In this document: piece after piece, positions 1-64,000 of the stretch
Layout: every line of letters starts with the position of its first letter
Position numbering within the stretch: position 1 is the stretch's first letter
From: Gemmatimonas sp.
GTDB taxonomy: Bacteria; Gemmatimonadota; Gemmatimonadetes; Gemmatimonadales; Gemmatimonadaceae
DNA: 64,000 bases
Reading direction: 5' to 3'
NCBI GenBank assembly: GCA_965279375.1
Contig: OZ257156.1
Location: 640,001-704,000, forward strand
Made by a program: the position numbers and the translations under genes
The notes under the pieces: model-generated
Seen by the model: the letters and a program-made list of their open reading frames with translations, nothing else
The model's database searches: none
Told to the model about the DNA's origin: nothing

Positions 1-2
1 GC

Positions 3-101
3 ACCGGCTGGGAGCTGCTGTCGACGGGCGAATACGTCCAGCGGGACGGGTCGCGCCCGGGGGCCCAGGCGACCTTCGCCGGGCTGACTGCAGAGGGATA
101 G
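3..101 (+). CDS. ppk1: 3' end of probable polyphosphate kinase 1 (partial, runs off the window)
   Basis: Frame 3 reads TGWELLSTGEYVQRDGSRPGAQATFAGLTAEG*, resembling the Ppk1 C-terminal W-E-L-x-x-x-G-x-Y...AQ pattern. Only 32 codons are visible. Confidence 0.55.
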   Translation, partial: TGWELLSTGEYVQRDGSRPGAQATFAGLTAEG

Positions 102-229
102 GCCGCCAGCGGTGGGCGACTGGGCGGTGCGAATTCGTTTCGCGACCGCCCCCGAATCGTTTTGTGGGGAGGGACTTGGCCGCGATGCCGTGAGGCCACC
201 CTGACGATTCTCGTACGCTCCAAACTTGC

Positions 230-2320
230 ATGCACGCCGCCGCGCCATCGGGCTCCTCCAGTCCGACGACACCGCACGCCCATCTGCTGCTGACGCGACT
301 CGTGGTCGCGTTCAGCCGTCGTCGCGCGTACCCGGCCACGCATCCGCTTGTGCGCACCGCCGAGGAGCAGGCCTTCGACACGGTGCGCTCGCTCGTCAGT
401 GGCCGGCATGGCATCAGCATCACGCTGACCCGTCACGGCCTGCTCATGGACGACGCAGAGGTAGACAGCCCGGTCGCACGCGACCTCGCCGATCGCCTGC
501 GGTTGCGCGGCGTGGGCGGCCTGTCCGTCGAGAACTCGGTCACTGCCGACGCGCTGCGCGATGCCGTCGCCTGGCTGGCCTCCGAGCACGCTGACAACGC
601 CACCGACGTCAGCGCCGCACCGCCCGTGCTCCCCGGCATCCGCATCTCGCGGATCGACTACGGCAAGCTGGCGCTGGGTGACGAGACGGGTGGCGACCTG
701 CTCTCCACCGAGGACATCTGGCGCGAGCTCGCACTCGGCGCGCTCGAAGAGGATGTTGAGTCGGGGGAGCTCGACCCGACTGGGCAGGGCCAGGCCTCGT
801 CTGGCGACTCCGGCTCGATGGTCGCAACGGTCGAACGACGCCTCGCGCGCCCCGACGCCGCCCGCAATGCTGGCTCGGTGTTGTTGCGCGTCGCCGATCA
901 GATCACGCGGGCCAGTGGCTCGTCGCGCGCGCAACTCGCCGAGCGACTGCAGGCCGTGCTCAGCACACTGCAATCGTCGTCGCTGACGTTCGTGGTGGAC
1001 TCATGCGGCGATAGCAGCGAGAAGCGCCGCTTCATCGCGCAGATGATCGAGGCCTTGCCTGCGGACGCGATCGTCGACTGGCTGACAGCTGCTGCGCACG
1101 CCACGGGCGAGCCGCTCTCGCCGCAGTTGCTGCGCATGCTGACGTCCGTCCTCGCGCGCGCCAAGCAACAGCGCGGCGCGCACGACGGCGAAGCGGCGTT
1201 TCGCAGTGCGGCGCGTGATCTCGTGAACGGCTGGTCGCTGGACGAACCGGCGCAGTCTGAGCACGTGGCGCTGCTCGATCGCGTCAGCGCGTTCGACGCA
1301 ATGCGTGTACTGGCCGATGTGTCGGATACGGGTGCGGCGCGCGTGGTGCAACAGGCACTGGAGATCGACGCCTTTGGCGACGACGCGGTGGAAGCGGCAC
1401 AGCAGCTCCTCGCCGACGGTCGGGTTGCCGATCTCATGGCGTGGAGCAGCGGAGCGACGGGCGAGCGGTCGGCGGAAACGGTGCGCAAGCTGCTCCGCTC
1501 GAAGGCGGTCGTGCACGCGGTGCTGTTGCGTGATCCGATGGACCAGCAGTTGGCGCGCACGCTCCTCGCATCGCTGGATAGGCAGGCCGTCGATCTCCTG
1601 CTCGACGTGCTGCGTGATGCCCAGGGGCGCACCGCGCGACGCATGGTGCTGGCGCGGCTGCGCGAGTTCGGCCCGGGAATCTCGGAGTTGCTGGTGGCCC
1701 GACTGGATGGCGCGCCGTGGTATTTCGCGCGCAATCTTCTCACGCTGTTGCGCGAACTCTCCGCCGACGACGAGCACTCGGTGTCGGCGCATACGGCGCT
1801 GCTGCAACAGCTGGCCACGCACCCGCAGGAACAGGTGCGCGTGGAGGCACTGCGGTTGCTGGTACTCGAGCCCAAGACGCGCGATGGCGCGTTGCGACAT
1901 GCACTGGACGATGCGGCAGATCGCGTCGTGAAGATGGCCATCGATGCCATGGGCGGTGCCGACGTGGCAGCGCGCGCGCGGCTCCTGCCCGCCGACATCT
2001 GGCAGCGTGTGGTGCGTGTTGCAGAGAGTGAGTCGAACGAGGATGAGACCCGCGGTCACGCGTTGCGCCTGCTGGGCCATGCGCCGCCGAACGCTCGCGT
2101 GCGAGATCTGCTGCTGTCGCTCGTGACAGTGCGTTCGCGCATCCTGCGGCGCGTAACGCTGGCCGATCCTACCGCGCTGTCGGTGGCCGCACTGGAAGCG
2201 CTGGCGCGTCGGTATGCGTCCGATGCGCAGGTGAAGGATGTGCTCGAGCGTGCCGCCGAAAGCACCGAACGTCGCTACCGCGATGCGCTGCGGCCGTCGA
2301 CGGCCACGGCCGGCGTCTGA
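230..2320 (+). CDS. HEAT/ARM-repeat protein with N-terminal YPxxHP domain
   Basis: 696-aa helical ORF. C-terminal HEAT-like repeats (PWYFARNLLTLL, HPQEQVRVEALRLL, DAADRVVKMAI). Confidence 0.75.
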   Translation: MHAAAPSGSSSPTTPHAHLLLTRLVVAFSRRRAYPATHPLVRTAEEQAFDTVRSLVSGRHGISITLTRHGLLMDDAEVDSPVARDLADRLRLRGVGGLSVENSVTADALRDAVAWLASEHADNATDVSAAPPVLPGIRISRIDYGKLALGDETGGDLLSTEDIWRELALGALEEDVESGELDPTGQGQASSGDSGSMVATVERRLARPDAARNAGSVLLRVADQITRASGSSRAQLAERLQAVLSTLQSSSLTFVVDSCGDSSEKRRFIAQMIEALPADAIVDWLTAAAHATGEPLSPQLLRMLTSVLARAKQQRGAHDGEAAFRSAARDLVNGWSLDEPAQSEHVALLDRVSAFDAMRVLADVSDTGAARVVQQALEIDAFGDDAVEAAQQLLADGRVADLMAWSSGATGERSAETVRKLLRSKAVVHAVLLRDPMDQQLARTLLASLDRQAVDLLLDVLRDAQGRTARRMVLARLREFGPGISELLVARLDGAPWYFARNLLTLLRELSADDEHSVSAHTALLQQLATHPQEQVRVEALRLLVLEPKTRDGALRHALDDAADRVVKMAIDAMGGADVAARARLLPADIWQRVVRVAESESNEDETRGHALRLLGHAPPNARVRDLLLSLVTVRSRILRRVTLADPTALSVAALEALARRYASDAQVKDVLERAAESTERRYRDALRPSTATAGV

Positions 2321-2329
2321 GGTGATGAC

Positions 2330-3547
2330 ATGATCAATCCGACCGTGCTCTTCCTGCAGACGCTGGGGCAAACGCTTGCCGCGCAGGGGCTCTATTCCGA
2401 AGGACACCCGATGCGCGCCGCGGCGCGTGATCGTGCGCACGTCGCGCTCATGCGCGTGCTCGAGAATCGTGGCGAGCTACGCATCTCGTTTCTCGACGGT
2501 GCCGTGGTGGTGGGCTCACGCGTGCTGCCCGAACTGCGCGGATGGGAGTGGGGCACCAAGCTGTCGGCCGTGGGCGTGCAGCGATTCGAAATCGATTCGG
2601 TGCCAACTCCCACCACCGAGGAGCTGGAAGCGTTCATCGTGGAGCTGCACCGTCGGCTTGTGGCAGGAGCACAGGGTTACGTCGGTGCGCCGCTCTCCGG
2701 TTTCCGACTCGGTGCGCTGGGTGTCGCGGGTGCGACGGAGTCCGGTGGTGGCGACGATGGTTCGGCGGGTGACGCTGATGGCGCCGATCCGATGGAGTCG
2801 CTGATCGACGTCATTGCGCACATTCCGTTGACCGCCGAATCCGCGGCCATTCGCTGGATTCACGAGCAGGTCGCCAACGGTGCCGACGTGCCGCTCGCGG
2901 AAGCGGCGGTGGTGGTCAACTCGCTCGCCCTCGCGATGCATCAGGAGCAGCGCACCGTGCTGCCACTGATCGACATCAGCGCGCACGATCAGTACGCGAC
3001 CGCGCATGCCTCCAACGTGGCGACACTGGCGATCGCACTGTCGGAGCAGATGGGGCTCGCTCCGGGCGATGCGCGCGCCATCGGCATGGCCGGCCTCGTG
3101 CACGATATCGGCAACGTCTGCGTGCCCCCCGAGCTGCTCAGCAAGCCGGGGCAGCTGACCGACGCCGAGTGCGCGATTGTCGCGCAGCACACCATCGAGG
3201 GCGCGCGAATGTTGAGCACGCGCGGCCGCGGCAATGCGCTCGCCGCCACGGTGGCGTATGAGCACCACCGCTGGGAGGATGGCGTGGGCGGCTATCCGAA
3301 CTTCCAGTGGCCTCGCCGATGCCACTTTGCGAGCCGTCTCGTGCGCGTCTGCGACATCTACGACGCCATGCGCTCGCCGCGTCCATACCGCCGTGCGTTG
3401 ACACAGACGGAAACGCTGAACTACCTGCAACAGCGTTCTGGCACCGAGGTGCAGGGCGAGATCGTGCGGGCGCTGGTGGAGCTGCTGGCCCATACGCCAG
3501 AAGCGCGGACGCCCATGGAAGAGACGTCCGCGCTTGCGGTGATGTAG
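2330..3547 (+). CDS. HD-GYP domain phosphodiesterase (putative c-di-GMP PDE)
   Basis: HDIG, HTIEGA, EHHRWEDGVGGYP and CDIYDAMRSPRPYR motifs. SD-like GAGGTG upstream. Confidence 0.88.
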   Translation: MINPTVLFLQTLGQTLAAQGLYSEGHPMRAAARDRAHVALMRVLENRGELRISFLDGAVVVGSRVLPELRGWEWGTKLSAVGVQRFEIDSVPTPTTEELEAFIVELHRRLVAGAQGYVGAPLSGFRLGALGVAGATESGGGDDGSAGDADGADPMESLIDVIAHIPLTAESAAIRWIHEQVANGADVPLAEAAVVVNSLALAMHQEQRTVLPLIDISAHDQYATAHASNVATLAIALSEQMGLAPGDARAIGMAGLVHDIGNVCVPPELLSKPGQLTDAECAIVAQHTIEGARMLSTRGRGNALAATVAYEHHRWEDGVGGYPNFQWPRRCHFASRLVRVCDIYDAMRSPRPYRRALTQTETLNYLQQRSGTEVQGEIVRALVELLAHTPEARTPMEETSALAVM

Positions 3548-3592
3548 GGCGGGTGTAGCTCGCCGGTTTAACCCGGCATTACAGCGTTGTCG

Positions 3593-6500
3593 TTACGGCA
3601 CGATCTTCGCGACCGGTGCGGTCTTGGGGTCCACGAGCGGGCGACGATCCTTGAGATGTTCTTCCATCTGCAGGCGCGGTACGCCGTCCTTGAGCCAAGT
3701 CGGTGCCGGCTGGTCGCGCAGGAACGTGTCGAACCACTCCGTCATGCGCAGGTTGTAATCCTTCTGGTTCGCGGGACGCGCGAGGCCGTGATTCTCGCCC
3801 ACGTACTCCAGCAGCACCACGTCCTTGCCCAGCTGGCGCAGATGGTTGTAGTACGTGATGCCCTGATTGAAGTCCACGGCACCGTCGCGATCGTTGTGCA
3901 GGATCATGAACGGGATGTTCAGATTCTGCGCAAAGTTCTGCGGCGAGTTGCGCATGTAGGCTTCGGGCACGTCATTCGGGCCGCCGGTAAAGCGTCCCTG
4001 GCTCGAGATGAAGATCGACGCGTCGGTGCTGCCGGAGTTCCAGTACATCGAGCCGAACATCGACACCATGTCGGTGAGTGGTGCACCGGCCACGGCTGTC
4101 TTGAAGATGTTCGTCTGCGTGGTGATGAACGACGTCTGGTACCCGCCCCAGCTGTGTCCCTGCAGGCCCACGCGCGCCGTGTCGATCATGCCTGTCGCAA
4201 TCGCGGCCTTCACTGCCGGCACGACGCACCACACCGCGCTGCGCCCCGGATCGTTGATCTTGTATTCGATGTCCGGCTTGAGGAACGCGTAGCCGCGTGA
4301 CGTATACACGCTCGGATTGCTGTAGCGCGTCGCGTTGGGCTCGGTGTAGACGTTGTACTCCTGGCTCAGCTTCTCGTAGATGTAGGTGAGCATCGGATAC
4401 GTCTTCCCCTGCTCATAGCCGGCCGGCAGGTACAGCACCGCCTGATGCTTGCCGCCGCCGTTATCGCAGGTGTAGTCGATGAGCTTCGCGCCCGGCGTCC
4501 AGGCGATCTCCTTCTGCTGCGGATTGGCATCGGTTAACCGACGCTCGTTCTTGAGCAGATCGTCTGCGGCGTAGAAGTCGGGATACTTCACGACGGTCTG
4601 TCGTGCGTACACCCACGTGTTCGCGTCGCGCGCCTTGCGATAGTCCACCTTGGCATCTTCCCACGCGATCGTGCGCGTGCCGCCCTTGAGCGCATCCACC
4701 TGCACGAGCCCTTCCTTCTTCGTCCACTCGCCGTACGTCTCCATGAACAACGGCTTGGTGACGTCGATGATGCCACGATCGCGCGGATCGGAAAGCACGC
4801 GATTCTGATAGCGGATCTGCTCGCTCTTGCCGTTCATCGTGAGATTGACGGCCGTCGTCAGCTTGCTGCCCGCGGAGCCCGTGGGCAGACGCCACAGATC
4901 CCAGTTGTCGCGTACGAACACATTGGCCCCGTCCTTGGTCCAGCCAACGAGCGCACCACCGATCGGCGGCTTCACCTGATTGTGATCGTCCTCGGTGTTC
5001 CAGAACTGCGTCGGCACACCGGTGGTGATCGTCTTCGTGGCGCCCGTCGCGAAGTCGTACGTCTTCCAGTCGCCGCTGTCGTAGTAGGCGTACTTGCCGT
5101 TGTCGGGGGAGAAGTTGGGTGACGGGCCACCACGTCCGCCGCCACCGCCGCCGCCCGGCACCTTGCCCTGAATCAGCTTGCGCTCGCCGGTGCTCACATT
5201 GATCGCGTACACGTCGCGAAACGCCGAGCCGTTGATGCCGGCCACGCGCTCGTACGCGGAGACGTCCGTACCGACGGCCCACGTGTCCTTGGGGCCCACA
5301 GACACATCGCGCACCTTCTCGTCGGCCAGCTTCACGACTTTCGCGGCCGCCACCTGAAACGCGGCCAGATACGCGAAGGCCTTGTCCTGCCCTTCCTGTA
5401 CCTGCTGCTGCGCCTGCGGACGTGAGTCCTTCCAGTGCCACAGGATCAGCGACGGCACCTCAGCGTCCGTCTGCGGTGCGGCGGCCACCTGACCACCCGC
5501 GCCCGCGCCCGGCGCCGTGCCACCCGGATTGGGCGGCGTGAATCCACCAGCGGTACGCGGGCGCGGCGGACGCGGCTCGCGCAGTCCGAAGTAGAGCACG
5601 CCCTGCTTGTCACCCCACTCGATCGCCCGATCGCTGCTCACCACCAGCCCGCCCGTCACGCCAGCCGACTTCCCGGTGATTTCCGCAGGCTTGGCGTTGG
5701 CCAGCGCCGCGTGCGACCACGCGAGAATGGCTGCGTCATCGTCGCCACCCGCCGTGTCCGTCACCACGCGCAATACGGCGAGCGCATCAGAGGAATCCGC
5801 CCACGTGAGGCGACGGTACGACGCCTTTTTCAGATCCAGCGTGCGCGCGACGCCAGACGACAGCTGACGCAGTTGCACACTGTTCCCGCTCTGGTCCGCG
5901 GTGCCGATCGCCAACGCCACCCAGTCGCCGCTGTCATCGAACGCAAATTCCGTCACGTCGGACACGGGCGACGGCGTGCCGCCGGTCAGGTTCACCAGCT
6001 CGAGCGTGCTTCCGGTCGCCGGCGCCGGTGCGCCGCCGGGCGCAGGAGCCGCCGCCACACGGGCCGGCGCATGATGCACCGCCAGCCAGTCCGACTTGTC
6101 ACCGGCAAAGCGGAACGCCCGCGCATTCTCGAACTCGCGCTTGGTGCCGTCGGCGAGGTTGACCACGATCAGCTTGGGCTGCGCCGGCGTTGCTGCGGGC
6201 GCCGCAGGAGCTGCGCCACCGCGGCCGCCCCGTCCTCCGCGACCGGCGGCCGCACTGCTCGCGTACTGCAGGAAGCCCACCCACTTGCCGTTGCCACTGA
6301 TCGCGAGGCTGGGCGAACCGCCGCCACCGGGTCCACCGCGACCGGCCCCGCCGCCGCTCGGATCGCCGACGGGGAAGCGCATCTCCTTGGCACCCGCCGC
6401 CGTGCCACGCACCACCACTTCGGCGTCGCCCTCGTTGGGCGCCAACACGTACGCGAACCACTTGCCGTCGTTGGAGAGCGCCGGCGTGCGCACCCCCTTC

Positions 6501-6739
6501 CACGACAGCAGGTCGTTGACCGAGAGCTGTCGGCCAGCCGACGCGGGCGGCGTCCACTTGGAGACGGGCTTGTCGTCCTTGGCGCCAAAGGGGAGCGCGG
6601 TGAGCGTATTCACCGGGCCGGCGGGCGCACCATTCGGAGGCGCCTGGTTGCCCGCCTGCGCGTTCGCAACGGCGGCGTGGAGACCGGCGGCGACGAACGC
6701 GCCGCGGATCATGGAGAGAGTACGGAGCTGAGATCGCAT
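3593..6739 (-). CDS. Secreted S9 family (prolyl oligopeptidase/acylaminoacyl) peptidase
   Basis: GHSWGG nucleophile elbow, HNDRDGAV Asp, ENHGL His. Beta-propeller N-region and signal peptide. Start placed at MRSQLR (6739). Confidence 0.9.
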   Translation of the reverse strand: MRSQLRTLSMIRGAFVAAGLHAAVANAQAGNQAPPNGAPAGPVNTLTALPFGAKDDKPVSKWTPPASAGRQLSVNDLLSWKGVRTPALSNDGKWFAYVLAPNEGDAEVVVRGTAAGAKEMRFPVGDPSGGGAGRGGPGGGGSPSLAISGNGKWVGFLQYASSAAAGRGGRGGRGGAAPAAPAATPAQPKLIVVNLADGTKREFENARAFRFAGDKSDWLAVHHAPARVAAAPAPGGAPAPATGSTLELVNLTGGTPSPVSDVTEFAFDDSGDWVALAIGTADQSGNSVQLRQLSSGVARTLDLKKASYRRLTWADSSDALAVLRVVTDTAGGDDDAAILAWSHAALANAKPAEITGKSAGVTGGLVVSSDRAIEWGDKQGVLYFGLREPRPPRPRTAGGFTPPNPGGTAPGAGAGGQVAAAPQTDAEVPSLILWHWKDSRPQAQQQVQEGQDKAFAYLAAFQVAAAKVVKLADEKVRDVSVGPKDTWAVGTDVSAYERVAGINGSAFRDVYAINVSTGERKLIQGKVPGGGGGGGRGGPSPNFSPDNGKYAYYDSGDWKTYDFATGATKTITTGVPTQFWNTEDDHNQVKPPIGGALVGWTKDGANVFVRDNWDLWRLPTGSAGSKLTTAVNLTMNGKSEQIRYQNRVLSDPRDRGIIDVTKPLFMETYGEWTKKEGLVQVDALKGGTRTIAWEDAKVDYRKARDANTWVYARQTVVKYPDFYAADDLLKNERRLTDANPQQKEIAWTPGAKLIDYTCDNGGGKHQAVLYLPAGYEQGKTYPMLTYIYEKLSQEYNVYTEPNATRYSNPSVYTSRGYAFLKPDIEYKINDPGRSAVWCVVPAVKAAIATGMIDTARVGLQGHSWGGYQTSFITTQTNIFKTAVAGAPLTDMVSMFGSMYWNSGSTDASIFISSQGRFTGGPNDVPEAYMRNSPQNFAQNLNIPFMILHNDRDGAVDFNQGITYYNHLRQLGKDVVLLEYVGENHGLARPANQKDYNLRMTEWFDTFLRDQPAPTWLKDGVPRLQMEEHLKDRRPLVDPKTAPVAKIVP

Positions 6740-6827
6740 CGGAGAAATCCGGTTGGAGTCGATCACTACGCTACCGCTCGGCGGAACGCTGCGAAAGACG
6801 ACCGGCCGATCAGCATGCTGAGCTCGA

Positions 6828-7217
6828 CTACGCTCGTCCCACCGGCGCCAGATCCGATGCCACCCATTCGATCGCGGCCGCAAAGTCGCGGAAGACGTGC
6901 ACGTCGTAGCCCAGCCCTTCACGCTGCATCTCCCACATGCGGAACATGCCGTACGCTTCATCCGTCTCGGCAACCATCGCCACGCGTCCGCCGCGCAGCA
7001 GGTCCACGAAGGCCGCGGCCATGTCGGCGAGGCGACGCTGACCATCCACTGTGATCGCCATGTCCGTCATCAGGCGCCCGTCGACCACTTCGCGCCAGAC
7101 GTCGCGCGGTTGGTGAAAGACCGGCTGTGCGTAATGCGTCAGCAACTCCTCGTTGGTGACGCGTCCAATCAGTACCGTGTGGAGGACTGCGCCGTGCTCT
7201 TGCAATTCGATCGGCAT
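6828..7217 (-). CDS. Hypothetical STAS/SEC14 (SpoIIAA-like) small protein
   Basis: 129 aa. RVAMVA...YGMFRMW...VFRDFAAAIEWV pattern typical of SpoIIAA-like proteins. Confidence 0.6.
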   Translation of the reverse strand: MPIELQEHGAVLHTVLIGRVTNEELLTHYAQPVFHQPRDVWREVVDGRLMTDMAITVDGQRRLADMAAAFVDLLRGGRVAMVAETDEAYGMFRMWEMQREGLGYDVHVFRDFAAAIEWVASDLAPVGRA

Positions 7218-7224
7218 CTGCGAG

Positions 7225-8949
7225 TCAGCCCTGATACATGGTTTCGCCACCAACGACGGTACGCACGATCGCAATATCCTTGATCGTCTCCGGCTTCACC
7301 GTGTGCGGATCCTCCGCGAGCATCACGAAGTCGGCGAGCTTGCCCACGGCGATCGATCCTTTGCTCTGCTCTTCGTGCGACGCGTAGGCGCCGTTGAGCG
7401 TGTTCACACGAATGGCATCATCGACGCTGATACGCTGATTCACGCCCCATGAAGTGCCGTCCCAACCGGTGCGCGTCACCATCCCCTGAATGCCCATCAG
7501 CGGGGCGAACGGACCGGGACTGAAGTCGGAGCCGGCGGCCGCGTGGATGCCGGCATCGAGCAACGTACGGAACGCCATGCACTGCTTCATCATCGCTTCG
7601 CCGTAGAACGGGAACTTGTCGGTGTTGTAGTAGGCGTACGTCGTGAACATCGCCGGAATCGCATCGAGCGCCTTCATGCGACGCACGAGGTCGTCGTTCA
7701 CCAATGTGCAGTGCGTGATCTTGGGACGCGCGTTGGCACGTGGGGCCTTCGCCAACGCTCGTTCGAAGGCGGTGAGATACATGTCGATGGCCACGTCGCC
7801 GTTCGCATGGCAATTCACCTGAATTCCCGCGCGATGCACCCGCTCCACCCACGCATCGAGTTCGGCCTGCGTCTCGGTCACGTTCCCCTTGTACGTCGTG
7901 CCGGGATACGGCGTGCTCAGGGCCATCGTGCGCTCGGAGAATGAGCCGTCCACGGTGTGCTCCGAGGTAGCTCCAAAGCGAATCCAGTCGTCGCCGAAGC
8001 CCGACTTGATGCCGTTCGTGATCATCGCCTCGAGCGCACGCCCCGACGCTTCGTAGTTGATTCGATGTTTGAGATCTCCGCGCGCCCGCACGTCCTGCAT
8101 CGCGGCGAGATCGCCGCCTTCGTGATGCACCGTGGTGAGTCCGTAGCGCGCGAACTGCTTGGAGATGTGCGCCACCCCATCGCGCTCGCGCTTGTCACGC
8201 TCGGCTTCACTGAACTCAGGGCGCTTGCCGGCCGCGTTCAACATGCCCATCGCGCGATCGGTCACGCGTCCCGACAGTTCGCCAGCGCTGTTCTTGTCGA
8301 AGGTGCCGCCCGGCGGCGCGGGGGTATCCTTGGTGACCTTGGCGAGTTCGAACGCCTTGCTGTTGTAGAACGCCGTGTGTCCACCGCGATGCCGTACGAC
8401 GACCGGTTGTTCGGTGGAGACCTGATCGAGATCCTGCATGGTGATCAGACGCTTGTCCTTGAGCTTCGTGTCGTCGTGGAAGTAGCCCGACACCCACGTA
8501 CCGGGCGGGGTCTCACGCGCTCGCGCGCGCAGCTTCTCCACCACACTCGCGATCGTCACGAACTCCACCTCGAACGGATTGCCCACCAGCACTTCATAGA
8601 GCAGCGTCGTGCCACCGGCGTGGTTGTGCGTGTCGATGAACCCAGGCACGATCGACATCCCCTTGGCATCGATCACCTGAGTGCGTCGTCCGGCCAGCGA
8701 TCGCATCTCTGCGCTGGTACCCACCGCCACGAAGCGACCAGCGTTCACCGCGAAGGCCTGCGCCACCGGTTGCGTGCGCTCCATGGTGAACACCTTGGCG
8801 TTCACCACGACCAGCTCGGGATCGATGGCGGCACTGGTCTCGAGCAGGGCTCGCGGCGAGGACGCGCCGAGGAGGGAGGGCGCGAGTGCGCCGGCCGCTC
8901 CGGCGACGGTGAGCCCCATGAACTCGCGGCGGGTCCGTGGATTGCGCAT
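7225..8949 (-). CDS. Tat-exported amidohydrolase (Amidohydro_3, YtcJ-like)
   Basis: TRREFMG twin-arginine signal, PGFIDTHNH, CHANGD, GSDF, GSIAVGKLADFV. SD GAGGAG upstream of 8949. Confidence 0.9.
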   Translation of the reverse strand: MRNPRTRREFMGLTVAGAAGALAPSLLGASSPRALLETSAAIDPELVVVNAKVFTMERTQPVAQAFAVNAGRFVAVGTSAEMRSLAGRRTQVIDAKGMSIVPGFIDTHNHAGGTTLLYEVLVGNPFEVEFVTIASVVEKLRARARETPPGTWVSGYFHDDTKLKDKRLITMQDLDQVSTEQPVVVRHRGGHTAFYNSKAFELAKVTKDTPAPPGGTFDKNSAGELSGRVTDRAMGMLNAAGKRPEFSEAERDKRERDGVAHISKQFARYGLTTVHHEGGDLAAMQDVRARGDLKHRINYEASGRALEAMITNGIKSGFGDDWIRFGATSEHTVDGSFSERTMALSTPYPGTTYKGNVTETQAELDAWVERVHRAGIQVNCHANGDVAIDMYLTAFERALAKAPRANARPKITHCTLVNDDLVRRMKALDAIPAMFTTYAYYNTDKFPFYGEAMMKQCMAFRTLLDAGIHAAAGSDFSPGPFAPLMGIQGMVTRTGWDGTSWGVNQRISVDDAIRVNTLNGAYASHEEQSKGSIAVGKLADFVMLAEDPHTVKPETIKDIAIVRTVVGGETMYQG

Positions 8950-9071
8950 CAGGTCTCCTCGGTGAGCAGGCGATGGATGGTTCTGTCCCAACCTGTGCGC
9001 CGCGACGCGGCTGCGCCAGACAGGCCGTCGCCTCGCTCCACCACGGCACGCACGATAGACTTCGCCTTCGT

Positions 9072-9755
9072 ATGGAGCCTCGTGTGACGGACGCTGCGCC
9101 AACCGGCGCGCACATTCTGGTGGTCGCGGCAACCGCTCGGGAAATCGCGCCGGCGGCCGGATGGCGCACGCTGCTTTGCGGCGTCGGCCCGGTCGACGCT
9201 GCCGCGGCGACGGCGGCGGAAATCGCAGCGCATCGCCCCGCCGCGATCCTGCACGTGGGCATCGCTGGCGCGCGGCAGTCCAGTGCGCTCTCGCCCGGTA
9301 CCCTCGTGGTGGGCACCGAGTCGCACTATTGCGACTTGGGCGTCCCCGAACAGTTTGCGCCGCGCGTGGTCGCCCCGAGCGCGCTACTGCTGGAGGCGGT
9401 GTTGCGCGCGCTGCCTGGCGCGCCGGCGCTCTCCATTGGCACGACAGCACACGTTGGCGGCAGTCTTCGCAGCGGTCGCGCGGCGACCGCGAGTCATGAC
9501 GGCACGCGCGACTGCGACGTGGAAGCCATGGAAGGGTTCGCTGTCCTGCGCGCCGCGCAGCTGGCTGGTGTTCCGGCGATCGAAGTGCGCGCGATCAGCA
9601 ACGAGATCGAAGAGAAGGATCGAGCGCGCTGGCATTTCGACGCCGCGTTTCGCGCGATCCGACTGGTCACGCCGATGCTCGTGCAGACGATTCATCTCGC
9701 GCTGGCGGATGCACCACCGTCGGGTGCGACGCAGACGGACAGATCACATGCGTGA
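9072..9755 (+). CDS. mqnB: Futalosine hydrolase (PNP/UDP family)
   Basis: CGVGPVDAA, GIAG, EAMEGFAV and EVRAISN motifs. Coupled to mqnD. Start uncertain. Confidence 0.8.
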   Translation: MEPRVTDAAPTGAHILVVAATAREIAPAAGWRTLLCGVGPVDAAAATAAEIAAHRPAAILHVGIAGARQSSALSPGTLVVGTESHYCDLGVPEQFAPRVVAPSALLLEAVLRALPGAPALSIGTTAHVGGSLRSGRAATASHDGTRDCDVEAMEGFAVLRAAQLAGVPAIEVRAISNEIEEKDRARWHFDAAFRAIRLVTPMLVQTIHLALADAPPSGATQTDRSHA

Positions 9756-10530
9756 GCTGACCTTCGGCTACTCGCCCTGCCCCAACGACACGTTCGCGTT
9801 TCACGCGCTCACGCACGGGCTGGTCGATGTGCCTTTTCGCATCACGCCGGTGCTGCTCGATATCGAAGAACTGAATCGGCGTGCGCATACCGGCGCGTTC
9901 GATCTCACCAAGCTGAGCGTGGGCGCATTCGCTGCCGTCGGCGATCGCTATCGCATGCTGCGCAGCGGTGCCGCGTTAGGCATGGGCGTCGGTCCGCTCG
10001 TGGTCACGCGCACGCCTGCGACCTTGGCCGACGCGACACGCGGTCGGATTGCGATTCCCGGTCGCGAGACCACCGCGTATCGGCTGCTGCGACTGGCCGC
10101 GCCGTCGCTCGGTGAGGTGATCGAAATGCGCTACGATCGCATCCTGCGCGCGGTGGAATCGGGCGAGGTGGACGCGGGGCTGATCATCCACGAGAGCCGG
10201 TTCACATACGCCGAGCATGGGCTGCACAAGGCAGTGGACCTGGGTGACTGGTGGGAGCGTGAGACGGGGCTGCCCGTGCCGTTGGCCGGCATTTGTGGGC
10301 GCGCTGATCTTGGTGCCGAGCTACTCGCGGCCGCGGAAGTCGCTATCCGCGCCAGCGTGCAGTACGCGTTCGACAATCCCGCGGCGAGCCGCGAGTATGT
10401 GCAGGCGCACGCGCAGGAGATGTCCCCCGAAGTGCAGGCCCAGCACATCGCGCTGTACGTGAACGCACACAGCCTCGATGTGGGTGACGATGGATTGCGC
10501 GCGATCGAGCGATTGGTCGCAGCGCAGTAG
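9748..10530 (+). CDS. mqnD: 1,4-dihydroxy-6-naphthoate synthase
   Basis: GYSPCPNDTF, DIEELN, IIHESRFTY, DLGDWWE and HIALYVN motifs. Confidence 0.93.
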   Translation: MRELTFGYSPCPNDTFAFHALTHGLVDVPFRITPVLLDIEELNRRAHTGAFDLTKLSVGAFAAVGDRYRMLRSGAALGMGVGPLVVTRTPATLADATRGRIAIPGRETTAYRLLRLAAPSLGEVIEMRYDRILRAVESGEVDAGLIIHESRFTYAEHGLHKAVDLGDWWERETGLPVPLAGICGRADLGAELLAAAEVAIRASVQYAFDNPAASREYVQAHAQEMSPEVQAQHIALYVNAHSLDVGDDGLRAIERLVAAQ

Positions 10531-10588
10531 GAGTGCCGTAGCGGTTCCGTAGCGGCAATCGACAGTTACCCTCTGACTCGACATCGCC

Positions 10589-10972
10589 ATGCCGAGATTG
10601 ATCGATCAGGACATGGTTCGTGAGATTGCGCTCTCCCTGCCGGGCGCCGAGGAATCGCCGGACTACTTCGCCTTTCACGTGATGGTGAAGGACAAGGGGA
10701 AGGGATTTCTCTGGACGTGGCGCGAGCGTGTCGATCCCAAGAAGCCCCGCGTACCCAACCCGCGGGTCATCGCGGCCCGCACGCGAAACGTGGCCGAGCG
10801 TGACCTGATGATCGAGTCAGATCCGCGTGTGTTCTTCACCGAGCCGCACTACAACGGGTATCCCGCCGTGCTGCTGCGGCTGGATGCCGTGTCACGAGAG
10901 ACGCTGGAGATCGTCATCACTGAGGCGTGGCGGTGTGTGGCGCCGCGTGAGCTGACATCGCTGGTTGACTAG
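10589..10972 (+). CDS. MmcQ/YjbR family protein
   Basis: ALSLPGAEE start, FFTEPHYNGYPAVLLRL, EAWRCVAP. Confidence 0.85.
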   Translation: MPRLIDQDMVREIALSLPGAEESPDYFAFHVMVKDKGKGFLWTWRERVDPKKPRVPNPRVIAARTRNVAERDLMIESDPRVFFTEPHYNGYPAVLLRLDAVSRETLEIVITEAWRCVAPRELTSLVD

Positions 10973-10982
10973 CGGGCTTGGG

Positions 10983-11064
10983 CGCGGCCGAGGGTCGTCC
11001 AGTCGCCGTTTACTGCGCGTCGCTTCGCTCGCGCAGAGACGGCTTTGGACGACCCTCGGCCGCG
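10983..11064 (-). repeat. REP-like palindromic element, copy 1 (inverted relative to copies 2 and 3)
   Basis: 19-bp perfect stem CGCGGCCGAGGGTCGTCCA...TGGACGACCCTCGGCCGCG. The interior is a variant reverse complement of copies 2/3. Confidence 0.85.
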
Positions 11065-11118
11065 TGGCGGCGGCGCGACTTCATTCAACGGCATTTAAAG
11101 ACGCGGCACACTGATTCT

Positions 11119-11379
11119 ATGACCAAACCCATCGACGAAATGAACGCCGACGAGCTCACCGCGCACGAGAAGGCGCTGCGCACGACGCTCGGCGTGGCCT
11201 TCGGTATGGACGCCGTGTTCGTCGCGGCGCTCGCGTTCATGACCTACCGCGGCGGCTTGAGCCTCGCCGCGCTCCTCGCCTTCATTCCCATCCTGCTCGC
11301 CAACGTGACCATGATCCGATCGTTCCGCGGGCTGCAGCAAATCCACAAACGACGCGACGCGCTGTCGGCGAAGCGCTAA
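11119..11379 (+). CDS. Small two-TM membrane protein, hypothetical
   Basis: 86 aa with two hydrophobic segments, lying between REP copies 1 and 2. Confidence 0.65.
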   Translation: MTKPIDEMNADELTAHEKALRTTLGVAFGMDAVFVAALAFMTYRGGLSLAALLAFIPILLANVTMIRSFRGLQQIHKRRDALSAKR

Positions 11380-11422
11380 CGCTCAACCGCAGCCGTCGGC
11401 GCCACGCGTAGGCCCAGGCCGC

Positions 11423-11495
11423 AACGCCGAAGGGTCGTCCAAAGCCGCTTCTGCGCGAAGCGCAGTTGGCGGCGACTGGACGACCCTTTGGCGTT
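11423..11495 (+). repeat. REP-like palindromic element, copy 2
   Basis: Core AGGGTCGTCCAAAGCCGCTTCTGCGCGAAGCGCAGTTGGCGGCGACTGGACGACCCT (11431-11487), with flanks AACGCCGA/TTGGCGTT. Confidence 0.9.
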
Positions 11496-11534
11496 ACGAC
11501 CCCGCTTTTAACGTAGGCGACTCGCCCAGGTCGC

Positions 11535-13055
11535 TTACCGGGCCGTGGGCATGATGAAATCGGCGCCGGCGCGCGTGGTTTCCGGCCAGCGCTGCATGAT
11601 GGACTTCTGGCGCGTGTAGAAGTGCACGCCTTCCTCGCCGTACACATGCGTGTCGCCAAAGAGGCTGCGCTTCCATCCGCCGAAGCCGTGCCATGCCATT
11701 GGCACGGGAATCGGCACGTTGATGCCCACCATACCGACCTCGATGCGGCGGGCAAACTCTCGCGCCGTGTGGCCATCGCGCGTGTAGCAGGCAACGCCGT
11801 TGCCGAATTCGTGTGCGTTGATCAGCGCGATCGCGCTAGCGACATCGGGCACGCGGACGCAGCACAGCACGGGGCCAAAGATCTCCTCGCGATAGATGCG
11901 CATGGCAGGCGTCACGTGATCGAACAGCGTGCCGCCGGTGAAGAAACCGTCCGGTCGATCGGACGGGCGCACACCGCGGCCGTCCACGACGAGCGTCGCG
12001 CCTTCTGCTGCACCAAGTTCGACATAGCCCTCGATACGGGCGAGCGCATCGCGTGTGATGACGGGCCCCATGTCGACATCGTCGCGCATGCCGTCGCCGA
12101 TGCGCAGCGCTTTCACTCGCGCGGTTAGCCGTTCGATGACTTCGTCGGCAATGTCGTCGACCAGCACCGCCACGCTGATCGCCATGCAGCGCTCGCCCGC
12201 GGACCCGTAGGCGGCACCAATGAGTCCGTCCACCGCCTGCGCGAGGTCCGCGTCCGGACAGACCACGAGATGATTCTTGGCCCCGCCCAGCGCCTGCACA
12301 CGCTTCCCCTGCTGCGCGGCGCTCTGGTAGATGTGACGCGCAATTGGCGTGGAGCCGACGAAGCTCACCGCGCGAACATCCTCGTGCGCGAGCAGGGCGT
12401 CCACCACCACGCGGTCGCCCTGCACCACATTGAACACGCCGTCCGGCAGACCGGCCTCGGTAAGCAACCGCGCCATCAGCAGCGACGCGCTCGGGTCGCG
12501 CTCACTGGGCTTGAGCACGAACGCATTACCGCACGCGAGAGCAATGGGAAACATCCACATCGGGACCATCGCCGGAAAGTTGAACGGCGTGATGCCCGCC
12601 ACGACGCCGAGCGGTTGCCGCAGCGTCCAGTTGTCGATGCCGGTGGACGCCTGATCGGAGAAGGCGCCGCGCAGGAGCTGAGGAATGCCGGTGGCGTACT
12701 CCACGATCTCGATGCCGCGCGTCACCTCACCCTGGGCGTCCGAGAACACCTTGCCATGCTCGGCGGTGATCACGGCGGCGATCGCATCCCGATGCTCATT
12801 GAGCAGCGCGAGATAGTTGGTCAGGACGCGCGCTCGCCGAATGGGCGCCGTATCGGCCCATGCGCGCTGCGCGTCCGCGGCCGACGCGACGGCAGCCTGC
12901 ACGTCGGCAGCGGAGCCCCGCACAACCTCACGAGCGACCTGCCCGGTGGCCGGATTGTAGACCGGACTGCGAGCAGTCCCGACTCCGGTCGTGACGCGGC
13001 CGTTGAGGTAATGCCCGACGAGGGCAGAATCGACGAATGCTTGGGCGCCAGGCAT
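11535..13055 (-). CDS. mmsA: CoA-acylating methylmalonate-semialdehyde dehydrogenase
   Basis: [45 protein letters not shown] and INVPIPVP motifs. Confidence 0.93.
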
Positions 13056-13245
13056 GGGCGCACTCCGAAATGGCGGGAGGGGCACCCCGGACTTCACGCA
13101 GTTCAGCGGAGCCGTGGTGGGTTGGATTTCAGGTGAGCGTTGATCTTACGGCCTCGAACCGTTCGGAGGCGAGAGCGGACGTGGGGCGAGGGCGAAGCGG
13201 CGGCGATGCGTGGAAGAGAGTCGCGCAGCCCCGCCCAGCCGCAAC

Positions 13246-13312
13246 GCACGAGGGTCGTCCAAAGCCGCTTCTGCGCGAAGCGCAGTTGGCGGCGACTGGA
13301 CGACCCTCGTGC
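13246..13312 (+). repeat. REP-like palindromic element, copy 3
   Basis: Core 13251-13307 identical to copy 2. Flanks GCACG/CGTGC. Confidence 0.9.
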
Positions 13313-13350
13313 CGGCGCGGCTCCGCGCCGATCTATCCGAAGACTGACAA

Positions 13351-15027
<1,677 letters not shown>

Positions 15028-15168
15028 ACGGGAGCAGGGGCAGAGGATACCAGAACGGGAGCCAGCTGCCAGAATCTAGTCGCTCGGGCTGGTTTGTTGC
15101 GGGACGTCGGTGCCTCCGCCCGCGCCGCGACCATGGCTGGACGTGGTCGATGTGCCGTCCTCGACCGC

Positions 15169-16707
15169 TCACGGTGTGGCTGGCCCGGCTCCCATCACTG
15201 TTGCCCGCTCCAACTGCCACCCCTTTGTGCCGTCTCGGTACATCAGGAACACGACGCCGTTGTGCCCGAAGCCGGCGATAGAGCGCCCGACAGGGAGTCT
15301 CACGCGATACGACAGTTCGCCGCGGTTGTTGACCACGTCGTACACCAGCTCACCGGCCTTCGACTGCGCTGAGGTGGTGGGGACGATCCACAGCTGTCCA
15401 TCGAGGTCGGCGCGCGCCGCGCCGGCACGAATGGCCGGGTAGTAGTCCGCGATTTCTTTCAGCGCGACATACTCCACCGAGATGCTCCCGAGCCCTCCGG
15501 GAGGGCCGCCGGGACCGGCACCTGGAGGCCCGCCGCCGAAACCACCCGGTGGACCACCGCCCGGTGGACCGCCGCCCGGAGGACCGCCACCGAAGCCACC
15601 ACCACCGCCCGGCGGCCCACCTCCAAACCCGCCGCCACCCGGCGGGCCGCCACCGAAACCGCCACCCATGGACGCCATTGCGCTCGCGATGGTCGCTTCC
15701 TGCGCCGCAGCGGCCGCCGCGGCCGGATTCGTCGCGGAGGCCTTCGCATCGGCGACGGCCTTGTCCTGCACGGCACGCGCCGAATCGATCAGGGCCTGCT
15801 TGTCTTCGTCCGTCAGTCGCTTCCAGTCGAAGGGCAACTTGGCGGCAGCATACGTCTTGCCATCAGGCTGCGTCACGTCGATGTGATAGTCGTGTCCACG
15901 CACCAAAGCGATGGTGCCGTCGGACAGCACGGCCCATTCGTCCACGGTGTTGATTGGATTGACGATGAGCTTCAGCTGCATCTTGCCATTCGCGTCCAAC
16001 GACATGTTCGGGCGATTGCCGCTCTGCACTTTCAGCTTGCCGATCGTGTCGACGATGCGCGTGTCGAAGTTGGCGCGTAGCAACGGCGCCGAATCCGGCA
16101 CCTGTACTGTCGGCGGCGCCTGGCCAGGCGCAGCGGTCGGCGAAGAGTTCGCCGCGCTTCCCGCTCGGACGGCCACCTGGAGTCCGCCTCGATAAATCAG
16201 ATTGCCCTTGGCATCGACGCCGCTGGCACCTCCAGCGAGGTTGCGCAAATCGTTGGGGCGAGGAGCCGACATCACGTGCGCGATCTTCCCCGTGGGATCG
16301 ATGACGAGCAGCGACAGCGACGTCCCATCGACGAAGAGCGACGAATCGGCAAGATACGGAATGAGCGGTTGTGCACGTGGACCATACCCCTGACCGCCGA
16401 CGGCGACGGAATCCACAACGACCGTCGGATTGCCCAGCGTGTTGTCCAGCACCACCAGCTGTCGGCGCACACCGTCGTTCACCAGTACTCCACCACCGGC
16501 CAGCTGCCGTACGCCGAAGATGTTGCCGAAATACGTGGAGCTCTTGGCGTCGATCGGCGCCAACTCGCGAATGGGCACGGCGCGCTGCGCCGCTGCGGCC
16601 GGTGCGATGATCAGCGGGCAGCCGAGGGCGACAAGAACACCGGCGGTCGCGCGAGAGATCGGTGCGCAAACCGCCGCTTGGAGCGAGAACCAAATGGGTC
16701 GAGTCAT
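15169..16707 (-). CDS. Secreted beta-propeller-like protein with Gly/Pro low-complexity insert
   Basis: Signal peptide ending AAAAQ, beta-rich repeats (DLDGQLW, YDVVNNRGEL), GGPPGG tandem tract. Confidence 0.7.
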   Translation of the reverse strand: MTRPIWFSLQAAVCAPISRATAGVLVALGCPLIIAPAAAAQRAVPIRELAPIDAKSSTYFGNIFGVRQLAGGGVLVNDGVRRQLVVLDNTLGNPTVVVDSVAVGGQGYGPRAQPLIPYLADSSLFVDGTSLSLLVIDPTGKIAHVMSAPRPNDLRNLAGGASGVDAKGNLIYRGGLQVAVRAGSAANSSPTAAPGQAPPTVQVPDSAPLLRANFDTRIVDTIGKLKVQSGNRPNMSLDANGKMQLKLIVNPINTVDEWAVLSDGTIALVRGHDYHIDVTQPDGKTYAAAKLPFDWKRLTDEDKQALIDSARAVQDKAVADAKASATNPAAAAAAAQEATIASAMASMGGGFGGGPPGGGGFGGGPPGGGGGFGGGPPGGGPPGGGPPGGFGGGPPGAGPGGPPGGLGSISVEYVALKEIADYYPAIRAGAARADLDGQLWIVPTTSAQSKAGELVYDVVNNRGELSYRVRLPVGRSIAGFGHNGVVFLMYRDGTKGWQLERATVMGAGPATP

Positions 16708-16777
16708 GACCGATTGACTGAGAGTGATGTGCAACTGGCGTTTCGACGAGCGTGCAGCAACCGCGCCTCCGGCAGTG

Positions 16778-19700
16778 CTATCGGATGAAGAACGCGCCGC
16801 CATCACCCGAGCTCGAGGAGCGCAGGAACTTGAGCACGCGCTCATCGAGATAGTTGGTGAGTTGCAGCGGCAGCTTTCGCTTTTGCGACGCGCTCAACAG
16901 GCGTTTGACGTGTGGAACGAGCGTGATCAGGTAGTCCACGGTCTCTTCGCGCGCGGCGACATAAGCGCCGTACGCCGCCGTGCGATCGTAGTTCGTCGGC
17001 AACGACTCCAGCTGCGCCGAAACTGGCGACCAGAGCGCATCGGCCCGCTGCGTGAACAAGCGGCTCAGCGCCGAGATGCTGTCGGCCTGCAGGCGCGTGA
17101 GCTTGAGCGAATCGGGCTGCTGCAGGATCAGCGCCATCGGATTCGGGATCGTGCTGCTGCCCAGCGCCTTGAGCGATGACGCGTTGAGCTTCGCGCCGTC
17201 TCTCCCTCGTCCTTGATCGAGGCGCTGCGTCAGCACCTGACGTTCACGCGGCGTGCCCACGTCCAGTTGCACACGCAAACTGATCAGCGGGATCTGTCGA
17301 TTCGTGGATTGCGTCGGCCGCGTGCTGCCGAAGCGCTGGTTCACCTCGTACTTGTACTGACGCGTCGCGGGATCGAACCCGCGCACCAGCAGCAGACTCG
17401 CGTCGGGAGCGATTGTCTGTCCCCAGCCGCGGATGTTCTGGCCGTTCACGAGCAAGTCCGCCAACCCGAGGGGATTGTTCACCGTGAAGTTCACGCTCGC
17501 GCGCTTCGGTAGCCGGATCTTCTGCGGATTGAAAGCGAAACTCAGACTGCTGGACGCCGTCCACGGCGACTCGCAACTGCCACGCGACGCCAGCGTCCCC
17601 AACTGACTGCGCAGGCATTTGCGGGCGGAGGCGTCACCGCTCGACAGCAGCGTGCTCATGGCCGAGCCAAGCGCGGCCTCCGAAACGGTGGCCGGATTGA
17701 ACACGAACGCCCGATCGTTGCTGCTGCTGCCATCGCCATTCACGTCGCCCGCAATCGACGGCGTGTATCTCGCGCCGGATTGAAAGGAGATGTTCCACGT
17801 CACGTAGACGACATCGAACACCGGAATGCTGCTGAAACCGACACCGACAGTGTGCCGACCCTGCTGCAGCCCTCGGCCCCATGCCTTTTCGAATGGATCG
17901 CCGACGGTGCTGCTGAAGCCGCGATACTGCTCACTCACCGCCAGCAGCTGATACGACACGTTCCACTTGAGCTTGGGATTCGCCGTCACCGGCTTGAGCG
18001 ACACGAACAGCTGCTTCGTGTCCGAGCGGAGATCGGAGCGCTGCTCAGAGACGCGGAGAAAATCGAGTGTGCGTCGCGTGTCGCCGAGTGCGACGGTGCC
18101 AGTGCGTTCGTCGATGGCGGCGACGTTCGCAAAGACGGGCCGACCACCTTCATTGCTGAGTGTGAATCGCTGAATGTTGGAGAAATTGAGATCGACGGCG
18201 TCTTGCTGACCGAGGTTGAGTGAGAACGTTCCCGAGAGGCCCAGCGCGAAGCGATTGTCGAGCACGGGTCCACTCCAACTCAGACTGCTGCGCCACGATT
18301 TGGACTGCGCGTAATCCTGCGCGAAGAGCGTGACATTCGGCGTCGCATTCGAGAACTGCGTCCCTTGCGTGCCATCGGCGCACGCGCTCGGTATCGACGC
18401 CGGGTTCGTCGCGTAGTCGCTCCAGCGCGGGCTCGGCGATGCCGGCCCATTGCACGAGATCTGTTGCGTGGAGCTTGATAGTCCCGTGCTGTTCACCGCT
18501 CCGGAAATGAGATCGGCGCCGCGCACGTTCTGAAACAGGCCGAGTCCACCCTGAACGACCGCACGCGGCGGTCGCGCGGCGCCGGGCACAAAGTCAATCT
18601 GATTCTGCTTCCCGTAGAACCAGCTGAAGCCCACGCGAGGACTCACAACGAGCCCGTTGGGCACGACGTCGTTCCGCGCACCCAGGCGTTGCTCCAGCAG
18701 CGGGTTTCGATCCGGCGCTGTCAGGAATCGGTTGCCATCAACTCGCGCGCCGAACTGCACCTGCACGTCGGTTGAGGGACGCCACGAATCGCCGAGCGAA
18801 ACGGCACCCGTGAGTTGATTGCCGATGCGTCGCGGTGACGACAGTGTGCGCGTGAACGATGCCGGCTGACCCGCGGCCAGATCAGCGAGGGAGTTGTAGG
18901 CGAAGGAGCCGTACAGATTGGTGCTCTGTTCCGCCGAGCTTTGTTCGGTACGCAACGTCGACGTCAACTTCAGCGCGTGCCGATTGTTTCCGGAGTACCA
19001 GCGCAACTCGTTCGAGAGCTCACCGTTGGTGGTGCGCGAGTTGAGCAGCGACGGATTCCCGCCGAAGGACAACGTACGCACCGCCGCTGAGCCATCGTCC
19101 AATAGCGAGTTGATGCGCACCGTGCCACTCGGGACCCGCAGGTACGGAGCATTCTCCTGTCCCGCCAGGCTGACTCCAATGTTCGTTGTCGACAGAAAAC
19201 TCGACCAGATGTAGGCGCTTTGCTTGGCGGTCAGCTGCGCGCTCCAGCTTTGCGATTCGCCGTTGTGCGCTGGGACGCTGAGGATCGCTGAATTCGTGCC
19301 TACGCCAATACCGCCCACAGCACCGATGGGACCGCCGCCACCGAGCGGAATGTTTCCAAAGCCGCTGTTTCCGCCGATGACCTGTCTGTTTTTGGTGTAG
19401 TTGCCGACGTACCCGAGCGTGAATCCGTTGCCCGTGCCGTTGGCATTCGGCGTGATGTCAAAGTTGCCTTGCGCGAGATACTGATCGGTGATCTGCTGCG
19501 ACGGCGCGCTGGCGATCGAAACCGGAATCTTCAGGCCGCCCAGGATATCGAGCAGTCGCGTGACCGAGTCACGCGCGACGCCGGCCGACGACAAGCCGAG
19601 CGCGCTGGTATTCAGCAGCGACGGCAGATCGTTGAAGCGGCGCGAGACCTGGGCGGACGTGTTGTAGAAATTCCTGTCCATCGTGATCGGCCCACGGCCG

Positions 19701-20545
19701 CCGAAACCCAGCTGGACGTTGGTGTACTTCTTGTTCTGCGCTTGCGCCACATCGTCGGCAAATTGGAGCGTGGGCGAGATGGCGTTCGTGCTGGCTTGAC
19801 GATTCGAAAAATTGGTGCCGGGCTGCGTGGTGACGGAGATGCGTCCGCCGCTGAAGCTTCCGATCGCGGGATCGAACGTTGAGGTCACCACCGTCGCGGT
19901 CACCTGAGCGTCGGAGGGCAACACGCTGACCGCCGAGCCGAGCCCGTTGAACGTGCTGCTGTTCTGATCCGACGAGAGCCCCAGCGCGGAGAAGACGTCG
20001 GCCGCGCCGTCGAGTCCTGGTATGAGTTGGATGCCGGGTAGTCCAGCGGCGAGCACCGCGAGATTTCCCATCTGATCCGGTGACACGCTCTTGTTGTTGA
20101 GCGCCGTCTCATTCCCGCCGACGTTCACGTTGCCGGCGTTGCGGTTGGCCAGCGCGCGCGGACCGTCGGCGCTCACGTTCATCGCGTCCAACGTCGCTAT
20201 GCTCGAGACCAGCTTGGTATCCGCGATCAGGACGTCCTCGTCCGCGATACGCTTGACCTCGAAGCGCTTGCGGACAAAGCCGACCGCGCTGAACTCCAGC
20301 CAATAGTCGCCTTCTCCATTCGGATACGTGATCGAGTAGCGGCCGTTCTTGTCCGAGCGCGTGGTCTTGGCCACGTTGCCCGAGTACCCGGTGGCACGCA
20401 CCATCACGTTCGGCAGCGGCTCGCCGTCTGGACCTGTGATGCGGCCGCGGATGACGTCGAGCGTTTGTGCCGAGGCAACGGACGAAACGAACGCCGCCGC
20501 GCAGATGGCAATGACCTGCAGGACGACACTGCGCGTGAATCGCAT
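16778..20545 (-). CDS. TonB-dependent-receptor-like outer-membrane protein: N-terminal carboxypeptidase-regulatory-like domain, C-terminal helical extension
   Basis: Signal peptide, IRGRITGPDGEPL...SDKNGRYSI domain, amphipathic beta-strands (SPRVGFSW), helical LKLTxxQ tail. Confidence 0.8.
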   Translation of the reverse strand: MRFTRSVVLQVIAICAAAFVSSVASAQTLDVIRGRITGPDGEPLPNVMVRATGYSGNVAKTTRSDKNGRYSITYPNGEGDYWLEFSAVGFVRKRFEVKRIADEDVLIADTKLVSSIATLDAMNVSADGPRALANRNAGNVNVGGNETALNNKSVSPDQMGNLAVLAAGLPGIQLIPGLDGAADVFSALGLSSDQNSSTFNGLGSAVSVLPSDAQVTATVVTSTFDPAIGSFSGGRISVTTQPGTNFSNRQASTNAISPTLQFADDVAQAQNKKYTNVQLGFGGRGPITMDRNFYNTSAQVSRRFNDLPSLLNTSALGLSSAGVARDSVTRLLDILGGLKIPVSIASAPSQQITDQYLAQGNFDITPNANGTGNGFTLGYVGNYTKNRQVIGGNSGFGNIPLGGGGPIGAVGGIGVGTNSAILSVPAHNGESQSWSAQLTAKQSAYIWSSFLSTTNIGVSLAGQENAPYLRVPSGTVRINSLLDDGSAAVRTLSFGGNPSLLNSRTTNGELSNELRWYSGNNRHALKLTSTLRTEQSSAEQSTNLYGSFAYNSLADLAAGQPASFTRTLSSPRRIGNQLTGAVSLGDSWRPSTDVQVQFGARVDGNRFLTAPDRNPLLEQRLGARNDVVPNGLVVSPRVGFSWFYGKQNQIDFVPGAARPPRAVVQGGLGLFQNVRGADLISGAVNSTGLSSSTQQISCNGPASPSPRWSDYATNPASIPSACADGTQGTQFSNATPNVTLFAQDYAQSKSWRSSLSWSGPVLDNRFALGLSGTFSLNLGQQDAVDLNFSNIQRFTLSNEGGRPVFANVAAIDERTGTVALGDTRRTLDFLRVSEQRSDLRSDTKQLFVSLKPVTANPKLKWNVSYQLLAVSEQYRGFSSTVGDPFEKAWGRGLQQGRHTVGVGFSSIPVFDVVYVTWNISFQSGARYTPSIAGDVNGDGSSSNDRAFVFNPATVSEAALGSAMSTLLSSGDASARKCLRSQLGTLASRGSCESPWTASSSLSFAFNPQKIRLPKRASVNFTVNNPLGLADLLVNGQNIRGWGQTIAPDASLLLVRGFDPATRQYKYEVNQRFGSTRPTQSTNRQIPLISLRVQLDVGTPRERQVLTQRLDQGRGRDGAKLNASSLKALGSSTIPNPMALILQQPDSLKLTRLQADSISALSRLFTQRADALWSPVSAQLESLPTNYDRTAAYGAYVAAREETVDYLITLVPHVKRLLSASQKRKLPLQLTNYLDERVLKFLRSSSSGDGGAFFIR

Positions 20546-20621
20546 TGGGGCGAAGCCGGAGAAAGACTCGGGTGCACCGTCCCGTACTGCGATTGACGAG
20601 TGCGTTCGACGTGTCTTTTAG

Positions 20622-20650
20622 GTACCGCGCCCACTTCACAAACGTTTGGT
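20622..20650 (-). promoter_or_regulatory. Predicted ECF-sigma promoter A (ACCAAACGTT-N14-GGTAC) upstream of the 1255-aa receptor
   Basis: Minus strand reads ACCAAAC-gtttgtgaagtgggcgc-GGTAC (17-nt spacer). Matches promoters B and C. Confidence 0.75.
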
Positions 20651-20676
20651 GCGTCTCTGCCGCACCAAGGTGCCGT

Positions 20677-21117
20677 TCAGTTTCGCTGCTGGATTCGTGA
20701 TCGCATGGAATCCAGTCTCGCCCTCTGCGTGGGCGTGAGCACCGAATCGATGGCGCGCTGGTTGCCCTGCATGAGTGAGTCGAGCAGCGGCCGCATCGTT
20801 TGTGCGGCCCGCTGCATCGACTCGAATTGGAGCGACATCAGGCTGTCGACCTGTGTGCGTTGCGTCGGCGAGAGATCAAGCTCGTCCGCCATACGCTCGG
20901 AAATGCGTCGGCGCATCTCGGGCGAGATGGTCGGCGGACCATTGCCCGCCGCAGGAAATGGCGGTGGCATGGGGCCACCGAACCGACGCGGCAGCAGCAC
21001 CGTGCGATCCAGGGCCACGCCGGCGACGGCGCCCACCAGCGCCACGATCAGGAGGACGATCAACGCGGTCCAACGAGGCGAGAGCCCCGCACGAGTACCC
21101 ACCGCCGGATCGCTCAT
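20677..21117 (-). CDS. Membrane-anchored periplasmic Spy/CpxP-like (LTxxQ) protein
   Basis: N-terminal TM, ELDLSPTQ and VLTPTQ motifs, Met-rich helices. Confidence 0.75.
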   Translation of the reverse strand: MSDPAVGTRAGLSPRWTALIVLLIVALVGAVAGVALDRTVLLPRRFGGPMPPPFPAAGNGPPTISPEMRRRISERMADELDLSPTQRTQVDSLMSLQFESMQRAAQTMRPLLDSLMQGNQRAIDSVLTPTQRARLDSMRSRIQQRN

Positions 21118-21548
21118 CGAGCGTCGCGTGAGTCGCGTGAGGCCACGGTCTGTACGCCCAGCAACATCGCGTCTGCGCTCGCGGGGAGCAGCAGTTGATC
21201 GGCGACTTGCAGGGTGAGCGTCGCATCGGCACCCAAGCCGTACGCCAGCAATGAGCTCGGGTCGTCGCGGACCGGCGAGCCTGGCTGGGCACGCACCAAC
21301 ACAATGCAGAGCACGGCCGCGGCGAGTCCGATCGGCACGGCAAAACGCCCGATCGCGCTCGTCGCATCGAGCCAGGATGTCGCCTGCCGGCGACGCTGCG
21401 CCAACGGAAACGCCGCGGCACCGCGAACACGCGCGCGAAGCGCCTCGACCTCGACCGGCGTGCCGACGCGATGCATCGCACGCAAGCGCGCCGCGATGTC
21501 TACGTCGCGCGCGTCGGCAAGATCGTCCGGCAGTTCATCATCCCTCAT
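21114..21548 (-). CDS. Putative anti-sigma factor (single TM)
   Basis: Overlaps the sigma stop by 4 nt. One central TM (AVPIGLAAAVLCIVLV). Confidence 0.65.
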   Translation of the reverse strand: MRDDELPDDLADARDVDIAARLRAMHRVGTPVEVEALRARVRGAAAFPLAQRRRQATSWLDATSAIGRFAVPIGLAAAVLCIVLVRAQPGSPVRDDPSSLLAYGLGADATLTLQVADQLLLPASADAMLLGVQTVASRDSRDAR

Positions 21549-22183
21549 GTGGTCTCCGACATAGTCTCGTCATCACCGTCTCGCAGCACCGCCAGCGCTG
21601 CGCGCAATGTGCGCCGCGCGTCGTGCAGATGCCACCGCACCGTCTGCACGGCGACATTCAGTTCGATCGCGATCTCCGCAGCATTCCATCCTTCCACCTC
21701 GTGCAGCATGATCACCTGTCGCTGTCGTTCCGAAAGCGACGCAACCGCCTGCCCAAAGCGCTCTTCCACATCGACACGGACCGCGTGATCCGCCGGTGTC
21801 GGTGCCGACGCAGCGGCCGTCTCGCTCAGCAGCTCGTGTCGCCGCACCCGTCGTGCCTGCTGATGATTCAGTCCGAGATTGACCAGCAGGCGAAAGAACC
21901 ATGGGGCAAACGGTCGCGATTGGTCGTGTTGCTCCAGTCGATCGAGCGCGCGCAGACACGCGTCCTGCACGAGATCTTCAGCATCTTCCTCGTGTTCAAG
22001 CAGGCGACGCGCGAGTTGCAGTGCTCGGGCAAGGAGCGGCGTGATGAGGGCGTCGAAGGCCGACGCGTCTCCCGCCTGTGCACGTGCCACCAGCGCCGCA
22101 TCCTGCGCGACCGACGACGGCGCGTGTGATTCATCGTCGGGCGATCCCACGCGATCAGCGACGATCCAGCTCTCGTCCGCCAT
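21545..22183 (-). CDS. ECF RNA polymerase sigma factor
   Basis: Region 2 (GDASAFDAL, DAEDLVQDA, FAPWFFRL) and region 4 (LSERQRQVIML, EIA...TVRWHLHDARRTL). Confidence 0.93.
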   Translation of the reverse strand: MADESWIVADRVGSPDDESHAPSSVAQDAALVARAQAGDASAFDALITPLLARALQLARRLLEHEEDAEDLVQDACLRALDRLEQHDQSRPFAPWFFRLLVNLGLNHQQARRVRRHELLSETAAASAPTPADHAVRVDVEERFGQAVASLSERQRQVIMLHEVEGWNAAEIAIELNVAVQTVRWHLHDARRTLRAALAVLRDGDDETMSETT

Positions 22184-22886
22184 CCGGGGACGCTAGCTTC
22201 GGCACCGCCTTCCGCAAGGACGCGGTTTGTGCGTCGAGCACTTTCGTTGCACGATCGCGTTGCTCATCGGTCACGAGCGCCAAACACGACGCCACATCTG
22301 CGGGACGCCGCTCAACGAGCGCGTCGCCGATCTCGGCCATCACCTTCATCGCCTGCATCGTCACCGCCATCTTCTTGTCATCGGGCGCGGCACCGCCACC
22401 CGCCGGCGGTCCTCCCATGCCACCCCCCGGCGGTCCCCCCATACCGCCTCCCGGTGGGCCCCCCATGCCACCACCCGGTGGGCCCGACATCCCCTCGGGC
22501 GGACGCGGCGGCTTGAAATCCCGGCGCACGGAATCGTACCTCGCGATCAAGTCCGCATTGCGCTCGAAGAGCCGCGCCCGCAGCGCGGAGAGTGAATCCA
22601 GCTGCGCGTCGGTCAGCTTCAACGACTTCTTGTCCCGCAACAGGGCCTCTGCCGCGTTGAACGCTTCGAGCTCTTTCGCCGTCGCGAACTTCGGCATCGC
22701 GCCGCCGCGCGGCATCGGCGCCATTCCGCGACCACCCATGCCTCCCGGCGGACCACCCATTCCGCCGCCCATCCCGCCCTGCGCTCGCACTGTTGTCGCG
22801 GTCGAATGCAGCAGCATGACGTTCGCGAGGCACAGCAGCGCGAACACCGCGCGGGGCATCGGTTGCTTTGTGATCAGTCGGTCCAT
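22155..22886 (-). CDS. Secreted Gly/Pro/Met-rich LTxxQ-like helical protein
   Basis: Signal peptide (…TVRAQ), GGMGGPPG repeats, SLKLTDAQ motif. Alternative start at 22859. Confidence 0.7.
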   Translation of the reverse strand: MDRLITKQPMPRAVFALLCLANVMLLHSTATTVRAQGGMGGGMGGPPGGMGGRGMAPMPRGGAMPKFATAKELEAFNAAEALLRDKKSLKLTDAQLDSLSALRARLFERNADLIARYDSVRRDFKPPRPPEGMSGPPGGGMGGPPGGGMGGPPGGGMGGPPAGGGAAPDDKKMAVTMQAMKVMAEIGDALVERRPADVASCLALVTDEQRDRATKVLDAQTASLRKAVPKLASPDGGRELDRR

Positions 22887-22961
22887 GACGCGGTTCCTCG
22901 CGTGTACAGGTTCAACGAAAGACGCCAGGCCCAAACCGGGCGTTCATCCTCAACTGATCAA

Positions 22962-22990
22962 GTACCGTCGCGTGGCGCCGAACGTTTGGT
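22962..22990 (-). promoter_or_regulatory. Predicted ECF-sigma promoter B upstream of the sigma operon (autoregulatory)
   Basis: Minus strand reads ACCAAAC-gttcggcgccacgcgac-GGTAC (17-nt spacer). Confidence 0.75.
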
Positions 22991-23052
22991 GGGCCGCTGG
23001 CGTGCATCGCGCGCCGTCCACTTGTGCGCAAGCCATCGGCGCGGCGCCACGA

Positions 23053-23706
23053 TCACCGTTCGTCTGCTGCGGCAAAACCGTCCGAGAGGATGCGGCTGAG
23101 TTGTCCTATCAGTCGCAGCTGAAGGGCGGTCGCTTCCGCGTGGATGCCGTGCGCCTCCGGTGGTGCCAGGTGCATCGCGGCCACGCACGCGCCGAGCATG
23201 CAGTGCGCACGCAGCAGCGCGAGCTCGTCGCGGTCGTCTACCGACGTCTTCTCTGCGGGGTCTACAGGCTGACCCTCGGTCAGCGCCGCGAGACTCCGCC
23301 CAAGCGGTCGAGAGCGCATGACCAGTGCGTCCCGAATGACAACGCGAAGCGCACCCGTCGGGCGGAGCAATTCGTTGCTCAACAATTGGAGGTGCACGCT
23401 CTCTGGCTCTCCTCGAAGCGCCGCGCCGACCAGGCTACTCACCAGAGCGTGGAGCGATGCCTGCCTGCTCGTTCGAGGAGACGGGAGGGCGTCGAGCGGA
23501 CGCAGCGACTGCTCGAGGGCCGCGTCGATGGCGGCCGCGTAGAGGGCTGCCTTGCTGCCGAAGTGGTAGTTGATGGCCGCCTGATTGGCCTTCGCGCGGT
23601 CGGTGATCTCACGTACGGTCGCGGACTCGTAGCCGCGAGCGGCAAAGACATCCATCGCGGCGTCGAGCAGGCGCAGACGTGTTTCGACGGATCGAGGATG
23701 CGTCAT
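23053..23706 (-). CDS. TetR/AcrR family regulator (CecR/CerR-like)
   Basis: TRLRLLDAAMDVFAARGYESATVREITDRAKANQAAINYHFGSKAALY HTH. Confidence 0.9.
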   Translation of the reverse strand: MTHPRSVETRLRLLDAAMDVFAARGYESATVREITDRAKANQAAINYHFGSKAALYAAAIDAALEQSLRPLDALPSPRTSRQASLHALVSSLVGAALRGEPESVHLQLLSNELLRPTGALRVVIRDALVMRSRPLGRSLAALTEGQPVDPAEKTSVDDRDELALLRAHCMLGACVAAMHLAPPEAHGIHAEATALQLRLIGQLSRILSDGFAAADER

Positions 23707-23726
23707 TCATCCCTGTACCCGCGGCA

Positions 23727-23742
23727 TCAAACAAACGTTTGA
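23727..23742. promoter_or_regulatory. Putative TetR operator TCAAAC-N4-GTTTGA
   Basis: Perfect 6-bp AT-rich inverted repeat 20 nt upstream of the TetR start, in the divergent intergenic region. Confidence 0.65.
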
Positions 23743-23844
23743 AACGGACTCGGTACGCCAGCTGCATCAAGTCGACGCCTGGTCGGCGACCGCCGACCCG
23801 GACGCGTGCGTCCGTCACGTTCACCGCAGCCGCGGGAGTTCCCC

Positions 23845-24324
23845 ATGCAGATCGGAAGCATCGGCAGTTTCGCACCATCGCAGGCCATGCGCGACAAGAT
23901 GTTTGCCAGGATCGACAACAATAGTGACGGCAAGCTGAGTCTCGACGAGTTCAAGGCGGGATCGCCCAAGGGTGACGCCGCCAAGGGACCGGGCGCGCCG
24001 ACGGCGGCCCAGACGGAGAAGATGTTCAAGACGTTCGACTCCGACGGCGATGGCTCGCTGACGCAGCAGGAAATGGATGCTGGCATGGATGCGATCGGCC
24101 AGAAGCTCAAGGCTGCCATGGCCCAGCATGCGACGGGCGACAGCACATCGTTGGTCGACATGCCATTCGGCGAGAAGGATGCGACGTCCGGCGACAGCCG
24201 CGCGACGGACGACTCCTCCACTGACGCGACAAGCAAGACGCAGCAGCAGCGCCAGGTGCAGTGGATACTGGATGCGTTCGTAAGTCAGCAGAAGGTTGCG
24301 GCAGCATCCGCGTACAACAGCTGA
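23845..24324 (+). CDS. EF-hand calcium-binding protein
   Basis: Two canonical EF loops, DNNSDGKLSLDE and DSDGDGSLTQQE. SD GGGAG upstream. Confidence 0.85.
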   Translation: MQIGSIGSFAPSQAMRDKMFARIDNNSDGKLSLDEFKAGSPKGDAAKGPGAPTAAQTEKMFKTFDSDGDGSLTQQEMDAGMDAIGQKLKAAMAQHATGDSTSLVDMPFGEKDATSGDSRATDDSSTDATSKTQQQRQVQWILDAFVSQQKVAAASAYNS

Positions 24325-24333
24325 TCACGGCGG

Positions 24334-24362
24334 ACCAAACGTTTCGCCGACGTCAGTGGTAC
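24334..24362 (+). promoter_or_regulatory. Predicted ECF-sigma promoter C upstream of the TBDR-DUF4249 pair
   Basis: ACCAAAC-gtttcgccgacgtcagt-GGTAC (17-nt spacer). Confidence 0.72.
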
Positions 24363-24553
24363 ATGTCGTCGGCGAGGCGTGCGTGATGACGTGTCGCTCG
24401 CTCGTCGTTGCACAAGATTTCGCACTCGCGCGACGCAGTGCATGCACACGCGAGAGCGCGTAGGGTTCGTCTGCGATGTCGTGTTCATCTGTCCGTCCAC
24501 GTGCAGCGGTGCGTTGCGTTCGCCACGCCGCCCTGTACCAAGCCGGGTCTCGT

Positions 24554-27037
24554 ATGAACAATCCACATCGCGTCGTGATCCTCTGGCGTGCCACACTGCT
24601 CGCGACGATGTTCGCAGCAAGCGTTGCCGGAGCGCAGACACAAACTCCACCGCGTACCATCACGCTCACCGGAGTCGTGCGCGACTCGATTACAGGCGAA
24701 GTGTTGCCGAACGCGCGCGTCGGTATCAATGCGCTCACGCGTGCGGTGCAGACCAATGCCGACGGTCGCTTCGCCCTGCTCGGTGTGCCCGCCACGGTGC
24801 AGACACTGCGAGTGCAATACATCGGATATGGGTCGCGCACCTTGGTCATTCGCGCCGACACCATCAAGGCGCCGATCACCGTGACGCTCGCGCGCGCGGT
24901 CGTGCAACTCGCAGCGACTGACGTCAAGGCGCAGACAGATCAGTCACCCACCGTCGCCGCGATCGGACGTGACGCTGGACAGCTCGCCATTTCCACAGCG
25001 CAGGTGGAGGCAATGCCAAGCGTTGGCGAAGCCGACGTGTTTCGAACGTTGCAGATGTTGCCGAGTGTGGCCGGCGCGGGAAACGGGACGGCGAGTCTGT
25101 CGGTACGAGGTGGCACGGCGGATCAGAATCTCGTGCTGCTCGACGGCATGACCGTATACCATGTCGATCACTTCTTCGGCCTCTTCAGCGCCTTCAACAC
25201 GGATGCACTTAAAGACATTCAGTTGTACGCGGGTGGATTTCCCGCACGATACGGCGGGCGCGTCTCCTCGGTCATCGACCTCACCGGCAAGGCCGGCGAC
25301 GAGAAGGAATTCCACGCAAGCGGCGGTGCGAGTCTCCTGAGCGCGCGCGGGGTCGTTGAGATTCCGTTGGGTCGCGGCGCCTTGCTCATTTCCGGCCGAC
25401 GATCATACACGGATGTCATCAAGAGCTCGCTGTACGGCAAACTGTTCGATTTCGCCAAGAGCCAAAGTGGCTCGACGCAGCAGGCCGGACCTGGCGGCGG
25501 CAATCCCTTTCAGCGACAAAGCGTCGATCCTTCATTCTACTTCTACGACTTCAACGCCAAACTGACGTATCGTCCGTCATCCCGCGATGTCACGACGCTC
25601 AGTGCATACAGCGGACTCGATAATCTCGACCAGTCGCAATCGCTTGGCGGCTTTCCCGGCCAGTCGACGACCGCGGCCCGCACGACACTCAGCGACATCA
25701 CGGAGTGGGGGAACAAGGGTGTCAGTGCGCGCTGGTTCCGGCAGTGGGCCAGTCGCCTCAGTACCGACGCGTTGCTGTCGTCGTCGCACTACACCAGCAA
25801 CGGCGACCGCTCCTCGAGCGGAGGCGGGCCGACCACTGGCGGCGCTCGTTCGACGTTTGGCTTCGTCGAAAAGAACAGCGTCAACGATCTGACGGCGCGA
25901 ATCGAAAACTCGCTGGCCGTTGCGCCATGGTCCCGCGTCGACTTCGGTGTGTGGTCCACGCGCAACGCGGTCACCTACGACTTTCTGGTCGGCGCCAACG
26001 ATTCCACGCAGCGTGGACGCAATACCAGTCGCAACGGCACCGCAAATCTTACCGCCGGCTATCTGCAGCACACCTGGACGCCCATTGCGGCGGTCGACAT
26101 CACCACCGGCGCGCGGGCCAACCGCTACAGCGCGACGAGCGACACATACATCGAGCCTCGCGCCGCCGTCGGTTTACAACTCACGCAGTCGTTGAGACTC
26201 AAGAGTGCGTGGGGGAAGTACCATCAGTTCGTGAATCGAGTGGAGAACGAAGACGTGCTCTCCGGCAGCCGGGATTTCTGGCTGCTCGCCGATACCGCGC
26301 TGCGTCCGCAGGCGGCGACGCATACGATCGTCGGTGTGCAGTATGATCGCCCTTCGTGGGCATTCAACGTGGAGGCGTACGACAAGCGACTGGAAAACGC
26401 GACCCTGTTTTCGCGGCGGTACCGTCAGGCGCTCGGCGTGAACACTGGCTCGTTCTTCTTCACGGGAACCGGTCGATCGCGCGGCATCGAACTGCTGTAC
26501 GAAAAGAAGAGAGGCGCGGTGACGGGGTGGGCCAGCTACACGCTCGCCAAGGCAACCAATCGTTTCGCGAATGTCGACCAGGGGCGCGAGTTCGCGTCGT
26601 CACAGGATCAGCGCCACGAACTGAAGGGCTTTGGCACGGTGCAACTGGGCGGCATCGACTTCTCCAGCACCGCCATCTTCGGTTCCGGTCGCCCGTACAC
26701 CGCCCCTGTTGGTCAGTACCAGATCAAACTGCTCGACGGATCGACGCAGACGTACATCAACGTCGGCGACAAGAACGGGGAGCGACTCGCCGCGTATCAA
26801 CGCGTCGACCTCTCGGCGTCAAAGCTGATCAAGACGGAGGGTACGTTCGACTGGCGAGTCGGTGTGTCGCTCTACAACGTCGCCAACCGCAAGAACATTT
26901 CGTATCGCAGGTTTGATCTGAGTTCGTCGCCGATGTCGATCAGCGATGTCACGCAGCTGGGCTTCACGCCGAGCATTGATGTCAAACTCACGCTGCGCAG
27001 TCTCAAGGATCGCAGCCCGTACCTGGAGCAGAAATGA
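24554..27037 (+). CDS. TonB-dependent receptor
   Basis: Signal peptide, carboxypeptidase-regulatory-like N-domain, plug motifs (SVRGGTADQNLVLLDG, GGFPARYGGRVSSV), barrel. Confidence 0.92.
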   Translation: MNNPHRVVILWRATLLATMFAASVAGAQTQTPPRTITLTGVVRDSITGEVLPNARVGINALTRAVQTNADGRFALLGVPATVQTLRVQYIGYGSRTLVIRADTIKAPITVTLARAVVQLAATDVKAQTDQSPTVAAIGRDAGQLAISTAQVEAMPSVGEADVFRTLQMLPSVAGAGNGTASLSVRGGTADQNLVLLDGMTVYHVDHFFGLFSAFNTDALKDIQLYAGGFPARYGGRVSSVIDLTGKAGDEKEFHASGGASLLSARGVVEIPLGRGALLISGRRSYTDVIKSSLYGKLFDFAKSQSGSTQQAGPGGGNPFQRQSVDPSFYFYDFNAKLTYRPSSRDVTTLSAYSGLDNLDQSQSLGGFPGQSTTAARTTLSDITEWGNKGVSARWFRQWASRLSTDALLSSSHYTSNGDRSSSGGGPTTGGARSTFGFVEKNSVNDLTARIENSLAVAPWSRVDFGVWSTRNAVTYDFLVGANDSTQRGRNTSRNGTANLTAGYLQHTWTPIAAVDITTGARANRYSATSDTYIEPRAAVGLQLTQSLRLKSAWGKYHQFVNRVENEDVLSGSRDFWLLADTALRPQAATHTIVGVQYDRPSWAFNVEAYDKRLENATLFSRRYRQALGVNTGSFFFTGTGRSRGIELLYEKKRGAVTGWASYTLAKATNRFANVDQGREFASSQDQRHELKGFGTVQLGGIDFSSTAIFGSGRPYTAPVGQYQIKLLDGSTQTYINVGDKNGERLAAYQRVDLSASKLIKTEGTFDWRVGVSLYNVANRKNISYRRFDLSSSPMSISDVTQLGFTPSIDVKLTLRSLKDRSPYLEQK

Positions 27038-27885
27038 TCCTCTCGCGTCCGATCCCACGTGTCGCCGCGATGATCGGCGGCATCACTCTCGCCGTGGCTG
27101 CGGCGTGCGGCGATGTGACCTCCACTGCGCCAAGTGTTCGTCAGCCCGTGGTGCGCGCCTACTTGTACGCGGGCCAGCCGGTCAACGATATCCGGCTGAC
27201 GTGGACCGCACCGATCGGCACCGCCGACTCTGTCGCAGACAGCATCGCGCCGCCGATCAACAGCGCGCAAGTCGTGCTGGAGCGCGGCGGCTCGCGTTTT
27301 GTCCTCTCGCCTGCTCCCGGAGACAGCGGCTACTATCGCTACACCGGAACGGACTTGGTCGTCCGCGAAGGCGATGTGTTCGACCTGATCGCGACGATTG
27401 ACGGACAAACGCTGACAGCCCGCACCTCCGTGCCGGTACGTCCATCGGGCGCGCGCGTGTCGTCCGCCGTGCTCAAGGTGCCCACCTTCTCGTTTGGATC
27501 CGGACCGCCCGACTTCAGCGCCTCGACGGTCCAGGTGCGATGGCAAGCGGTGAATGGTGGGCTCTACTTCGTCACGCTGGAAAACACGGAGAAATCGCCA
27601 ACGACTATCGACCTCGGCTTTCCGGGAGGCGTGACGAATCGCGTGCGACGCATCGTGTTTCCACCAACCTCGGCGGACAGCGTGCCGGTGAACATCTTCT
27701 CGCTCTCGTATTTGGGAAAGCACACGGTGCGCGTCTGGCGCGTGAACGACGAGTACGCGCAGCTCTATGCGACGCTCCAGCAGGATTCCCACGACCTCAA
27801 CGAGCCGGCCACGAATATTCACGGGGGCCTCGGCGTGTTCAGCGCCTTCGCGGCCGACTCCACCACCATCACCGTGGTCAAATAG
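27034..27885 (+). CDS. DUF4249-like lipoprotein
   Basis: Lipobox AAAC, C-terminal TNIHGGLGVF, ATGA overlap with the TBDR stop. Confidence 0.8.
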   Translation: MILSRPIPRVAAMIGGITLAVAAACGDVTSTAPSVRQPVVRAYLYAGQPVNDIRLTWTAPIGTADSVADSIAPPINSAQVVLERGGSRFVLSPAPGDSGYYRYTGTDLVVREGDVFDLIATIDGQTLTARTSVPVRPSGARVSSAVLKVPTFSFGSGPPDFSASTVQVRWQAVNGGLYFVTLENTEKSPTTIDLGFPGGVTNRVRRIVFPPTSADSVPVNIFSLSYLGKHTVRVWRVNDEYAQLYATLQQDSHDLNEPATNIHGGLGVFSAFAADSTTITVVK

Positions 27886-27998
27886 GCGAGACCCTCACCA
27901 GGAACGGGACTCGAGCTCACCCGGGTTCCGCCCCCTTTCCACGTCCCCGTACCATTCCGGAGGGAACGGACCGGCCCCCAATCCCCTATGTTTCGCAC

Positions 27999-28730
27999 GT
28001 GATTCAGATAACCGACGTCTCCGCCCAGCTCTCCGGCAACCCCGCCGCCGCCCTCCCGCTCCTCTTTGGCGCGGGGGTGCTGACGTCGTTGACGCCCTGC
28101 GTCTACCCGATGATCCCGATCACCGCGGCCATCGTCGGCGGGCAATCGGCCGCCGAACAGGCAGGGACGGCGATCGTCTCGCGGTGGCGCCCGCTGCTGC
28201 TGTCGCTCACGTACGTGCTGGGTCTCGCCTCGGTCTACGCCGGCTTAGGCCTGCTGGCCGGCCTCACCGGGACCATGTTCGGCACGGTCAGCGCCAATCC
28301 GTGGGCGTTCTTCGCGATGGCCAACCTGCTGCTGCTGGCCGCGCTCTCCATGCTCGACGTCATCCCGGTCCGCGTTCCGGCGGCCATCCTGCAACGGGCC
28401 TCCAACGCGGGAACCGGCGGACGGGTCGCGGGTGCTTTCATCATGGGTGCAGCCTCAGGTCTCGTGGCCGCCCCCTGCTCTGCACCGGTCATGGCCGCCG
28501 TCCTCACCTGGGTCAGCACCACGGGCAGTGCGCTCCTCGGCTTCGCGTACCTGTTCACCTTCTCGCTCGGCATGTGCACGCTACTGGTGATCGTCGGCCT
28601 CTCGGCTGGCGCCATCGCCCGTCTGCCACGCGCCGGCACCTGGATGCTGTGGGTCAAGCGCGGATTCGCCGCCATCATGCTCGGCATGGCCGAGTACTAT
28701 CTCGTCAAAATGGGTCAGGTCTACTTCTGA
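27999..28730 (+). CDS. ccdA: Cytochrome c biogenesis / DsbD-beta protein CcdA
   Basis: SLTPCVYPMIP and AAPCSAP motifs, multiple TMs. GTG start. Confidence 0.88.
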   Translation: MIQITDVSAQLSGNPAAALPLLFGAGVLTSLTPCVYPMIPITAAIVGGQSAAEQAGTAIVSRWRPLLLSLTYVLGLASVYAGLGLLAGLTGTMFGTVSANPWAFFAMANLLLLAALSMLDVIPVRVPAAILQRASNAGTGGRVAGAFIMGAASGLVAAPCSAPVMAAVLTWVSTTGSALLGFAYLFTFSLGMCTLLVIVGLSAGAIARLPRAGTWMLWVKRGFAAIMLGMAEYYLVKMGQVYF

Positions 28731-28744
28731 CCCCGGAGTCGTTC

Positions 28745-29296
28745 ATGCGTTTTGCCCTGCCCGTCATCCGCACCGCCAACGCTTCACTGCGTCTCTGGCT
28801 CGCCTTCTTCGCGCTCCTGACGGCCACCGTCGCCAAGCCGCTGACGGCCCACGGCACCGTGGCCGCGCAGGACACGGGTATCGCGATCGGCGAAAAGGCG
28901 CCGGGCGGTCCGCTCGAAACGCTGGACGGCAAGATCGTCGACTTCTCGAGCTATGTGGGCAAGGGCCCGCTGGTCATCGAGTTCTGGGCGACGTGGTGCG
29001 GCAACTGCAAGCAGCTCGAACCGTCGCTGCGCGCCGCAGTCACCAAGTACGCCGCGCAGGCCAAGTTCGTCACCATCGCGGTGTCGATCAATCAGTCGAT
29101 CGAGCGCGTGAAGGCGTGGCAGGCGATCAACAAGATGCCCGGCGAAATGCTCTACGATCGCAAGGGCATCGTGTCGGGTGCGTTCGATGCGCCGGCCACC
29201 AGCTACGTCGTGGTGCTCGACAAGACCGGCAAGGTGGTCTACACCGGCGTCGGCGGCACCCAGAACGTGGATGCCGCCATCAAGAAGGCGCTGTAA
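28745..29296 (+). CDS. TlpA/ResA-like thiol-disulfide oxidoreductase
   Basis: FWATWCGNC motif, signal peptide, directly downstream of ccdA. Confidence 0.88.
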   Translation: MRFALPVIRTANASLRLWLAFFALLTATVAKPLTAHGTVAAQDTGIAIGEKAPGGPLETLDGKIVDFSSYVGKGPLVIEFWATWCGNCKQLEPSLRAAVTKYAAQAKFVTIAVSINQSIERVKAWQAINKMPGEMLYDRKGIVSGAFDAPATSYVVVLDKTGKVVYTGVGGTQNVDAAIKKAL

Positions 29297-29331
29297 CCGG
29301 ATGGTTGTAGCCGGAGCGCGGTAACGCGAGG

Positions 29332-30606
29332 TTAATCCGGCGTCTTCGCCGCGTTGCTCAGGACCACCGCGTCCTTCGCATCAAAGCCCACCTGCAGCTT
29401 GGCCGCCTCAGCGACGGCGGCCAACGCCTGCCCCGACGACTGCAGACCGATGCGCAGCGACACGGTGCGCGTCCCCAGCGACGGATCGGCCAGCGACGCG
29501 TTCACGTCGAACCAACGCTGCAGCTCCGGCAACACCGTGGACATCGGCGCGTTGACGAAGACCAGCGTATCGTGCACCCACTCGAGCGCCAGCTGACGCG
29601 TCGCGTCGTCGAGCATCTGCACGCTGCCGTCCTTGCCGAGCCGCATCGCCTTGCCCGCATCCACCGTCGTGGTACCACTCGCGACCGTAGCGCGCACCGA
29701 CACGCTCCCTTCATCCACGCCGATGTAGACCGCGCTGTCCTCCGGGAAGGCACGCACAGTGAACACCGTGCCCGTGGCGGTCACGACGGCGTTCCCCGCA
29801 CGCACCACGAATGCACGCGAAAGCCCCTGCTTGACCGTGAACATCGCCGTGCCGTTCAACTCCAACGTGCGCACGTTGCCGCCGAAATCGTTGGGCAACT
29901 TGAGGTGCGAATCGGAGCCCAGCTTGGCCAGTGAGCCGTCGCTCAACGTCACGCCGCCGCGCTGACCGCGCGCTGAATTGACGGTGCGCGCGTTGTCCGC
30001 TTTCAGTGCTTGCGTCGCGGCCACCTCTTCGCTGCTCGCGCCAAGCCAGCGCATGAGACCGAGCACCGCAATCGTGCCAATCACGACGATGACCGTCGGG
30101 GCTTTCCAACCTCGTCCGCGCGCGACCTGCTGCACATGTTCGGCGGCGGCATGCTTGCGTGCCGCTTGCGCCGCTTCCTGCGCCACGGCGTGGTCCACCG
30201 GCGCCGCGTGCAGCTCGGCCAGCAATCGGTCCACCGCTTCATCGGCGGAGGCTACGCTGAGATGCGATGCCTTTGATGCGTCCGCGGAGACTCGCGTCGT
30301 GTGGTCGCCGTGATGCAACGCCTGATGCTTGCGACGCTGGATTGCTGCTTCGGTGCGAATCGCGTCCTCGAGCGCAGCCGTCAGTCCGATGACGTTCTCG
30401 TAGCGGTCGCGGCGATCCCACGTGGTGAGCATCGCCTGCTGCGCAACGCGTCCGCTGAAGTGCGCGAGATCGGCGCCTAACGCGTCGGCAGCGAGCTCAG
30501 TGAGCGCGTCGTACTGCGTGCGGTATATGCGCGCGAGCGCGTGTTCATCTCCACTGGCGAACGCGCGAAACTGCGTGATGTCTGGTGGTTGCAGCAGGTC
30601 GGCCAT
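29332..30606 (-). CDS. FecR-domain membrane protein with sigma70 region-2-like N-terminus
   Basis: FecR motifs (VTLSDGS, GTAMFTV, ATGTVFTV, DEGSVSV), central TM, N-terminal GDEHALARIY...AQQAMLTTW segment. SD GGAGG upstream of 30606. Confidence 0.8.
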   Translation of the reverse strand: MADLLQPPDITQFRAFASGDEHALARIYRTQYDALTELAADALGADLAHFSGRVAQQAMLTTWDRRDRYENVIGLTAALEDAIRTEAAIQRRKHQALHHGDHTTRVSADASKASHLSVASADEAVDRLLAELHAAPVDHAVAQEAAQAARKHAAAEHVQQVARGRGWKAPTVIVVIGTIAVLGLMRWLGASSEEVAATQALKADNARTVNSARGQRGGVTLSDGSLAKLGSDSHLKLPNDFGGNVRTLELNGTAMFTVKQGLSRAFVVRAGNAVVTATGTVFTVRAFPEDSAVYIGVDEGSVSVRATVASGTTTVDAGKAMRLGKDGSVQMLDDATRQLALEWVHDTLVFVNAPMSTVLPELQRWFDVNASLADPSLGTRTVSLRIGLQSSGQALAAVAEAAKLQVGFDAKDAVVLSNAAKTPD

Positions 30607-30812
30607 CGGTCCTCCCATCGTGCGGACAGGGTGCATACCGGGCGGCGCGGGCGCGGTGGCCGTGCGCGTCGTCTGTGCGTGTCCTGTACGCTGTGATGGT
30701 ACGCCAATAGGCGCAAACGGGCTCCGCCGGTCGAGGATGTCAGGCAATCCCCGAAGTCACGATGACGAGATGCGCGATGACGCGAGCCCAGCAACACCGC
30801 GCGGTGCGTGAC

Positions 30813-31841
30813 TCAGCCGTTCCGTCGCTCCGTGAGCGAATGTCGATGCCCGTCCCACCGCCAGTGATGCGCTGTCGTCAGATGCACACCACCAATCCAG
30901 CGATCGAGTCCGTTGAGCGCGATCGCATCGGCGCGAGCACGCACGACGTCGTGCCCGACCGCTGTCAGCACCACGCTGCGCTCCCAGAATCCCTTGCCGG
31001 ACTTTGACGGCGCGAGCACCTGGGTGCCGTTTGCATGCGTGATGAGAGGATGCGTGCACTCGCTCAGACGCTGCACGTACCAGGCAAAGCTGCTGTCGCC
31101 CAGCCATGCCCACGACTCGCTCGCCGCATGCGCCGCATGGAAGAGCTTCGACAGCACCATCTCGCCCGGCGCGAGCGCTTCGCACAGCTGCTGCTCGCTG
31201 CGGCTGAGTCCCTGCTCCACGCTCGGATACTCTTCGAGCTGGCGACGCAACGCCGCGGCCAGATACGGCAACCGCACCTGCGGGTCCGCATCGTACGTGC
31301 GCGCTGGCGCATGCCGATCGAGCGCGGTCGCCACATCCAGCAACCGCGCCGGCGATTCCGCGGTGAAGGCGCGCCACACATCGGCGGCCTGGGCAACATC
31401 CGATGCCTTGATGCCGCGCCGCGCTTCGAAGAGCGGCCGAAAATGCTCCGGCTTCATCGGGCCCAGGAAGCAGTCGGCCGGCACGATGGTGAGCGTCGGG
31501 CTGTGGTCGGCCGGCAGATCGGCGAAGCGTGCGAGGATCTGGCAGAGCTGGAGCTGATCGTAGAGGTCAGGCTCGAACCAGAGCACCACTTCGTCTCCGG
31601 CCGAGAGTCCAGCCAGACGCGCGTCGCGTGCCGCGAAGTCCTCGACGATCAGGGAGGCTTGCGGCGCACCGCGTGACTCGAGAAACGCCGCTCGCGTGGC
31701 ACGGAACGAGGACAGATCGCGATCGGAGGGGACCGGTCCGTCATGCAGCACGTCGCGCCATGAAAGGACATCGCCGCGCAACCCGGACCGGGCAAGGCCG
31801 GCGGCGGCCATATCGCCGTTCGTGACGTGGAGAAAGAGCAT
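30813..31841 (-). CDS. DUF1835-like protein
   Basis: LHVTNGD, WRDVLHDGPV, LWFEPDLYDQLQL, GLSRSE and DRWIGGVHL motifs. Confidence 0.8.
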   Translation of the reverse strand: MLFLHVTNGDMAAAGLARSGLRGDVLSWRDVLHDGPVPSDRDLSSFRATRAAFLESRGAPQASLIVEDFAARDARLAGLSAGDEVVLWFEPDLYDQLQLCQILARFADLPADHSPTLTIVPADCFLGPMKPEHFRPLFEARRGIKASDVAQAADVWRAFTAESPARLLDVATALDRHAPARTYDADPQVRLPYLAAALRRQLEEYPSVEQGLSRSEQQLCEALAPGEMVLSKLFHAAHAASESWAWLGDSSFAWYVQRLSECTHPLITHANGTQVLAPSKSGKGFWERSVVLTAVGHDVVRARADAIALNGLDRWIGGVHLTTAHHWRWDGHRHSLTERRNG

Positions 31842-31969
31842 TCGATGACGTCGGGAGGATAGTGGCGGGACCGTACCGGCTGACGCCTGCGCGCGGCGTG
31901 CGTATGTTGCGTAGTCGCTGGCGCGTTCGCCAGTCGTCCCGCGCTTCACTACTCCTCGTGCCAACACGA

Positions 31970-33166
31970 ATGTCCCAGTCCAGCGCCAGTGGCCATCGCA
32001 GCGACGCCTCCGTCGTGCTCGACACGGTGGTGATCGAGTCCGTCGTCGACCCCGAAACACTCGACGAACTCGATCCCGAACCGCTGCTCGACACCAAGCT
32101 CTCGCTCTGGGCCGTGGTCTTCGCCGGTGGCATCGGCACCCGGTTCTGGCCGCTCAGTACGCCAGAGCGCCCCAAGCAGGTGTTGGCGCTGGTGAATGAA
32201 CGCCCGCTCATCGCGGACACGATCGCACGCCTGGCGCCGCTGGTGCCCGCTGAACGTGTGCTGGTGGTCACGAGCGCGGACATCGCCGACGCGCTGCACG
32301 AAGCGATCCCGGAAATTCCGCGTGCGAATCTGCTGATCGAGCCGCGCCCGCTGGGCACCGCCGCCGCGTTGGCGTGGGGGGCACAGGAAGTGGCCAAGCG
32401 CGCCGGGCCGGATACGGTGTTCTGCGCGCTGCATGCCGACCTCGCCGCGTCCAACCCGGCCGGATTTCGGGAGACGGTGCGTCGGGCCGCGCAGATCGCT
32501 GCGACCGAAGATCTGCTCGTCACCATCGGTGCGCGACCGACGCGCTGCGAAACGGGGTTTGGCTATCTGCAGGCCGGCGCGCCGATCGATCCGTTCGTTG
32601 GACGTGCCGACGGTGGCGCCTGTCGTGTTGAGCATTTCGTCGAGAAGCCGACCGCAGCGCTGGCCGACATGCTGATCGATAAGGGAGCGCTCTGGAACAC
32701 GGGCATCTTCATCTGGCGCGCCAGTGTCGTACTGAAGGAGATCGAGTCGAACGTCGCCGAAATCAGCATGGGCTTGCCGCTCCTCGCGGCCGGCGATGCA
32801 CCCACGTTCGCGTCGATGGTCACCTCGATTTCGATCGAGCGCGGCCTGCTCGAGCGCAGCGACAGTGTCGTCGTCGTGCAGGGCGACTTCGGCTGGGATG
32901 ATGTGGGCACGTGGGCCTCATTGCGGCGCGTGCGCGAACTCGACGACACCGGCAATGGCACCATGGGCGACGTGCATTGCATCGACGCCTCGGGCAATGT
33001 GGTGCACGCCGATGGCAGTTGCGTCGTCGCCTACGGCGTTTCGGGGATGCTCGTCGTGTCCATTCGCGGTCTGACGTTCGTGACCACCTTGGAGCGCGCC
33101 ACGGAGCTTGGTCCGCTCCTCAACGCGCTCCCAGGTTCGCTGCGATTCAATCCGGGCGGTCACTAG
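31970..33166 (+). CDS. manC: Mannose-1-phosphate guanylyltransferase
   Basis: AGGIGTRFWPLS...PKQ, ETGFGYL, FVEKP, WNTGIF and WDDVGTW motifs. Start uncertain. Confidence 0.88.
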   Translation: MSQSSASGHRSDASVVLDTVVIESVVDPETLDELDPEPLLDTKLSLWAVVFAGGIGTRFWPLSTPERPKQVLALVNERPLIADTIARLAPLVPAERVLVVTSADIADALHEAIPEIPRANLLIEPRPLGTAAALAWGAQEVAKRAGPDTVFCALHADLAASNPAGFRETVRRAAQIAATEDLLVTIGARPTRCETGFGYLQAGAPIDPFVGRADGGACRVEHFVEKPTAALADMLIDKGALWNTGIFIWRASVVLKEIESNVAEISMGLPLLAAGDAPTFASMVTSISIERGLLERSDSVVVVQGDFGWDDVGTWASLRRVRELDDTGNGTMGDVHCIDASGNVVHADGSCVVAYGVSGMLVVSIRGLTFVTTLERATELGPLLNALPGSLRFNPGGH

Positions 33167-33347
33167 CGCGCGTTCGGCGTCGGGTTCACCGCAGGGGGCA
33201 GGCGATCCCGCTCGCCCGGCAAGCGTGTGGCGAAGCGCTGCGCCTCACCCAGCCGTTCGACCTCGAGCGCGGGCGCTGCAACCATGTGCCCCACCCGTGC
33301 ATCGCCCACACAAGCTGACGGCGCCGGCGACCATCCGATCCGGCGAT

Positions 33348-33818
33348 CTAGTGATCGTAGCTGACGGCGCGGGAGACTTGCCAGCCATTGGCCGTGCGTC
33401 GCCAGACGTGGGTGAACTTGAATGTGCCACACTCCTGGCGCCCGTTCTCGCGATGACAGAATTGGTGGACGCCAACTTCGATCGCCCCATAGTCACGGAC
33501 CGGATAGACCTCGATTGGGCCCACGAGCGTGCGGCGAATGTCGGGGCTTTGCGTGAAGGTGCTGGTGAGGCCGGCCATCGCCTGTGCCCACGTCAGCAAA
33601 CCGCCCGTGTCGTGGTAGAACTCGAGATCGGGCGCGAAGAAGCGACCGAGTTGGTCGCCATCATGCGCGTTGTACGCCGCGAACATCGTGGAATCCGCGC
33701 GCTCGATTTCCTGTCGCAAGGAGGCCGTCGTCGGCTTCGATGGTTGTGCGGCGAGTGTCGACGCGAACGCGAAGGTCGCGAGGAAGCCGAGCGTGGCGAG
33801 ACATGGGGGACGCAGCAT
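33348..33818 (-). CDS. Secreted NTF2-like (DUF4440) protein
   Basis: Signal peptide, DSTMFAAYN, LEFYHDTGG, FTHVW...WQVSRAVSYDH. Confidence 0.85.
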   Translation of the reverse strand: MLRPPCLATLGFLATFAFASTLAAQPSKPTTASLRQEIERADSTMFAAYNAHDGDQLGRFFAPDLEFYHDTGGLLTWAQAMAGLTSTFTQSPDIRRTLVGPIEVYPVRDYGAIEVGVHQFCHRENGRQECGTFKFTHVWRRTANGWQVSRAVSYDH

Positions 33819-33927
33819 GGACTGGGGCGTGGGCAAGAGTGCGGAGGGACCGGGCGTGGTGGTCCGTACGGCGCTCGCCCTGCATCGGTTCCGGGCCCGC
33901 CGCGGCCAGTCTGGCGCCGCACGCGCG

Positions 33928-34038
33928 CTCTAACCATGCGTTGCGGCTGACAGCGGAATCTAGAAGTGCCGCTCTTGCTCCCTGCGGTCGCTGGGCGCAT
34001 CCTTTGGAAGGCCCTGCAGCAGGCCGCAAGCGTTATGC
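33928..34038 (+). mobile_element. Degenerate integron attC site
   Basis: CTCTAAC-catgc-GTTGCGGC-TGAC ... GCAGCAGGC-cgcaagc-GTTATGC: R''/L''...L'/R' layout, 111 bp, immediately before a compact gene. Confidence 0.6.
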
Positions 34039-34065
34039 AACACCATGCATTGAATCGGAGGCAGC

Positions 34066-34530
34066 ATGGCGCTGGAAACGAGTCCCGTCGCGCGTGCGCA
34101 GATGCTCATTCGACGACCGGTTGCGGATGTGTTCGCGGCCTTCATCGAGCCGTCCATCACGAGTCACTTTTGGTTCACGCGCGGGAGTGCGCCCCTCACG
34201 ACCGGTGCGACCGTGACGTGGTACTGGGACATGTATGGCGTCTCCGCGTCGGTCGCTGTGAAGGACGTCGTACCCAACCACCGTATCGCGATCGAATGGC
34301 CGACGCCTGTCGAATGGCAGTTCGAGGCGACCGGGGCGGACCAGACGCTCGTGACGATTACGGCGTCGGGATTTGTCGGCCCCGACGACGCACGCGTCGC
34401 GCACGCCATCGACGCGATGGGTGGATTCAGCCTGACGCTGGCCGGCTGCAAAGCCTGGCTGGAGCACGGGATCGAGCTCAACCTGGTCGCCGATCACCAT
34501 CCGGCCGCTCACGTCCAGCGCGACGCCTGA
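34066..34530 (+). CDS. SRPBCC/AHSA1 family protein (probable gene cassette)
   Basis: MLIRRPVADVFAAFIEPSITSHFWFT...KAWLEHGIELNLV. SD GGAGG upstream. Confidence 0.88.
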   Translation: MALETSPVARAQMLIRRPVADVFAAFIEPSITSHFWFTRGSAPLTTGATVTWYWDMYGVSASVAVKDVVPNHRIAIEWPTPVEWQFEATGADQTLVTITASGFVGPDDARVAHAIDAMGGFSLTLAGCKAWLEHGIELNLVADHHPAAHVQRDA

Positions 34531-34591
34531 GTTCGAAGGCGCTGACTTCCGAGGGTGTAACCGGCACGCAGCTGCGGCCGTAGGCCACACT

Positions 34592-35734
34592 ATGCCTGCT
34601 CTCCGTGGGATGCTCGTCTCGACACTCGCGATCGGCGCCGGAATGGCGTGTGCGCCACGGCGCGCGGCGCAGACCGCTCCCGCGGTCAACCGCGACGATG
34701 CCGTGGCGGCCCAAGCGTTGTTCGCGCGGTTTGAAGCACTCCGCGACACGCTGCGCATTCCCGGTCTTGCCGCCGTCGTGCTACGGGATACGACGGTCGT
34801 TTTGGCGCGCGGATTTGGATTGGCGAACGTGGAGCGCGCGATTCCGGTCACACCGGAAACCCCGTTCAACATCGCGTCGGTCACGAAGCCGATCTCCGCA
34901 GTCGTCGCCCTGCGCCTCGTGCAGGACGGGCGCCTCGACCTCAAACGGCCCATGCGCAGCTATCGCGACTTCGTCGAGTTCTGCACGGCTGCGCGCGAGG
35001 ATGGCGGCATCTTCTTTGGCGACTACGCGTGCGGCGACGACCAACTCACGCTGCGGCACGTGCTGTCCATGACGGCGAATGGCCCACCGGGGAGCCGCTT
35101 CTGGTACAACCCGCCGTCCTATTCGTGGGCGTCGCGTCCGATGGCCGAGGTCTCCGGCCATGCGTTCTCCGACTTGGTCGACTCGCTCGTGTTGCGTCCG
35201 GCCGGTATGCGTCACGCCGCCCGCCAGCATCGACGGCTCCCGCTTCCTCCCGATATCGCGGCGTCGTTGGCGACCCCCTATCACGTGGATTCCGCTGGCC
35301 GGCTGCAGCAGTCCGCCCCGCCGCCGCCACAAGGGGATGGGGCGGCCGGCGGGGTGATCGCCAGCGCGATGGACCTCGCCCGCTTTGATATCGCACTCGC
35401 GCGCGGCGAGTTGCTCACGCCGGCTTCCCGAGCGGCGATGTGGACGTCGGCCCGTACGGCCGACGGCCGTGAGCTTCCCTACGGACTGGGGTGGTTTCTC
35501 GCGAGCGTCGGGGGCCGCCGCCTCGCGTGGCACACCGGGCTCTGGGACGGCCAGTACTCGGCGCTCTATCTCAAAGTGTTGGGCGACACGCCCGCTGAAC
35601 GGCTCACGCTGGTGCTGCTGGCGAACAGTGAAGCGCTGCGGTGGCCGACGCGCCTGGATGAAGCGGCCATCGAACGATCCGCCTTCGCCACCGCGTTCCT
35701 GGCCGCCTTCCCCACACGCGGGCGCGCACCCTGA
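34592..35734 (+). CDS. Serine hydrolase, beta-lactamase/class C-like lipoprotein
   Basis: SVTK (SxxK), YNPPSY, HTG motif, lipobox GMAC. Confidence 0.88.
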   Translation: MPALRGMLVSTLAIGAGMACAPRRAAQTAPAVNRDDAVAAQALFARFEALRDTLRIPGLAAVVLRDTTVVLARGFGLANVERAIPVTPETPFNIASVTKPISAVVALRLVQDGRLDLKRPMRSYRDFVEFCTAAREDGGIFFGDYACGDDQLTLRHVLSMTANGPPGSRFWYNPPSYSWASRPMAEVSGHAFSDLVDSLVLRPAGMRHAARQHRRLPLPPDIAASLATPYHVDSAGRLQQSAPPPPQGDGAAGGVIASAMDLARFDIALARGELLTPASRAAMWTSARTADGRELPYGLGWFLASVGGRRLAWHTGLWDGQYSALYLKVLGDTPAERLTLVLLANSEALRWPTRLDEAAIERSAFATAFLAAFPTRGRAP

Positions 35735-35756
35735 CCGACCAGCATCCTGCTGCGTC

Positions 35757-35776
35757 GTCTAACTGTGCGTCGCAGC
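35757..35776 (+). mobile_element. attC left half-site remnant
   Basis: GTCTAAC (RYYYAAC)-tgtgc-GTCGCAGC, 22 nt after a stop codon. No matching right half found. Confidence 0.4.
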
Positions 35777-35903
35777 GTGCACAACAGCCAACCATGCGTG
35801 CTTGCACGCTGACGAAGCCACTCGAGGCGCGGTCGCGAATGATCTGTGTGCTCGCCACACCGCGCCTTCTTCACGTACCACCTCACTCAACAGAGTAACG
35901 TCG

Positions 35904-37322
35904 ATGCGATGCTTGACGCTGTTCGTGGCGGTCAGCTTGACCGCTGGCGCCCTCCACGCGCAGCAAACGTCGGAGCCCCCGCTGCGCGAGTACGTCGGCA
36001 CGTACACGTACGGCCCCGGGCGCTCGTTGGAGATTGTGGCGGGCGATGTGCTGTTCGCCGTGCTCGATGACGCGAAGTACAAACTGCGTCGCGTTGGCGG
36101 TGACACGTTCGTGAACGGCGTCGGCGACACCATCCCGTTTCGCCGTAACGCCAAGGGGGTGGTGACGGGATTTGAGGAGCGTGGCGCGCGCCATGCGCGC
36201 ATCAGTCCACGGGTTCGCGCGCAGTCGGCTGCGCTGGCGTGGCCTCGTAGGGTGCAGGTGGGTGCCGCCACACCCTATCACTATCGCGCACCAGCGCGGC
36301 GCGCGGATGGCATCGCGGTGGGCGACATCGCGGCCTCCGATCTCGACTCGACCACGGCCGCACGGATCGTGAACGGTGTGCTGGATGGCACGTATGCGGA
36401 CGTCCACGGCGTCCTCCTCTTTCAGCGCGGCGCGCTCGTCCTCGAGGAGTACTTCTACGGCTACGACGCGACGCGCACGCACCAATTGCGCTCAGCGACC
36501 AAGTCCTTCGTGAGCGCGCTCGCAGGCATCGCGGTGGATCGTGGCGCCGTCGCGAATGCGGAGGTGCCCGTACTCGCGGCCATGCCGTATGCGCAGTACA
36601 CGCACCCGGATCCGCGAAAGGCAGCGATGACCCTTGGTCAGCTACTGAGTATGCGCTCCGGCCTCGCGTGCAATGACTACGATGGGACGTCCCCGGGACG
36701 CGAAACGGAGATCTATACGACGCCGGACTGGGTGAAGGCCACGTTGGATCTCCCGATGGCGACCGATCCCGGGCAGGTGGCGCACTACTGCTCTGGAGGG
36801 GTTGCTGTCGTGGGACGCATGGTGGAACGCGCCGTCCACCGTCCGCTGCCCGCCTTCGCCCAGCAGTACCTCTTCGCGCCGCTCGGTATTCCGCGCACGC
36901 ATTGGTCGTGGAACTACACGCTGACGAACACCAACACCGAGTTTTCGCAGCTGCATGTGCGTCCCCGCGACTTGCTCAAGTTCGGGCTGTTGTTCGCCAA
37001 CGGTGGTACGTGGCACGGCACACGTATCATTTCCGAGGAATGGGTGCGTGCCTCACTCGCCGAGCAGACCCAACTCGACGGAACAGGCTACGGCTACTTC
37101 TGGTGGCGTCCGTACTTGAATGTCAGCACGCCGCAGGGCGTACAGCGCGTGTACGTGAATGCCGCGCAAGGCAACGGCGGGCAGAAGATCTACATCATCC
37201 CCGCGCTCGATCTGGTGGCCGTATTTCTCGGCGGCGACTACAACTCCGGTGGATCTCCGCCGAACAAGATCATGGCTGGCGTCATTCTGCCCCGGCTGCT
37301 CGAGACCCGTCGCGCGCACTGA
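35904..37322 (+). CDS. Secreted serine hydrolase (beta-lactamase / 6-aminohexanoate-dimer hydrolase-like)
   Basis: RSATKS (SxxK), LLSMRSGL, YCSG, YGYFWW and GNGGQ motifs. Signal peptide. Confidence 0.88.
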   Translation: MRCLTLFVAVSLTAGALHAQQTSEPPLREYVGTYTYGPGRSLEIVAGDVLFAVLDDAKYKLRRVGGDTFVNGVGDTIPFRRNAKGVVTGFEERGARHARISPRVRAQSAALAWPRRVQVGAATPYHYRAPARRADGIAVGDIAASDLDSTTAARIVNGVLDGTYADVHGVLLFQRGALVLEEYFYGYDATRTHQLRSATKSFVSALAGIAVDRGAVANAEVPVLAAMPYAQYTHPDPRKAAMTLGQLLSMRSGLACNDYDGTSPGRETEIYTTPDWVKATLDLPMATDPGQVAHYCSGGVAVVGRMVERAVHRPLPAFAQQYLFAPLGIPRTHWSWNYTLTNTNTEFSQLHVRPRDLLKFGLLFANGGTWHGTRIISEEWVRASLAEQTQLDGTGYGYFWWRPYLNVSTPQGVQRVYVNAAQGNGGQKIYIIPALDLVAVFLGGDYNSGGSPPNKIMAGVILPRLLETRRAH

Positions 37323-37483
37323 CACGACGCGCACACCATCCACACCGGCGCGCCTCATGGCCTGTGTGTTCTGCGACAGTATCGATCTAGAAGTACCTGA
37401 CAGGGGCGCCGCCAAACCCGCGCTTCGCGCGCACATCGGTCGGACGCCCCCGCAAGTGCGTTACCGCGTTAAACGAGAGCGGA

Positions 37484-38974
37484 TCAGGCGCGCGCCCGAT
37501 TGCGACGCGCTATAGCCACCAGCGCCAACAAGCCGCCGGCAACCAACACGACACTCTCAGGCTCGGGCGTCACCACCGGCACATAGCCGTTGATGTCGGC
37601 CGTGTACGCCTGGAGCACGCCGGGGATCATGGCGTAGTCCGACGTCAGCGACATCGCACTGGCGTCGAAGGTGCTGAAGCAGCCCGCGGTCATGCCAATC
37701 GGGCACTGGATCGACGTTGCATACGGATCGGTATCCGTGAAGCGCACGTACACGTCGAACTGCGTGCCGGCGCCGTTCTGCGTCACGCTGAAGTCGTTGT
37801 CGGTGCCCATGAGCATCATGTACGAACCGTTCGCCAGCTGCGGCCCAATGGCAAAGCCTTCCATCTTTTCCGGCGCACGATTCCCAAGCGCGGCAAGCGA
37901 GTTCGCGTCGAGGTCGATCAGCTTGCCGCTCTTGTTCGCGGCCAGATAGCCTGACGGCAGGTTGCCAGTGGCCGGCAGGTTGATGCCCGAGACATCGGTG
38001 GCGTTGCTCAGGTCGATCTGGAAAATGTTCTTGTCCGGCGAGCCGAGCGTCGCACCGGCGCCGATGCCGCGATTGTTGCGCTCGAGCACGAGGAATTTGT
38101 CGTTGCCCAGCGCGACGAGCGCGGAGATGCCGCGGCCCTGCCCGATGCTTTCCAGCTTGTAGGCATACTGCGCGACTGCCTTACCGGTGGCGATTTCATA
38201 CTTCACGATGCGCGTGTAAATGCCGCGCGTCCCGGCGCCGGTGTTCGGATCGATCGTGTAGCCATCGTTGCGGGTGCCGTTCTGCAGCATCGCGTAGGCG
38301 TACTGGCCGTCGGGGCTGATGGCGAGTCCTTCATAGCCACGATTGGGTTCGCGACCAGCGATCAGCGTCGGGTCGCCTGGAGCGGCGGGCACTGGCAACG
38401 CGGTGTAGTTCTGTCCAGCGCTGGTCTGCGGCACGAGGTTAGCCGGTACTTCGAAACGGCGCAGCATGTTGCCGCTGCGATCGAACTCGAGCAGCGATGG
38501 ACCGTACTCGTCGGAGATCAGGAAGTGGCCGGTGCGCGGATCGACGACGAGTCCTTCCGGGTCGAACGAACTGCCCAGCACCCCCGCGCCCACATTCGGC
38601 GACACGCCCGGGGCGAGGCCGTTGAGCGGCACGCCGTTGGACTTGAGCAGCACCGTCTGCAACACCTGGAAGTTGCTGATCGCGCCCGTCGTGCCATCGA
38701 CGGTCAGCGAGAAGCGGCTCAGGCGCGTGTCGTATGACAGCACGCCGCCGCCGGGCCCACGATCGGCGATGCCCCACCACTCGTTGGCGTTGCGATCGTA
38801 ATAGAGATCCGAGAACATGCCGAGCCGGCTGAACGACTGCCCCGTGCCGTCGAGCGTCGTGGCGGGCACCGCGATGCCGTTGCGATACGTGATGTTGCTC
38901 AACGTCTGCGCAGACAGCGGCGCCGCGAGCGTGAGTGCGAACGACATCGCGAGCGATGTGCGGTGGAGCGTCAT
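37484..38974 (-). CDS. Esterase-like phytase family protein with PEP-CTERM sorting signal
   Basis: DRGP, DPEG, SDEYGP, NRGYEG, EKMEG and DNDF motifs. C-terminal TPEPES + TM + RRNRAR. Confidence 0.88.
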   Translation of the reverse strand: MTLHRTSLAMSFALTLAAPLSAQTLSNITYRNGIAVPATTLDGTGQSFSRLGMFSDLYYDRNANEWWGIADRGPGGGVLSYDTRLSRFSLTVDGTTGAISNFQVLQTVLLKSNGVPLNGLAPGVSPNVGAGVLGSSFDPEGLVVDPRTGHFLISDEYGPSLLEFDRSGNMLRRFEVPANLVPQTSAGQNYTALPVPAAPGDPTLIAGREPNRGYEGLAISPDGQYAYAMLQNGTRNDGYTIDPNTGAGTRGIYTRIVKYEIATGKAVAQYAYKLESIGQGRGISALVALGNDKFLVLERNNRGIGAGATLGSPDKNIFQIDLSNATDVSGINLPATGNLPSGYLAANKSGKLIDLDANSLAALGNRAPEKMEGFAIGPQLANGSYMMLMGTDNDFSVTQNGAGTQFDVYVRFTDTDPYATSIQCPIGMTAGCFSTFDASAMSLTSDYAMIPGVLQAYTADINGYVPVVTPEPESVVLVAGGLLALVAIARRNRARA

Positions 38975-39160
38975 CGGATCCTCTACGGTACGCGAAGATT
39001 TCTGTTGGTCTTCGGCTGTTTGCCGACGGGTCCAATTGAAGTCGCATACCAGAATCCGACGAGAGCGTGTAGCCGTCTGTGAACCAACCGAAACGTCGCC
39101 GTGACATTCGCGGCGAGCCCGGGCAGACGGAGACCGGCCGTTAGTCTCCCTTAATCGCTG

Positions 39161-39955
39161 CTAGTCTCCGCGAAACACCGGCGCGCGCTTCTCGCGGAAC
39201 GCTGCCATCGCTTCGCGTACGTCCGCGCTCGCGAAGCAGCTCTTGATCTGCGTCAGCTCGTCGCGCAGTTGCGTATCGAGTGACGCGCTCGCGCTCGACA
39301 GCATCAGCCGCTTCGTCAGCGCCAGCGCGATCGGCGGGCCCGCGGCAAGTCGTGCGGCATACGCCTCCACATCGGCGCCAAACGATTCGTCGGCGAGCAC
39401 CGCCGTCGCCAACCCGAGGCGCTCTGCCTCCTCCGACGCGATGTCACGACCGGTGAGCACGATGTCCATGGCACGCGCGTGGCCCACCAGCCGCGGCAGA
39501 AACCAGGTGACGCCCGCATCCGGCGACAGCCCACGTCGCACGTAGCCGGCGGTGCAGCGCGCGCCCGCGCTGATGAGCCGAAGATCACACGCCAGCGCCA
39601 GCCCAAACCCCGCCCCCGCCGCGGCCCCGTTCACCGCAGCGATCACCGGTTTGTCGCACTGCGTGATGGCCTGCACCCAGCGGCCCACCCAGCGGTACGG
39701 GTCGAGGCGCTCGTCGCGCGATCCGGCCGCAGGATCGGTCGCTTCCGCGAGGTCGAGCCCGGCGCAGAAGCCGCGCCCTGCCCCGGTGATCACCACCACA
39801 CGCACCGCGTCGTCGCGCGACGCCGCCTGCACCGCCACCGGCAGTTCGTCGGCGAGCCGCGGATTCACCGCGTTCAGGCGTTCCGGACGGTTGAGCGTGA
39901 TGCGTCGGACACCCTCCGCCGACGTGTCGATCAACAGATGGGCGAACTCGGTCAT
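39161..39955 (-). CDS. Enoyl-CoA hydratase/isomerase family protein
   Basis: LNRPERLNA, GRGFCAGLDL, AVNGAAAGAG, GLSPDAG and AFREKRAP motifs. Confidence 0.92.
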   Translation of the reverse strand: MTEFAHLLIDTSAEGVRRITLNRPERLNAVNPRLADELPVAVQAASRDDAVRVVVITGAGRGFCAGLDLAEATDPAAGSRDERLDPYRWVGRWVQAITQCDKPVIAAVNGAAAGAGFGLALACDLRLISAGARCTAGYVRRGLSPDAGVTWFLPRLVGHARAMDIVLTGRDIASEEAERLGLATAVLADESFGADVEAYAARLAAGPPIALALTKRLMLSSASASLDTQLRDELTQIKSCFASADVREAMAAFREKRAPVFRGD

Positions 39956-40210
39956 GACTTCCCCGGAAGGCGTTTCGGCGCGGTGGAGTACCACGCGGCC
40001 CTTGGACTGGACCCGACAACGGTGCGCTGCCGCCCCAATGTTGTCCACGTGTTCTCCACCGGACTGGTGCGCACTCACGAATGGCGACCACTACCGCCCG
40101 GACGGGTGCTCCCGCTAGATCATTCACACGAGCCGCAGCACCGCGTCTTCCCGCGGTGTTTCAATCGTCCTCCGCCAGCACCGTCTGGCGCCTTTCCAGT
40201 TCTCCGCATC

Positions 40211-40699
40211 ATGCCATCAACACGCACCGCCGCGAACGCGAAGATCATGGACGACGCGCACGCGATGGATGTCCTCACCCCGCTGTCGTGCGCTGACGCG
40301 CTCGGCCGCACCGCCGCCGAAACCTGTCGCCAGCACGAGCGCCTCGCGCGCCTGATGTCGCTGGGCGTGGCACAGTCGGAGCTGGAAGCCGCGCACGCTC
40401 TGGTGGACACCTGCGATCTCGCGCTCGCCGAATGCGTGCGTGACTTCGAGAAGGTCTGCGCCAAGGCCCCGTCTGCCGATGACGCCGACCTGCGCCAGAA
40501 GGCCAACGCGCTCTGGCTTTCGGCGCGCGAGTATCTGCGTCGTCACTCCATCGCGGAGAAGGCTTCGCGCCAGCTCACGCAGCACGGCTCGGAAAAGCTG
40601 AACGACCTGCACTTCGAGTACGAGCTCGTCGCTTCGGCGATCCTGGGCCTCAAGCACGCCACCACCGCGTTCGCCAAGGGCCGCCCGCAAGCGCAATAG
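40211..40699 (+). CDS. Hypothetical alpha-helical protein
   Basis: 162 aa with host-like codon usage; helical-bundle-like sequence. Confidence 0.7.
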   Translation: MPSTRTAANAKIMDDAHAMDVLTPLSCADALGRTAAETCRQHERLARLMSLGVAQSELEAAHALVDTCDLALAECVRDFEKVCAKAPSADDADLRQKANALWLSAREYLRRHSIAEKASRQLTQHGSEKLNDLHFEYELVASAILGLKHATTAFAKGRPQAQ

Positions 40700-40712
40700 T
40701 TGTCGCGCTGCC

Positions 40713-41270
40713 TCAGCCGGTGCTCGCCACCGGCTGCAGCCCAGTGCCAAGGTCCAGCTCCAGGAGCTTGCGCGACGGCTGCGGATCGCGGGTGAGATAG
40801 ATCTGCAGCCGCTCCACGATGCACGGCGCGGTGACGCGAAGTGCCAGCAGTTCACGCTCGGTTTGCGGCGTGAGCGTCGGGTAGAAGCTCAACGTGCAGT
40901 GTGGCGAGAACATGAACCGCGCCGGCCGGAACGGCAGCCCGCTTCGCGCGATGCGCTCGTGCAGCGTGCGCAGCGGGCCATGCACGTCGAGCGGCAATGA
41001 CACAATCTCGGTCTGCATGAACCGGTGCGGCGCGCCGAACTTGAGCGACATCGGTGCCGTGCTCGCGAGGATCGGCTCCAACGCGGCCCGGATACGCTCG
41101 GCAGGCGTGTCGGTCGGGATGGATCCGACGCCTGACGACCCCACCAGCGTGATGTGCGGCGGCGTGAGGCGCGCGAGCTTGGGATCGTAACGCTGCTGAA
41201 TCTCGCGCACGATCCGTCCTGCCTCGCCGGGAAGCTCTGCCAACACGAAGATTCCGAAAGACGGGGCCAT
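40713..41270 (-). CDS. 2H phosphoesterase (2'-5' RNA ligase family)
   Basis: Two HxT motifs: PHITL and PHCTL. Confidence 0.85.
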   Translation of the reverse strand: MAPSFGIFVLAELPGEAGRIVREIQQRYDPKLARLTPPHITLVGSSGVGSIPTDTPAERIRAALEPILASTAPMSLKFGAPHRFMQTEIVSLPLDVHGPLRTLHERIARSGLPFRPARFMFSPHCTLSFYPTLTPQTERELLALRVTAPCIVERLQIYLTRDPQPSRKLLELDLGTGLQPVASTG

Positions 41271-41277
41271 GAAGTCA

Positions 41278-42306
41278 ATGTACCGAGGTGTCATCGATCC
41301 GCAGAATCCAGATCCGGCCCTCATCGCAGAGGCAGCCGCGCTGCTGCGCGAGGGCGGACTTGTCGCGTTTCCGACGGAAACGGTCTACGGACTCGGCGCA
41401 CATGCACTCGATCCTGTGGCCGTCGCACGCATCTACACTGCAAAGGGACGACCAGCGTGGAATCCGCTGATCGCACACGTCGCGTCGGTCGCCGGAGCAC
41501 GCGCACTCACCGCGATCTGGCCCGAGACCGCTGAGCGTTTGGCGAACGCGTTCTGGCCCGGACCGCTCACGTTGGTGTTACCGCGCGCCGCGAGCGTACC
41601 GGACATAGCGACGGCTGGGCTCGATGCGGTGGCGGTGCGCATTCCCTCACACCCGGTCGCCTTGGCACTGCTGCGTGCGGCGGACATTCCCGTCTCCGCC
41701 CCCAGCGCCAACCGCTTCACGCAGGTCTCCCCAACCACGGCACAGCACGTCATCGATTCGCTGGGCGACCGGGTGGACCTCGTGCTCGACGGCGGGCCCA
41801 GCACGGTCGGCATCGAAAGCACGGTGTGCGACCTGACGGGCGACACTCCGGTGTTGCTGCGTCCGGGGATGATTTCGCGGGCGCAGCTGGAGGCGGTTCT
41901 GGGGTGCCCTGTGCGTTCCGTCGCTGCCGCCGTGAAGGCGCATGGCCAAGACACCGCGCCGCAGCGATCCCCCGGAATGGCCGACCGTCACTACGCGCCC
42001 AAGGCCGACGTGTGGCTGGTGGAACCGAGCCAGCGCGCGGAAGCGATGCAGGCGTTGGCAGCTCGTCTGGCGAGCGGCGCTCAGGGGGCGGTCGGGGCGC
42101 TACTCCTCGAGCCCGCAGCCTGGGCTGGAGCCGCGATCGATCGACCGGTGACGATGCCCGCCGATGCTGCGGAGTACGCGCGGCGGCTATACGCTGCACT
42201 GCACGCCGCCGATGCCGCCGGTACGACGTTGCTGGTGATCGAGCGGCCCCCGGAAACGGACGACTGGTCGGCGGTTCTCGATCGCCTCACACGCGCCGCA
42301 CGCTGA
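41278..42306 (+). CDS. tsaC: L-threonylcarbamoyladenylate synthase (Sua5-type)
   Basis: [44 protein letters not shown], plus SUA5 C-domain. Confidence 0.94.
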
Positions 42307-42328
42307 TTCGCGGCGATACATTACAGCA

Positions 42329-43246
42329 ATGCTACCTATCGATCTCAAGGGCAAACGGGCGCTCGTCGCCGGCGTGGCGGACGACGGCGGATTCGGCTTT
42401 GCCGTCGCCAAGGCATTTGCAGAGGCCGGTGCCTCGGTCTGCGTGGCCACTTGGCCGCCGGCGCTGAACATCTTTCTGAACCTGCTCGAGCGCGGCAAGA
42501 TGGACGAGTCGCGCGTCTTGGCAGACGGCTCGATGTTCTCCTTCGAGCGGATCTATCCGCTCGACGCGGTCTACGACACGCTCGAGGACGCGCCCGCTGA
42601 TGTGCGCGACTCCAAGCGCTACGCCGGTGTCGGCGATTTCTCGATCGACGGGCTGGGCAAGCGCCTTGTCGAGGATTTTGGCCCGCAGCCGTTCGATATC
42701 CTGTTCCACTCGCTCGCCAACGGTCCCGAGGTCAAGAAGCCGTTGCTCGAGACGAGCCGTAACGGCTACCTCGCGGCAGTGAGCGCCAGCGCCTACTCGC
42801 TGACCTCCATGGTACAGCGCCTCGGCCCGCTGCTGCGTCCCGGCGGATCCGTCTGCTCGCTGACGTACATGGCCAGTGAGCGCGTGATTCCGGGCTACGG
42901 TGGTGGCATGTCCTCCGCCAAGGCGGCGCTCGAGAGCGACACGCGCGTGTTGTCGTTCGAGGCGGGGCGCAAGTTCGGCGTGCGCGTCAACACCATCTCC
43001 GCGGGACCGTTCCCGTCGCGCGCAGCCAGCGCCATCGGCATCATCAACAAGATGGTCGTCTACTGCACAGCCAATCAGCCGCTCCCCGAAACGCTCTCCG
43101 CGGCTGAAGTCGGTAACACCGCGGCATTTCTCGCGAGTCCGCTGGCCAGCGGCATCAGCGGCAGCACGGTCTATGTCGATAAGGGCTATCATGCGATGGG
43201 CATGGCCGTGACGATGCCTCCCGGTTCGGAGCCGCTCGGCGCGTGA
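42329..43246 (+). CDS. fabI: Enoyl-ACP reductase (plant/chlamydial type)
   Basis: [35 protein letters not shown] and VNTISAGP motifs. Confidence 0.93.
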
Positions 43247-45879
43247 ACCTGTCCCCTTCCGGCCCACGCGCCAATCGCTGGGAGGGAATTCGGCTCTATC
43301 TGCTCGGGCTCGCGCTCTTCGGTGCGCTGCCCCTCGTCCTGCTCAACCTCTTTCGCGTCACCTCGCGCAGTGAGGAGCTCAAGCAGGACGAGCGCGCGGA
43401 GACCGCGCGTATAGCCCGAGCAGTCGCAGCGCGTCTCGACGAACGTGTCCGCACCGTGGACGCGCTGCTGCTCGGCGTGTCGACGTTCGTGAAGCCGACG
43501 GCCGAGCATCGCGCGTGGAACGACTCGCTGCTGCAGCGCGCCTTCCGGAATTCTGAGGGGCGCTATGGCAACCTCGTGCTGCTCGACAGTGCGGGGACCA
43601 TTGTCGGAAGCGGCATGCTCGGTGCCCGCGTGCTCCGGGACAAGGGCGCGTACGCGGAGCGCGGCTATTTCCTCGCGGCGAAGCGCAAAGGCGGCTTCGT
43701 GGTGGGCGAAGCGCGGCGGTCGCAGAACCTCCCCGACAGCAACTGGGTCGTGGTGCTCGCACGCTCACTCAACGACGAGCAAGGGCGCTTTCTCGGTACG
43801 GTCAGCGCCGCGGTGCGCCTCGACACGATCACGGTGGTCGAAGATCCGATCTGGAAGCTGAGTGAACCGCCGGTCATCACCATCATCGACACGGCCGGCG
43901 TGGTACTCGCCCGCTCGAAGGATGCGAAGAAGTTCGTCGGGCAACGTCTGTTCGCCGGCGGATTTCCCACCGACTCGAGCGGCACCGGCATCTATACGGG
44001 ACTCGACAGCATCGAGCGGCTGGTCAGCTTCGAGAGCGTGCATGCGGCGCCGTGGCAGGTGAATGTCGGCGTGCCGGTGTCGGCCATCGGCGCCGAGTCG
44101 GGGCGCATGCAGCTGGAAGACTTCGCGCTGCTGGTCGTCGCGATCAGTGTCACCGTGCTTGTTGGTTATCGCGTCGGACAGCGGATCACGCGTCCGATCG
44201 AGGCACTCGCCGAAGATGCGCGCGCCCTGGCGCGCGGTGCGGTCGCGACGCGCGCACGCGTTTCCGGTCCACGCGAAGTCCAGCTGCTCGGCGAAGCGTT
44301 CAACCAGATGGCCGAAACGGTCGAGCGACGCAACGCATCGCTGGCCGACAGCGAGCGGCGCTATCGCATGCTCTTCGACTCCAACCCGCTGCCGATGTGG
44401 GCGTGGGATGCGGAGACGATGCAGCTGAGCGCGGTCAACGAAGCGGCCGTCGAGAAGTACGGCTATAGCCGAGAAGACTTCCTGATGCGCCGCATCGTCG
44501 ACCTGCTCGATCCGAGCGAGTACGAACGGTTCTCGTCGGCACGATTGCCATTCATGGAGTCCCGCCAGACGGCCGGGCACTGGATGCATCGCAAGTCGAA
44601 CGGCGAATTGATGGAGATGGAGGTCGTCACCACGTCATCGCGTCGCCTCGGCCGCGACAGCTGGCTCTCCGTCGGCATCGACGTCACCGCACGACGGCAG
44701 GCCGAGCGCGCACTCGCGCTCAGTGAAGAGCAGCTGCGGCAATCGCAGAAGATGGAAGCGATCGGGGCCTTCGCAGGCGGCATCTCGCACGACTTCAACA
44801 ACCTGCTCACCGGAATGTTGGGCTACTGCGACCTCGCGCTGACCGAGCTCGAGCCCGGCGGCCCCGTGCACACGGATGTGAGCGAGATTCGCGCGCTCGC
44901 CATGCGCGGCGCCGATCTCACGCGGCAGATCCTCGCCGTCAGCCGCCAGCAGGTGGTGCAACCGGTGCTGCTCGACCCCAACGATGTGGTACGTGGCCTC
45001 GACCGATTGCTGCGCCGACTGATCGGCGAACACATCGAGCTCGAGTCGGTACTCGGCGACAATGTTGGCACCATCCGCGCGGACGCAGGCCAGCTCGAGC
45101 AGGTGCTGCTCAACCTCTGCGCCAACGCGCGCGATGCGATGCCGCGTGGCGGCGAGTTGAGCATTCAAACGGCGAATGTGTCGTCGAGTGAGGCAGCAGC
45201 CTACGGACTCGACACTGCGTCACCGTGGATGGTGATCTCGGTGCGGGACACGGGCGAAGGGATGAGCGAAGATGTGCGTCTCCGCATCTTCGAGCCGTTC
45301 TTCACCACGAAGGAACGCGGCAAGGGAACCGGACTCGGCCTCGCCCTCGCGTATGCGATGGTCGATCAGGGGAACGGCAGCATTCGGGTCGAGAGCCAGC
45401 TCGGTGTCGGCACGACGTTCCGTCTGTTCTTCCCGCAGCACGACAATGCGCCCCATGGTCCGGTGTCGGAGGCGGAAGATGAGATTCCGTTCGATGGTAC
45501 CGAAACGATTCTGTTGGCTGAGGATGAGGACAGCGTTCGCGCCGTGGCCGCCACGGCGCTCGAGCGCTACGGCTATCGCGTGCTGGCTGCACCGGATGGC
45601 GAGGCGGCGCTGTCGATTGCGCGCGCATATCCGGATCAGATTCACATGCTCCTCACCGACGCGGTGATGCCGCGCATGAACGGTCGCGAACTTGCGGAAC
45701 GCGTAGCCACGATGCGCCCGGCGATCCGCGTGCTGTTTGCGTCCGGCTACACCGACGACGTCTCGCTGCTGCACGGCATTCGCACCGACGAGCTGTCGTT
45801 CCTGCAGAAGCCGTTCACGGCGCGTGAACTGCTGCGCCGCGTTCGCAGCGTGCTCGACAGCCCGACGCGAGTCGGTTGA
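43243..45879 (+). CDS. Hybrid sensor histidine kinase (TM-Cache-TM-HAMP-PAS-HisKA-HATPase-REC)
   Basis: SHDFNNLL H-box, [27 protein letters not shown]...LLTDAVMP...QKPF. Confidence 0.93.
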
Positions 45880-45919
45880 CACGAATGTTCCGGCGGCGCG
45901 CGTCGCTGGTTGGAGTCTG

Positions 45920-46453
45920 ATGTACTGGATCCTGTTCGTGATGGGAGCGATCGCCGCACTGGCGATAGCGCTGATCGTCGGTGGGCTCGTGACGGCGCGC
46001 TCGCACGTGGCCGCACGCGAGGTCACGCTGCGTGTGCCTGTCGATCGCGCGTGGGCTGTGGTTCGCGACGTTTCGCGATATGCGGACTGGCGCCCCGAGC
46101 TCGATTCATCTGAGCTGCTCGACGACGACGCGGGACTCGAACGTTGGCGGGAGAACTCGCCAGCGGGTTCAGTCACGTTCGGGATCATCGAGGATGTGGC
46201 GCCCACGGCATTTGGCGCGCGCATGCTCGACGAAGACGTGTCGCTGCGTGGTGAATGGCGATGGCAGCTGAGCGAAGTGGACGGCACCACTCGCGTGCGA
46301 CTCACCGAGCACGGAGAGATCGGCAATCCGATTGCGCGCTTCGTGGCCGCGCACATGACCGGCCACACGCACGCGATCGATCGGTATCTGCGCAACCTTG
46401 CCGTGCATCTCGGGCAGCCGGAGGCACACATTGGCGACAGTCCCCGGAGATGA
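45920..46453 (+). CDS. SRPBCC family protein with N-terminal TM
   Basis: WAVVRD...WRPEL, GEWRWQL, TRVRLTEHG. Confidence 0.82.
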   Translation: MYWILFVMGAIAALAIALIVGGLVTARSHVAAREVTLRVPVDRAWAVVRDVSRYADWRPELDSSELLDDDAGLERWRENSPAGSVTFGIIEDVAPTAFGARMLDEDVSLRGEWRWQLSEVDGTTRVRLTEHGEIGNPIARFVAAHMTGHTHAIDRYLRNLAVHLGQPEAHIGDSPRR

Positions 46454-47720
46454 GCCGCCGCGCGTAGTTGATCGTTCGAGTCGAGTGGGCCGATTCTGGC
46501 GAACACTTGGACCGGGGCTCATCACCGGTGCGGCGGACGACGATCCCTCAGGCATCACCACCTACTCGCTGGCTGGCGCGCAGTTCGGCACAACGCTCTT
46601 GTGGATGCCGCTGGTGTCCTTCCCACTGATGTGGGCGGTGCAGCTGATGTGTGCGCGCATCGGCATGGTGAGCGGCCGCGGACTGATCGCGGCAATGCGC
46701 CATCGGTTTCCACGCCCGGTGCTTTTCGCCGTCTGCGCAGCGCTCGCGATTGCCAACGGCATCAACATCGGTGCTGATCTTGCCGGCATGTCGGATGCGG
46801 CCGAGTTGCTGAGTGGCGTGAATTCGCACGTGTGGGTCGTCGCGTTCGGCGTTGGTATCACGCTGACCACCGTTCGACTGCGCTATGCCCAGGTGGTGCG
46901 CGTACTCAAGTGGCTGTCGGTGGTGTTGGGCGCCTACTTCGTCACGGCGATGATTTCGCGCCCCGATTGGCGTGTTGTCGCGCACGATGTGCTGATCCCC
47001 GTATTTCCGAGCGGCGGCGCAGGATGGGGCATGGTCGTCGCCATTCTTGGTACGACGATTTCGCCTTACCTCTTCTTCTGGCAGGCCTCGCAGGAGGTGG
47101 AAGAGGAGAAATCGAAGGGGCGCATGGGCCACGCGCGAGGCGGTGCGAGTGCGGCGGAGATCAGTGCGCGCACAATCGATGTAGGCGTAGGCGCGCTCGT
47201 CGCCACGTTCTCGATGTTCTTCATCATGCTCACCACTGCGCTCACGTTGCATGCGCGTGGCATCACCAACCCGTCCACCAGCGCCGAGGTTGCGCAAGCG
47301 CTCGAACCGCTGGCTGGACGTGCCGCCATGCTGCTCTACACCGTCGGTGTGGTGGCCATCGGGCTCCTGGCCATTCCCACGCTCGCCGGCGCGACCGCCT
47401 ACGCCTTTGCCGAACTGCTGTCGCTACGTCAGGGGATCGACGAGCGTTTTCATCGCGCGCCCGCGTTCTACTCCATCATGGCGGCATCGGTGGCCGGGGG
47501 AATCGCGATGGATTTCCTGAACATCAACGCCGTGCGCGCACTCTACTGGACAGCGGTGATCAACGGCTTGCTGGCGCCAGTGTTGTTGGTGGGCATCGTC
47601 ATCATCGCCGCCGACGCCAAGTTGATGAAGGGACAGACCAGCTCGCGTTTTGCGCTCATTCTCGTGGGCATCACGGCCGTGCTCATGACGGCGGCCGGGG
47701 CCGCGATGGTCATCGTGTGA
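46431..47720 (+). CDS. Nramp-related divalent metal transporter
   Basis: GPGLITGAADDDPSGITTYS and GTTISPYLFFWQ motifs, about 11 TMs. Start uncertain (TTG 46431). Confidence 0.88.
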   Translation: MATVPGDEPPRVVDRSSRVGRFWRTLGPGLITGAADDDPSGITTYSLAGAQFGTTLLWMPLVSFPLMWAVQLMCARIGMVSGRGLIAAMRHRFPRPVLFAVCAALAIANGINIGADLAGMSDAAELLSGVNSHVWVVAFGVGITLTTVRLRYAQVVRVLKWLSVVLGAYFVTAMISRPDWRVVAHDVLIPVFPSGGAGWGMVVAILGTTISPYLFFWQASQEVEEEKSKGRMGHARGGASAAEISARTIDVGVGALVATFSMFFIMLTTALTLHARGITNPSTSAEVAQALEPLAGRAAMLLYTVGVVAIGLLAIPTLAGATAYAFAELLSLRQGIDERFHRAPAFYSIMAASVAGGIAMDFLNINAVRALYWTAVINGLLAPVLLVGIVIIAADAKLMKGQTSSRFALILVGITAVLMTAAGAAMVIV

Positions 47721-47768
47721 GCACGGCTTGTTTGCGAGGCATCACGACTTGCTGGTCGTGCCGCGCAC

Positions 47769-49178
47769 TCACGGTGCGCCGTGTCCCGCGTGCGCTCCGT
47801 GGTCCATGCCCATCCCGCCCATCGCCATGCGTGAAGGCCGCCAGCGCAGATACACGGCGCCGCCCAGCGGCGTGCGTGAGCCGTAGATCGCCTCGATGTC
47901 GGATGGAACGAGGTTCACTGTAGCGCGCCCGCCGAGTGCGAGCATGCCCGCCTTGCCCGCCACGAGCTCGCGGAGCACGCCGACGGAGATTGCGCCGACA
48001 CGATACGGCTCCGTGTGCGCCTCGGCCTCGCGCAACCGCAGCGCAATCGGCACGGGCAGCACCAACTCTTCCGCACTCTTCTGCACCATCTCCGCGCGCG
48101 CAAACACCGACGTGCGTCCGCGATAGTCGCGCAGGACTTCCGCCGACACGCTCGACGTCCAGTGTTCGCGCTCCACCGCGTTGGCTCCAACGATCAGCGC
48201 TACGCTGACCGTGCCGTTGTTCGCACGCGGACGCGAGACCAGCACCGACGCGGTCGCACGCTGCACGGACTCTCCCGGGTGAGAGACTTCAGCGTCTGGC
48301 ACGTTCGCATAGCTCGCGCTGAACGACGAGTACGCGTCAGGATTCACGGTCAATCGCGCGGCCATCGCGTCGAGCTTCGCGCGTCCGAGATCGAGATTGG
48401 TTCGGACGCCATCAGGCTCTCGGCCATTGAACAACGACGTCTCGAGTTTGACGCGTCGCGAGTACATTGCGCCGGTGACGACACCGAAGCTGATGTGCGT
48501 GGCATCCTGCCAGTGATGCGCGATCGTGGCGAACGGATCGGCCATTGCGGAGGGGCGATGCGGAAAGGCGACTGGGCCACTCGCGGGTTCGCCGACGGGT
48601 GCCGCGTAGAGCTGAAACGCGAGATTCGGCGCGATCGCGCGATCGTAGATCGCCGCGAACTCCATGAAGAGATCGTGCGGATGCTGCCGATCGTGCAGCG
48701 ATTCACCTCGATACGACTCGCCCGTTTGCAGCAGCAGCGGGTAGCCACGGCCGCCCACCGTGAACGCGTCCACGCTCATCATGCCGCGCAGCTGCAACCG
48801 ACCGCCGGCAAGTGCGTGCGCGGCACCGGCCATGCCCCAGTTGAGACTGCCGACCTGCGTGTCTCCGCGCGGTCCACCCTGTGCGCTGACCTGACCGAAG
48901 ACACTGCCATGTGCCATGATGCCCCAGCCCTTTGCCGAGCGCATGACGCCATACATCGGTGCCGAATCGGGCAGCCATGAGGTGCCGGAGCCAGTGCGCG
49001 ACATGGGTACGTCGAGGGGGCCGCGCATCATGAGCGTCATGCCGTCTGGCCGCGAAGCCGATGACGCTGAGGATTGAGCCGCGATTGCCGATGGCGCGAG
49101 CGCGAGCGCGCAGATCGCCGCGACGCGCGCGCGCGTGGCGCGCAGGCGTTGAACGCCAGCGCGAATAGATACAGACAT
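47769..49178 (-). CDS. Putative outer-membrane beta-barrel protein with Met/His-rich ends (metal-related)
   Basis: Signal peptide, SGTSWLPDSAPM, DRQHPHDLFME, HHWQDATHI, C-terminal MAMGGMGMDHGAHAGHG. Confidence 0.75.
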   Translation of the reverse strand: MSVSIRAGVQRLRATRARVAAICALALAPSAIAAQSSASSASRPDGMTLMMRGPLDVPMSRTGSGTSWLPDSAPMYGVMRSAKGWGIMAHGSVFGQVSAQGGPRGDTQVGSLNWGMAGAAHALAGGRLQLRGMMSVDAFTVGGRGYPLLLQTGESYRGESLHDRQHPHDLFMEFAAIYDRAIAPNLAFQLYAAPVGEPASGPVAFPHRPSAMADPFATIAHHWQDATHISFGVVTGAMYSRRVKLETSLFNGREPDGVRTNLDLGRAKLDAMAARLTVNPDAYSSFSASYANVPDAEVSHPGESVQRATASVLVSRPRANNGTVSVALIVGANAVEREHWTSSVSAEVLRDYRGRTSVFARAEMVQKSAEELVLPVPIALRLREAEAHTEPYRVGAISVGVLRELVAGKAGMLALGGRATVNLVPSDIEAIYGSRTPLGGAVYLRWRPSRMAMGGMGMDHGAHAGHGAP

Positions 49179-49295
49179 GTTGGATGGATGGCCGCGCGCG
49201 TCCTGGGAGCGCGCGCGTACGTCACGAGAGACCGTCGGTCGTTGCGTCGGCAACGCCGACACGGATGTGTCAGGGCGCGGGTGCGCCGATCGACA

Positions 49296-49742
49296 TCAGG
49301 CTCGTGGCGGAGGCGACTCGACTTCGAGTTCGGCCGTCGTGAAGGCGAGCGGAACTCCCACGGGCGCTTCACGCGACACACTGATCGCGGAGAGCACGGC
49401 GACCGTGGTGGTCTCGGACTGTACCACCAGACCGCACGCCATCAGCTGCGCGCAGCCCGGCGCAGCAGGGTCGTGGTGCGAGACGGGTGCTGGCTCCGAT
49501 GAATTCTCAGGCGAATTCTCGGACGATTGCGTCGTCGCGTGCTGCTGATGCGACATCGACTGATGCTCGTGGTCCACCAGCGGCGTGTCCGTCGACGGAG
49601 ATCCGACTGACGTCGTCACGTTTGAAGTCGTCGCGTGCATGCACGGCAACTGCTGCCCGACGATCGAAATCGTGAGCAGCAGCGCAAGCATGGCGGCGAT
49701 ACGGCCGCGCCAGGCGACGAAGATCTGCGGCGGAAACAGCAT
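49296..49742 (-). CDS. DUF2946-like Cys/His-rich leader protein ending SPPPRA
   Basis: N-terminal hydrophobic segment then C, HEHQSMSHQQH, CAQLMAC, C-terminal ESPPPRA. Confidence 0.65.
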   Translation of the reverse strand: MLFPPQIFVAWRGRIAAMLALLLTISIVGQQLPCMHATTSNVTTSVGSPSTDTPLVDHEHQSMSHQQHATTQSSENSPENSSEPAPVSHHDPAAPGCAQLMACGLVVQSETTTVAVLSAISVSREAPVGVPLAFTTAELEVESPPPRA

Positions 49743-49789
49743 CGGAGAACTAATAGCGAGCGGCCACGGGTTCGTGCCAGCGGGCGTGA

Positions 49790-51013
49790 CTACTGCGGGA
49801 TGACGCGCCACAGCTCGCCACTATCGGTCAGCACCCAGAGCGCTCCATCCACCCCCTGTACCAGTGACCGATAGCGCGTGCTCGGCAGGCCGGCGTTGCT
49901 GTTGCCCACGGCCAGCCCCGCCGCGTCCAGCTCGAGAATCTCCACGCGCTGACCGGCCATGACCCCGACAGCGAGTCGGCCATTCCAAGCCTTCCACTGC
50001 GTTCCACTCAGAAACGTCGCCGGGCCGAGCCCCTGCGATGCGGCATTGTTGCGCCAGCTCGGCTCGAGCGCCGCCGGAAAGCGCGTCCGGTCGGTCATCG
50101 GCATCGTGGCAGAATTGCCGGCGTAACCGCAGTAGTTGGATGCGCAGTTCAGCGCCGGACGATTCTGCGGGTCCCAACCACCGTTGCCGCCGGCCACGAG
50201 CGGCGTCACCTCGTCGCTGTGATTCGGGCCATGCTCGGCGATGAATGGCTGACCCGTCCCCGGACGGAAGCTGATGCCCTGCACGTTGCGATGACCGTAG
50301 GTGAACACGCGCGCGTCGAAACCAGCCGGCGCACTGTTGCCCGCAGCCGCTGTGCCGTCTCGGGTGAGGCGAAGGACTTTGCCGCCGAGCCGCGTGGGAC
50401 TTTGCGGAAGCGACCCGTCGTGATTGTCGCCGGTGGTGACGTAGAGGAGGCCGTCCGGGCCGAAGCGAATCCGTCCGCCGCTGTGCACGCCGGCACCGCC
50501 GTGCGCGTTGCCCACGTCCTTGTACGGGATGTCCGTGACGATGTCGGTTCGCGAGAGCACCGTGGAAAACCGCGCATCCGTCTGCAGGCGAATCACGCGA
50601 TTGGTGCGCGGATTGGTACTGCGATTGGACGACATGTAGACGTAAACCCATCCGTTCGTGGCAAACGCCGGGTCGATGACAACGCCGAGCATGCCACTCT
50701 GTCCCTCGCAGACCAGGTCGGACGCGACGACAACGGAACCTGCGGTGCCGAACAGCCGCACAGCGGTCCCGTCGGCGCGTTTTGCCGTCAAACCGCGACA
50801 GCGCTCCGTGTAGAGCAGCGTGCTATCGGGCGCAAAGGCGAGGTCCCACGGATTCGACAGTCCATTGAGTACGAGGGTGCGACTGAGCGTCGGCACGACG
50901 GTGGACGTGGGCGGCGGCGGGACCGGAGTTACCGTCGGTGGCGCGGTGGCCGGCGTTTCGGCACCGCCACCGCACCCGATCAGCACTGCGGCAACCGCCG
51001 CGTACCGCTTCAT
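49790..51013 (-). CDS. PQQ-dependent glucose/sorbosone dehydrogenase family lipoprotein
   Basis: Lipobox LIGC, PWDLAF, HSGGRIRFGPDG, YGHRNVQG and EHGP..DE motifs. Confidence 0.9.
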   Translation of the reverse strand: MKRYAAVAAVLIGCGGGAETPATAPPTVTPVPPPPTSTVVPTLSRTLVLNGLSNPWDLAFAPDSTLLYTERCRGLTAKRADGTAVRLFGTAGSVVVASDLVCEGQSGMLGVVIDPAFATNGWVYVYMSSNRSTNPRTNRVIRLQTDARFSTVLSRTDIVTDIPYKDVGNAHGGAGVHSGGRIRFGPDGLLYVTTGDNHDGSLPQSPTRLGGKVLRLTRDGTAAAGNSAPAGFDARVFTYGHRNVQGISFRPGTGQPFIAEHGPNHSDEVTPLVAGGNGGWDPQNRPALNCASNYCGYAGNSATMPMTDRTRFPAALEPSWRNNAASQGLGPATFLSGTQWKAWNGRLAVGVMAGQRVEILELDAAGLAVGNSNAGLPSTRYRSLVQGVDGALWVLTDSGELWRVIPQ

Positions 51014-51552
51014 CAGTCACGCATCCAGTGGCAGGTGTACCCTCCCGGATTCTTCTGGAGGTAGTCCTGATGGTACGCCTCGCCGGAGTACCAGATGCTC
51101 GCCGGCGCGATCTCTGTGGTGATGGGCTTCTTCCACTTGCCCGAGGCGTCCACGCGTGCCTTCACCGCTGCGGCAGTCTCGGCTTGCGCCGGCGAGTTGT
51201 AGAAGATCGCCGAGCGGTACTGCGTGCCGATGTCGTTGCCCTGACGGTTGAGCGTGGTCGGATCGTGCAGCTTGAAGAACCAGTCTTCGAGGAGCGTCTC
51301 GTAGCTCAGCACGCGTGGGTCGAAGGTGATCTTTACCGCTTCGGCGTGCCCTGACTTGCTGTCGTGCGTGTCGTGGTACGTCGGGTTCTCGAGCCAACCG
51401 CCCGTGTAGCCGACGTCGGTGTCGATGACGCCCGGCACCGCACGCAGGATCTCCTCGACCCCCCAAAAACATCCGCCGGCGAGAATGGCCACTTCTGTGG
51501 TCTGGCCGTCTGCCGTGCTTGTCGCTCCCGTACCGCTTGTGTGCTCACTCAT
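51013..51552 (-). CDS. msrA: Peptide methionine sulfoxide reductase A
   Basis: GGCFWG, GYTGG, GHAEAV, HDPTTLNRQGNDIGTQYRS, EAYHQDY and GYTCH motifs. Confidence 0.95.
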   Translation of the reverse strand: MSEHTSGTGATSTADGQTTEVAILAGGCFWGVEEILRAVPGVIDTDVGYTGGWLENPTYHDTHDSKSGHAEAVKITFDPRVLSYETLLEDWFFKLHDPTTLNRQGNDIGTQYRSAIFYNSPAQAETAAAVKARVDASGKWKKPITTEIAPASIWYSGEAYHQDYLQKNPGGYTCHWMRD

Positions 51553-51689
51553 GAATCGATCCTGCTGTTTTGGTAAGGTCGTGCCGAAGAAGCGCTGAAA
51601 GAGAGCTGAAATCGCGCGAAACATGTGTTGGCGTCCCGGTGACGAGCGAACGATCGCCCCAGCCTGCATGGAACTGCTAGTTTTCCGGA

Positions 51690-52184
51690 GTGGTCGCCGC
51701 CCCTGTCGTATTCTATCCCGGAGCCCCCGTGCGCAGTTCCCGTTCTCTGCCCCACGCTGCGGTTTCTGTGCGTGCGACCGTCCGCGTCGCTGTCATCCTC
51801 GTCGGCCTGACAGCGATGGCGCTCGTCGCGCCGAGCCGACTGTCGGCGCAGTCCACCAAGGAAATCGGCAAGACCTCCACTGGCGATCCGGTCTTTCTGG
51901 AGCTCAAGTCGGTCAAGCGCGACAAGGGGATCATCACCGCCAGCATCCGGGCGCGTTTTGCCAAGCCGACCAAGGCGCCGATGGGCGACCTCTACTCGTC
52001 GCGGACCATTGCCATGTTCGACTGCGCCAAGAACGTGGTGGCCGTGAAGGAGAACTGGTACTTCCTGGACCAGGAGGGCAAGAAGATCGGCAACCATCGC
52101 GTGGTCGGCATTCCGGGCTATGGCCCCGCGTTCAAGGGCTCCGTCCCCGACATCGCCATGACCTACCTCTGCGCCGCCAAGTAG
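51690..52184 (+). CDS. Secreted hypothetical protein (surface-adhesin-E-like)
   Basis: Signal peptide ending LSAQ, FDCAKN...YLC cysteine pair. True start may be the later GTG at 51768. Confidence 0.65.
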   Translation: MVAAPVVFYPGAPVRSSRSLPHAAVSVRATVRVAVILVGLTAMALVAPSRLSAQSTKEIGKTSTGDPVFLELKSVKRDKGIITASIRARFAKPTKAPMGDLYSSRTIAMFDCAKNVVAVKENWYFLDQEGKKIGNHRVVGIPGYGPAFKGSVPDIAMTYLCAAK

Positions 52185-52206
52185 CGACGCAGCCCGAGTA
52201 GCAGGC

Positions 52207-53691
52207 CTAACGACGCGTCGCCGGCGCGCCACCCGCGGCGCGAACGGTGAGTGCCTTGCCCGCATAGCGCGCCGGGCTGACGCTGCGGACGCGTGTCGCC
52301 ACGCGAGTCGTTCCCGTGGGAACGATGACTTCGACGTCCACGGCGGCCATGGTGCGGAGCCCCACGTGCACCGGCATGTCGCTCTGCGCGTTGTAGCCGG
52401 AGCCGGCGTCCACGAGGCGCGTGGCGAGCAATCGCCGAGTGCCTGCGGCATACACGCGCACTTCAGCACCCGCGCGCGTGGCACGCCCATTGGCATCGAG
52501 CACACGAATCTGCAGCGAGCGACGCGCCACGGCGGCCGGGAGCGCATTGCGCAGCAGTGCGTGCGTGGCATCGGCGCGTGAGCCCGCCAACGCGAGATCG
52601 AGTGCACCATCGCCGTCCACGTCGGCCCACTGCACACCGTGGCTCGACTGCAGCGCGAGGATATTCGCGGGCGTGACATCGGCGTATGCGCTTCCCGACT
52701 GATGAAGCAGATAGTCGCGAAAGCTCTCCGTCGCGGAGACGGTACCGTTCACGTACAGGTCGAGCAGGCCGTCGTTATCGATGTCGGCGAAGGCGCAGGT
52801 GTCGTAGTGTCCATCGATGGCCACGCCCCAACTCGCACTGACGTCGTCGAACGCGCCACCATCGCGTCCGAGAAAGAGACCGTTCGGTCCGTAGTTGGCG
52901 GAGAACAGGTCGAAGCGACCGTCATTGTTCACGTCGGCAACGCACGGACGCACCGTGCCACTGGTTGCGACGCGCGGCGCACGCCCACCCCACGCCAGTC
53001 CAACGGAGTCGGCGATGTCGGTGAAGCGGCCGCCGTCGTTGCGAAAGAATCCGTTCGCATCGCCGTCCTGATTGGCGACGTAGAGATCGAAGTCCCCGTC
53101 CTGCTGATAGTCGAACCAGACCGCGCCGACGCTCTTGCGCGTGTCGGCGAGGCCGACCGAGGGCGCGATGTCGGTGAAGACGCCAGCATCATTGCGATAG
53201 AGCGCATTGGCGCGATCGCGAAAGGCCACGAACAAATCCAGATCGCCGTCGCCGTCAACATCAATGAACACCGGCTGACGCACCGCACCCGTCGCAACGA
53301 TGAGCCCCGACGCATCGGTGATGTCGGCAAAGTGCCCCGCATCGTTGCGATAGAGTCGCAGAACGGGTCCGGCCCCAGGCGCAAAACCAATCAGCAGGTC
53401 GGGGTCACCGTCGGCATCCACGTCACTCCACGCCGCAGCACGCGTCGCGCGCGCATCCGAAACGCCAGCCGCTGCTGCGATCTCGCGAAAGACGCCACCG
53501 CGATTCTCGTAGAGCCGATTGGGCGCGCCGTTGAAGCCAACGAAAAGATCGAGGTCGCCATCGCCGTCGATGTCGGCGAACGCATTCGACAGCGTACCAC
53601 CGGTCGAAAAGAGTTCGGGCTGCAGCGGAACGAACGCCGGCGGCGCCGCGAGCAGCACGACGACGCCGAGCGCCTGACAGAGCGATCGCAC
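52207..53691 (-). CDS. CRTAC1-like FG-GAP repeat protein with ASPIC/UnbV C-domain
   Basis: Multiple D-x-D-G-D-G-D-x-D repeats and C-terminal GSGYNAQS..VHVGL. Start placed at GTG 53691 (the ORF continues in frame to 53826 through an IS remnant). Confidence 0.88.
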   Translation of the reverse strand: MRSLCQALGVVVLLAAPPAFVPLQPELFSTGGTLSNAFADIDGDGDLDLFVGFNGAPNRLYENRGGVFREIAAAAGVSDARATRAAAWSDVDADGDPDLLIGFAPGAGPVLRLYRNDAGHFADITDASGLIVATGAVRQPVFIDVDGDGDLDLFVAFRDRANALYRNDAGVFTDIAPSVGLADTRKSVGAVWFDYQQDGDFDLYVANQDGDANGFFRNDGGRFTDIADSVGLAWGGRAPRVATSGTVRPCVADVNNDGRFDLFSANYGPNGLFLGRDGGAFDDVSASWGVAIDGHYDTCAFADIDNDGLLDLYVNGTVSATESFRDYLLHQSGSAYADVTPANILALQSSHGVQWADVDGDGALDLALAGSRADATHALLRNALPAAVARRSLQIRVLDANGRATRAGAEVRVYAAGTRRLLATRLVDAGSGYNAQSDMPVHVGLRTMAAVDVEVIVPTGTTRVATRVRSVSPARYAGKALTVRAAGGAPATRR

Positions 53692-53757
53692 GCGGCGACC
53701 AGTTGAGCTCGCCCCGCTTCGGTGGAGCCTCCATCGCTGCGTGAGAGGCGCTGTCCG

Positions 53758-53875
53758 CGACGCCCCGTCGTCCCACTGCTTTAACGCCGCCATGATTCGA
53801 GCCTCCGTGAACAAACTCTTCCGCATGTGTCCGCCTCAAACTGCGACAAACATGCACTTTCGAGCGGGGACTCGC
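53758..53875 (-). mobile_element. IS3-family transposase OrfA 5' remnant with probable left end
   Basis: MRKSLFTEARIMAALKQWDDGAS resembles IS3/IS407 OrfA starts (MKKSRFTEEQII.LKQ). It has its own SD GAGGCGG; similarity ends after about 23 codons. Confidence 0.65.
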
Positions 53876-54028
53876 GAGGCAACGATAGGAGGCCTATACT
53901 CTGCGCATTGCCATTGAAATTCCGCTCCTGCCGTCAGAGGTCAGCCGCCGGTTCATTCGTAGCGGATGACCTTGCAAACGGCGGCTCGCAGAGTCCTGCG
54001 ACCCCACTCGTCGCTGTGAGGTGCTGCA

Positions 54029-57000
54029 ATGATCTCCTTTCGCATCGATGGTTTCGTTGGCGTTGCCGAAACCCGTGTGCCGCTACCGGGGCTTTTCCTG
54101 AAGGCCTACGACAAGGATCTGATCTTCGATGATGTGCTCGGCTCCGCCGTCAGCGACGCGCAGGGGCGTTTCTCGATCGTCACGGAGTTGCGCGACTTTC
54201 GCGAGTTCTTCGACGCACAGCCCGACGTCTACCTGAAGGTCTTCGACCGTGCCGGCGGCCGGCTGCTCTACTCGACTGAAAACCGCACACGCTGGAACGT
54301 GGGGCGCTCCGAGTTCTTCGAGCTGCTGCTGCCTCGCGATGTATTCGGCGGCGACGGCGGGCGGCCGGAACTGCAACTGGTTGATGAGCGCGGCGCGCCG
54401 CGCATCGACTACGACGCCGGCGAGTCGATCACCATCGCGTTGCGCGGCTTGGCCGCCGTCCGCAGCCATGACGTGACGCTGCTCGACGGCGATCGACCCC
54501 TGTTCACGAGCACGCTGCTCACTGACGCCAACGGCGAGATCGAACCCACGGTCTTGTGGCCGCAGTTCGGCCTCGTGGATCTGGTGAGTGGAACGCGCTA
54601 CACGGTCGATGAAGCGCAGCGCCTCTGGCAGGGACGCCGGCTCGGTCTGCAGGTGCGAGCCGAGGGCAAACTGCTGCTCGAGACGACGGTCCCTGTGGCC
54701 GAAGCCGCCTCACGCGCGGTGCTGATGAACGCAGACCACGACGGTCGCGTGCGCAACGGCTTCGAAATCGGCGACGAAGACGCCATCCTCGCCGCGTATC
54801 GACTGCCGTTCGTGGGCACGGCACGGATCTATCTGGTGCAAAGGCAGATCGGCTGGTTTCCCGGCGACCTCTTCGAGCCGGTGACGCTCGTGAGCGGGCG
54901 TGCCGCGTACGCCGACGCGGTGGTCCGGCCCGACGGCGCGCTGCTGCAACGCGTAGCCGAGGCCACAGAGCTTCTGCCCGGTGCCTACGACTACATCGTG
55001 CGCCCGTTGCGTTATGGCTGGGAAGACGACGAAGACTTCGTGCTGCGAGCGACCGACTTCGCGACCCACCTCAACACCGGGCTGGTCGTGCGCTGGAAGT
55101 TCATGTCGTGGAAGGCCGTACTCGGCGGCTGCACCAACACCCAGAGCATCAGCGGGCGGACCGTCTCCGGCGCACCGTACTTTCAGTTCGCCGATACCTT
55201 CGAGTTGGGCGAGAACATCTACGGCGCGCTCGACCCGAGCGCTTTGATGCCGGGGCAGAAGGGCAAGATGGTCGCGCTCTATGTCGTCAAGCGCCCGGTG
55301 GCCGACTACACCAACCTCGCCCATCTGCCGCAACTCGGCGGCAACGCGGCCGTGCAGAAGTTCCTCACCCAGACCGATTGCATCAACCACAACAAGCGGC
55401 TGCTCTGGCCGAACGCCAACGAAGAAGGCGAGTACGACATCGTCGCCGACTTCGGCAACGACAGCCCGGACCCGATGGCCTTCGTGTCGGATCAGGCCTT
55501 CAACGAGCCGCTGGACCTGGTCGATGGCAAGCTCGTGGCGGGTTTCCGCATCGTGCGCGACCCGGGCACCGCGACGAACCCCGCCATCGCGCATGTTGGC
55601 TCGCACGACTACGACCAATCCACGCAAGGCACAATCACGGTCGCCGATCCACAGGCTGACATCCTTTCTCCGGTCACCGTGAACCTGATCGCCGAGGTGC
55701 GCTTTCCGGCCGATCAGCCCGGCGTCACGAACCCAGCGCTCGCCAGCAGTGCGCAGCCGAGCTATCCGCTGATTGTGTGTGTGCACGGCAACGGGCACGT
55801 GTTCGGCAACTACACCTATCTGCTCGAACACTGGGCGCGCAACGGTTTCATCGTCGCCAGCATCCACCTGAACACCGGGATGGCAGGCGAAGGGCGCGCA
55901 CGCGTGCTGTTCAAGCACATCGAGATCCTGAAGGCCAAGTTCGGCACGCGCCTACAGGACAACATCGGCATCATGGGTCACAGCCGCGGCGGCGAAGGCG
56001 TGGTCTCGGCGGCGCGGCTGAACAAGGCGCCCGGACCAGAGCACGGCATCAATGCGATCATTTCGCTGGCGCCAACCGACCAGTACACCAACGAGTCACT
56101 CGCCGGTGCTTGGGCGACACCGTTCCTGGTCATGCACGGCGCCATGGACGGCGACGTGGCCGATCCCGGCTTCATGGGCTTCTCACTTTACGACCGCGCG
56201 AACGGCGAGCCAAAGAGCATGCTCTGGCTCTACGGCGCCAACCACAATCGCTTCAACGAGGTGAGTCCCGACGCTGACCTCTCCTTCGGCAAACTGAGCC
56301 CGGCAAGCGACTTCCCGAAGATCATGCAGCAGGCCGCCCACAGGACCACTGCCCAAGCGTACATGACAGCCTTCTTCCGCTGGCACCTGCAAGGCGCCGG
56401 TGAGTTCCAGGGCCTGTTCAAGGGCGAGTGGGTGCCGTCGTCGGTGGCGCAGGCGGAGCCGACCCTGAACAAGATCTACGTGCAGTACGGCGACAAGACC
56501 AAGCTCGAGATCGACAATTTCGAGCAGACGCCGCACAACTGGCAGATACCGACGGCGGCCGGCACCGTATCCGACGGCGGCACGCTGCCGGCGCCGCCGC
56601 AGGAGGACCGGCTCTCGATCCTCGATTCGCAGTCGCCGCACGACACGAGCGGCTTGCTGCTGCGCTGGAACGACTTCGGCGACAAGCTCGAATACACGCC
56701 CGCCGCGCCGATCAACGCGAGCGCGTTTTCGGTCATCTCCTTCCGTGCCGGTCAGAAGGTGGGTAGCGCAGAGAACGCCGCCGGCCAGGTGCAGGACTTG
56801 TACGTGACACTCAAGGACGCCGCCAACAAGAGCCGTTCGATCCGCGTCGATGCCTTCGGCAAAATCCCGCCGCAACAGCAGCGCGGCTTCGGACAGTTCA
56901 CCCTCTCGGCGATGTCCACGATCCGTGTACCGCTGCATGTCTATCGCACCGAGGTCATCAACACGCAGAAGGTCGACCTGACCCAGATCACCGCCATCGC

Positions 57001-57064
57001 GTTTGACTTCAAGGTGCGCGCCAAGGGCGAGGTCGCGATCGACAGCATCGAGTTCAGCAACTGA
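54029..57064 (+). CDS. Large multidomain alpha/beta hydrolase (transthyretin-like N-domain, Ig-like repeats, GHSRGG hydrolase, CBM-like C-domain)
   Basis: VCVHGN oxyanion region, GHSRGG (Ser652), HGAMDGDV, GANHN. SD GAGGTG. No signal peptide. Confidence 0.85.
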   Translation: MISFRIDGFVGVAETRVPLPGLFLKAYDKDLIFDDVLGSAVSDAQGRFSIVTELRDFREFFDAQPDVYLKVFDRAGGRLLYSTENRTRWNVGRSEFFELLLPRDVFGGDGGRPELQLVDERGAPRIDYDAGESITIALRGLAAVRSHDVTLLDGDRPLFTSTLLTDANGEIEPTVLWPQFGLVDLVSGTRYTVDEAQRLWQGRRLGLQVRAEGKLLLETTVPVAEAASRAVLMNADHDGRVRNGFEIGDEDAILAAYRLPFVGTARIYLVQRQIGWFPGDLFEPVTLVSGRAAYADAVVRPDGALLQRVAEATELLPGAYDYIVRPLRYGWEDDEDFVLRATDFATHLNTGLVVRWKFMSWKAVLGGCTNTQSISGRTVSGAPYFQFADTFELGENIYGALDPSALMPGQKGKMVALYVVKRPVADYTNLAHLPQLGGNAAVQKFLTQTDCINHNKRLLWPNANEEGEYDIVADFGNDSPDPMAFVSDQAFNEPLDLVDGKLVAGFRIVRDPGTATNPAIAHVGSHDYDQSTQGTITVADPQADILSPVTVNLIAEVRFPADQPGVTNPALASSAQPSYPLIVCVHGNGHVFGNYTYLLEHWARNGFIVASIHLNTGMAGEGRARVLFKHIEILKAKFGTRLQDNIGIMGHSRGGEGVVSAARLNKAPGPEHGINAIISLAPTDQYTNESLAGAWATPFLVMHGAMDGDVADPGFMGFSLYDRANGEPKSMLWLYGANHNRFNEVSPDADLSFGKLSPASDFPKIMQQAAHRTTAQAYMTAFFRWHLQGAGEFQGLFKGEWVPSSVAQAEPTLNKIYVQYGDKTKLEIDNFEQTPHNWQIPTAAGTVSDGGTLPAPPQEDRLSILDSQSPHDTSGLLLRWNDFGDKLEYTPAAPINASAFSVISFRAGQKVGSAENAAGQVQDLYVTLKDAANKSRSIRVDAFGKIPPQQQRGFGQFTLSAMSTIRVPLHVYRTEVINTQKVDLTQITAIAFDFKVRAKGEVAIDSIEFSN

Positions 57065-57101
57065 ACGGCAATCCAGCCGTCACCCTCTGGAGGACACGAC
57101 C

Positions 57102-57500
57102 GTGTTCGCGAACCTCATCCGCTATCCGATCGAAAGCGACCTGCTGCACTGGGAGGCCAAGGTCGTCGTGCGCGACAACGACAGTAAGCCGAGCTTGTAT
57201 CTGCGTCTCAAGCTGACGGGCACCGCGTTCCCGATCATGGACTCGCTGCCGTTCGTGCGCATCGGCGGCGTGCGTGCGCGCTTTGTCGAAATCGCCGACG
57301 ACCGTGCCTCGGTCAAGGCCTACTTCGAGACGGCACCACCCGGCCGGGGCCGCGTCGAGTTTGGCTACGATGAACGTGCCCTGCTGCGCTTCCCACGTGC
57401 CTATGCGCGCGCCTCCGTGGAGCGGCTCGACGAAGCGCGTCTGCCCGCGGCCCTGCGCTATCAGGGACGTCTGCTCGGCGGCGCGCGGCGACCCGATTGA
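57102..57500 (+). CDS. Hypothetical beta-rich partner protein
   Basis: GTG start with SD GGAGG, 37 nt after the hydrolase stop; 132 aa. Confidence 0.75.
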   Translation: MFANLIRYPIESDLLHWEAKVVVRDNDSKPSLYLRLKLTGTAFPIMDSLPFVRIGGVRARFVEIADDRASVKAYFETAPPGRGRVEFGYDERALLRFPRAYARASVERLDEARLPAALRYQGRLLGGARRPD

Positions 57501-57589
57501 GGTTTGGGACCGAGCTAGCGTTCGGCGGAAGACGCGCGCGACACAGCGCAATACAGCGCAACAGATCGCGCTGAGCGTGTCGCGTCGCC

Positions 57590-58065
57590 CTAAGCGTCGC
57601 CCAGCCGCTCTCCTTCATCTCCACCTTCCCCTGCACGTCGGAATGCTGCCACCGCCGCGACGATGGCCGTCCGGCGCGCGGCGTCTGTGCGCCACAGCGC
57701 GTACACATGGCGTGTGAGCGCTGGCTCCACGCACACGACACGCACGCTGTCGGGAACCGCGCCGCGCCCGAGCCGCGGCAAGACCGCCACGCCAAGACCG
57801 GCGCCGACGAGCGAGAGCTGCGTCGCCTACTCCAACGCGAAGTGCTGCACGCGCGGTTCGCGCCCGCGTGCGCAAAGCGTCTGCATCAACCAATCGTGGC
57901 AGATCGATCCGTCCTGCCAGGAAATCCACGCCTCGCCCGCCAGATCGGTCAGCGAGACAGTCCCGATCGACGCCAACGAATGCCCCTGCGGCAGCGCGAC
58001 AGCGGCGATGTCATCGTACACCGGCGTTCGCCCGAGGCAATCCGGCACCGACAACGGCCGGTACT
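57590..58065 (-). pseudogene. LysR regulator remnant (substrate-binding domain only, internal TAG)
   Basis: VALPQGHSLA..VSLTDLAGEAWI...HFALE*ATQLSLVGAGLGVAVLPRLG. Stop at 57827-57829; HTH absent. Confidence 0.8.
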
Positions 58066-58476
58066 GCACGCGCAGCATCTGTCGGTGACGCCAACGTCGC
58101 CACTTCGCCCGAACCAGCCGGGGTCGGCCGTCAAGCCGGAGACGGCGCCGCAGGCGGGTGAGCCGATCTTCCAGAAGTCCGTGAACAGCGCATTCATCGG
58201 GACCACCCTGGAGGCGCATCTCCGTGCGAACCACCTGCAGCAACTCGTGATTGTCGGTCTCACCCGGATCACTGCGTCTCGACCACCACGCGCATGGCCG
58301 CAAACCTGGGCTTCACTGCGACTGTCGTGTCGGATGCGACCGCCACGCATGACCGTCACGGTCCCGATGGCGAGCGCCTCGTCGCCGACGACGTGCATCG
58401 CTTTGCGCTGGCCAGTTTGCATGGCGAGTTCGCGGATGTGCGAACGACCGCCGAGGTCCTCGCCAGCTTGGTCTGA
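58066..58476 (+). pseudogene. Isochorismatase/cysteine hydrolase remnant (5'-truncated, frameshifted)
   Basis: HAQHLS..SPLRP...KSVNSAFIGT...VIVGLT, then a frame change near 58265 to DHCVSTTTRMAANLGF...SDATATH...LHGEFA. Confidence 0.82.
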
Positions 58477-58555
58477 CCGTGACCGCTCTGACGCGGCGTG
58501 TGAGGCAGCGGGTCGACAGACTAGTCGCCGACGGGGCTTTGGCGTAGCATCGAGC

Positions 58556-59452
58556 GTGCCCGAGCTCCCGGATATCACCGTCTATCAGGACGCACTCACG
58601 CGCCGAGTCGTTGGCCAGACGCTGACGCAGCTGCACGTTGCCAATCCGTTCGTGCTCCGCTCGGTCGAGCCACCGCTCTCGGCGTTTCTCGAGCGCGCGG
58701 TCACAGGCGTCGAGCGACTTGGGAAGCGATTGGTGCTGGCGTTCGACGACGGTGCCGCTGAGCATGCGCAGTTCCTCGTCATTCACCTGATGATCGCGGG
58801 ACGACTGCGCTGGTTGGCGCCGGGCAAGAAGGCGCCGGCCAAGCTGGGGCTGGCCACGTTCGTGTTCGATCACGGCTCGTTCGTGCTCACCGAAGCAGGC
58901 TCGAAACGACGCGCCTCACTCACCGCCGTCTCCGGGCGCAGCGCGCTCGCGGCGATGGAACGTGGTGGCCTCGACGTCTTCGCGTCGTCGGACGCTGCAC
59001 TGATTGCGCGACTGCGAAGCGAGAATCACACGCTCAAGCGCGCGCTCACCGATCCGCGACTGTTCGACGGCATCGGTAACGCGTACTCGGACGAAATCCT
59101 GCACGCGGCGCGGCTCTCACCGCTGATGCTCACCTCGCGACTGGACGACGAGACCGCAGCGCGACTGATCGACGCCACGCGCGACACGCTTACGAAGTGG
59201 ATCGCACTGCTGCGCGACGAAGTGGGCGACGGTTGGCCAGAGAAAGTCACCGCCTTTCGCCCGGAGATGGCGGTGCACGGCCGATTTGAGTTGCCCTGTC
59301 CCGTCTGCAACGCGCCAGTGCAGCGCATTCGCTATGCGGACAACGAAACGAACTACTGCGCGCGCTGCCAAACCAACGGGGTGCGCCTCGCCGACCGCGC
59401 CATGTCGCGCCTGCTCAAGAGTGACTGGCCGCGTTCACTCGATGAGCTGTAA
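58556..59452 (+). CDS. Fpg/Nei family DNA glycosylase
   Basis: (M)PELPD N-terminus, GKRL, HLMIAG, GIGNAYSDE, zinc finger CPVC...CARCQ. Confidence 0.92.
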   Translation: MPELPDITVYQDALTRRVVGQTLTQLHVANPFVLRSVEPPLSAFLERAVTGVERLGKRLVLAFDDGAAEHAQFLVIHLMIAGRLRWLAPGKKAPAKLGLATFVFDHGSFVLTEAGSKRRASLTAVSGRSALAAMERGGLDVFASSDAALIARLRSENHTLKRALTDPRLFDGIGNAYSDEILHAARLSPLMLTSRLDDETAARLIDATRDTLTKWIALLRDEVGDGWPEKVTAFRPEMAVHGRFELPCPVCNAPVQRIRYADNETNYCARCQTNGVRLADRAMSRLLKSDWPRSLDEL

Positions 59453-59464
59453 CGCGCTGATCGA

Positions 59465-59923
59465 CTATCGGATCTCCAGCGCCGCCTGCGCCGCCGTGAG
59501 CTCCGCTCCACCAAAGTCGATCACGGCATAGAGCACGTACGCCCCTTTCGCGAGCGTCGGCATGGCGACGCGCATCTTCCGCACCTTCCCCGCGGCGACC
59601 GAGGCACTGTCGAGCGGAATCGCCAGCAACAGTTCGTCGTCCGCACCGCGCACCTGCACTTCGCCAAAAATCTCTACAGCCTTGCGACCTGTGTTGGCGA
59701 AGATGACTTCGAGCGAGTCGCCCTTCACGTACATGTCTCGCACCTCGCCGTCGACGGTCGAGTCGGCCCCGATGCGCGCGACCGCCCGCGATGGCACCGT
59801 CACAGACTGCCGTGTTGGCGCGGGGGGCGCGGCGTGGGCTGCATGCGCCGGCAACACGAGGGCTACGAGGCCGGCGACGACGGCGGCGATGAGGGCCGCG
59901 GACACGGAGGGGTATGGGCGCAT
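59465..59923 (-). CDS. Secreted hypothetical Ig-like protein
   Basis: Signal peptide; beta-rich ending LAKGAYVLYAVIDFGG...LEIR. Confidence 0.7.
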   Translation of the reverse strand: MRPYPSVSAALIAAVVAGLVALVLPAHAAHAAPPAPTRQSVTVPSRAVARIGADSTVDGEVRDMYVKGDSLEVIFANTGRKAVEIFGEVQVRGADDELLLAIPLDSASVAAGKVRKMRVAMPTLAKGAYVLYAVIDFGGAELTAAQAALEIR

Positions 59924-60157
59924 GCCAAGCACTGATGGAACTCTGATGCCAGCGCGGCGCGCCACACGGAGTGGAGCGGCTGTTATGCCAGCGGCCCTCC
60001 TCAAGCCCCCGTCCGTTGCAACGCAAGCTTGCACTGTCACGATTCAATTGCTCGAGCTCGCCACAGTTCGCGCTCGATGTCTCGGGAATTGCAACACTGA
60101 TGCACCGCCCCCACAAACCAGCGCCACAGGCGCGAAACGCGGACCATATTTCGCCGC

Positions 60158-60709
60158 ATGACTGATATCACGGTGATCCCGGTGAACTCCCCGGACGACA
60201 TCATTCCGCCCTACCGCGGGACGCCCTTCGAGGAACTCCTCGCCTATCACAACCTCGGCGCGCCGCAGCCCGAGACGACGGGCTCCGCGCGCATGCTCAT
60301 CGTCGCGTGCATGGACAACCGGAAGGAGCTCCATATCCCGCCCGAGTTCGCGTACGTCATTCGCACCGCCGGCGCCAATATCACCGACTCCGAGTTCTCG
60401 ATTTCGTACGCCATCTCGGTGGGCGGTGTGCGACACATCGCGGTGATCGCACACACGCACTGCGGCATGGCGCACGTCGACGAAAAGCGCGATGCGGTCA
60501 TTGCGGGCCTGGTGGAGCATGCCGCGTGGACAGAGGCCGATGCGTCCGCGCACTTCGACGCGCACGTGTCGCACTACCACGTCGGCGATCCCGCGGAGTT
60601 CGCCCTCAGCGAAGCAGTGCGCCTCGACGCGATGTATCCGCCGATCCGCGTGGCCCCGTTTCTCTACAGCGTGGAAGACGATCGCCTGTCGATCCTGCTC
60701 GCGCGATAG
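60158..60709 (+). CDS. Beta-class carbonic anhydrase
   Basis: CMDNR (CxDxR) and HTHCGM (HxxC) zinc ligands; RTAGAN. Confidence 0.9.
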   Translation: MTDITVIPVNSPDDIIPPYRGTPFEELLAYHNLGAPQPETTGSARMLIVACMDNRKELHIPPEFAYVIRTAGANITDSEFSISYAISVGGVRHIAVIAHTHCGMAHVDEKRDAVIAGLVEHAAWTEADASAHFDAHVSHYHVGDPAEFALSEAVRLDAMYPPIRVAPFLYSVEDDRLSILLAR

Positions 60710-60742
60710 CTTCGAGATAGCGACGAGATAGCAACGAGAAAG

Positions 60743-60955
60743 CTAGGCCTTCTTGAGGAACTCGGTCTTGAGGACGAGTCCCTTCACCTTCTCGGCGTTG
60801 CACTCGATGGCGTCGTCATCATCGGTGACACGGATGTTCTTGATCAGCGTACCGCGCTTGAGCGTGACCGAGGTGCCTTTGACCTTGAGATCCTTGATCA
60901 CGGTGACGGAATCGCCATCGGCGAGCGTGTTGCCGTTGCTGTCCTTCGGAGCCAT
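60743..60955 (-). CDS. Short PhnA/YjdM-family protein (C-terminal domain only)
   Basis: KDSNGNTLADGDSVTVIKDLKVKG...LKTEFLKKA. Lacks the Zn ribbon. Confidence 0.88.
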   Translation of the reverse strand: MAPKDSNGNTLADGDSVTVIKDLKVKGTSVTLKRGTLIKNIRVTDDDDAIECNAEKVKGLVLKTEFLKKA

Positions 60956-61072
60956 GCGGAGTCCTTGCCGGAGAATCGCGACGCCGTGGTGAGTTGGTGC
61001 GCGACGCGTATCGCAACCTAGTGGTCCCTGACGCGAAACCCCAGCGGCAAGAACCTGACATCGAATGAGACG

Positions 61073-61570
61073 TCAGGTCGAGCGGTCGCTCACTGCGTGT
61101 ACGAACCCAGCGGGATCGTCCACGTGCAGCCCAACGAAGCGCGTTCGCTTTCGAACGCCCTTGAACAGCTCAACACACCCTGCCTCGTCGAGCTGCAGCA
61201 GAACGTTAGGCTCCGCCGGCTTGGTGAGATTGAGCATCCCGTTCCGCACCGCGTCGAGGTCTCGCCAGCCGGGTTGTGATGCGTCTTGCACATCCGTTCT
61301 GGCAATCCGCGCCGTGAAGCGCTTACCGATCGGCAGCTCGATGCGATCGGCGAAGACGCGGATTCGCAGCGTGCCGATGGCGCGGTAGTCGGCGGCGAGC
61401 CACCAGAGCGTAGCCAGCGACGACAGAGTAAGGAGCCACGCCGCCACCGGATGCTTCTGCGCTAGCCAGAGATGTAGGACCGCCGACTCGATGCACAGCA
61501 CGAGCGCCAATCCGGCCATCAGACTGCCAGAACGGGCTGCGCGATACGAGAAGTCGGTCGACTCGGCCAT
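61073..61570 (-). CDS. Hypothetical membrane protein (two TMs + bPH-like domain)
   Basis: Hydrophobic N-region; PNVLLQL...VDDPAGF C-terminus. Confidence 0.7.
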   Translation of the reverse strand: MAESTDFSYRAARSGSLMAGLALVLCIESAVLHLWLAQKHPVAAWLLTLSSLATLWWLAADYRAIGTLRIRVFADRIELPIGKRFTARIARTDVQDASQPGWRDLDAVRNGMLNLTKPAEPNVLLQLDEAGCVELFKGVRKRTRFVGLHVDDPAGFVHAVSDRST

Positions 61571-61582
61571 GTGCGCGGTCGG

Positions 61583-62746
<1,164 letters not shown>

Positions 62747-63754
62747 TCAACCCCAGAGCGCGGCCGTGGGCGGCTGCATGACGCCATTCACGCAGGGCAT
62801 GGCGTGCTCACGATCGAGTTTCTGCAGCAGCGGACCATCCAGATCCACGTAACCACACCGCTGCCCAACCAGAAACGCCGGCGCCATTCCTAACGACGTG
62901 CCGCACATGTTGCCGACCATCAGCTCCACGCCAAGCGATTGCGCCTCATCGGACATCGCCAATGCCTCGGTGAGTCCACCGCACTTGTCGAGCTTGATGT
63001 TGAAGAACTGATAGTACTCCGACAGCGAACGCAGCGACGCGCGGTCGGTGCACGATTCATCCGCGGCCAACGGCAGCGGCGATTGCAGCCCGGCCAGTTG
63101 CGCGTCCTCTTTGCGCTTGACCGGCTGCTCCACCATCTCGACGCCCAGCTCCACCAGCTGCGGCAGCACACGCTCCAACAGCTCACGCGTCCACGCCTGA
63201 TTGGCATCGACTGCGATGCGCGCGTGCGGATGCTCCTCGCGCACCCAGCGCACCACGTCCACGTGACGCTCGCCATCGCACTTGAGCTTGAGCAGTGGAT
63301 AGTTGCGTGCCTCGCGCGCCTTGCGACGCGTGTCCGCCTCGCTGCCCAGTCCCAGCGTGAATACCGTCGTCAGCGGCTGAAGCGTCGGCAACCCCGCCGC
63401 CTGCCACACGGGCACGCCGCTTTGCTTGGCCTGCAGATCCCACAGCGCGCAATCGAGCGCGTTGCGCGCGCCTCCCGGAGGCATCATTCGCTGCAACGCC
63501 TCCAGCGTGCTGCGTTGCACGCGACCGTCCGGCAACGCCTGCTGCAGGGCGGGCATGACGGCGTCGATCTGCTGCACCAGCATCGCCGGCGTCTCACCGT
63601 CGTAGTCCACGCCAGCCGCTTCAGCACGACCGACATTGCCCGTCGTGTCGGTGAGCGTCACGTAGATGACCGGGAGCGCGGTGATGACCCCACGCGCAAT
63701 CTCGAACGGCTCGTTCAGCTCCCACTGCTCCACGGTCACGCTGGTCGTGATCAT
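62747..63754 (-). CDS. Dipeptide (L-Ala-D/L-Glu) epimerase, enolase superfamily
   Basis: ARNALDCALWDL, KLK, DANQ, EQP, ADES, NIKLDKCGGL and DLDG motifs. Confidence 0.9.
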   Translation of the reverse strand: MITTSVTVEQWELNEPFEIARGVITALPVIYVTLTDTTGNVGRAEAAGVDYDGETPAMLVQQIDAVMPALQQALPDGRVQRSTLEALQRMMPPGGARNALDCALWDLQAKQSGVPVWQAAGLPTLQPLTTVFTLGLGSEADTRRKAREARNYPLLKLKCDGERHVDVVRWVREEHPHARIAVDANQAWTRELLERVLPQLVELGVEMVEQPVKRKEDAQLAGLQSPLPLAADESCTDRASLRSLSEYYQFFNIKLDKCGGLTEALAMSDEAQSLGVELMVGNMCGTSLGMAPAFLVGQRCGYVDLDGPLLQKLDREHAMPCVNGVMQPPTAALWG

Positions 63755-63999
63755 GCGTGGTGCCCTTCGCCGCTAAGTACACCCTGCGCGATGGCGTCCA
63801 CACCGCCGCGCATGGGATCGCACACCGGCAGCCCCAGTTCGCTCGAAACACGCGCGGCATACGCCTGCCACTCCGCGTCTGACAGCTTGGACGAATTGAT
63901 GCTCACGCCCACGCAACGGATAGCGCGGTTGGTGATGCGTCCCGCCACCGTGTACTGCGCGATCGCGTCGGCCAGCGACGGCAACGGATGGTTGGGGTA
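63751..63999 (-). CDS. DUF1611 family protein, 3' end (partial)
   Basis: CVGVSINS...ELGLPVCDPMRGGV. DUF1611 genes commonly neighbour dipeptide epimerases; 4-nt overlap here. Confidence 0.8.
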   Translation of the reverse strand, partial: YPNHPLPSLADAIAQYTVAGRITNRAIRCVGVSINSSKLSDAEWQAYAARVSSELGLPVCDPMRGGVDAIAQGVLSGEGHHA

Positions 64000-64000
64000 G

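What the first reader, a model, noticed from the sequence alone, without database searches (positions are those of the whole stretch)
20622..24362. Three exactly spaced ACCAAACGTT-N14-GGTAC motifs define a candidate ECF-sigma regulon
Seen: the same 29-bp bipartite motif, with an identical 17-nt spacer between CCAAAC and GGTAC, occurs at 22990-22962 (-, before the operon containing the sigma gene), 20650-20622 (-, before the 1255-aa receptor) and 24334-24362 (+, before the TBDR-DUF4249 pair). Each copy is intergenic and points toward its gene, and the spacer interiors differ, so this is not a simple duplication. Known: ECF sigmas recognise AAC-containing -35 elements and usually autoregulate. 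Inference: this is the cognate promoter of the sigma at 21545-22183, with a GGTAC -10 element.
Basis: partly seen in the sequence, partly recalled or inferred. Interest (0 to 1): 0.85.

Follow-up and report, generated by a model that had tools for sequence, protein, structure and literature searches.

The report
Four promoters of a stress sigma
A short two-part DNA motif stands four times in front of neighbouring genes in this Gemmatimonadota bacterium and in front of the same genes in relatives; it is likely the promoter read by the adjacent alternative sigma factor, which would switch on chaperone-like and outer-membrane proteins, a familiar kind of switch.

Summary
The three copies are real, and there is a fourth (23715-23743, before a TetR gene). 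AAACGTT-N14-GGTAC occurs four times in the 5.3-Mb genome, all within 3.7 kb. The sigma heads a conserved ECF / single-pass anti-sigma / Spy-like (LTXXQ) cassette. An unbiased search upstream of 40 homologous sigmas returns the same motif and spacing, C[CA]AAC[GA]-N16-NGTA[CT]. It recurs in 7 of 25 held-out loci and 0 of 64 unrelated ECF loci, and before some orthologues of both transporter genes. The -13 base tracks the sigma residue known to read it (RpoE Asn84 position), and homologous sites carry an initiator signal at the expected start. A near-universal paralogous ECF (Asp at that position) appears to have a separate, dispersed CGTA regulon in the same genome. The GGTAC sites fit the local sigma better. 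No transcript data exist, so promoter activity and the inducing signal (likely envelope stress) are inferred. The architecture is known (ECF111/281/290-like). The promoter consensus matches none of the group descriptions searched, and group membership could not be tested by HMM.

The parts
20622..20650 (-). Predicted ECF promoter (-35 CAAACG at 20648-20643, -10 GGTAC at 20626-20622) before the 1255-aa receptor; lies between the Spy-like gene and the receptor
   Evidence: same type of site at the same distance before the 80%-identical orthologue in G392
22962..22990 (-). Predicted autoregulatory ECF promoter before the Spy-like / sigma / anti-sigma / Spy-like operon
23715..23743 (-).
   Evidence: start-site offset from PMC7776599
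23727..23742 (.). Inverted repeat TCAAAC-N4-GTTTGA over the -35 of the fourth site; candidate TetR self-operator, unique in the genome
   Evidence: a like palindrome precedes a related TetR in L078
24334..24362 (+). Predicted ECF promoter before the TonB-dependent receptor / DUF4249 pair
   Evidence: like site before orthologues in G300 and G399
21545..22183 (-). ECF sigma factor, 212 aa (sigma2 + sigma4, no sigma3 hit); R183 and N106 align with RpoE Arg171 and Asn84
21114..21548 (-). Likely anti-sigma factor, 144 aa: about 65 cytoplasmic residues, one transmembrane helix (69-87), short outer part; no Pfam family, no zinc motif
20677..21117 (-). Membrane-anchored Spy/CpxP-like protein, 146 aa, two LTxxQ motifs
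22155..22886 (-). Exported Gly/Pro/Met-rich protein with LTxxQ-like motifs, 243 aa from the ATG at 22886; first gene of the sigma operon
   Evidence: features score 0.89, a lead only; proteins in the same position in relatives hit LTXXQ, DUF4890 or Metal_resist, mostly below cut-off
16778..20545 (-). 1255-aa outer-membrane receptor-like protein with a C-terminal tail bearing two LTxxQ-like motifs
   Evidence: hhalign 90%, E 1.7e-6 to the Spy-like family
15169..16845 (-). Uncharacterised protein behind the receptor (ORF limits; true start probably further in); follows 3 of the receptor's paralogues too; likely co-transcribed
23053..23706 (-). TetR-family regulator with weak CecR_C match
24554..27037 (+). 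TonB-dependent receptor (ORF opens at 24476; likely start 24554)
27034..27885 (+). DUF4249 lipoprotein, a putative transporter lid
   Evidence: 10.1101/2023.03.17.533168 passage

Best explanation
The motif, present four times in this gene cluster and conserved before the same genes in relatives, is likely the -35/-10 promoter (CAAACG-N16-GGTAC) of the ECF sigma factor at 21545-22183, which would drive its own operon, a receptor, a TetR gene and a TonB-dependent receptor/lid pair. Shown: the four sites, their conservation and spacing, the cassette's make-up. Inferred from ECF biology: at rest the single-pass protein at 21114-21548 holds the sigma at the membrane; a periplasmic signal, most likely misfolded envelope protein sensed through the Spy/CpxP-like proteins or the anti-sigma's outer part, frees it; sigma4 reads CAAAC, sigma2 reads GGT and flips the A at -10; positive feedback runs through the sigma's own promoter, and co-induced anti-sigma and Spy-like proteins shut it off. 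Asn106 likely lets this sigma accept G or T at -13, which separates its compact four-site regulon from the dispersed CGTA regulon of a near-universal paralogue with Asp there. TetR may repress only its own promoter. Odds: sites are ECF promoters about 0.93; the local sigma is the main reader about 0.85; envelope-protein stress is the trigger about 0.6.
For: De novo gapped-word search in 40 sigma-upstream regions: top words CCAA-N19-GTA and AACG-N17-GTA, 19 and 18 of 40 against about 1 expected. Fixed pattern in 500 nt upstream, sense strand: 17 of 40 training loci; 7 of 25 held-out loci after dropping L107, which repeats training locus L068; 0 of 64 unrelated ECF loci; other spacers 13-20 give 0-1, except N15 with 5 of 40 (Fisher p 7e-5, kin not independent). 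Allowing GTAG, 5 of 11 same-genus loci have the site directly before the sigma, all with GGTA. TonB-receptor orthologues: GGTA-type site in 3 of 6 sigma-bearing genomes (own included) and 0 of 11 genomes in which the sigma was not found. The -13 base covaries best with residue 106 of 170 columns: C in 1 of 42 sites with Asn, in 17 of 21 with Asp/Ser/Thr; this is the pair mutated in PMC7776599. The paralogue has Asp in 30 of 30 loci and C in 8 of 8 sites. Pyrimidine-purine at -1 or +1 in 46 of 63 homologous sites against 24-38 in 19 other windows (67% reported for ECF promoters). Sigma/anti-sigma model: score 0.69, best of 3 controls 0.00, contacts agree at least 81%, partner pLDDT at least 73; that mark was reached by 116 of 157 solved complexes and 2 of 215 mismatched pairs, and a pass may reflect likeness to solved sigma/anti-sigma pairs.
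Against: No transcript or binding data. Only 1 of the 4 sites here has the pyrimidine-purine pair at -1/+1. The covariation is not significant on the tree: 4 changes in each trait but only 2 independent pairs on well-supported branches, one concordant, p = 1. In the published swap series Asn still prefers CG (0.40) over TG (0.19) and GG (0.08); Asp gives CG 0.62, GG 0.05, TG 0.02, so -13 shifts preference without fully insulating. 19 of 40 training loci have no strict site on either strand within 500 nt. Before the 1255-aa receptor the site is kept only in the nearest orthologue, and in none of 22 more distant homologues. The TonB-receptor contrast without the own genome is 2 of 5 against 0 of 11, p 0.083. 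The shared TT after AAACG is tighter than the family consensus explains.
Confidence: 0.83

Rival explanations
1. The sites are ECF promoters but are read mainly or equally by the paralogous ECF at G000:C1:2403298-2404014 (35% identical, same sigma/anti-sigma/Spy-like layout), so the cassette is a branch of a larger phylum-wide envelope regulon.
For: The paralogue is found in 79 of 81 family genomes and its sites share CAACG/AAACG-N16-GTA. GGTA-type sites stand before genes of the paralogue's neighbourhood in G388 (L263, L268). Asp at that position retains some GG activity, 0.05 against 0.62 for CG.
Against: Paralogue sites have C at -13 in 8 of 8 autoregulatory and 25 of 30 receptor loci; all four sites here have G. 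The one receptor promoter that switched to CAAACG/GGTAC is in a genome with the local-type sigma (1 of 7 such genomes, 0 of 23 others). In this genome C-type sites are dispersed (17 intergenic at N16 against 0-6 at other spacers), while G/T-type sites show little excess beyond the four (9 against 0-4).
Confidence: 0.1
2. The near-palindromic AAACGTT core is an operator of the neighbouring TetR protein, which controls all four promoters, alone or on top of the sigma.
For: All four sites share AAACGTT, tighter than the family consensus (TT after the hexamer in 4 of 26 seed sites). A perfect 6+6 inverted repeat covers the site before tetR.
Against: The other three sites miss 5-6 of the 12 arm bases of that repeat. 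The motif is conserved in relatives whose loci gave no match to this TetR, and no close TetR orthologue was found in 120 family genomes (best E 9e-18). An operator does not explain a fixed, strand-specific GTA 16 nt away.
Confidence: 0.04
3. Same promoter and sigma, but the system is a metal-sensing or nutrient-uptake switch (CnrX/CnrY/CnrH-like or FecI-like) rather than a response to misfolded envelope proteins.
For: Two of four targets are receptor genes, one with a DUF4249 lid. Metal_resist matches, below cut-off, 6 of 47 +2 proteins. ECF290/291 descriptions tie such cassettes to metals. TolC-type efflux genes lie behind the motif in several relatives.
Against: LTXXQ matches 40 of 47 and the profile's best solved relatives are Spy chains. 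No FecR domain in the +1 gene. The most constant target across relatives is a second Spy-like protein, not a transporter.
Confidence: 0.25
4. Chance, or remnants of a local duplication with no function.
For: None beyond the small number of copies.
Against: 0 of 100 shuffles; spacers and flanks near background identity; same motif and spacing across the phylum and absent in 64 control loci.
Confidence: 0.01

Closest known systems
ECF111, ECF03s10 and ECF281s2 cassettes (Casas-Pastor et al. 2021, PMC7826278; supplementary passages and parts 9, 29, 30 read)
   Same: ECF, single-pass anti-sigma at +1, LTXXQ or heavy-metal-resistance protein at +2, conserved autoregulatory motif, proposed envelope-stress or metal role.
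   Different: Listed promoters are TTGAACCT/GTCTAAA (ECF111), TTAAACC/TC (ECF03) and GGAACTT/GTCTAA (ECF281); ECF281 anti-sigmas have a zinc finger; Gemmatimonadetes are not listed for these groups.
ECF290 (PMC7826278, supplement part 30)
   Same: Single-pass anti-sigma with no Pfam domain at +1, membrane-bound helical protein at +2, an EF-hand gene nearby.
   Different: Proteobacteria and Planctomycetes only; low-information ACGG/CGT motif; no second Spy-like gene or receptor targets described.
Bacillus subtilis SigW, ECF245 (promoter from PMC7826278 supplement; structure 5wuq)
   Same: AAC-type -35 and a GTA -10; the sigma2 loop aligns as HDQSRPF with FDINRKF, in keeping with an A at -10 (role of this loop: PMC8103513 passage).
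   Different: TGAAAC/CGTAT against CAAACG/GGTAC; different anti-sigma and neighbours; diderm host with outer-membrane targets.
Thermus thermophilus sigmaE with anti-sigma TTHB212
   Same: sigE/anti-sigma operon (PMC4153023 passage). I recall a promoter consensus of similar shape and spacing; this is recalled and comes from no call.
   Different: The primary paper was not held, so neither the consensus nor any kinship was tested.
Paralogous ECF pairs with overlapping promoters, such as EcfG1/EcfG2 and SigT/SigU (PMC8103513 passages)
   Same: Two related ECFs in one genome with near-identical motifs, one broad and one narrow.
   Different: Here each has its own membrane anti-sigma and Spy-like gene, and the split maps to one promoter base and one residue.

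Membership tests
ECF (group IV) sigma factor | sigma2 and sigma4 domains, no sigma3 | tested here: met
   Pfam Sigma70_r2 47-110, Sigma70_r4_2 141-193, no r3 hit; TIGR02937 above cut-off
ECF (group IV) sigma factor | Conserved bipartite autoregulatory motif at fixed spacing upstream of the sigma operon | tested here: met
ECF (group IV) sigma factor | Sigma-dependent transcription from the motif | not testable with these tools
   needs TSS mapping or reporters
ECF with membrane anti-sigma | Conserved single-pass protein at +1 whose cytoplasmic part binds sigma2 and sigma4 | tested here: met
   Single hydrophobic helix in the window and in 50 related loci; model score 0.69 against best control 0.00 with contacts on both domains; a prediction, not a measurement
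ECF111 | LTXXQ or metal-resistance protein at +2 | tested here: met
   LTXXQ matched by 40 of 47 orthologues at E <= 0.01
ECF111 | Promoter TTGAACCT / GTCTAAA | tested here: not met
ECF281 | Zinc-finger anti-sigma | tested here: not met
   No conserved Cys/His in alignment A4; no Pfam match in 46 members
ECF281 | Promoter GGAACTT / GTCTAA | tested here: not met
ECF290 | Pfam-less single-pass anti-sigma plus membrane-bound helical protein at +2 | tested here: met
ECF290 | Promoter ACGG / CGT | tested here: inconclusive
   The published motif is of low information; AACG overlaps it, G after it is not conserved (19 of 63), and -13 is C in only 18 of 63
ECF25 (subgroup s4 holds Gemmatimonadetes) | Promoter GGAAC / GTC (given for s1 and s2 only); anti-sigma with zinc domain, DUF4384 or DUF4349 | tested here: inconclusive
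   Neither feature fits, but no motif is given for s4
ECF245 (SigW) | Promoter TGAAAC / CGTAT | tested here: not met
   Consensus begins with C, not TG; -13 is G here
Any ECF 2.0 group | Score against the group HMM | not testable with these tools
   The ECF Hub models are not among the libraries
Spy/CpxP (LTXXQ) family, protein 20677-21117 | Two LTxxQ motifs in a helical periplasmic domain, sequence kinship to Spy | tested here: met
   Invariant L82/Q86 and L127/Q131; profile hits Spy 3oeo at E 1.6e-7; all-helical model, pLDDT 84.5
Spy/CpxP (LTXXQ) family, protein 20677-21117 | Structural match to Spy/CpxP | tested here: inconclusive
   Only generic helical hairpins, best Z 6.6

The most novel reading that the evidence does not exclude
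Gemmatimonadota run two sister ECF envelope systems on almost the same promoter, split by one base (-13) and one sigma residue: a universal one with a dispersed CGTA regulon and a patchy one with a compact GGTA/TGTA regulon. Genes move between the two by small promoter changes (seen once, in G453), and their shared cargo is a family of outer-membrane receptors that carry their own Spy-like chaperone or sensor tail, each paralogue wired to a different ECF.
Probability: 0.4. Interest if true: 0.6.

Novelty: new variant of a known kind. Interest (0 to 1): 0.4.

Why it matters
It gives a concrete sigma, promoter and target list for a phylum with almost no regulatory genetics: one paper held 'Gemmatimonas', 'ECF sigma' and 'promoter' together, and it is on sigma-54 (search listing); the readable datasets of the largest ECF regulon survey name no Gemmatimonadota (two large files could not be read). 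The sigma, anti-sigma and promoter are a ready candidate for an orthogonal switch. The paralogue pair is a natural test of how one residue and one base keep related ECFs apart. A specialist would not be surprised by an autoregulated ECF with Spy-like neighbours.

Tried and rejected
RNA evidence: no RNA holder listed; no reads were laid. One search scanned 301 genomes with a spacer one base too short, so it served only as a rough negative control (0 hits in the own genome). Fold searches with the Spy-like model gave no specific match; the receptor-tail profile did not hit Spy itself among solved structures at E <= 1. The TetR search gave only 7 distant homologues, 6 of them behind ABC permease genes and so without their own promoter region. 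The metagenome scan with the 243-aa protein gave 3 loci without the sigma. No sigma-70 consensus promoter in 14500-30000 (0 found, 1.8 expected). A divergent promoter for the EF-hand gene (23845-24324) was considered: a GGTAC lies on that strand, but candidate -35 hexamers sit at N14 and N18, not N16; rejected. Further G/T-type sites in the genome (258055, 535664 and three more) are near the chance level, and their conservation was not tested. The -35 variant (CAAAC or CCAAC) did not map to a sigma4 contact residue. Covariation was not significant in the tree-aware test. 'GGTA' and 'GTAC' do not occur in the held text of the ECF 2.0 supplement, which was cut when stored, and none of the CAAC/AAAC/CGTA/TGTA passages gives this pair. 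Earlier notes by place and by sequence: nothing.


Full report
Observation. One mismatch adds a fourth at 23715-23742 on the minus strand, ending 9 nt before the start of a TetR-family gene. In the whole genome (5,309,734 bases, one contig) AAACGTT-N14-GGTAC occurs four times, all here; 17 other spacings give two hits together. Spacers and flanks are close to background similarity, so only the two boxes and their distance are shared.

Gene context. On the minus strand the order is tetR, a 243-aa exported Gly/Pro/Met-rich protein, the ECF sigma, a 144-aa single-pass protein, a 146-aa membrane-anchored protein, a 1255-aa receptor-like barrel and an unknown protein. On the plus strand lie an EF-hand gene, a TonB-dependent receptor and a DUF4249 lipoprotein. 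Named homologues are from Gemmatimonadota. The 146-aa protein belongs with Spy/CpxP: 40 of 47 orthologues match LTXXQ at E <= 0.01, and their profile finds Spy at E 1.6e-7; fold searches were uninformative. The 144-aa protein has no Pfam match in 46 members, but its cytoplasmic part is modelled on the sigma with score 0.69 against a best control of 0.00, touching sigma2 and sigma4 (mark reached by 116 of 157 solved and 2 of 215 mismatched pairs; run agreement at least 81%, partner pLDDT at least 73; likeness to solved pairs may contribute). That two-site binding is the described mode of anti-sigma factors (PMC7406223, passages).

Conservation of the motif. I fetched 40 of the best-scoring sigma homologues among 301 phylum genomes. 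An unbiased count of gapped words upstream gave CCAA-N19-GTA (19 of 40) and AACG-N17-GTA (18 of 40) at the top, against about 1 expected, and also on the opposite strand (13 and 12), as back-to-back promoters. The fixed pattern C[CA]AAC[GA]-N16-NGTA[CT] was then counted in 500 nt upstream: 17 of 40 training loci on the sense strand, 10 on the other; 2 of 11 same-genus and 6 of 15 GTDB held-out loci, or 7 of 25 after dropping L107, a repeat of L068; 0 of 64 loci of unrelated ECFs (one more dropped for short flank; three metagenome loci held no sigma). Spacers 13-20 other than 16 gave 0-1, except 5 of 40 at N15. Allowing GTAG, 5 of the 11 same-genus loci have the site right before the sigma, each with GGTA. 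The gene most often placed behind a second site is another exported Spy-like protein; TolC-type, CotH-like and receptor genes vary. For this genome's transporter targets: a GGTA-type site precedes the TonB receptor orthologue in 3 of 6 sigma-bearing genomes with full flanks (own included) and 0 of 11 in which the sigma was not found; it precedes the 1255-aa receptor's nearest orthologue (80%) at the same distance, but none of 22 more distant homologues.

Is it a promoter, and whose? Counting from the A of GTA as -10, 46 of 63 homologous sites have a pyrimidine-purine pair at -1 or +1, against 24-38 in 19 neighbouring windows. PMC7776599 (parts 2 and 3 of 7 and passages read; Dataset S3 parts 1-2) reports 67% for ECF promoters. 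Only one of this genome's four sites has the pair. The same paper shows by mutation that the RpoE Asn84 position sets -13/-12 and Arg171 sets -31. Here residue 106 is the top covarying column of 170 for the -13 base: C in 1 of 42 sites with Asn, 17 of 21 with Asp, Ser or Thr. On a tree both traits change four times, but only two independent pairs rest on well-supported branches and the sign test gives p = 1. The published values agree in direction (Asn: TG 0.19, GG 0.08; Asp: TG 0.02, GG 0.05), yet Asn still favours CG in that scaffold. Arg183 fits C at -31 (0.88).

The paralogue. The genome holds a second ECF/anti-sigma/Spy-like cassette among efflux genes. Its sigma is found in 79 of 81 family genomes (the tally includes two unpublished genomes, G156 and G321), whereas the local sigma is found in 14 of 87 genus genomes, three of these at weaker similarity. 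It has Asp at the key position in 30 of 30 loci and C at -13 in all 8 sites found. An orthologous set of receptor paralogues carries GAAACG-N16-CGTA in 25 of 30 genomes; one has switched to CAAACG-N16-GGTAC, in a genome that has the local-type sigma (1 of 7 against 0 of 23). In this genome C-type sites at N16 are intergenic and upstream of a gene 17 times (0-6 at other spacers), G/T-type sites 9 times (0-4), four of them the cassette's (gene calls are my own rough ones). The simplest reading is a broad regulon for the paralogue and a compact one for the local sigma, with some cross-reading possible.

TetR. The fourth site lies under a 6+6 inverted repeat that is unique in the genome; the other sites miss 5-6 of its 12 arm bases. 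A related TetR has a like repeat. TetR probably represses its own promoter only. The predicted start coincides with its ATG.

Comparison with known groups. The layout matches ECF111, ECF03s10, ECF281s2 and ECF290, but the promoters of the first three differ and that of ECF290 is too vague to test (PMC7826278: main-text passages, supplement parts 9, 29, 30 and searched passages; file cut when stored). The nearest characterised promoter in those passages is that of SigW. Gemmatimonadetes are listed under ECF19, 25, 41, 56 and 248; ECF25s4 cannot be excluded for lack of the models. Four earlier notes of this scan describe like cassettes in other genomes, so the kind is recurrent.

Verdict. A real, conserved ECF promoter and a four-site regulon, predicted with good comparative support and no direct test. 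Known architecture, a promoter consensus not found in the catalogue text searched, and a sister sigma that differs at one base. Interest 0.4.

Noticed in passing
G000:C1:2402465-2404014 (L175): Second ECF/anti-sigma/Spy-like cassette between EmrAB-TolC and MacAB-TolC-like genes, near-universal in the family, with about 15 predicted CGTA-type promoters across the genome, among them two MoxR ATPase genes and a tailed receptor.
   Followed up: partly
G000:C1:1576413-1580165 and orthologues L296-L325: Two ECF-type promoters in tandem before this receptor: an upstream G(G)AAC-type site whose -10 GTC abuts the -35 of the GAAACG-N16-CGTA site; both are kept in most of the 30 genomes.
   Followed up: partly
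window 16778-17230 and six paralogues (L176-L181): All seven large receptor paralogues end in a helical tail with two LTxxQ-like motifs; their upstream regions show different ECF-like motifs.
   Followed up: partly
L301 (G453:C55): The receptor promoter reads CAAACG-N16-GGTAC where 25 relatives read GAAACG-N16-CGTA: an apparent move between two regulons.
   Followed up: partly
L045, L049, L051, L063, L067, L103: Back-to-back promoters whose -35 elements start about 9-13 bases apart drive the sigma one way and a Spy-like or TolC gene the other.
   Followed up: no
L031, L084: A CotH-like kinase gene heads the sigma operon in two close relatives, with the promoter moved in front of it.
   Followed up: no
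window 23845-24324 (+): Small two-EF-hand protein divergent from tetR, with no N16 site of its own; it shares the intergenic region with the TetR repeat and may be a TetR target. An effector model matches it only far below cut-off.
   Followed up: partly
window 27885-29296 (+): Behind DUF4249 lie a probable DsbD-type membrane protein (its end shows in the frame of ORF 24476-27037's neighbour in the raw translation; not examined) and a TlpA/ResA-like thioredoxin at 28745-29296; they may be read through from the 24334 promoter.
   Followed up: no
window 29332-30747 (-): FecR-domain gene next to the cluster; its partner sigma was not sought.
   Followed up: no
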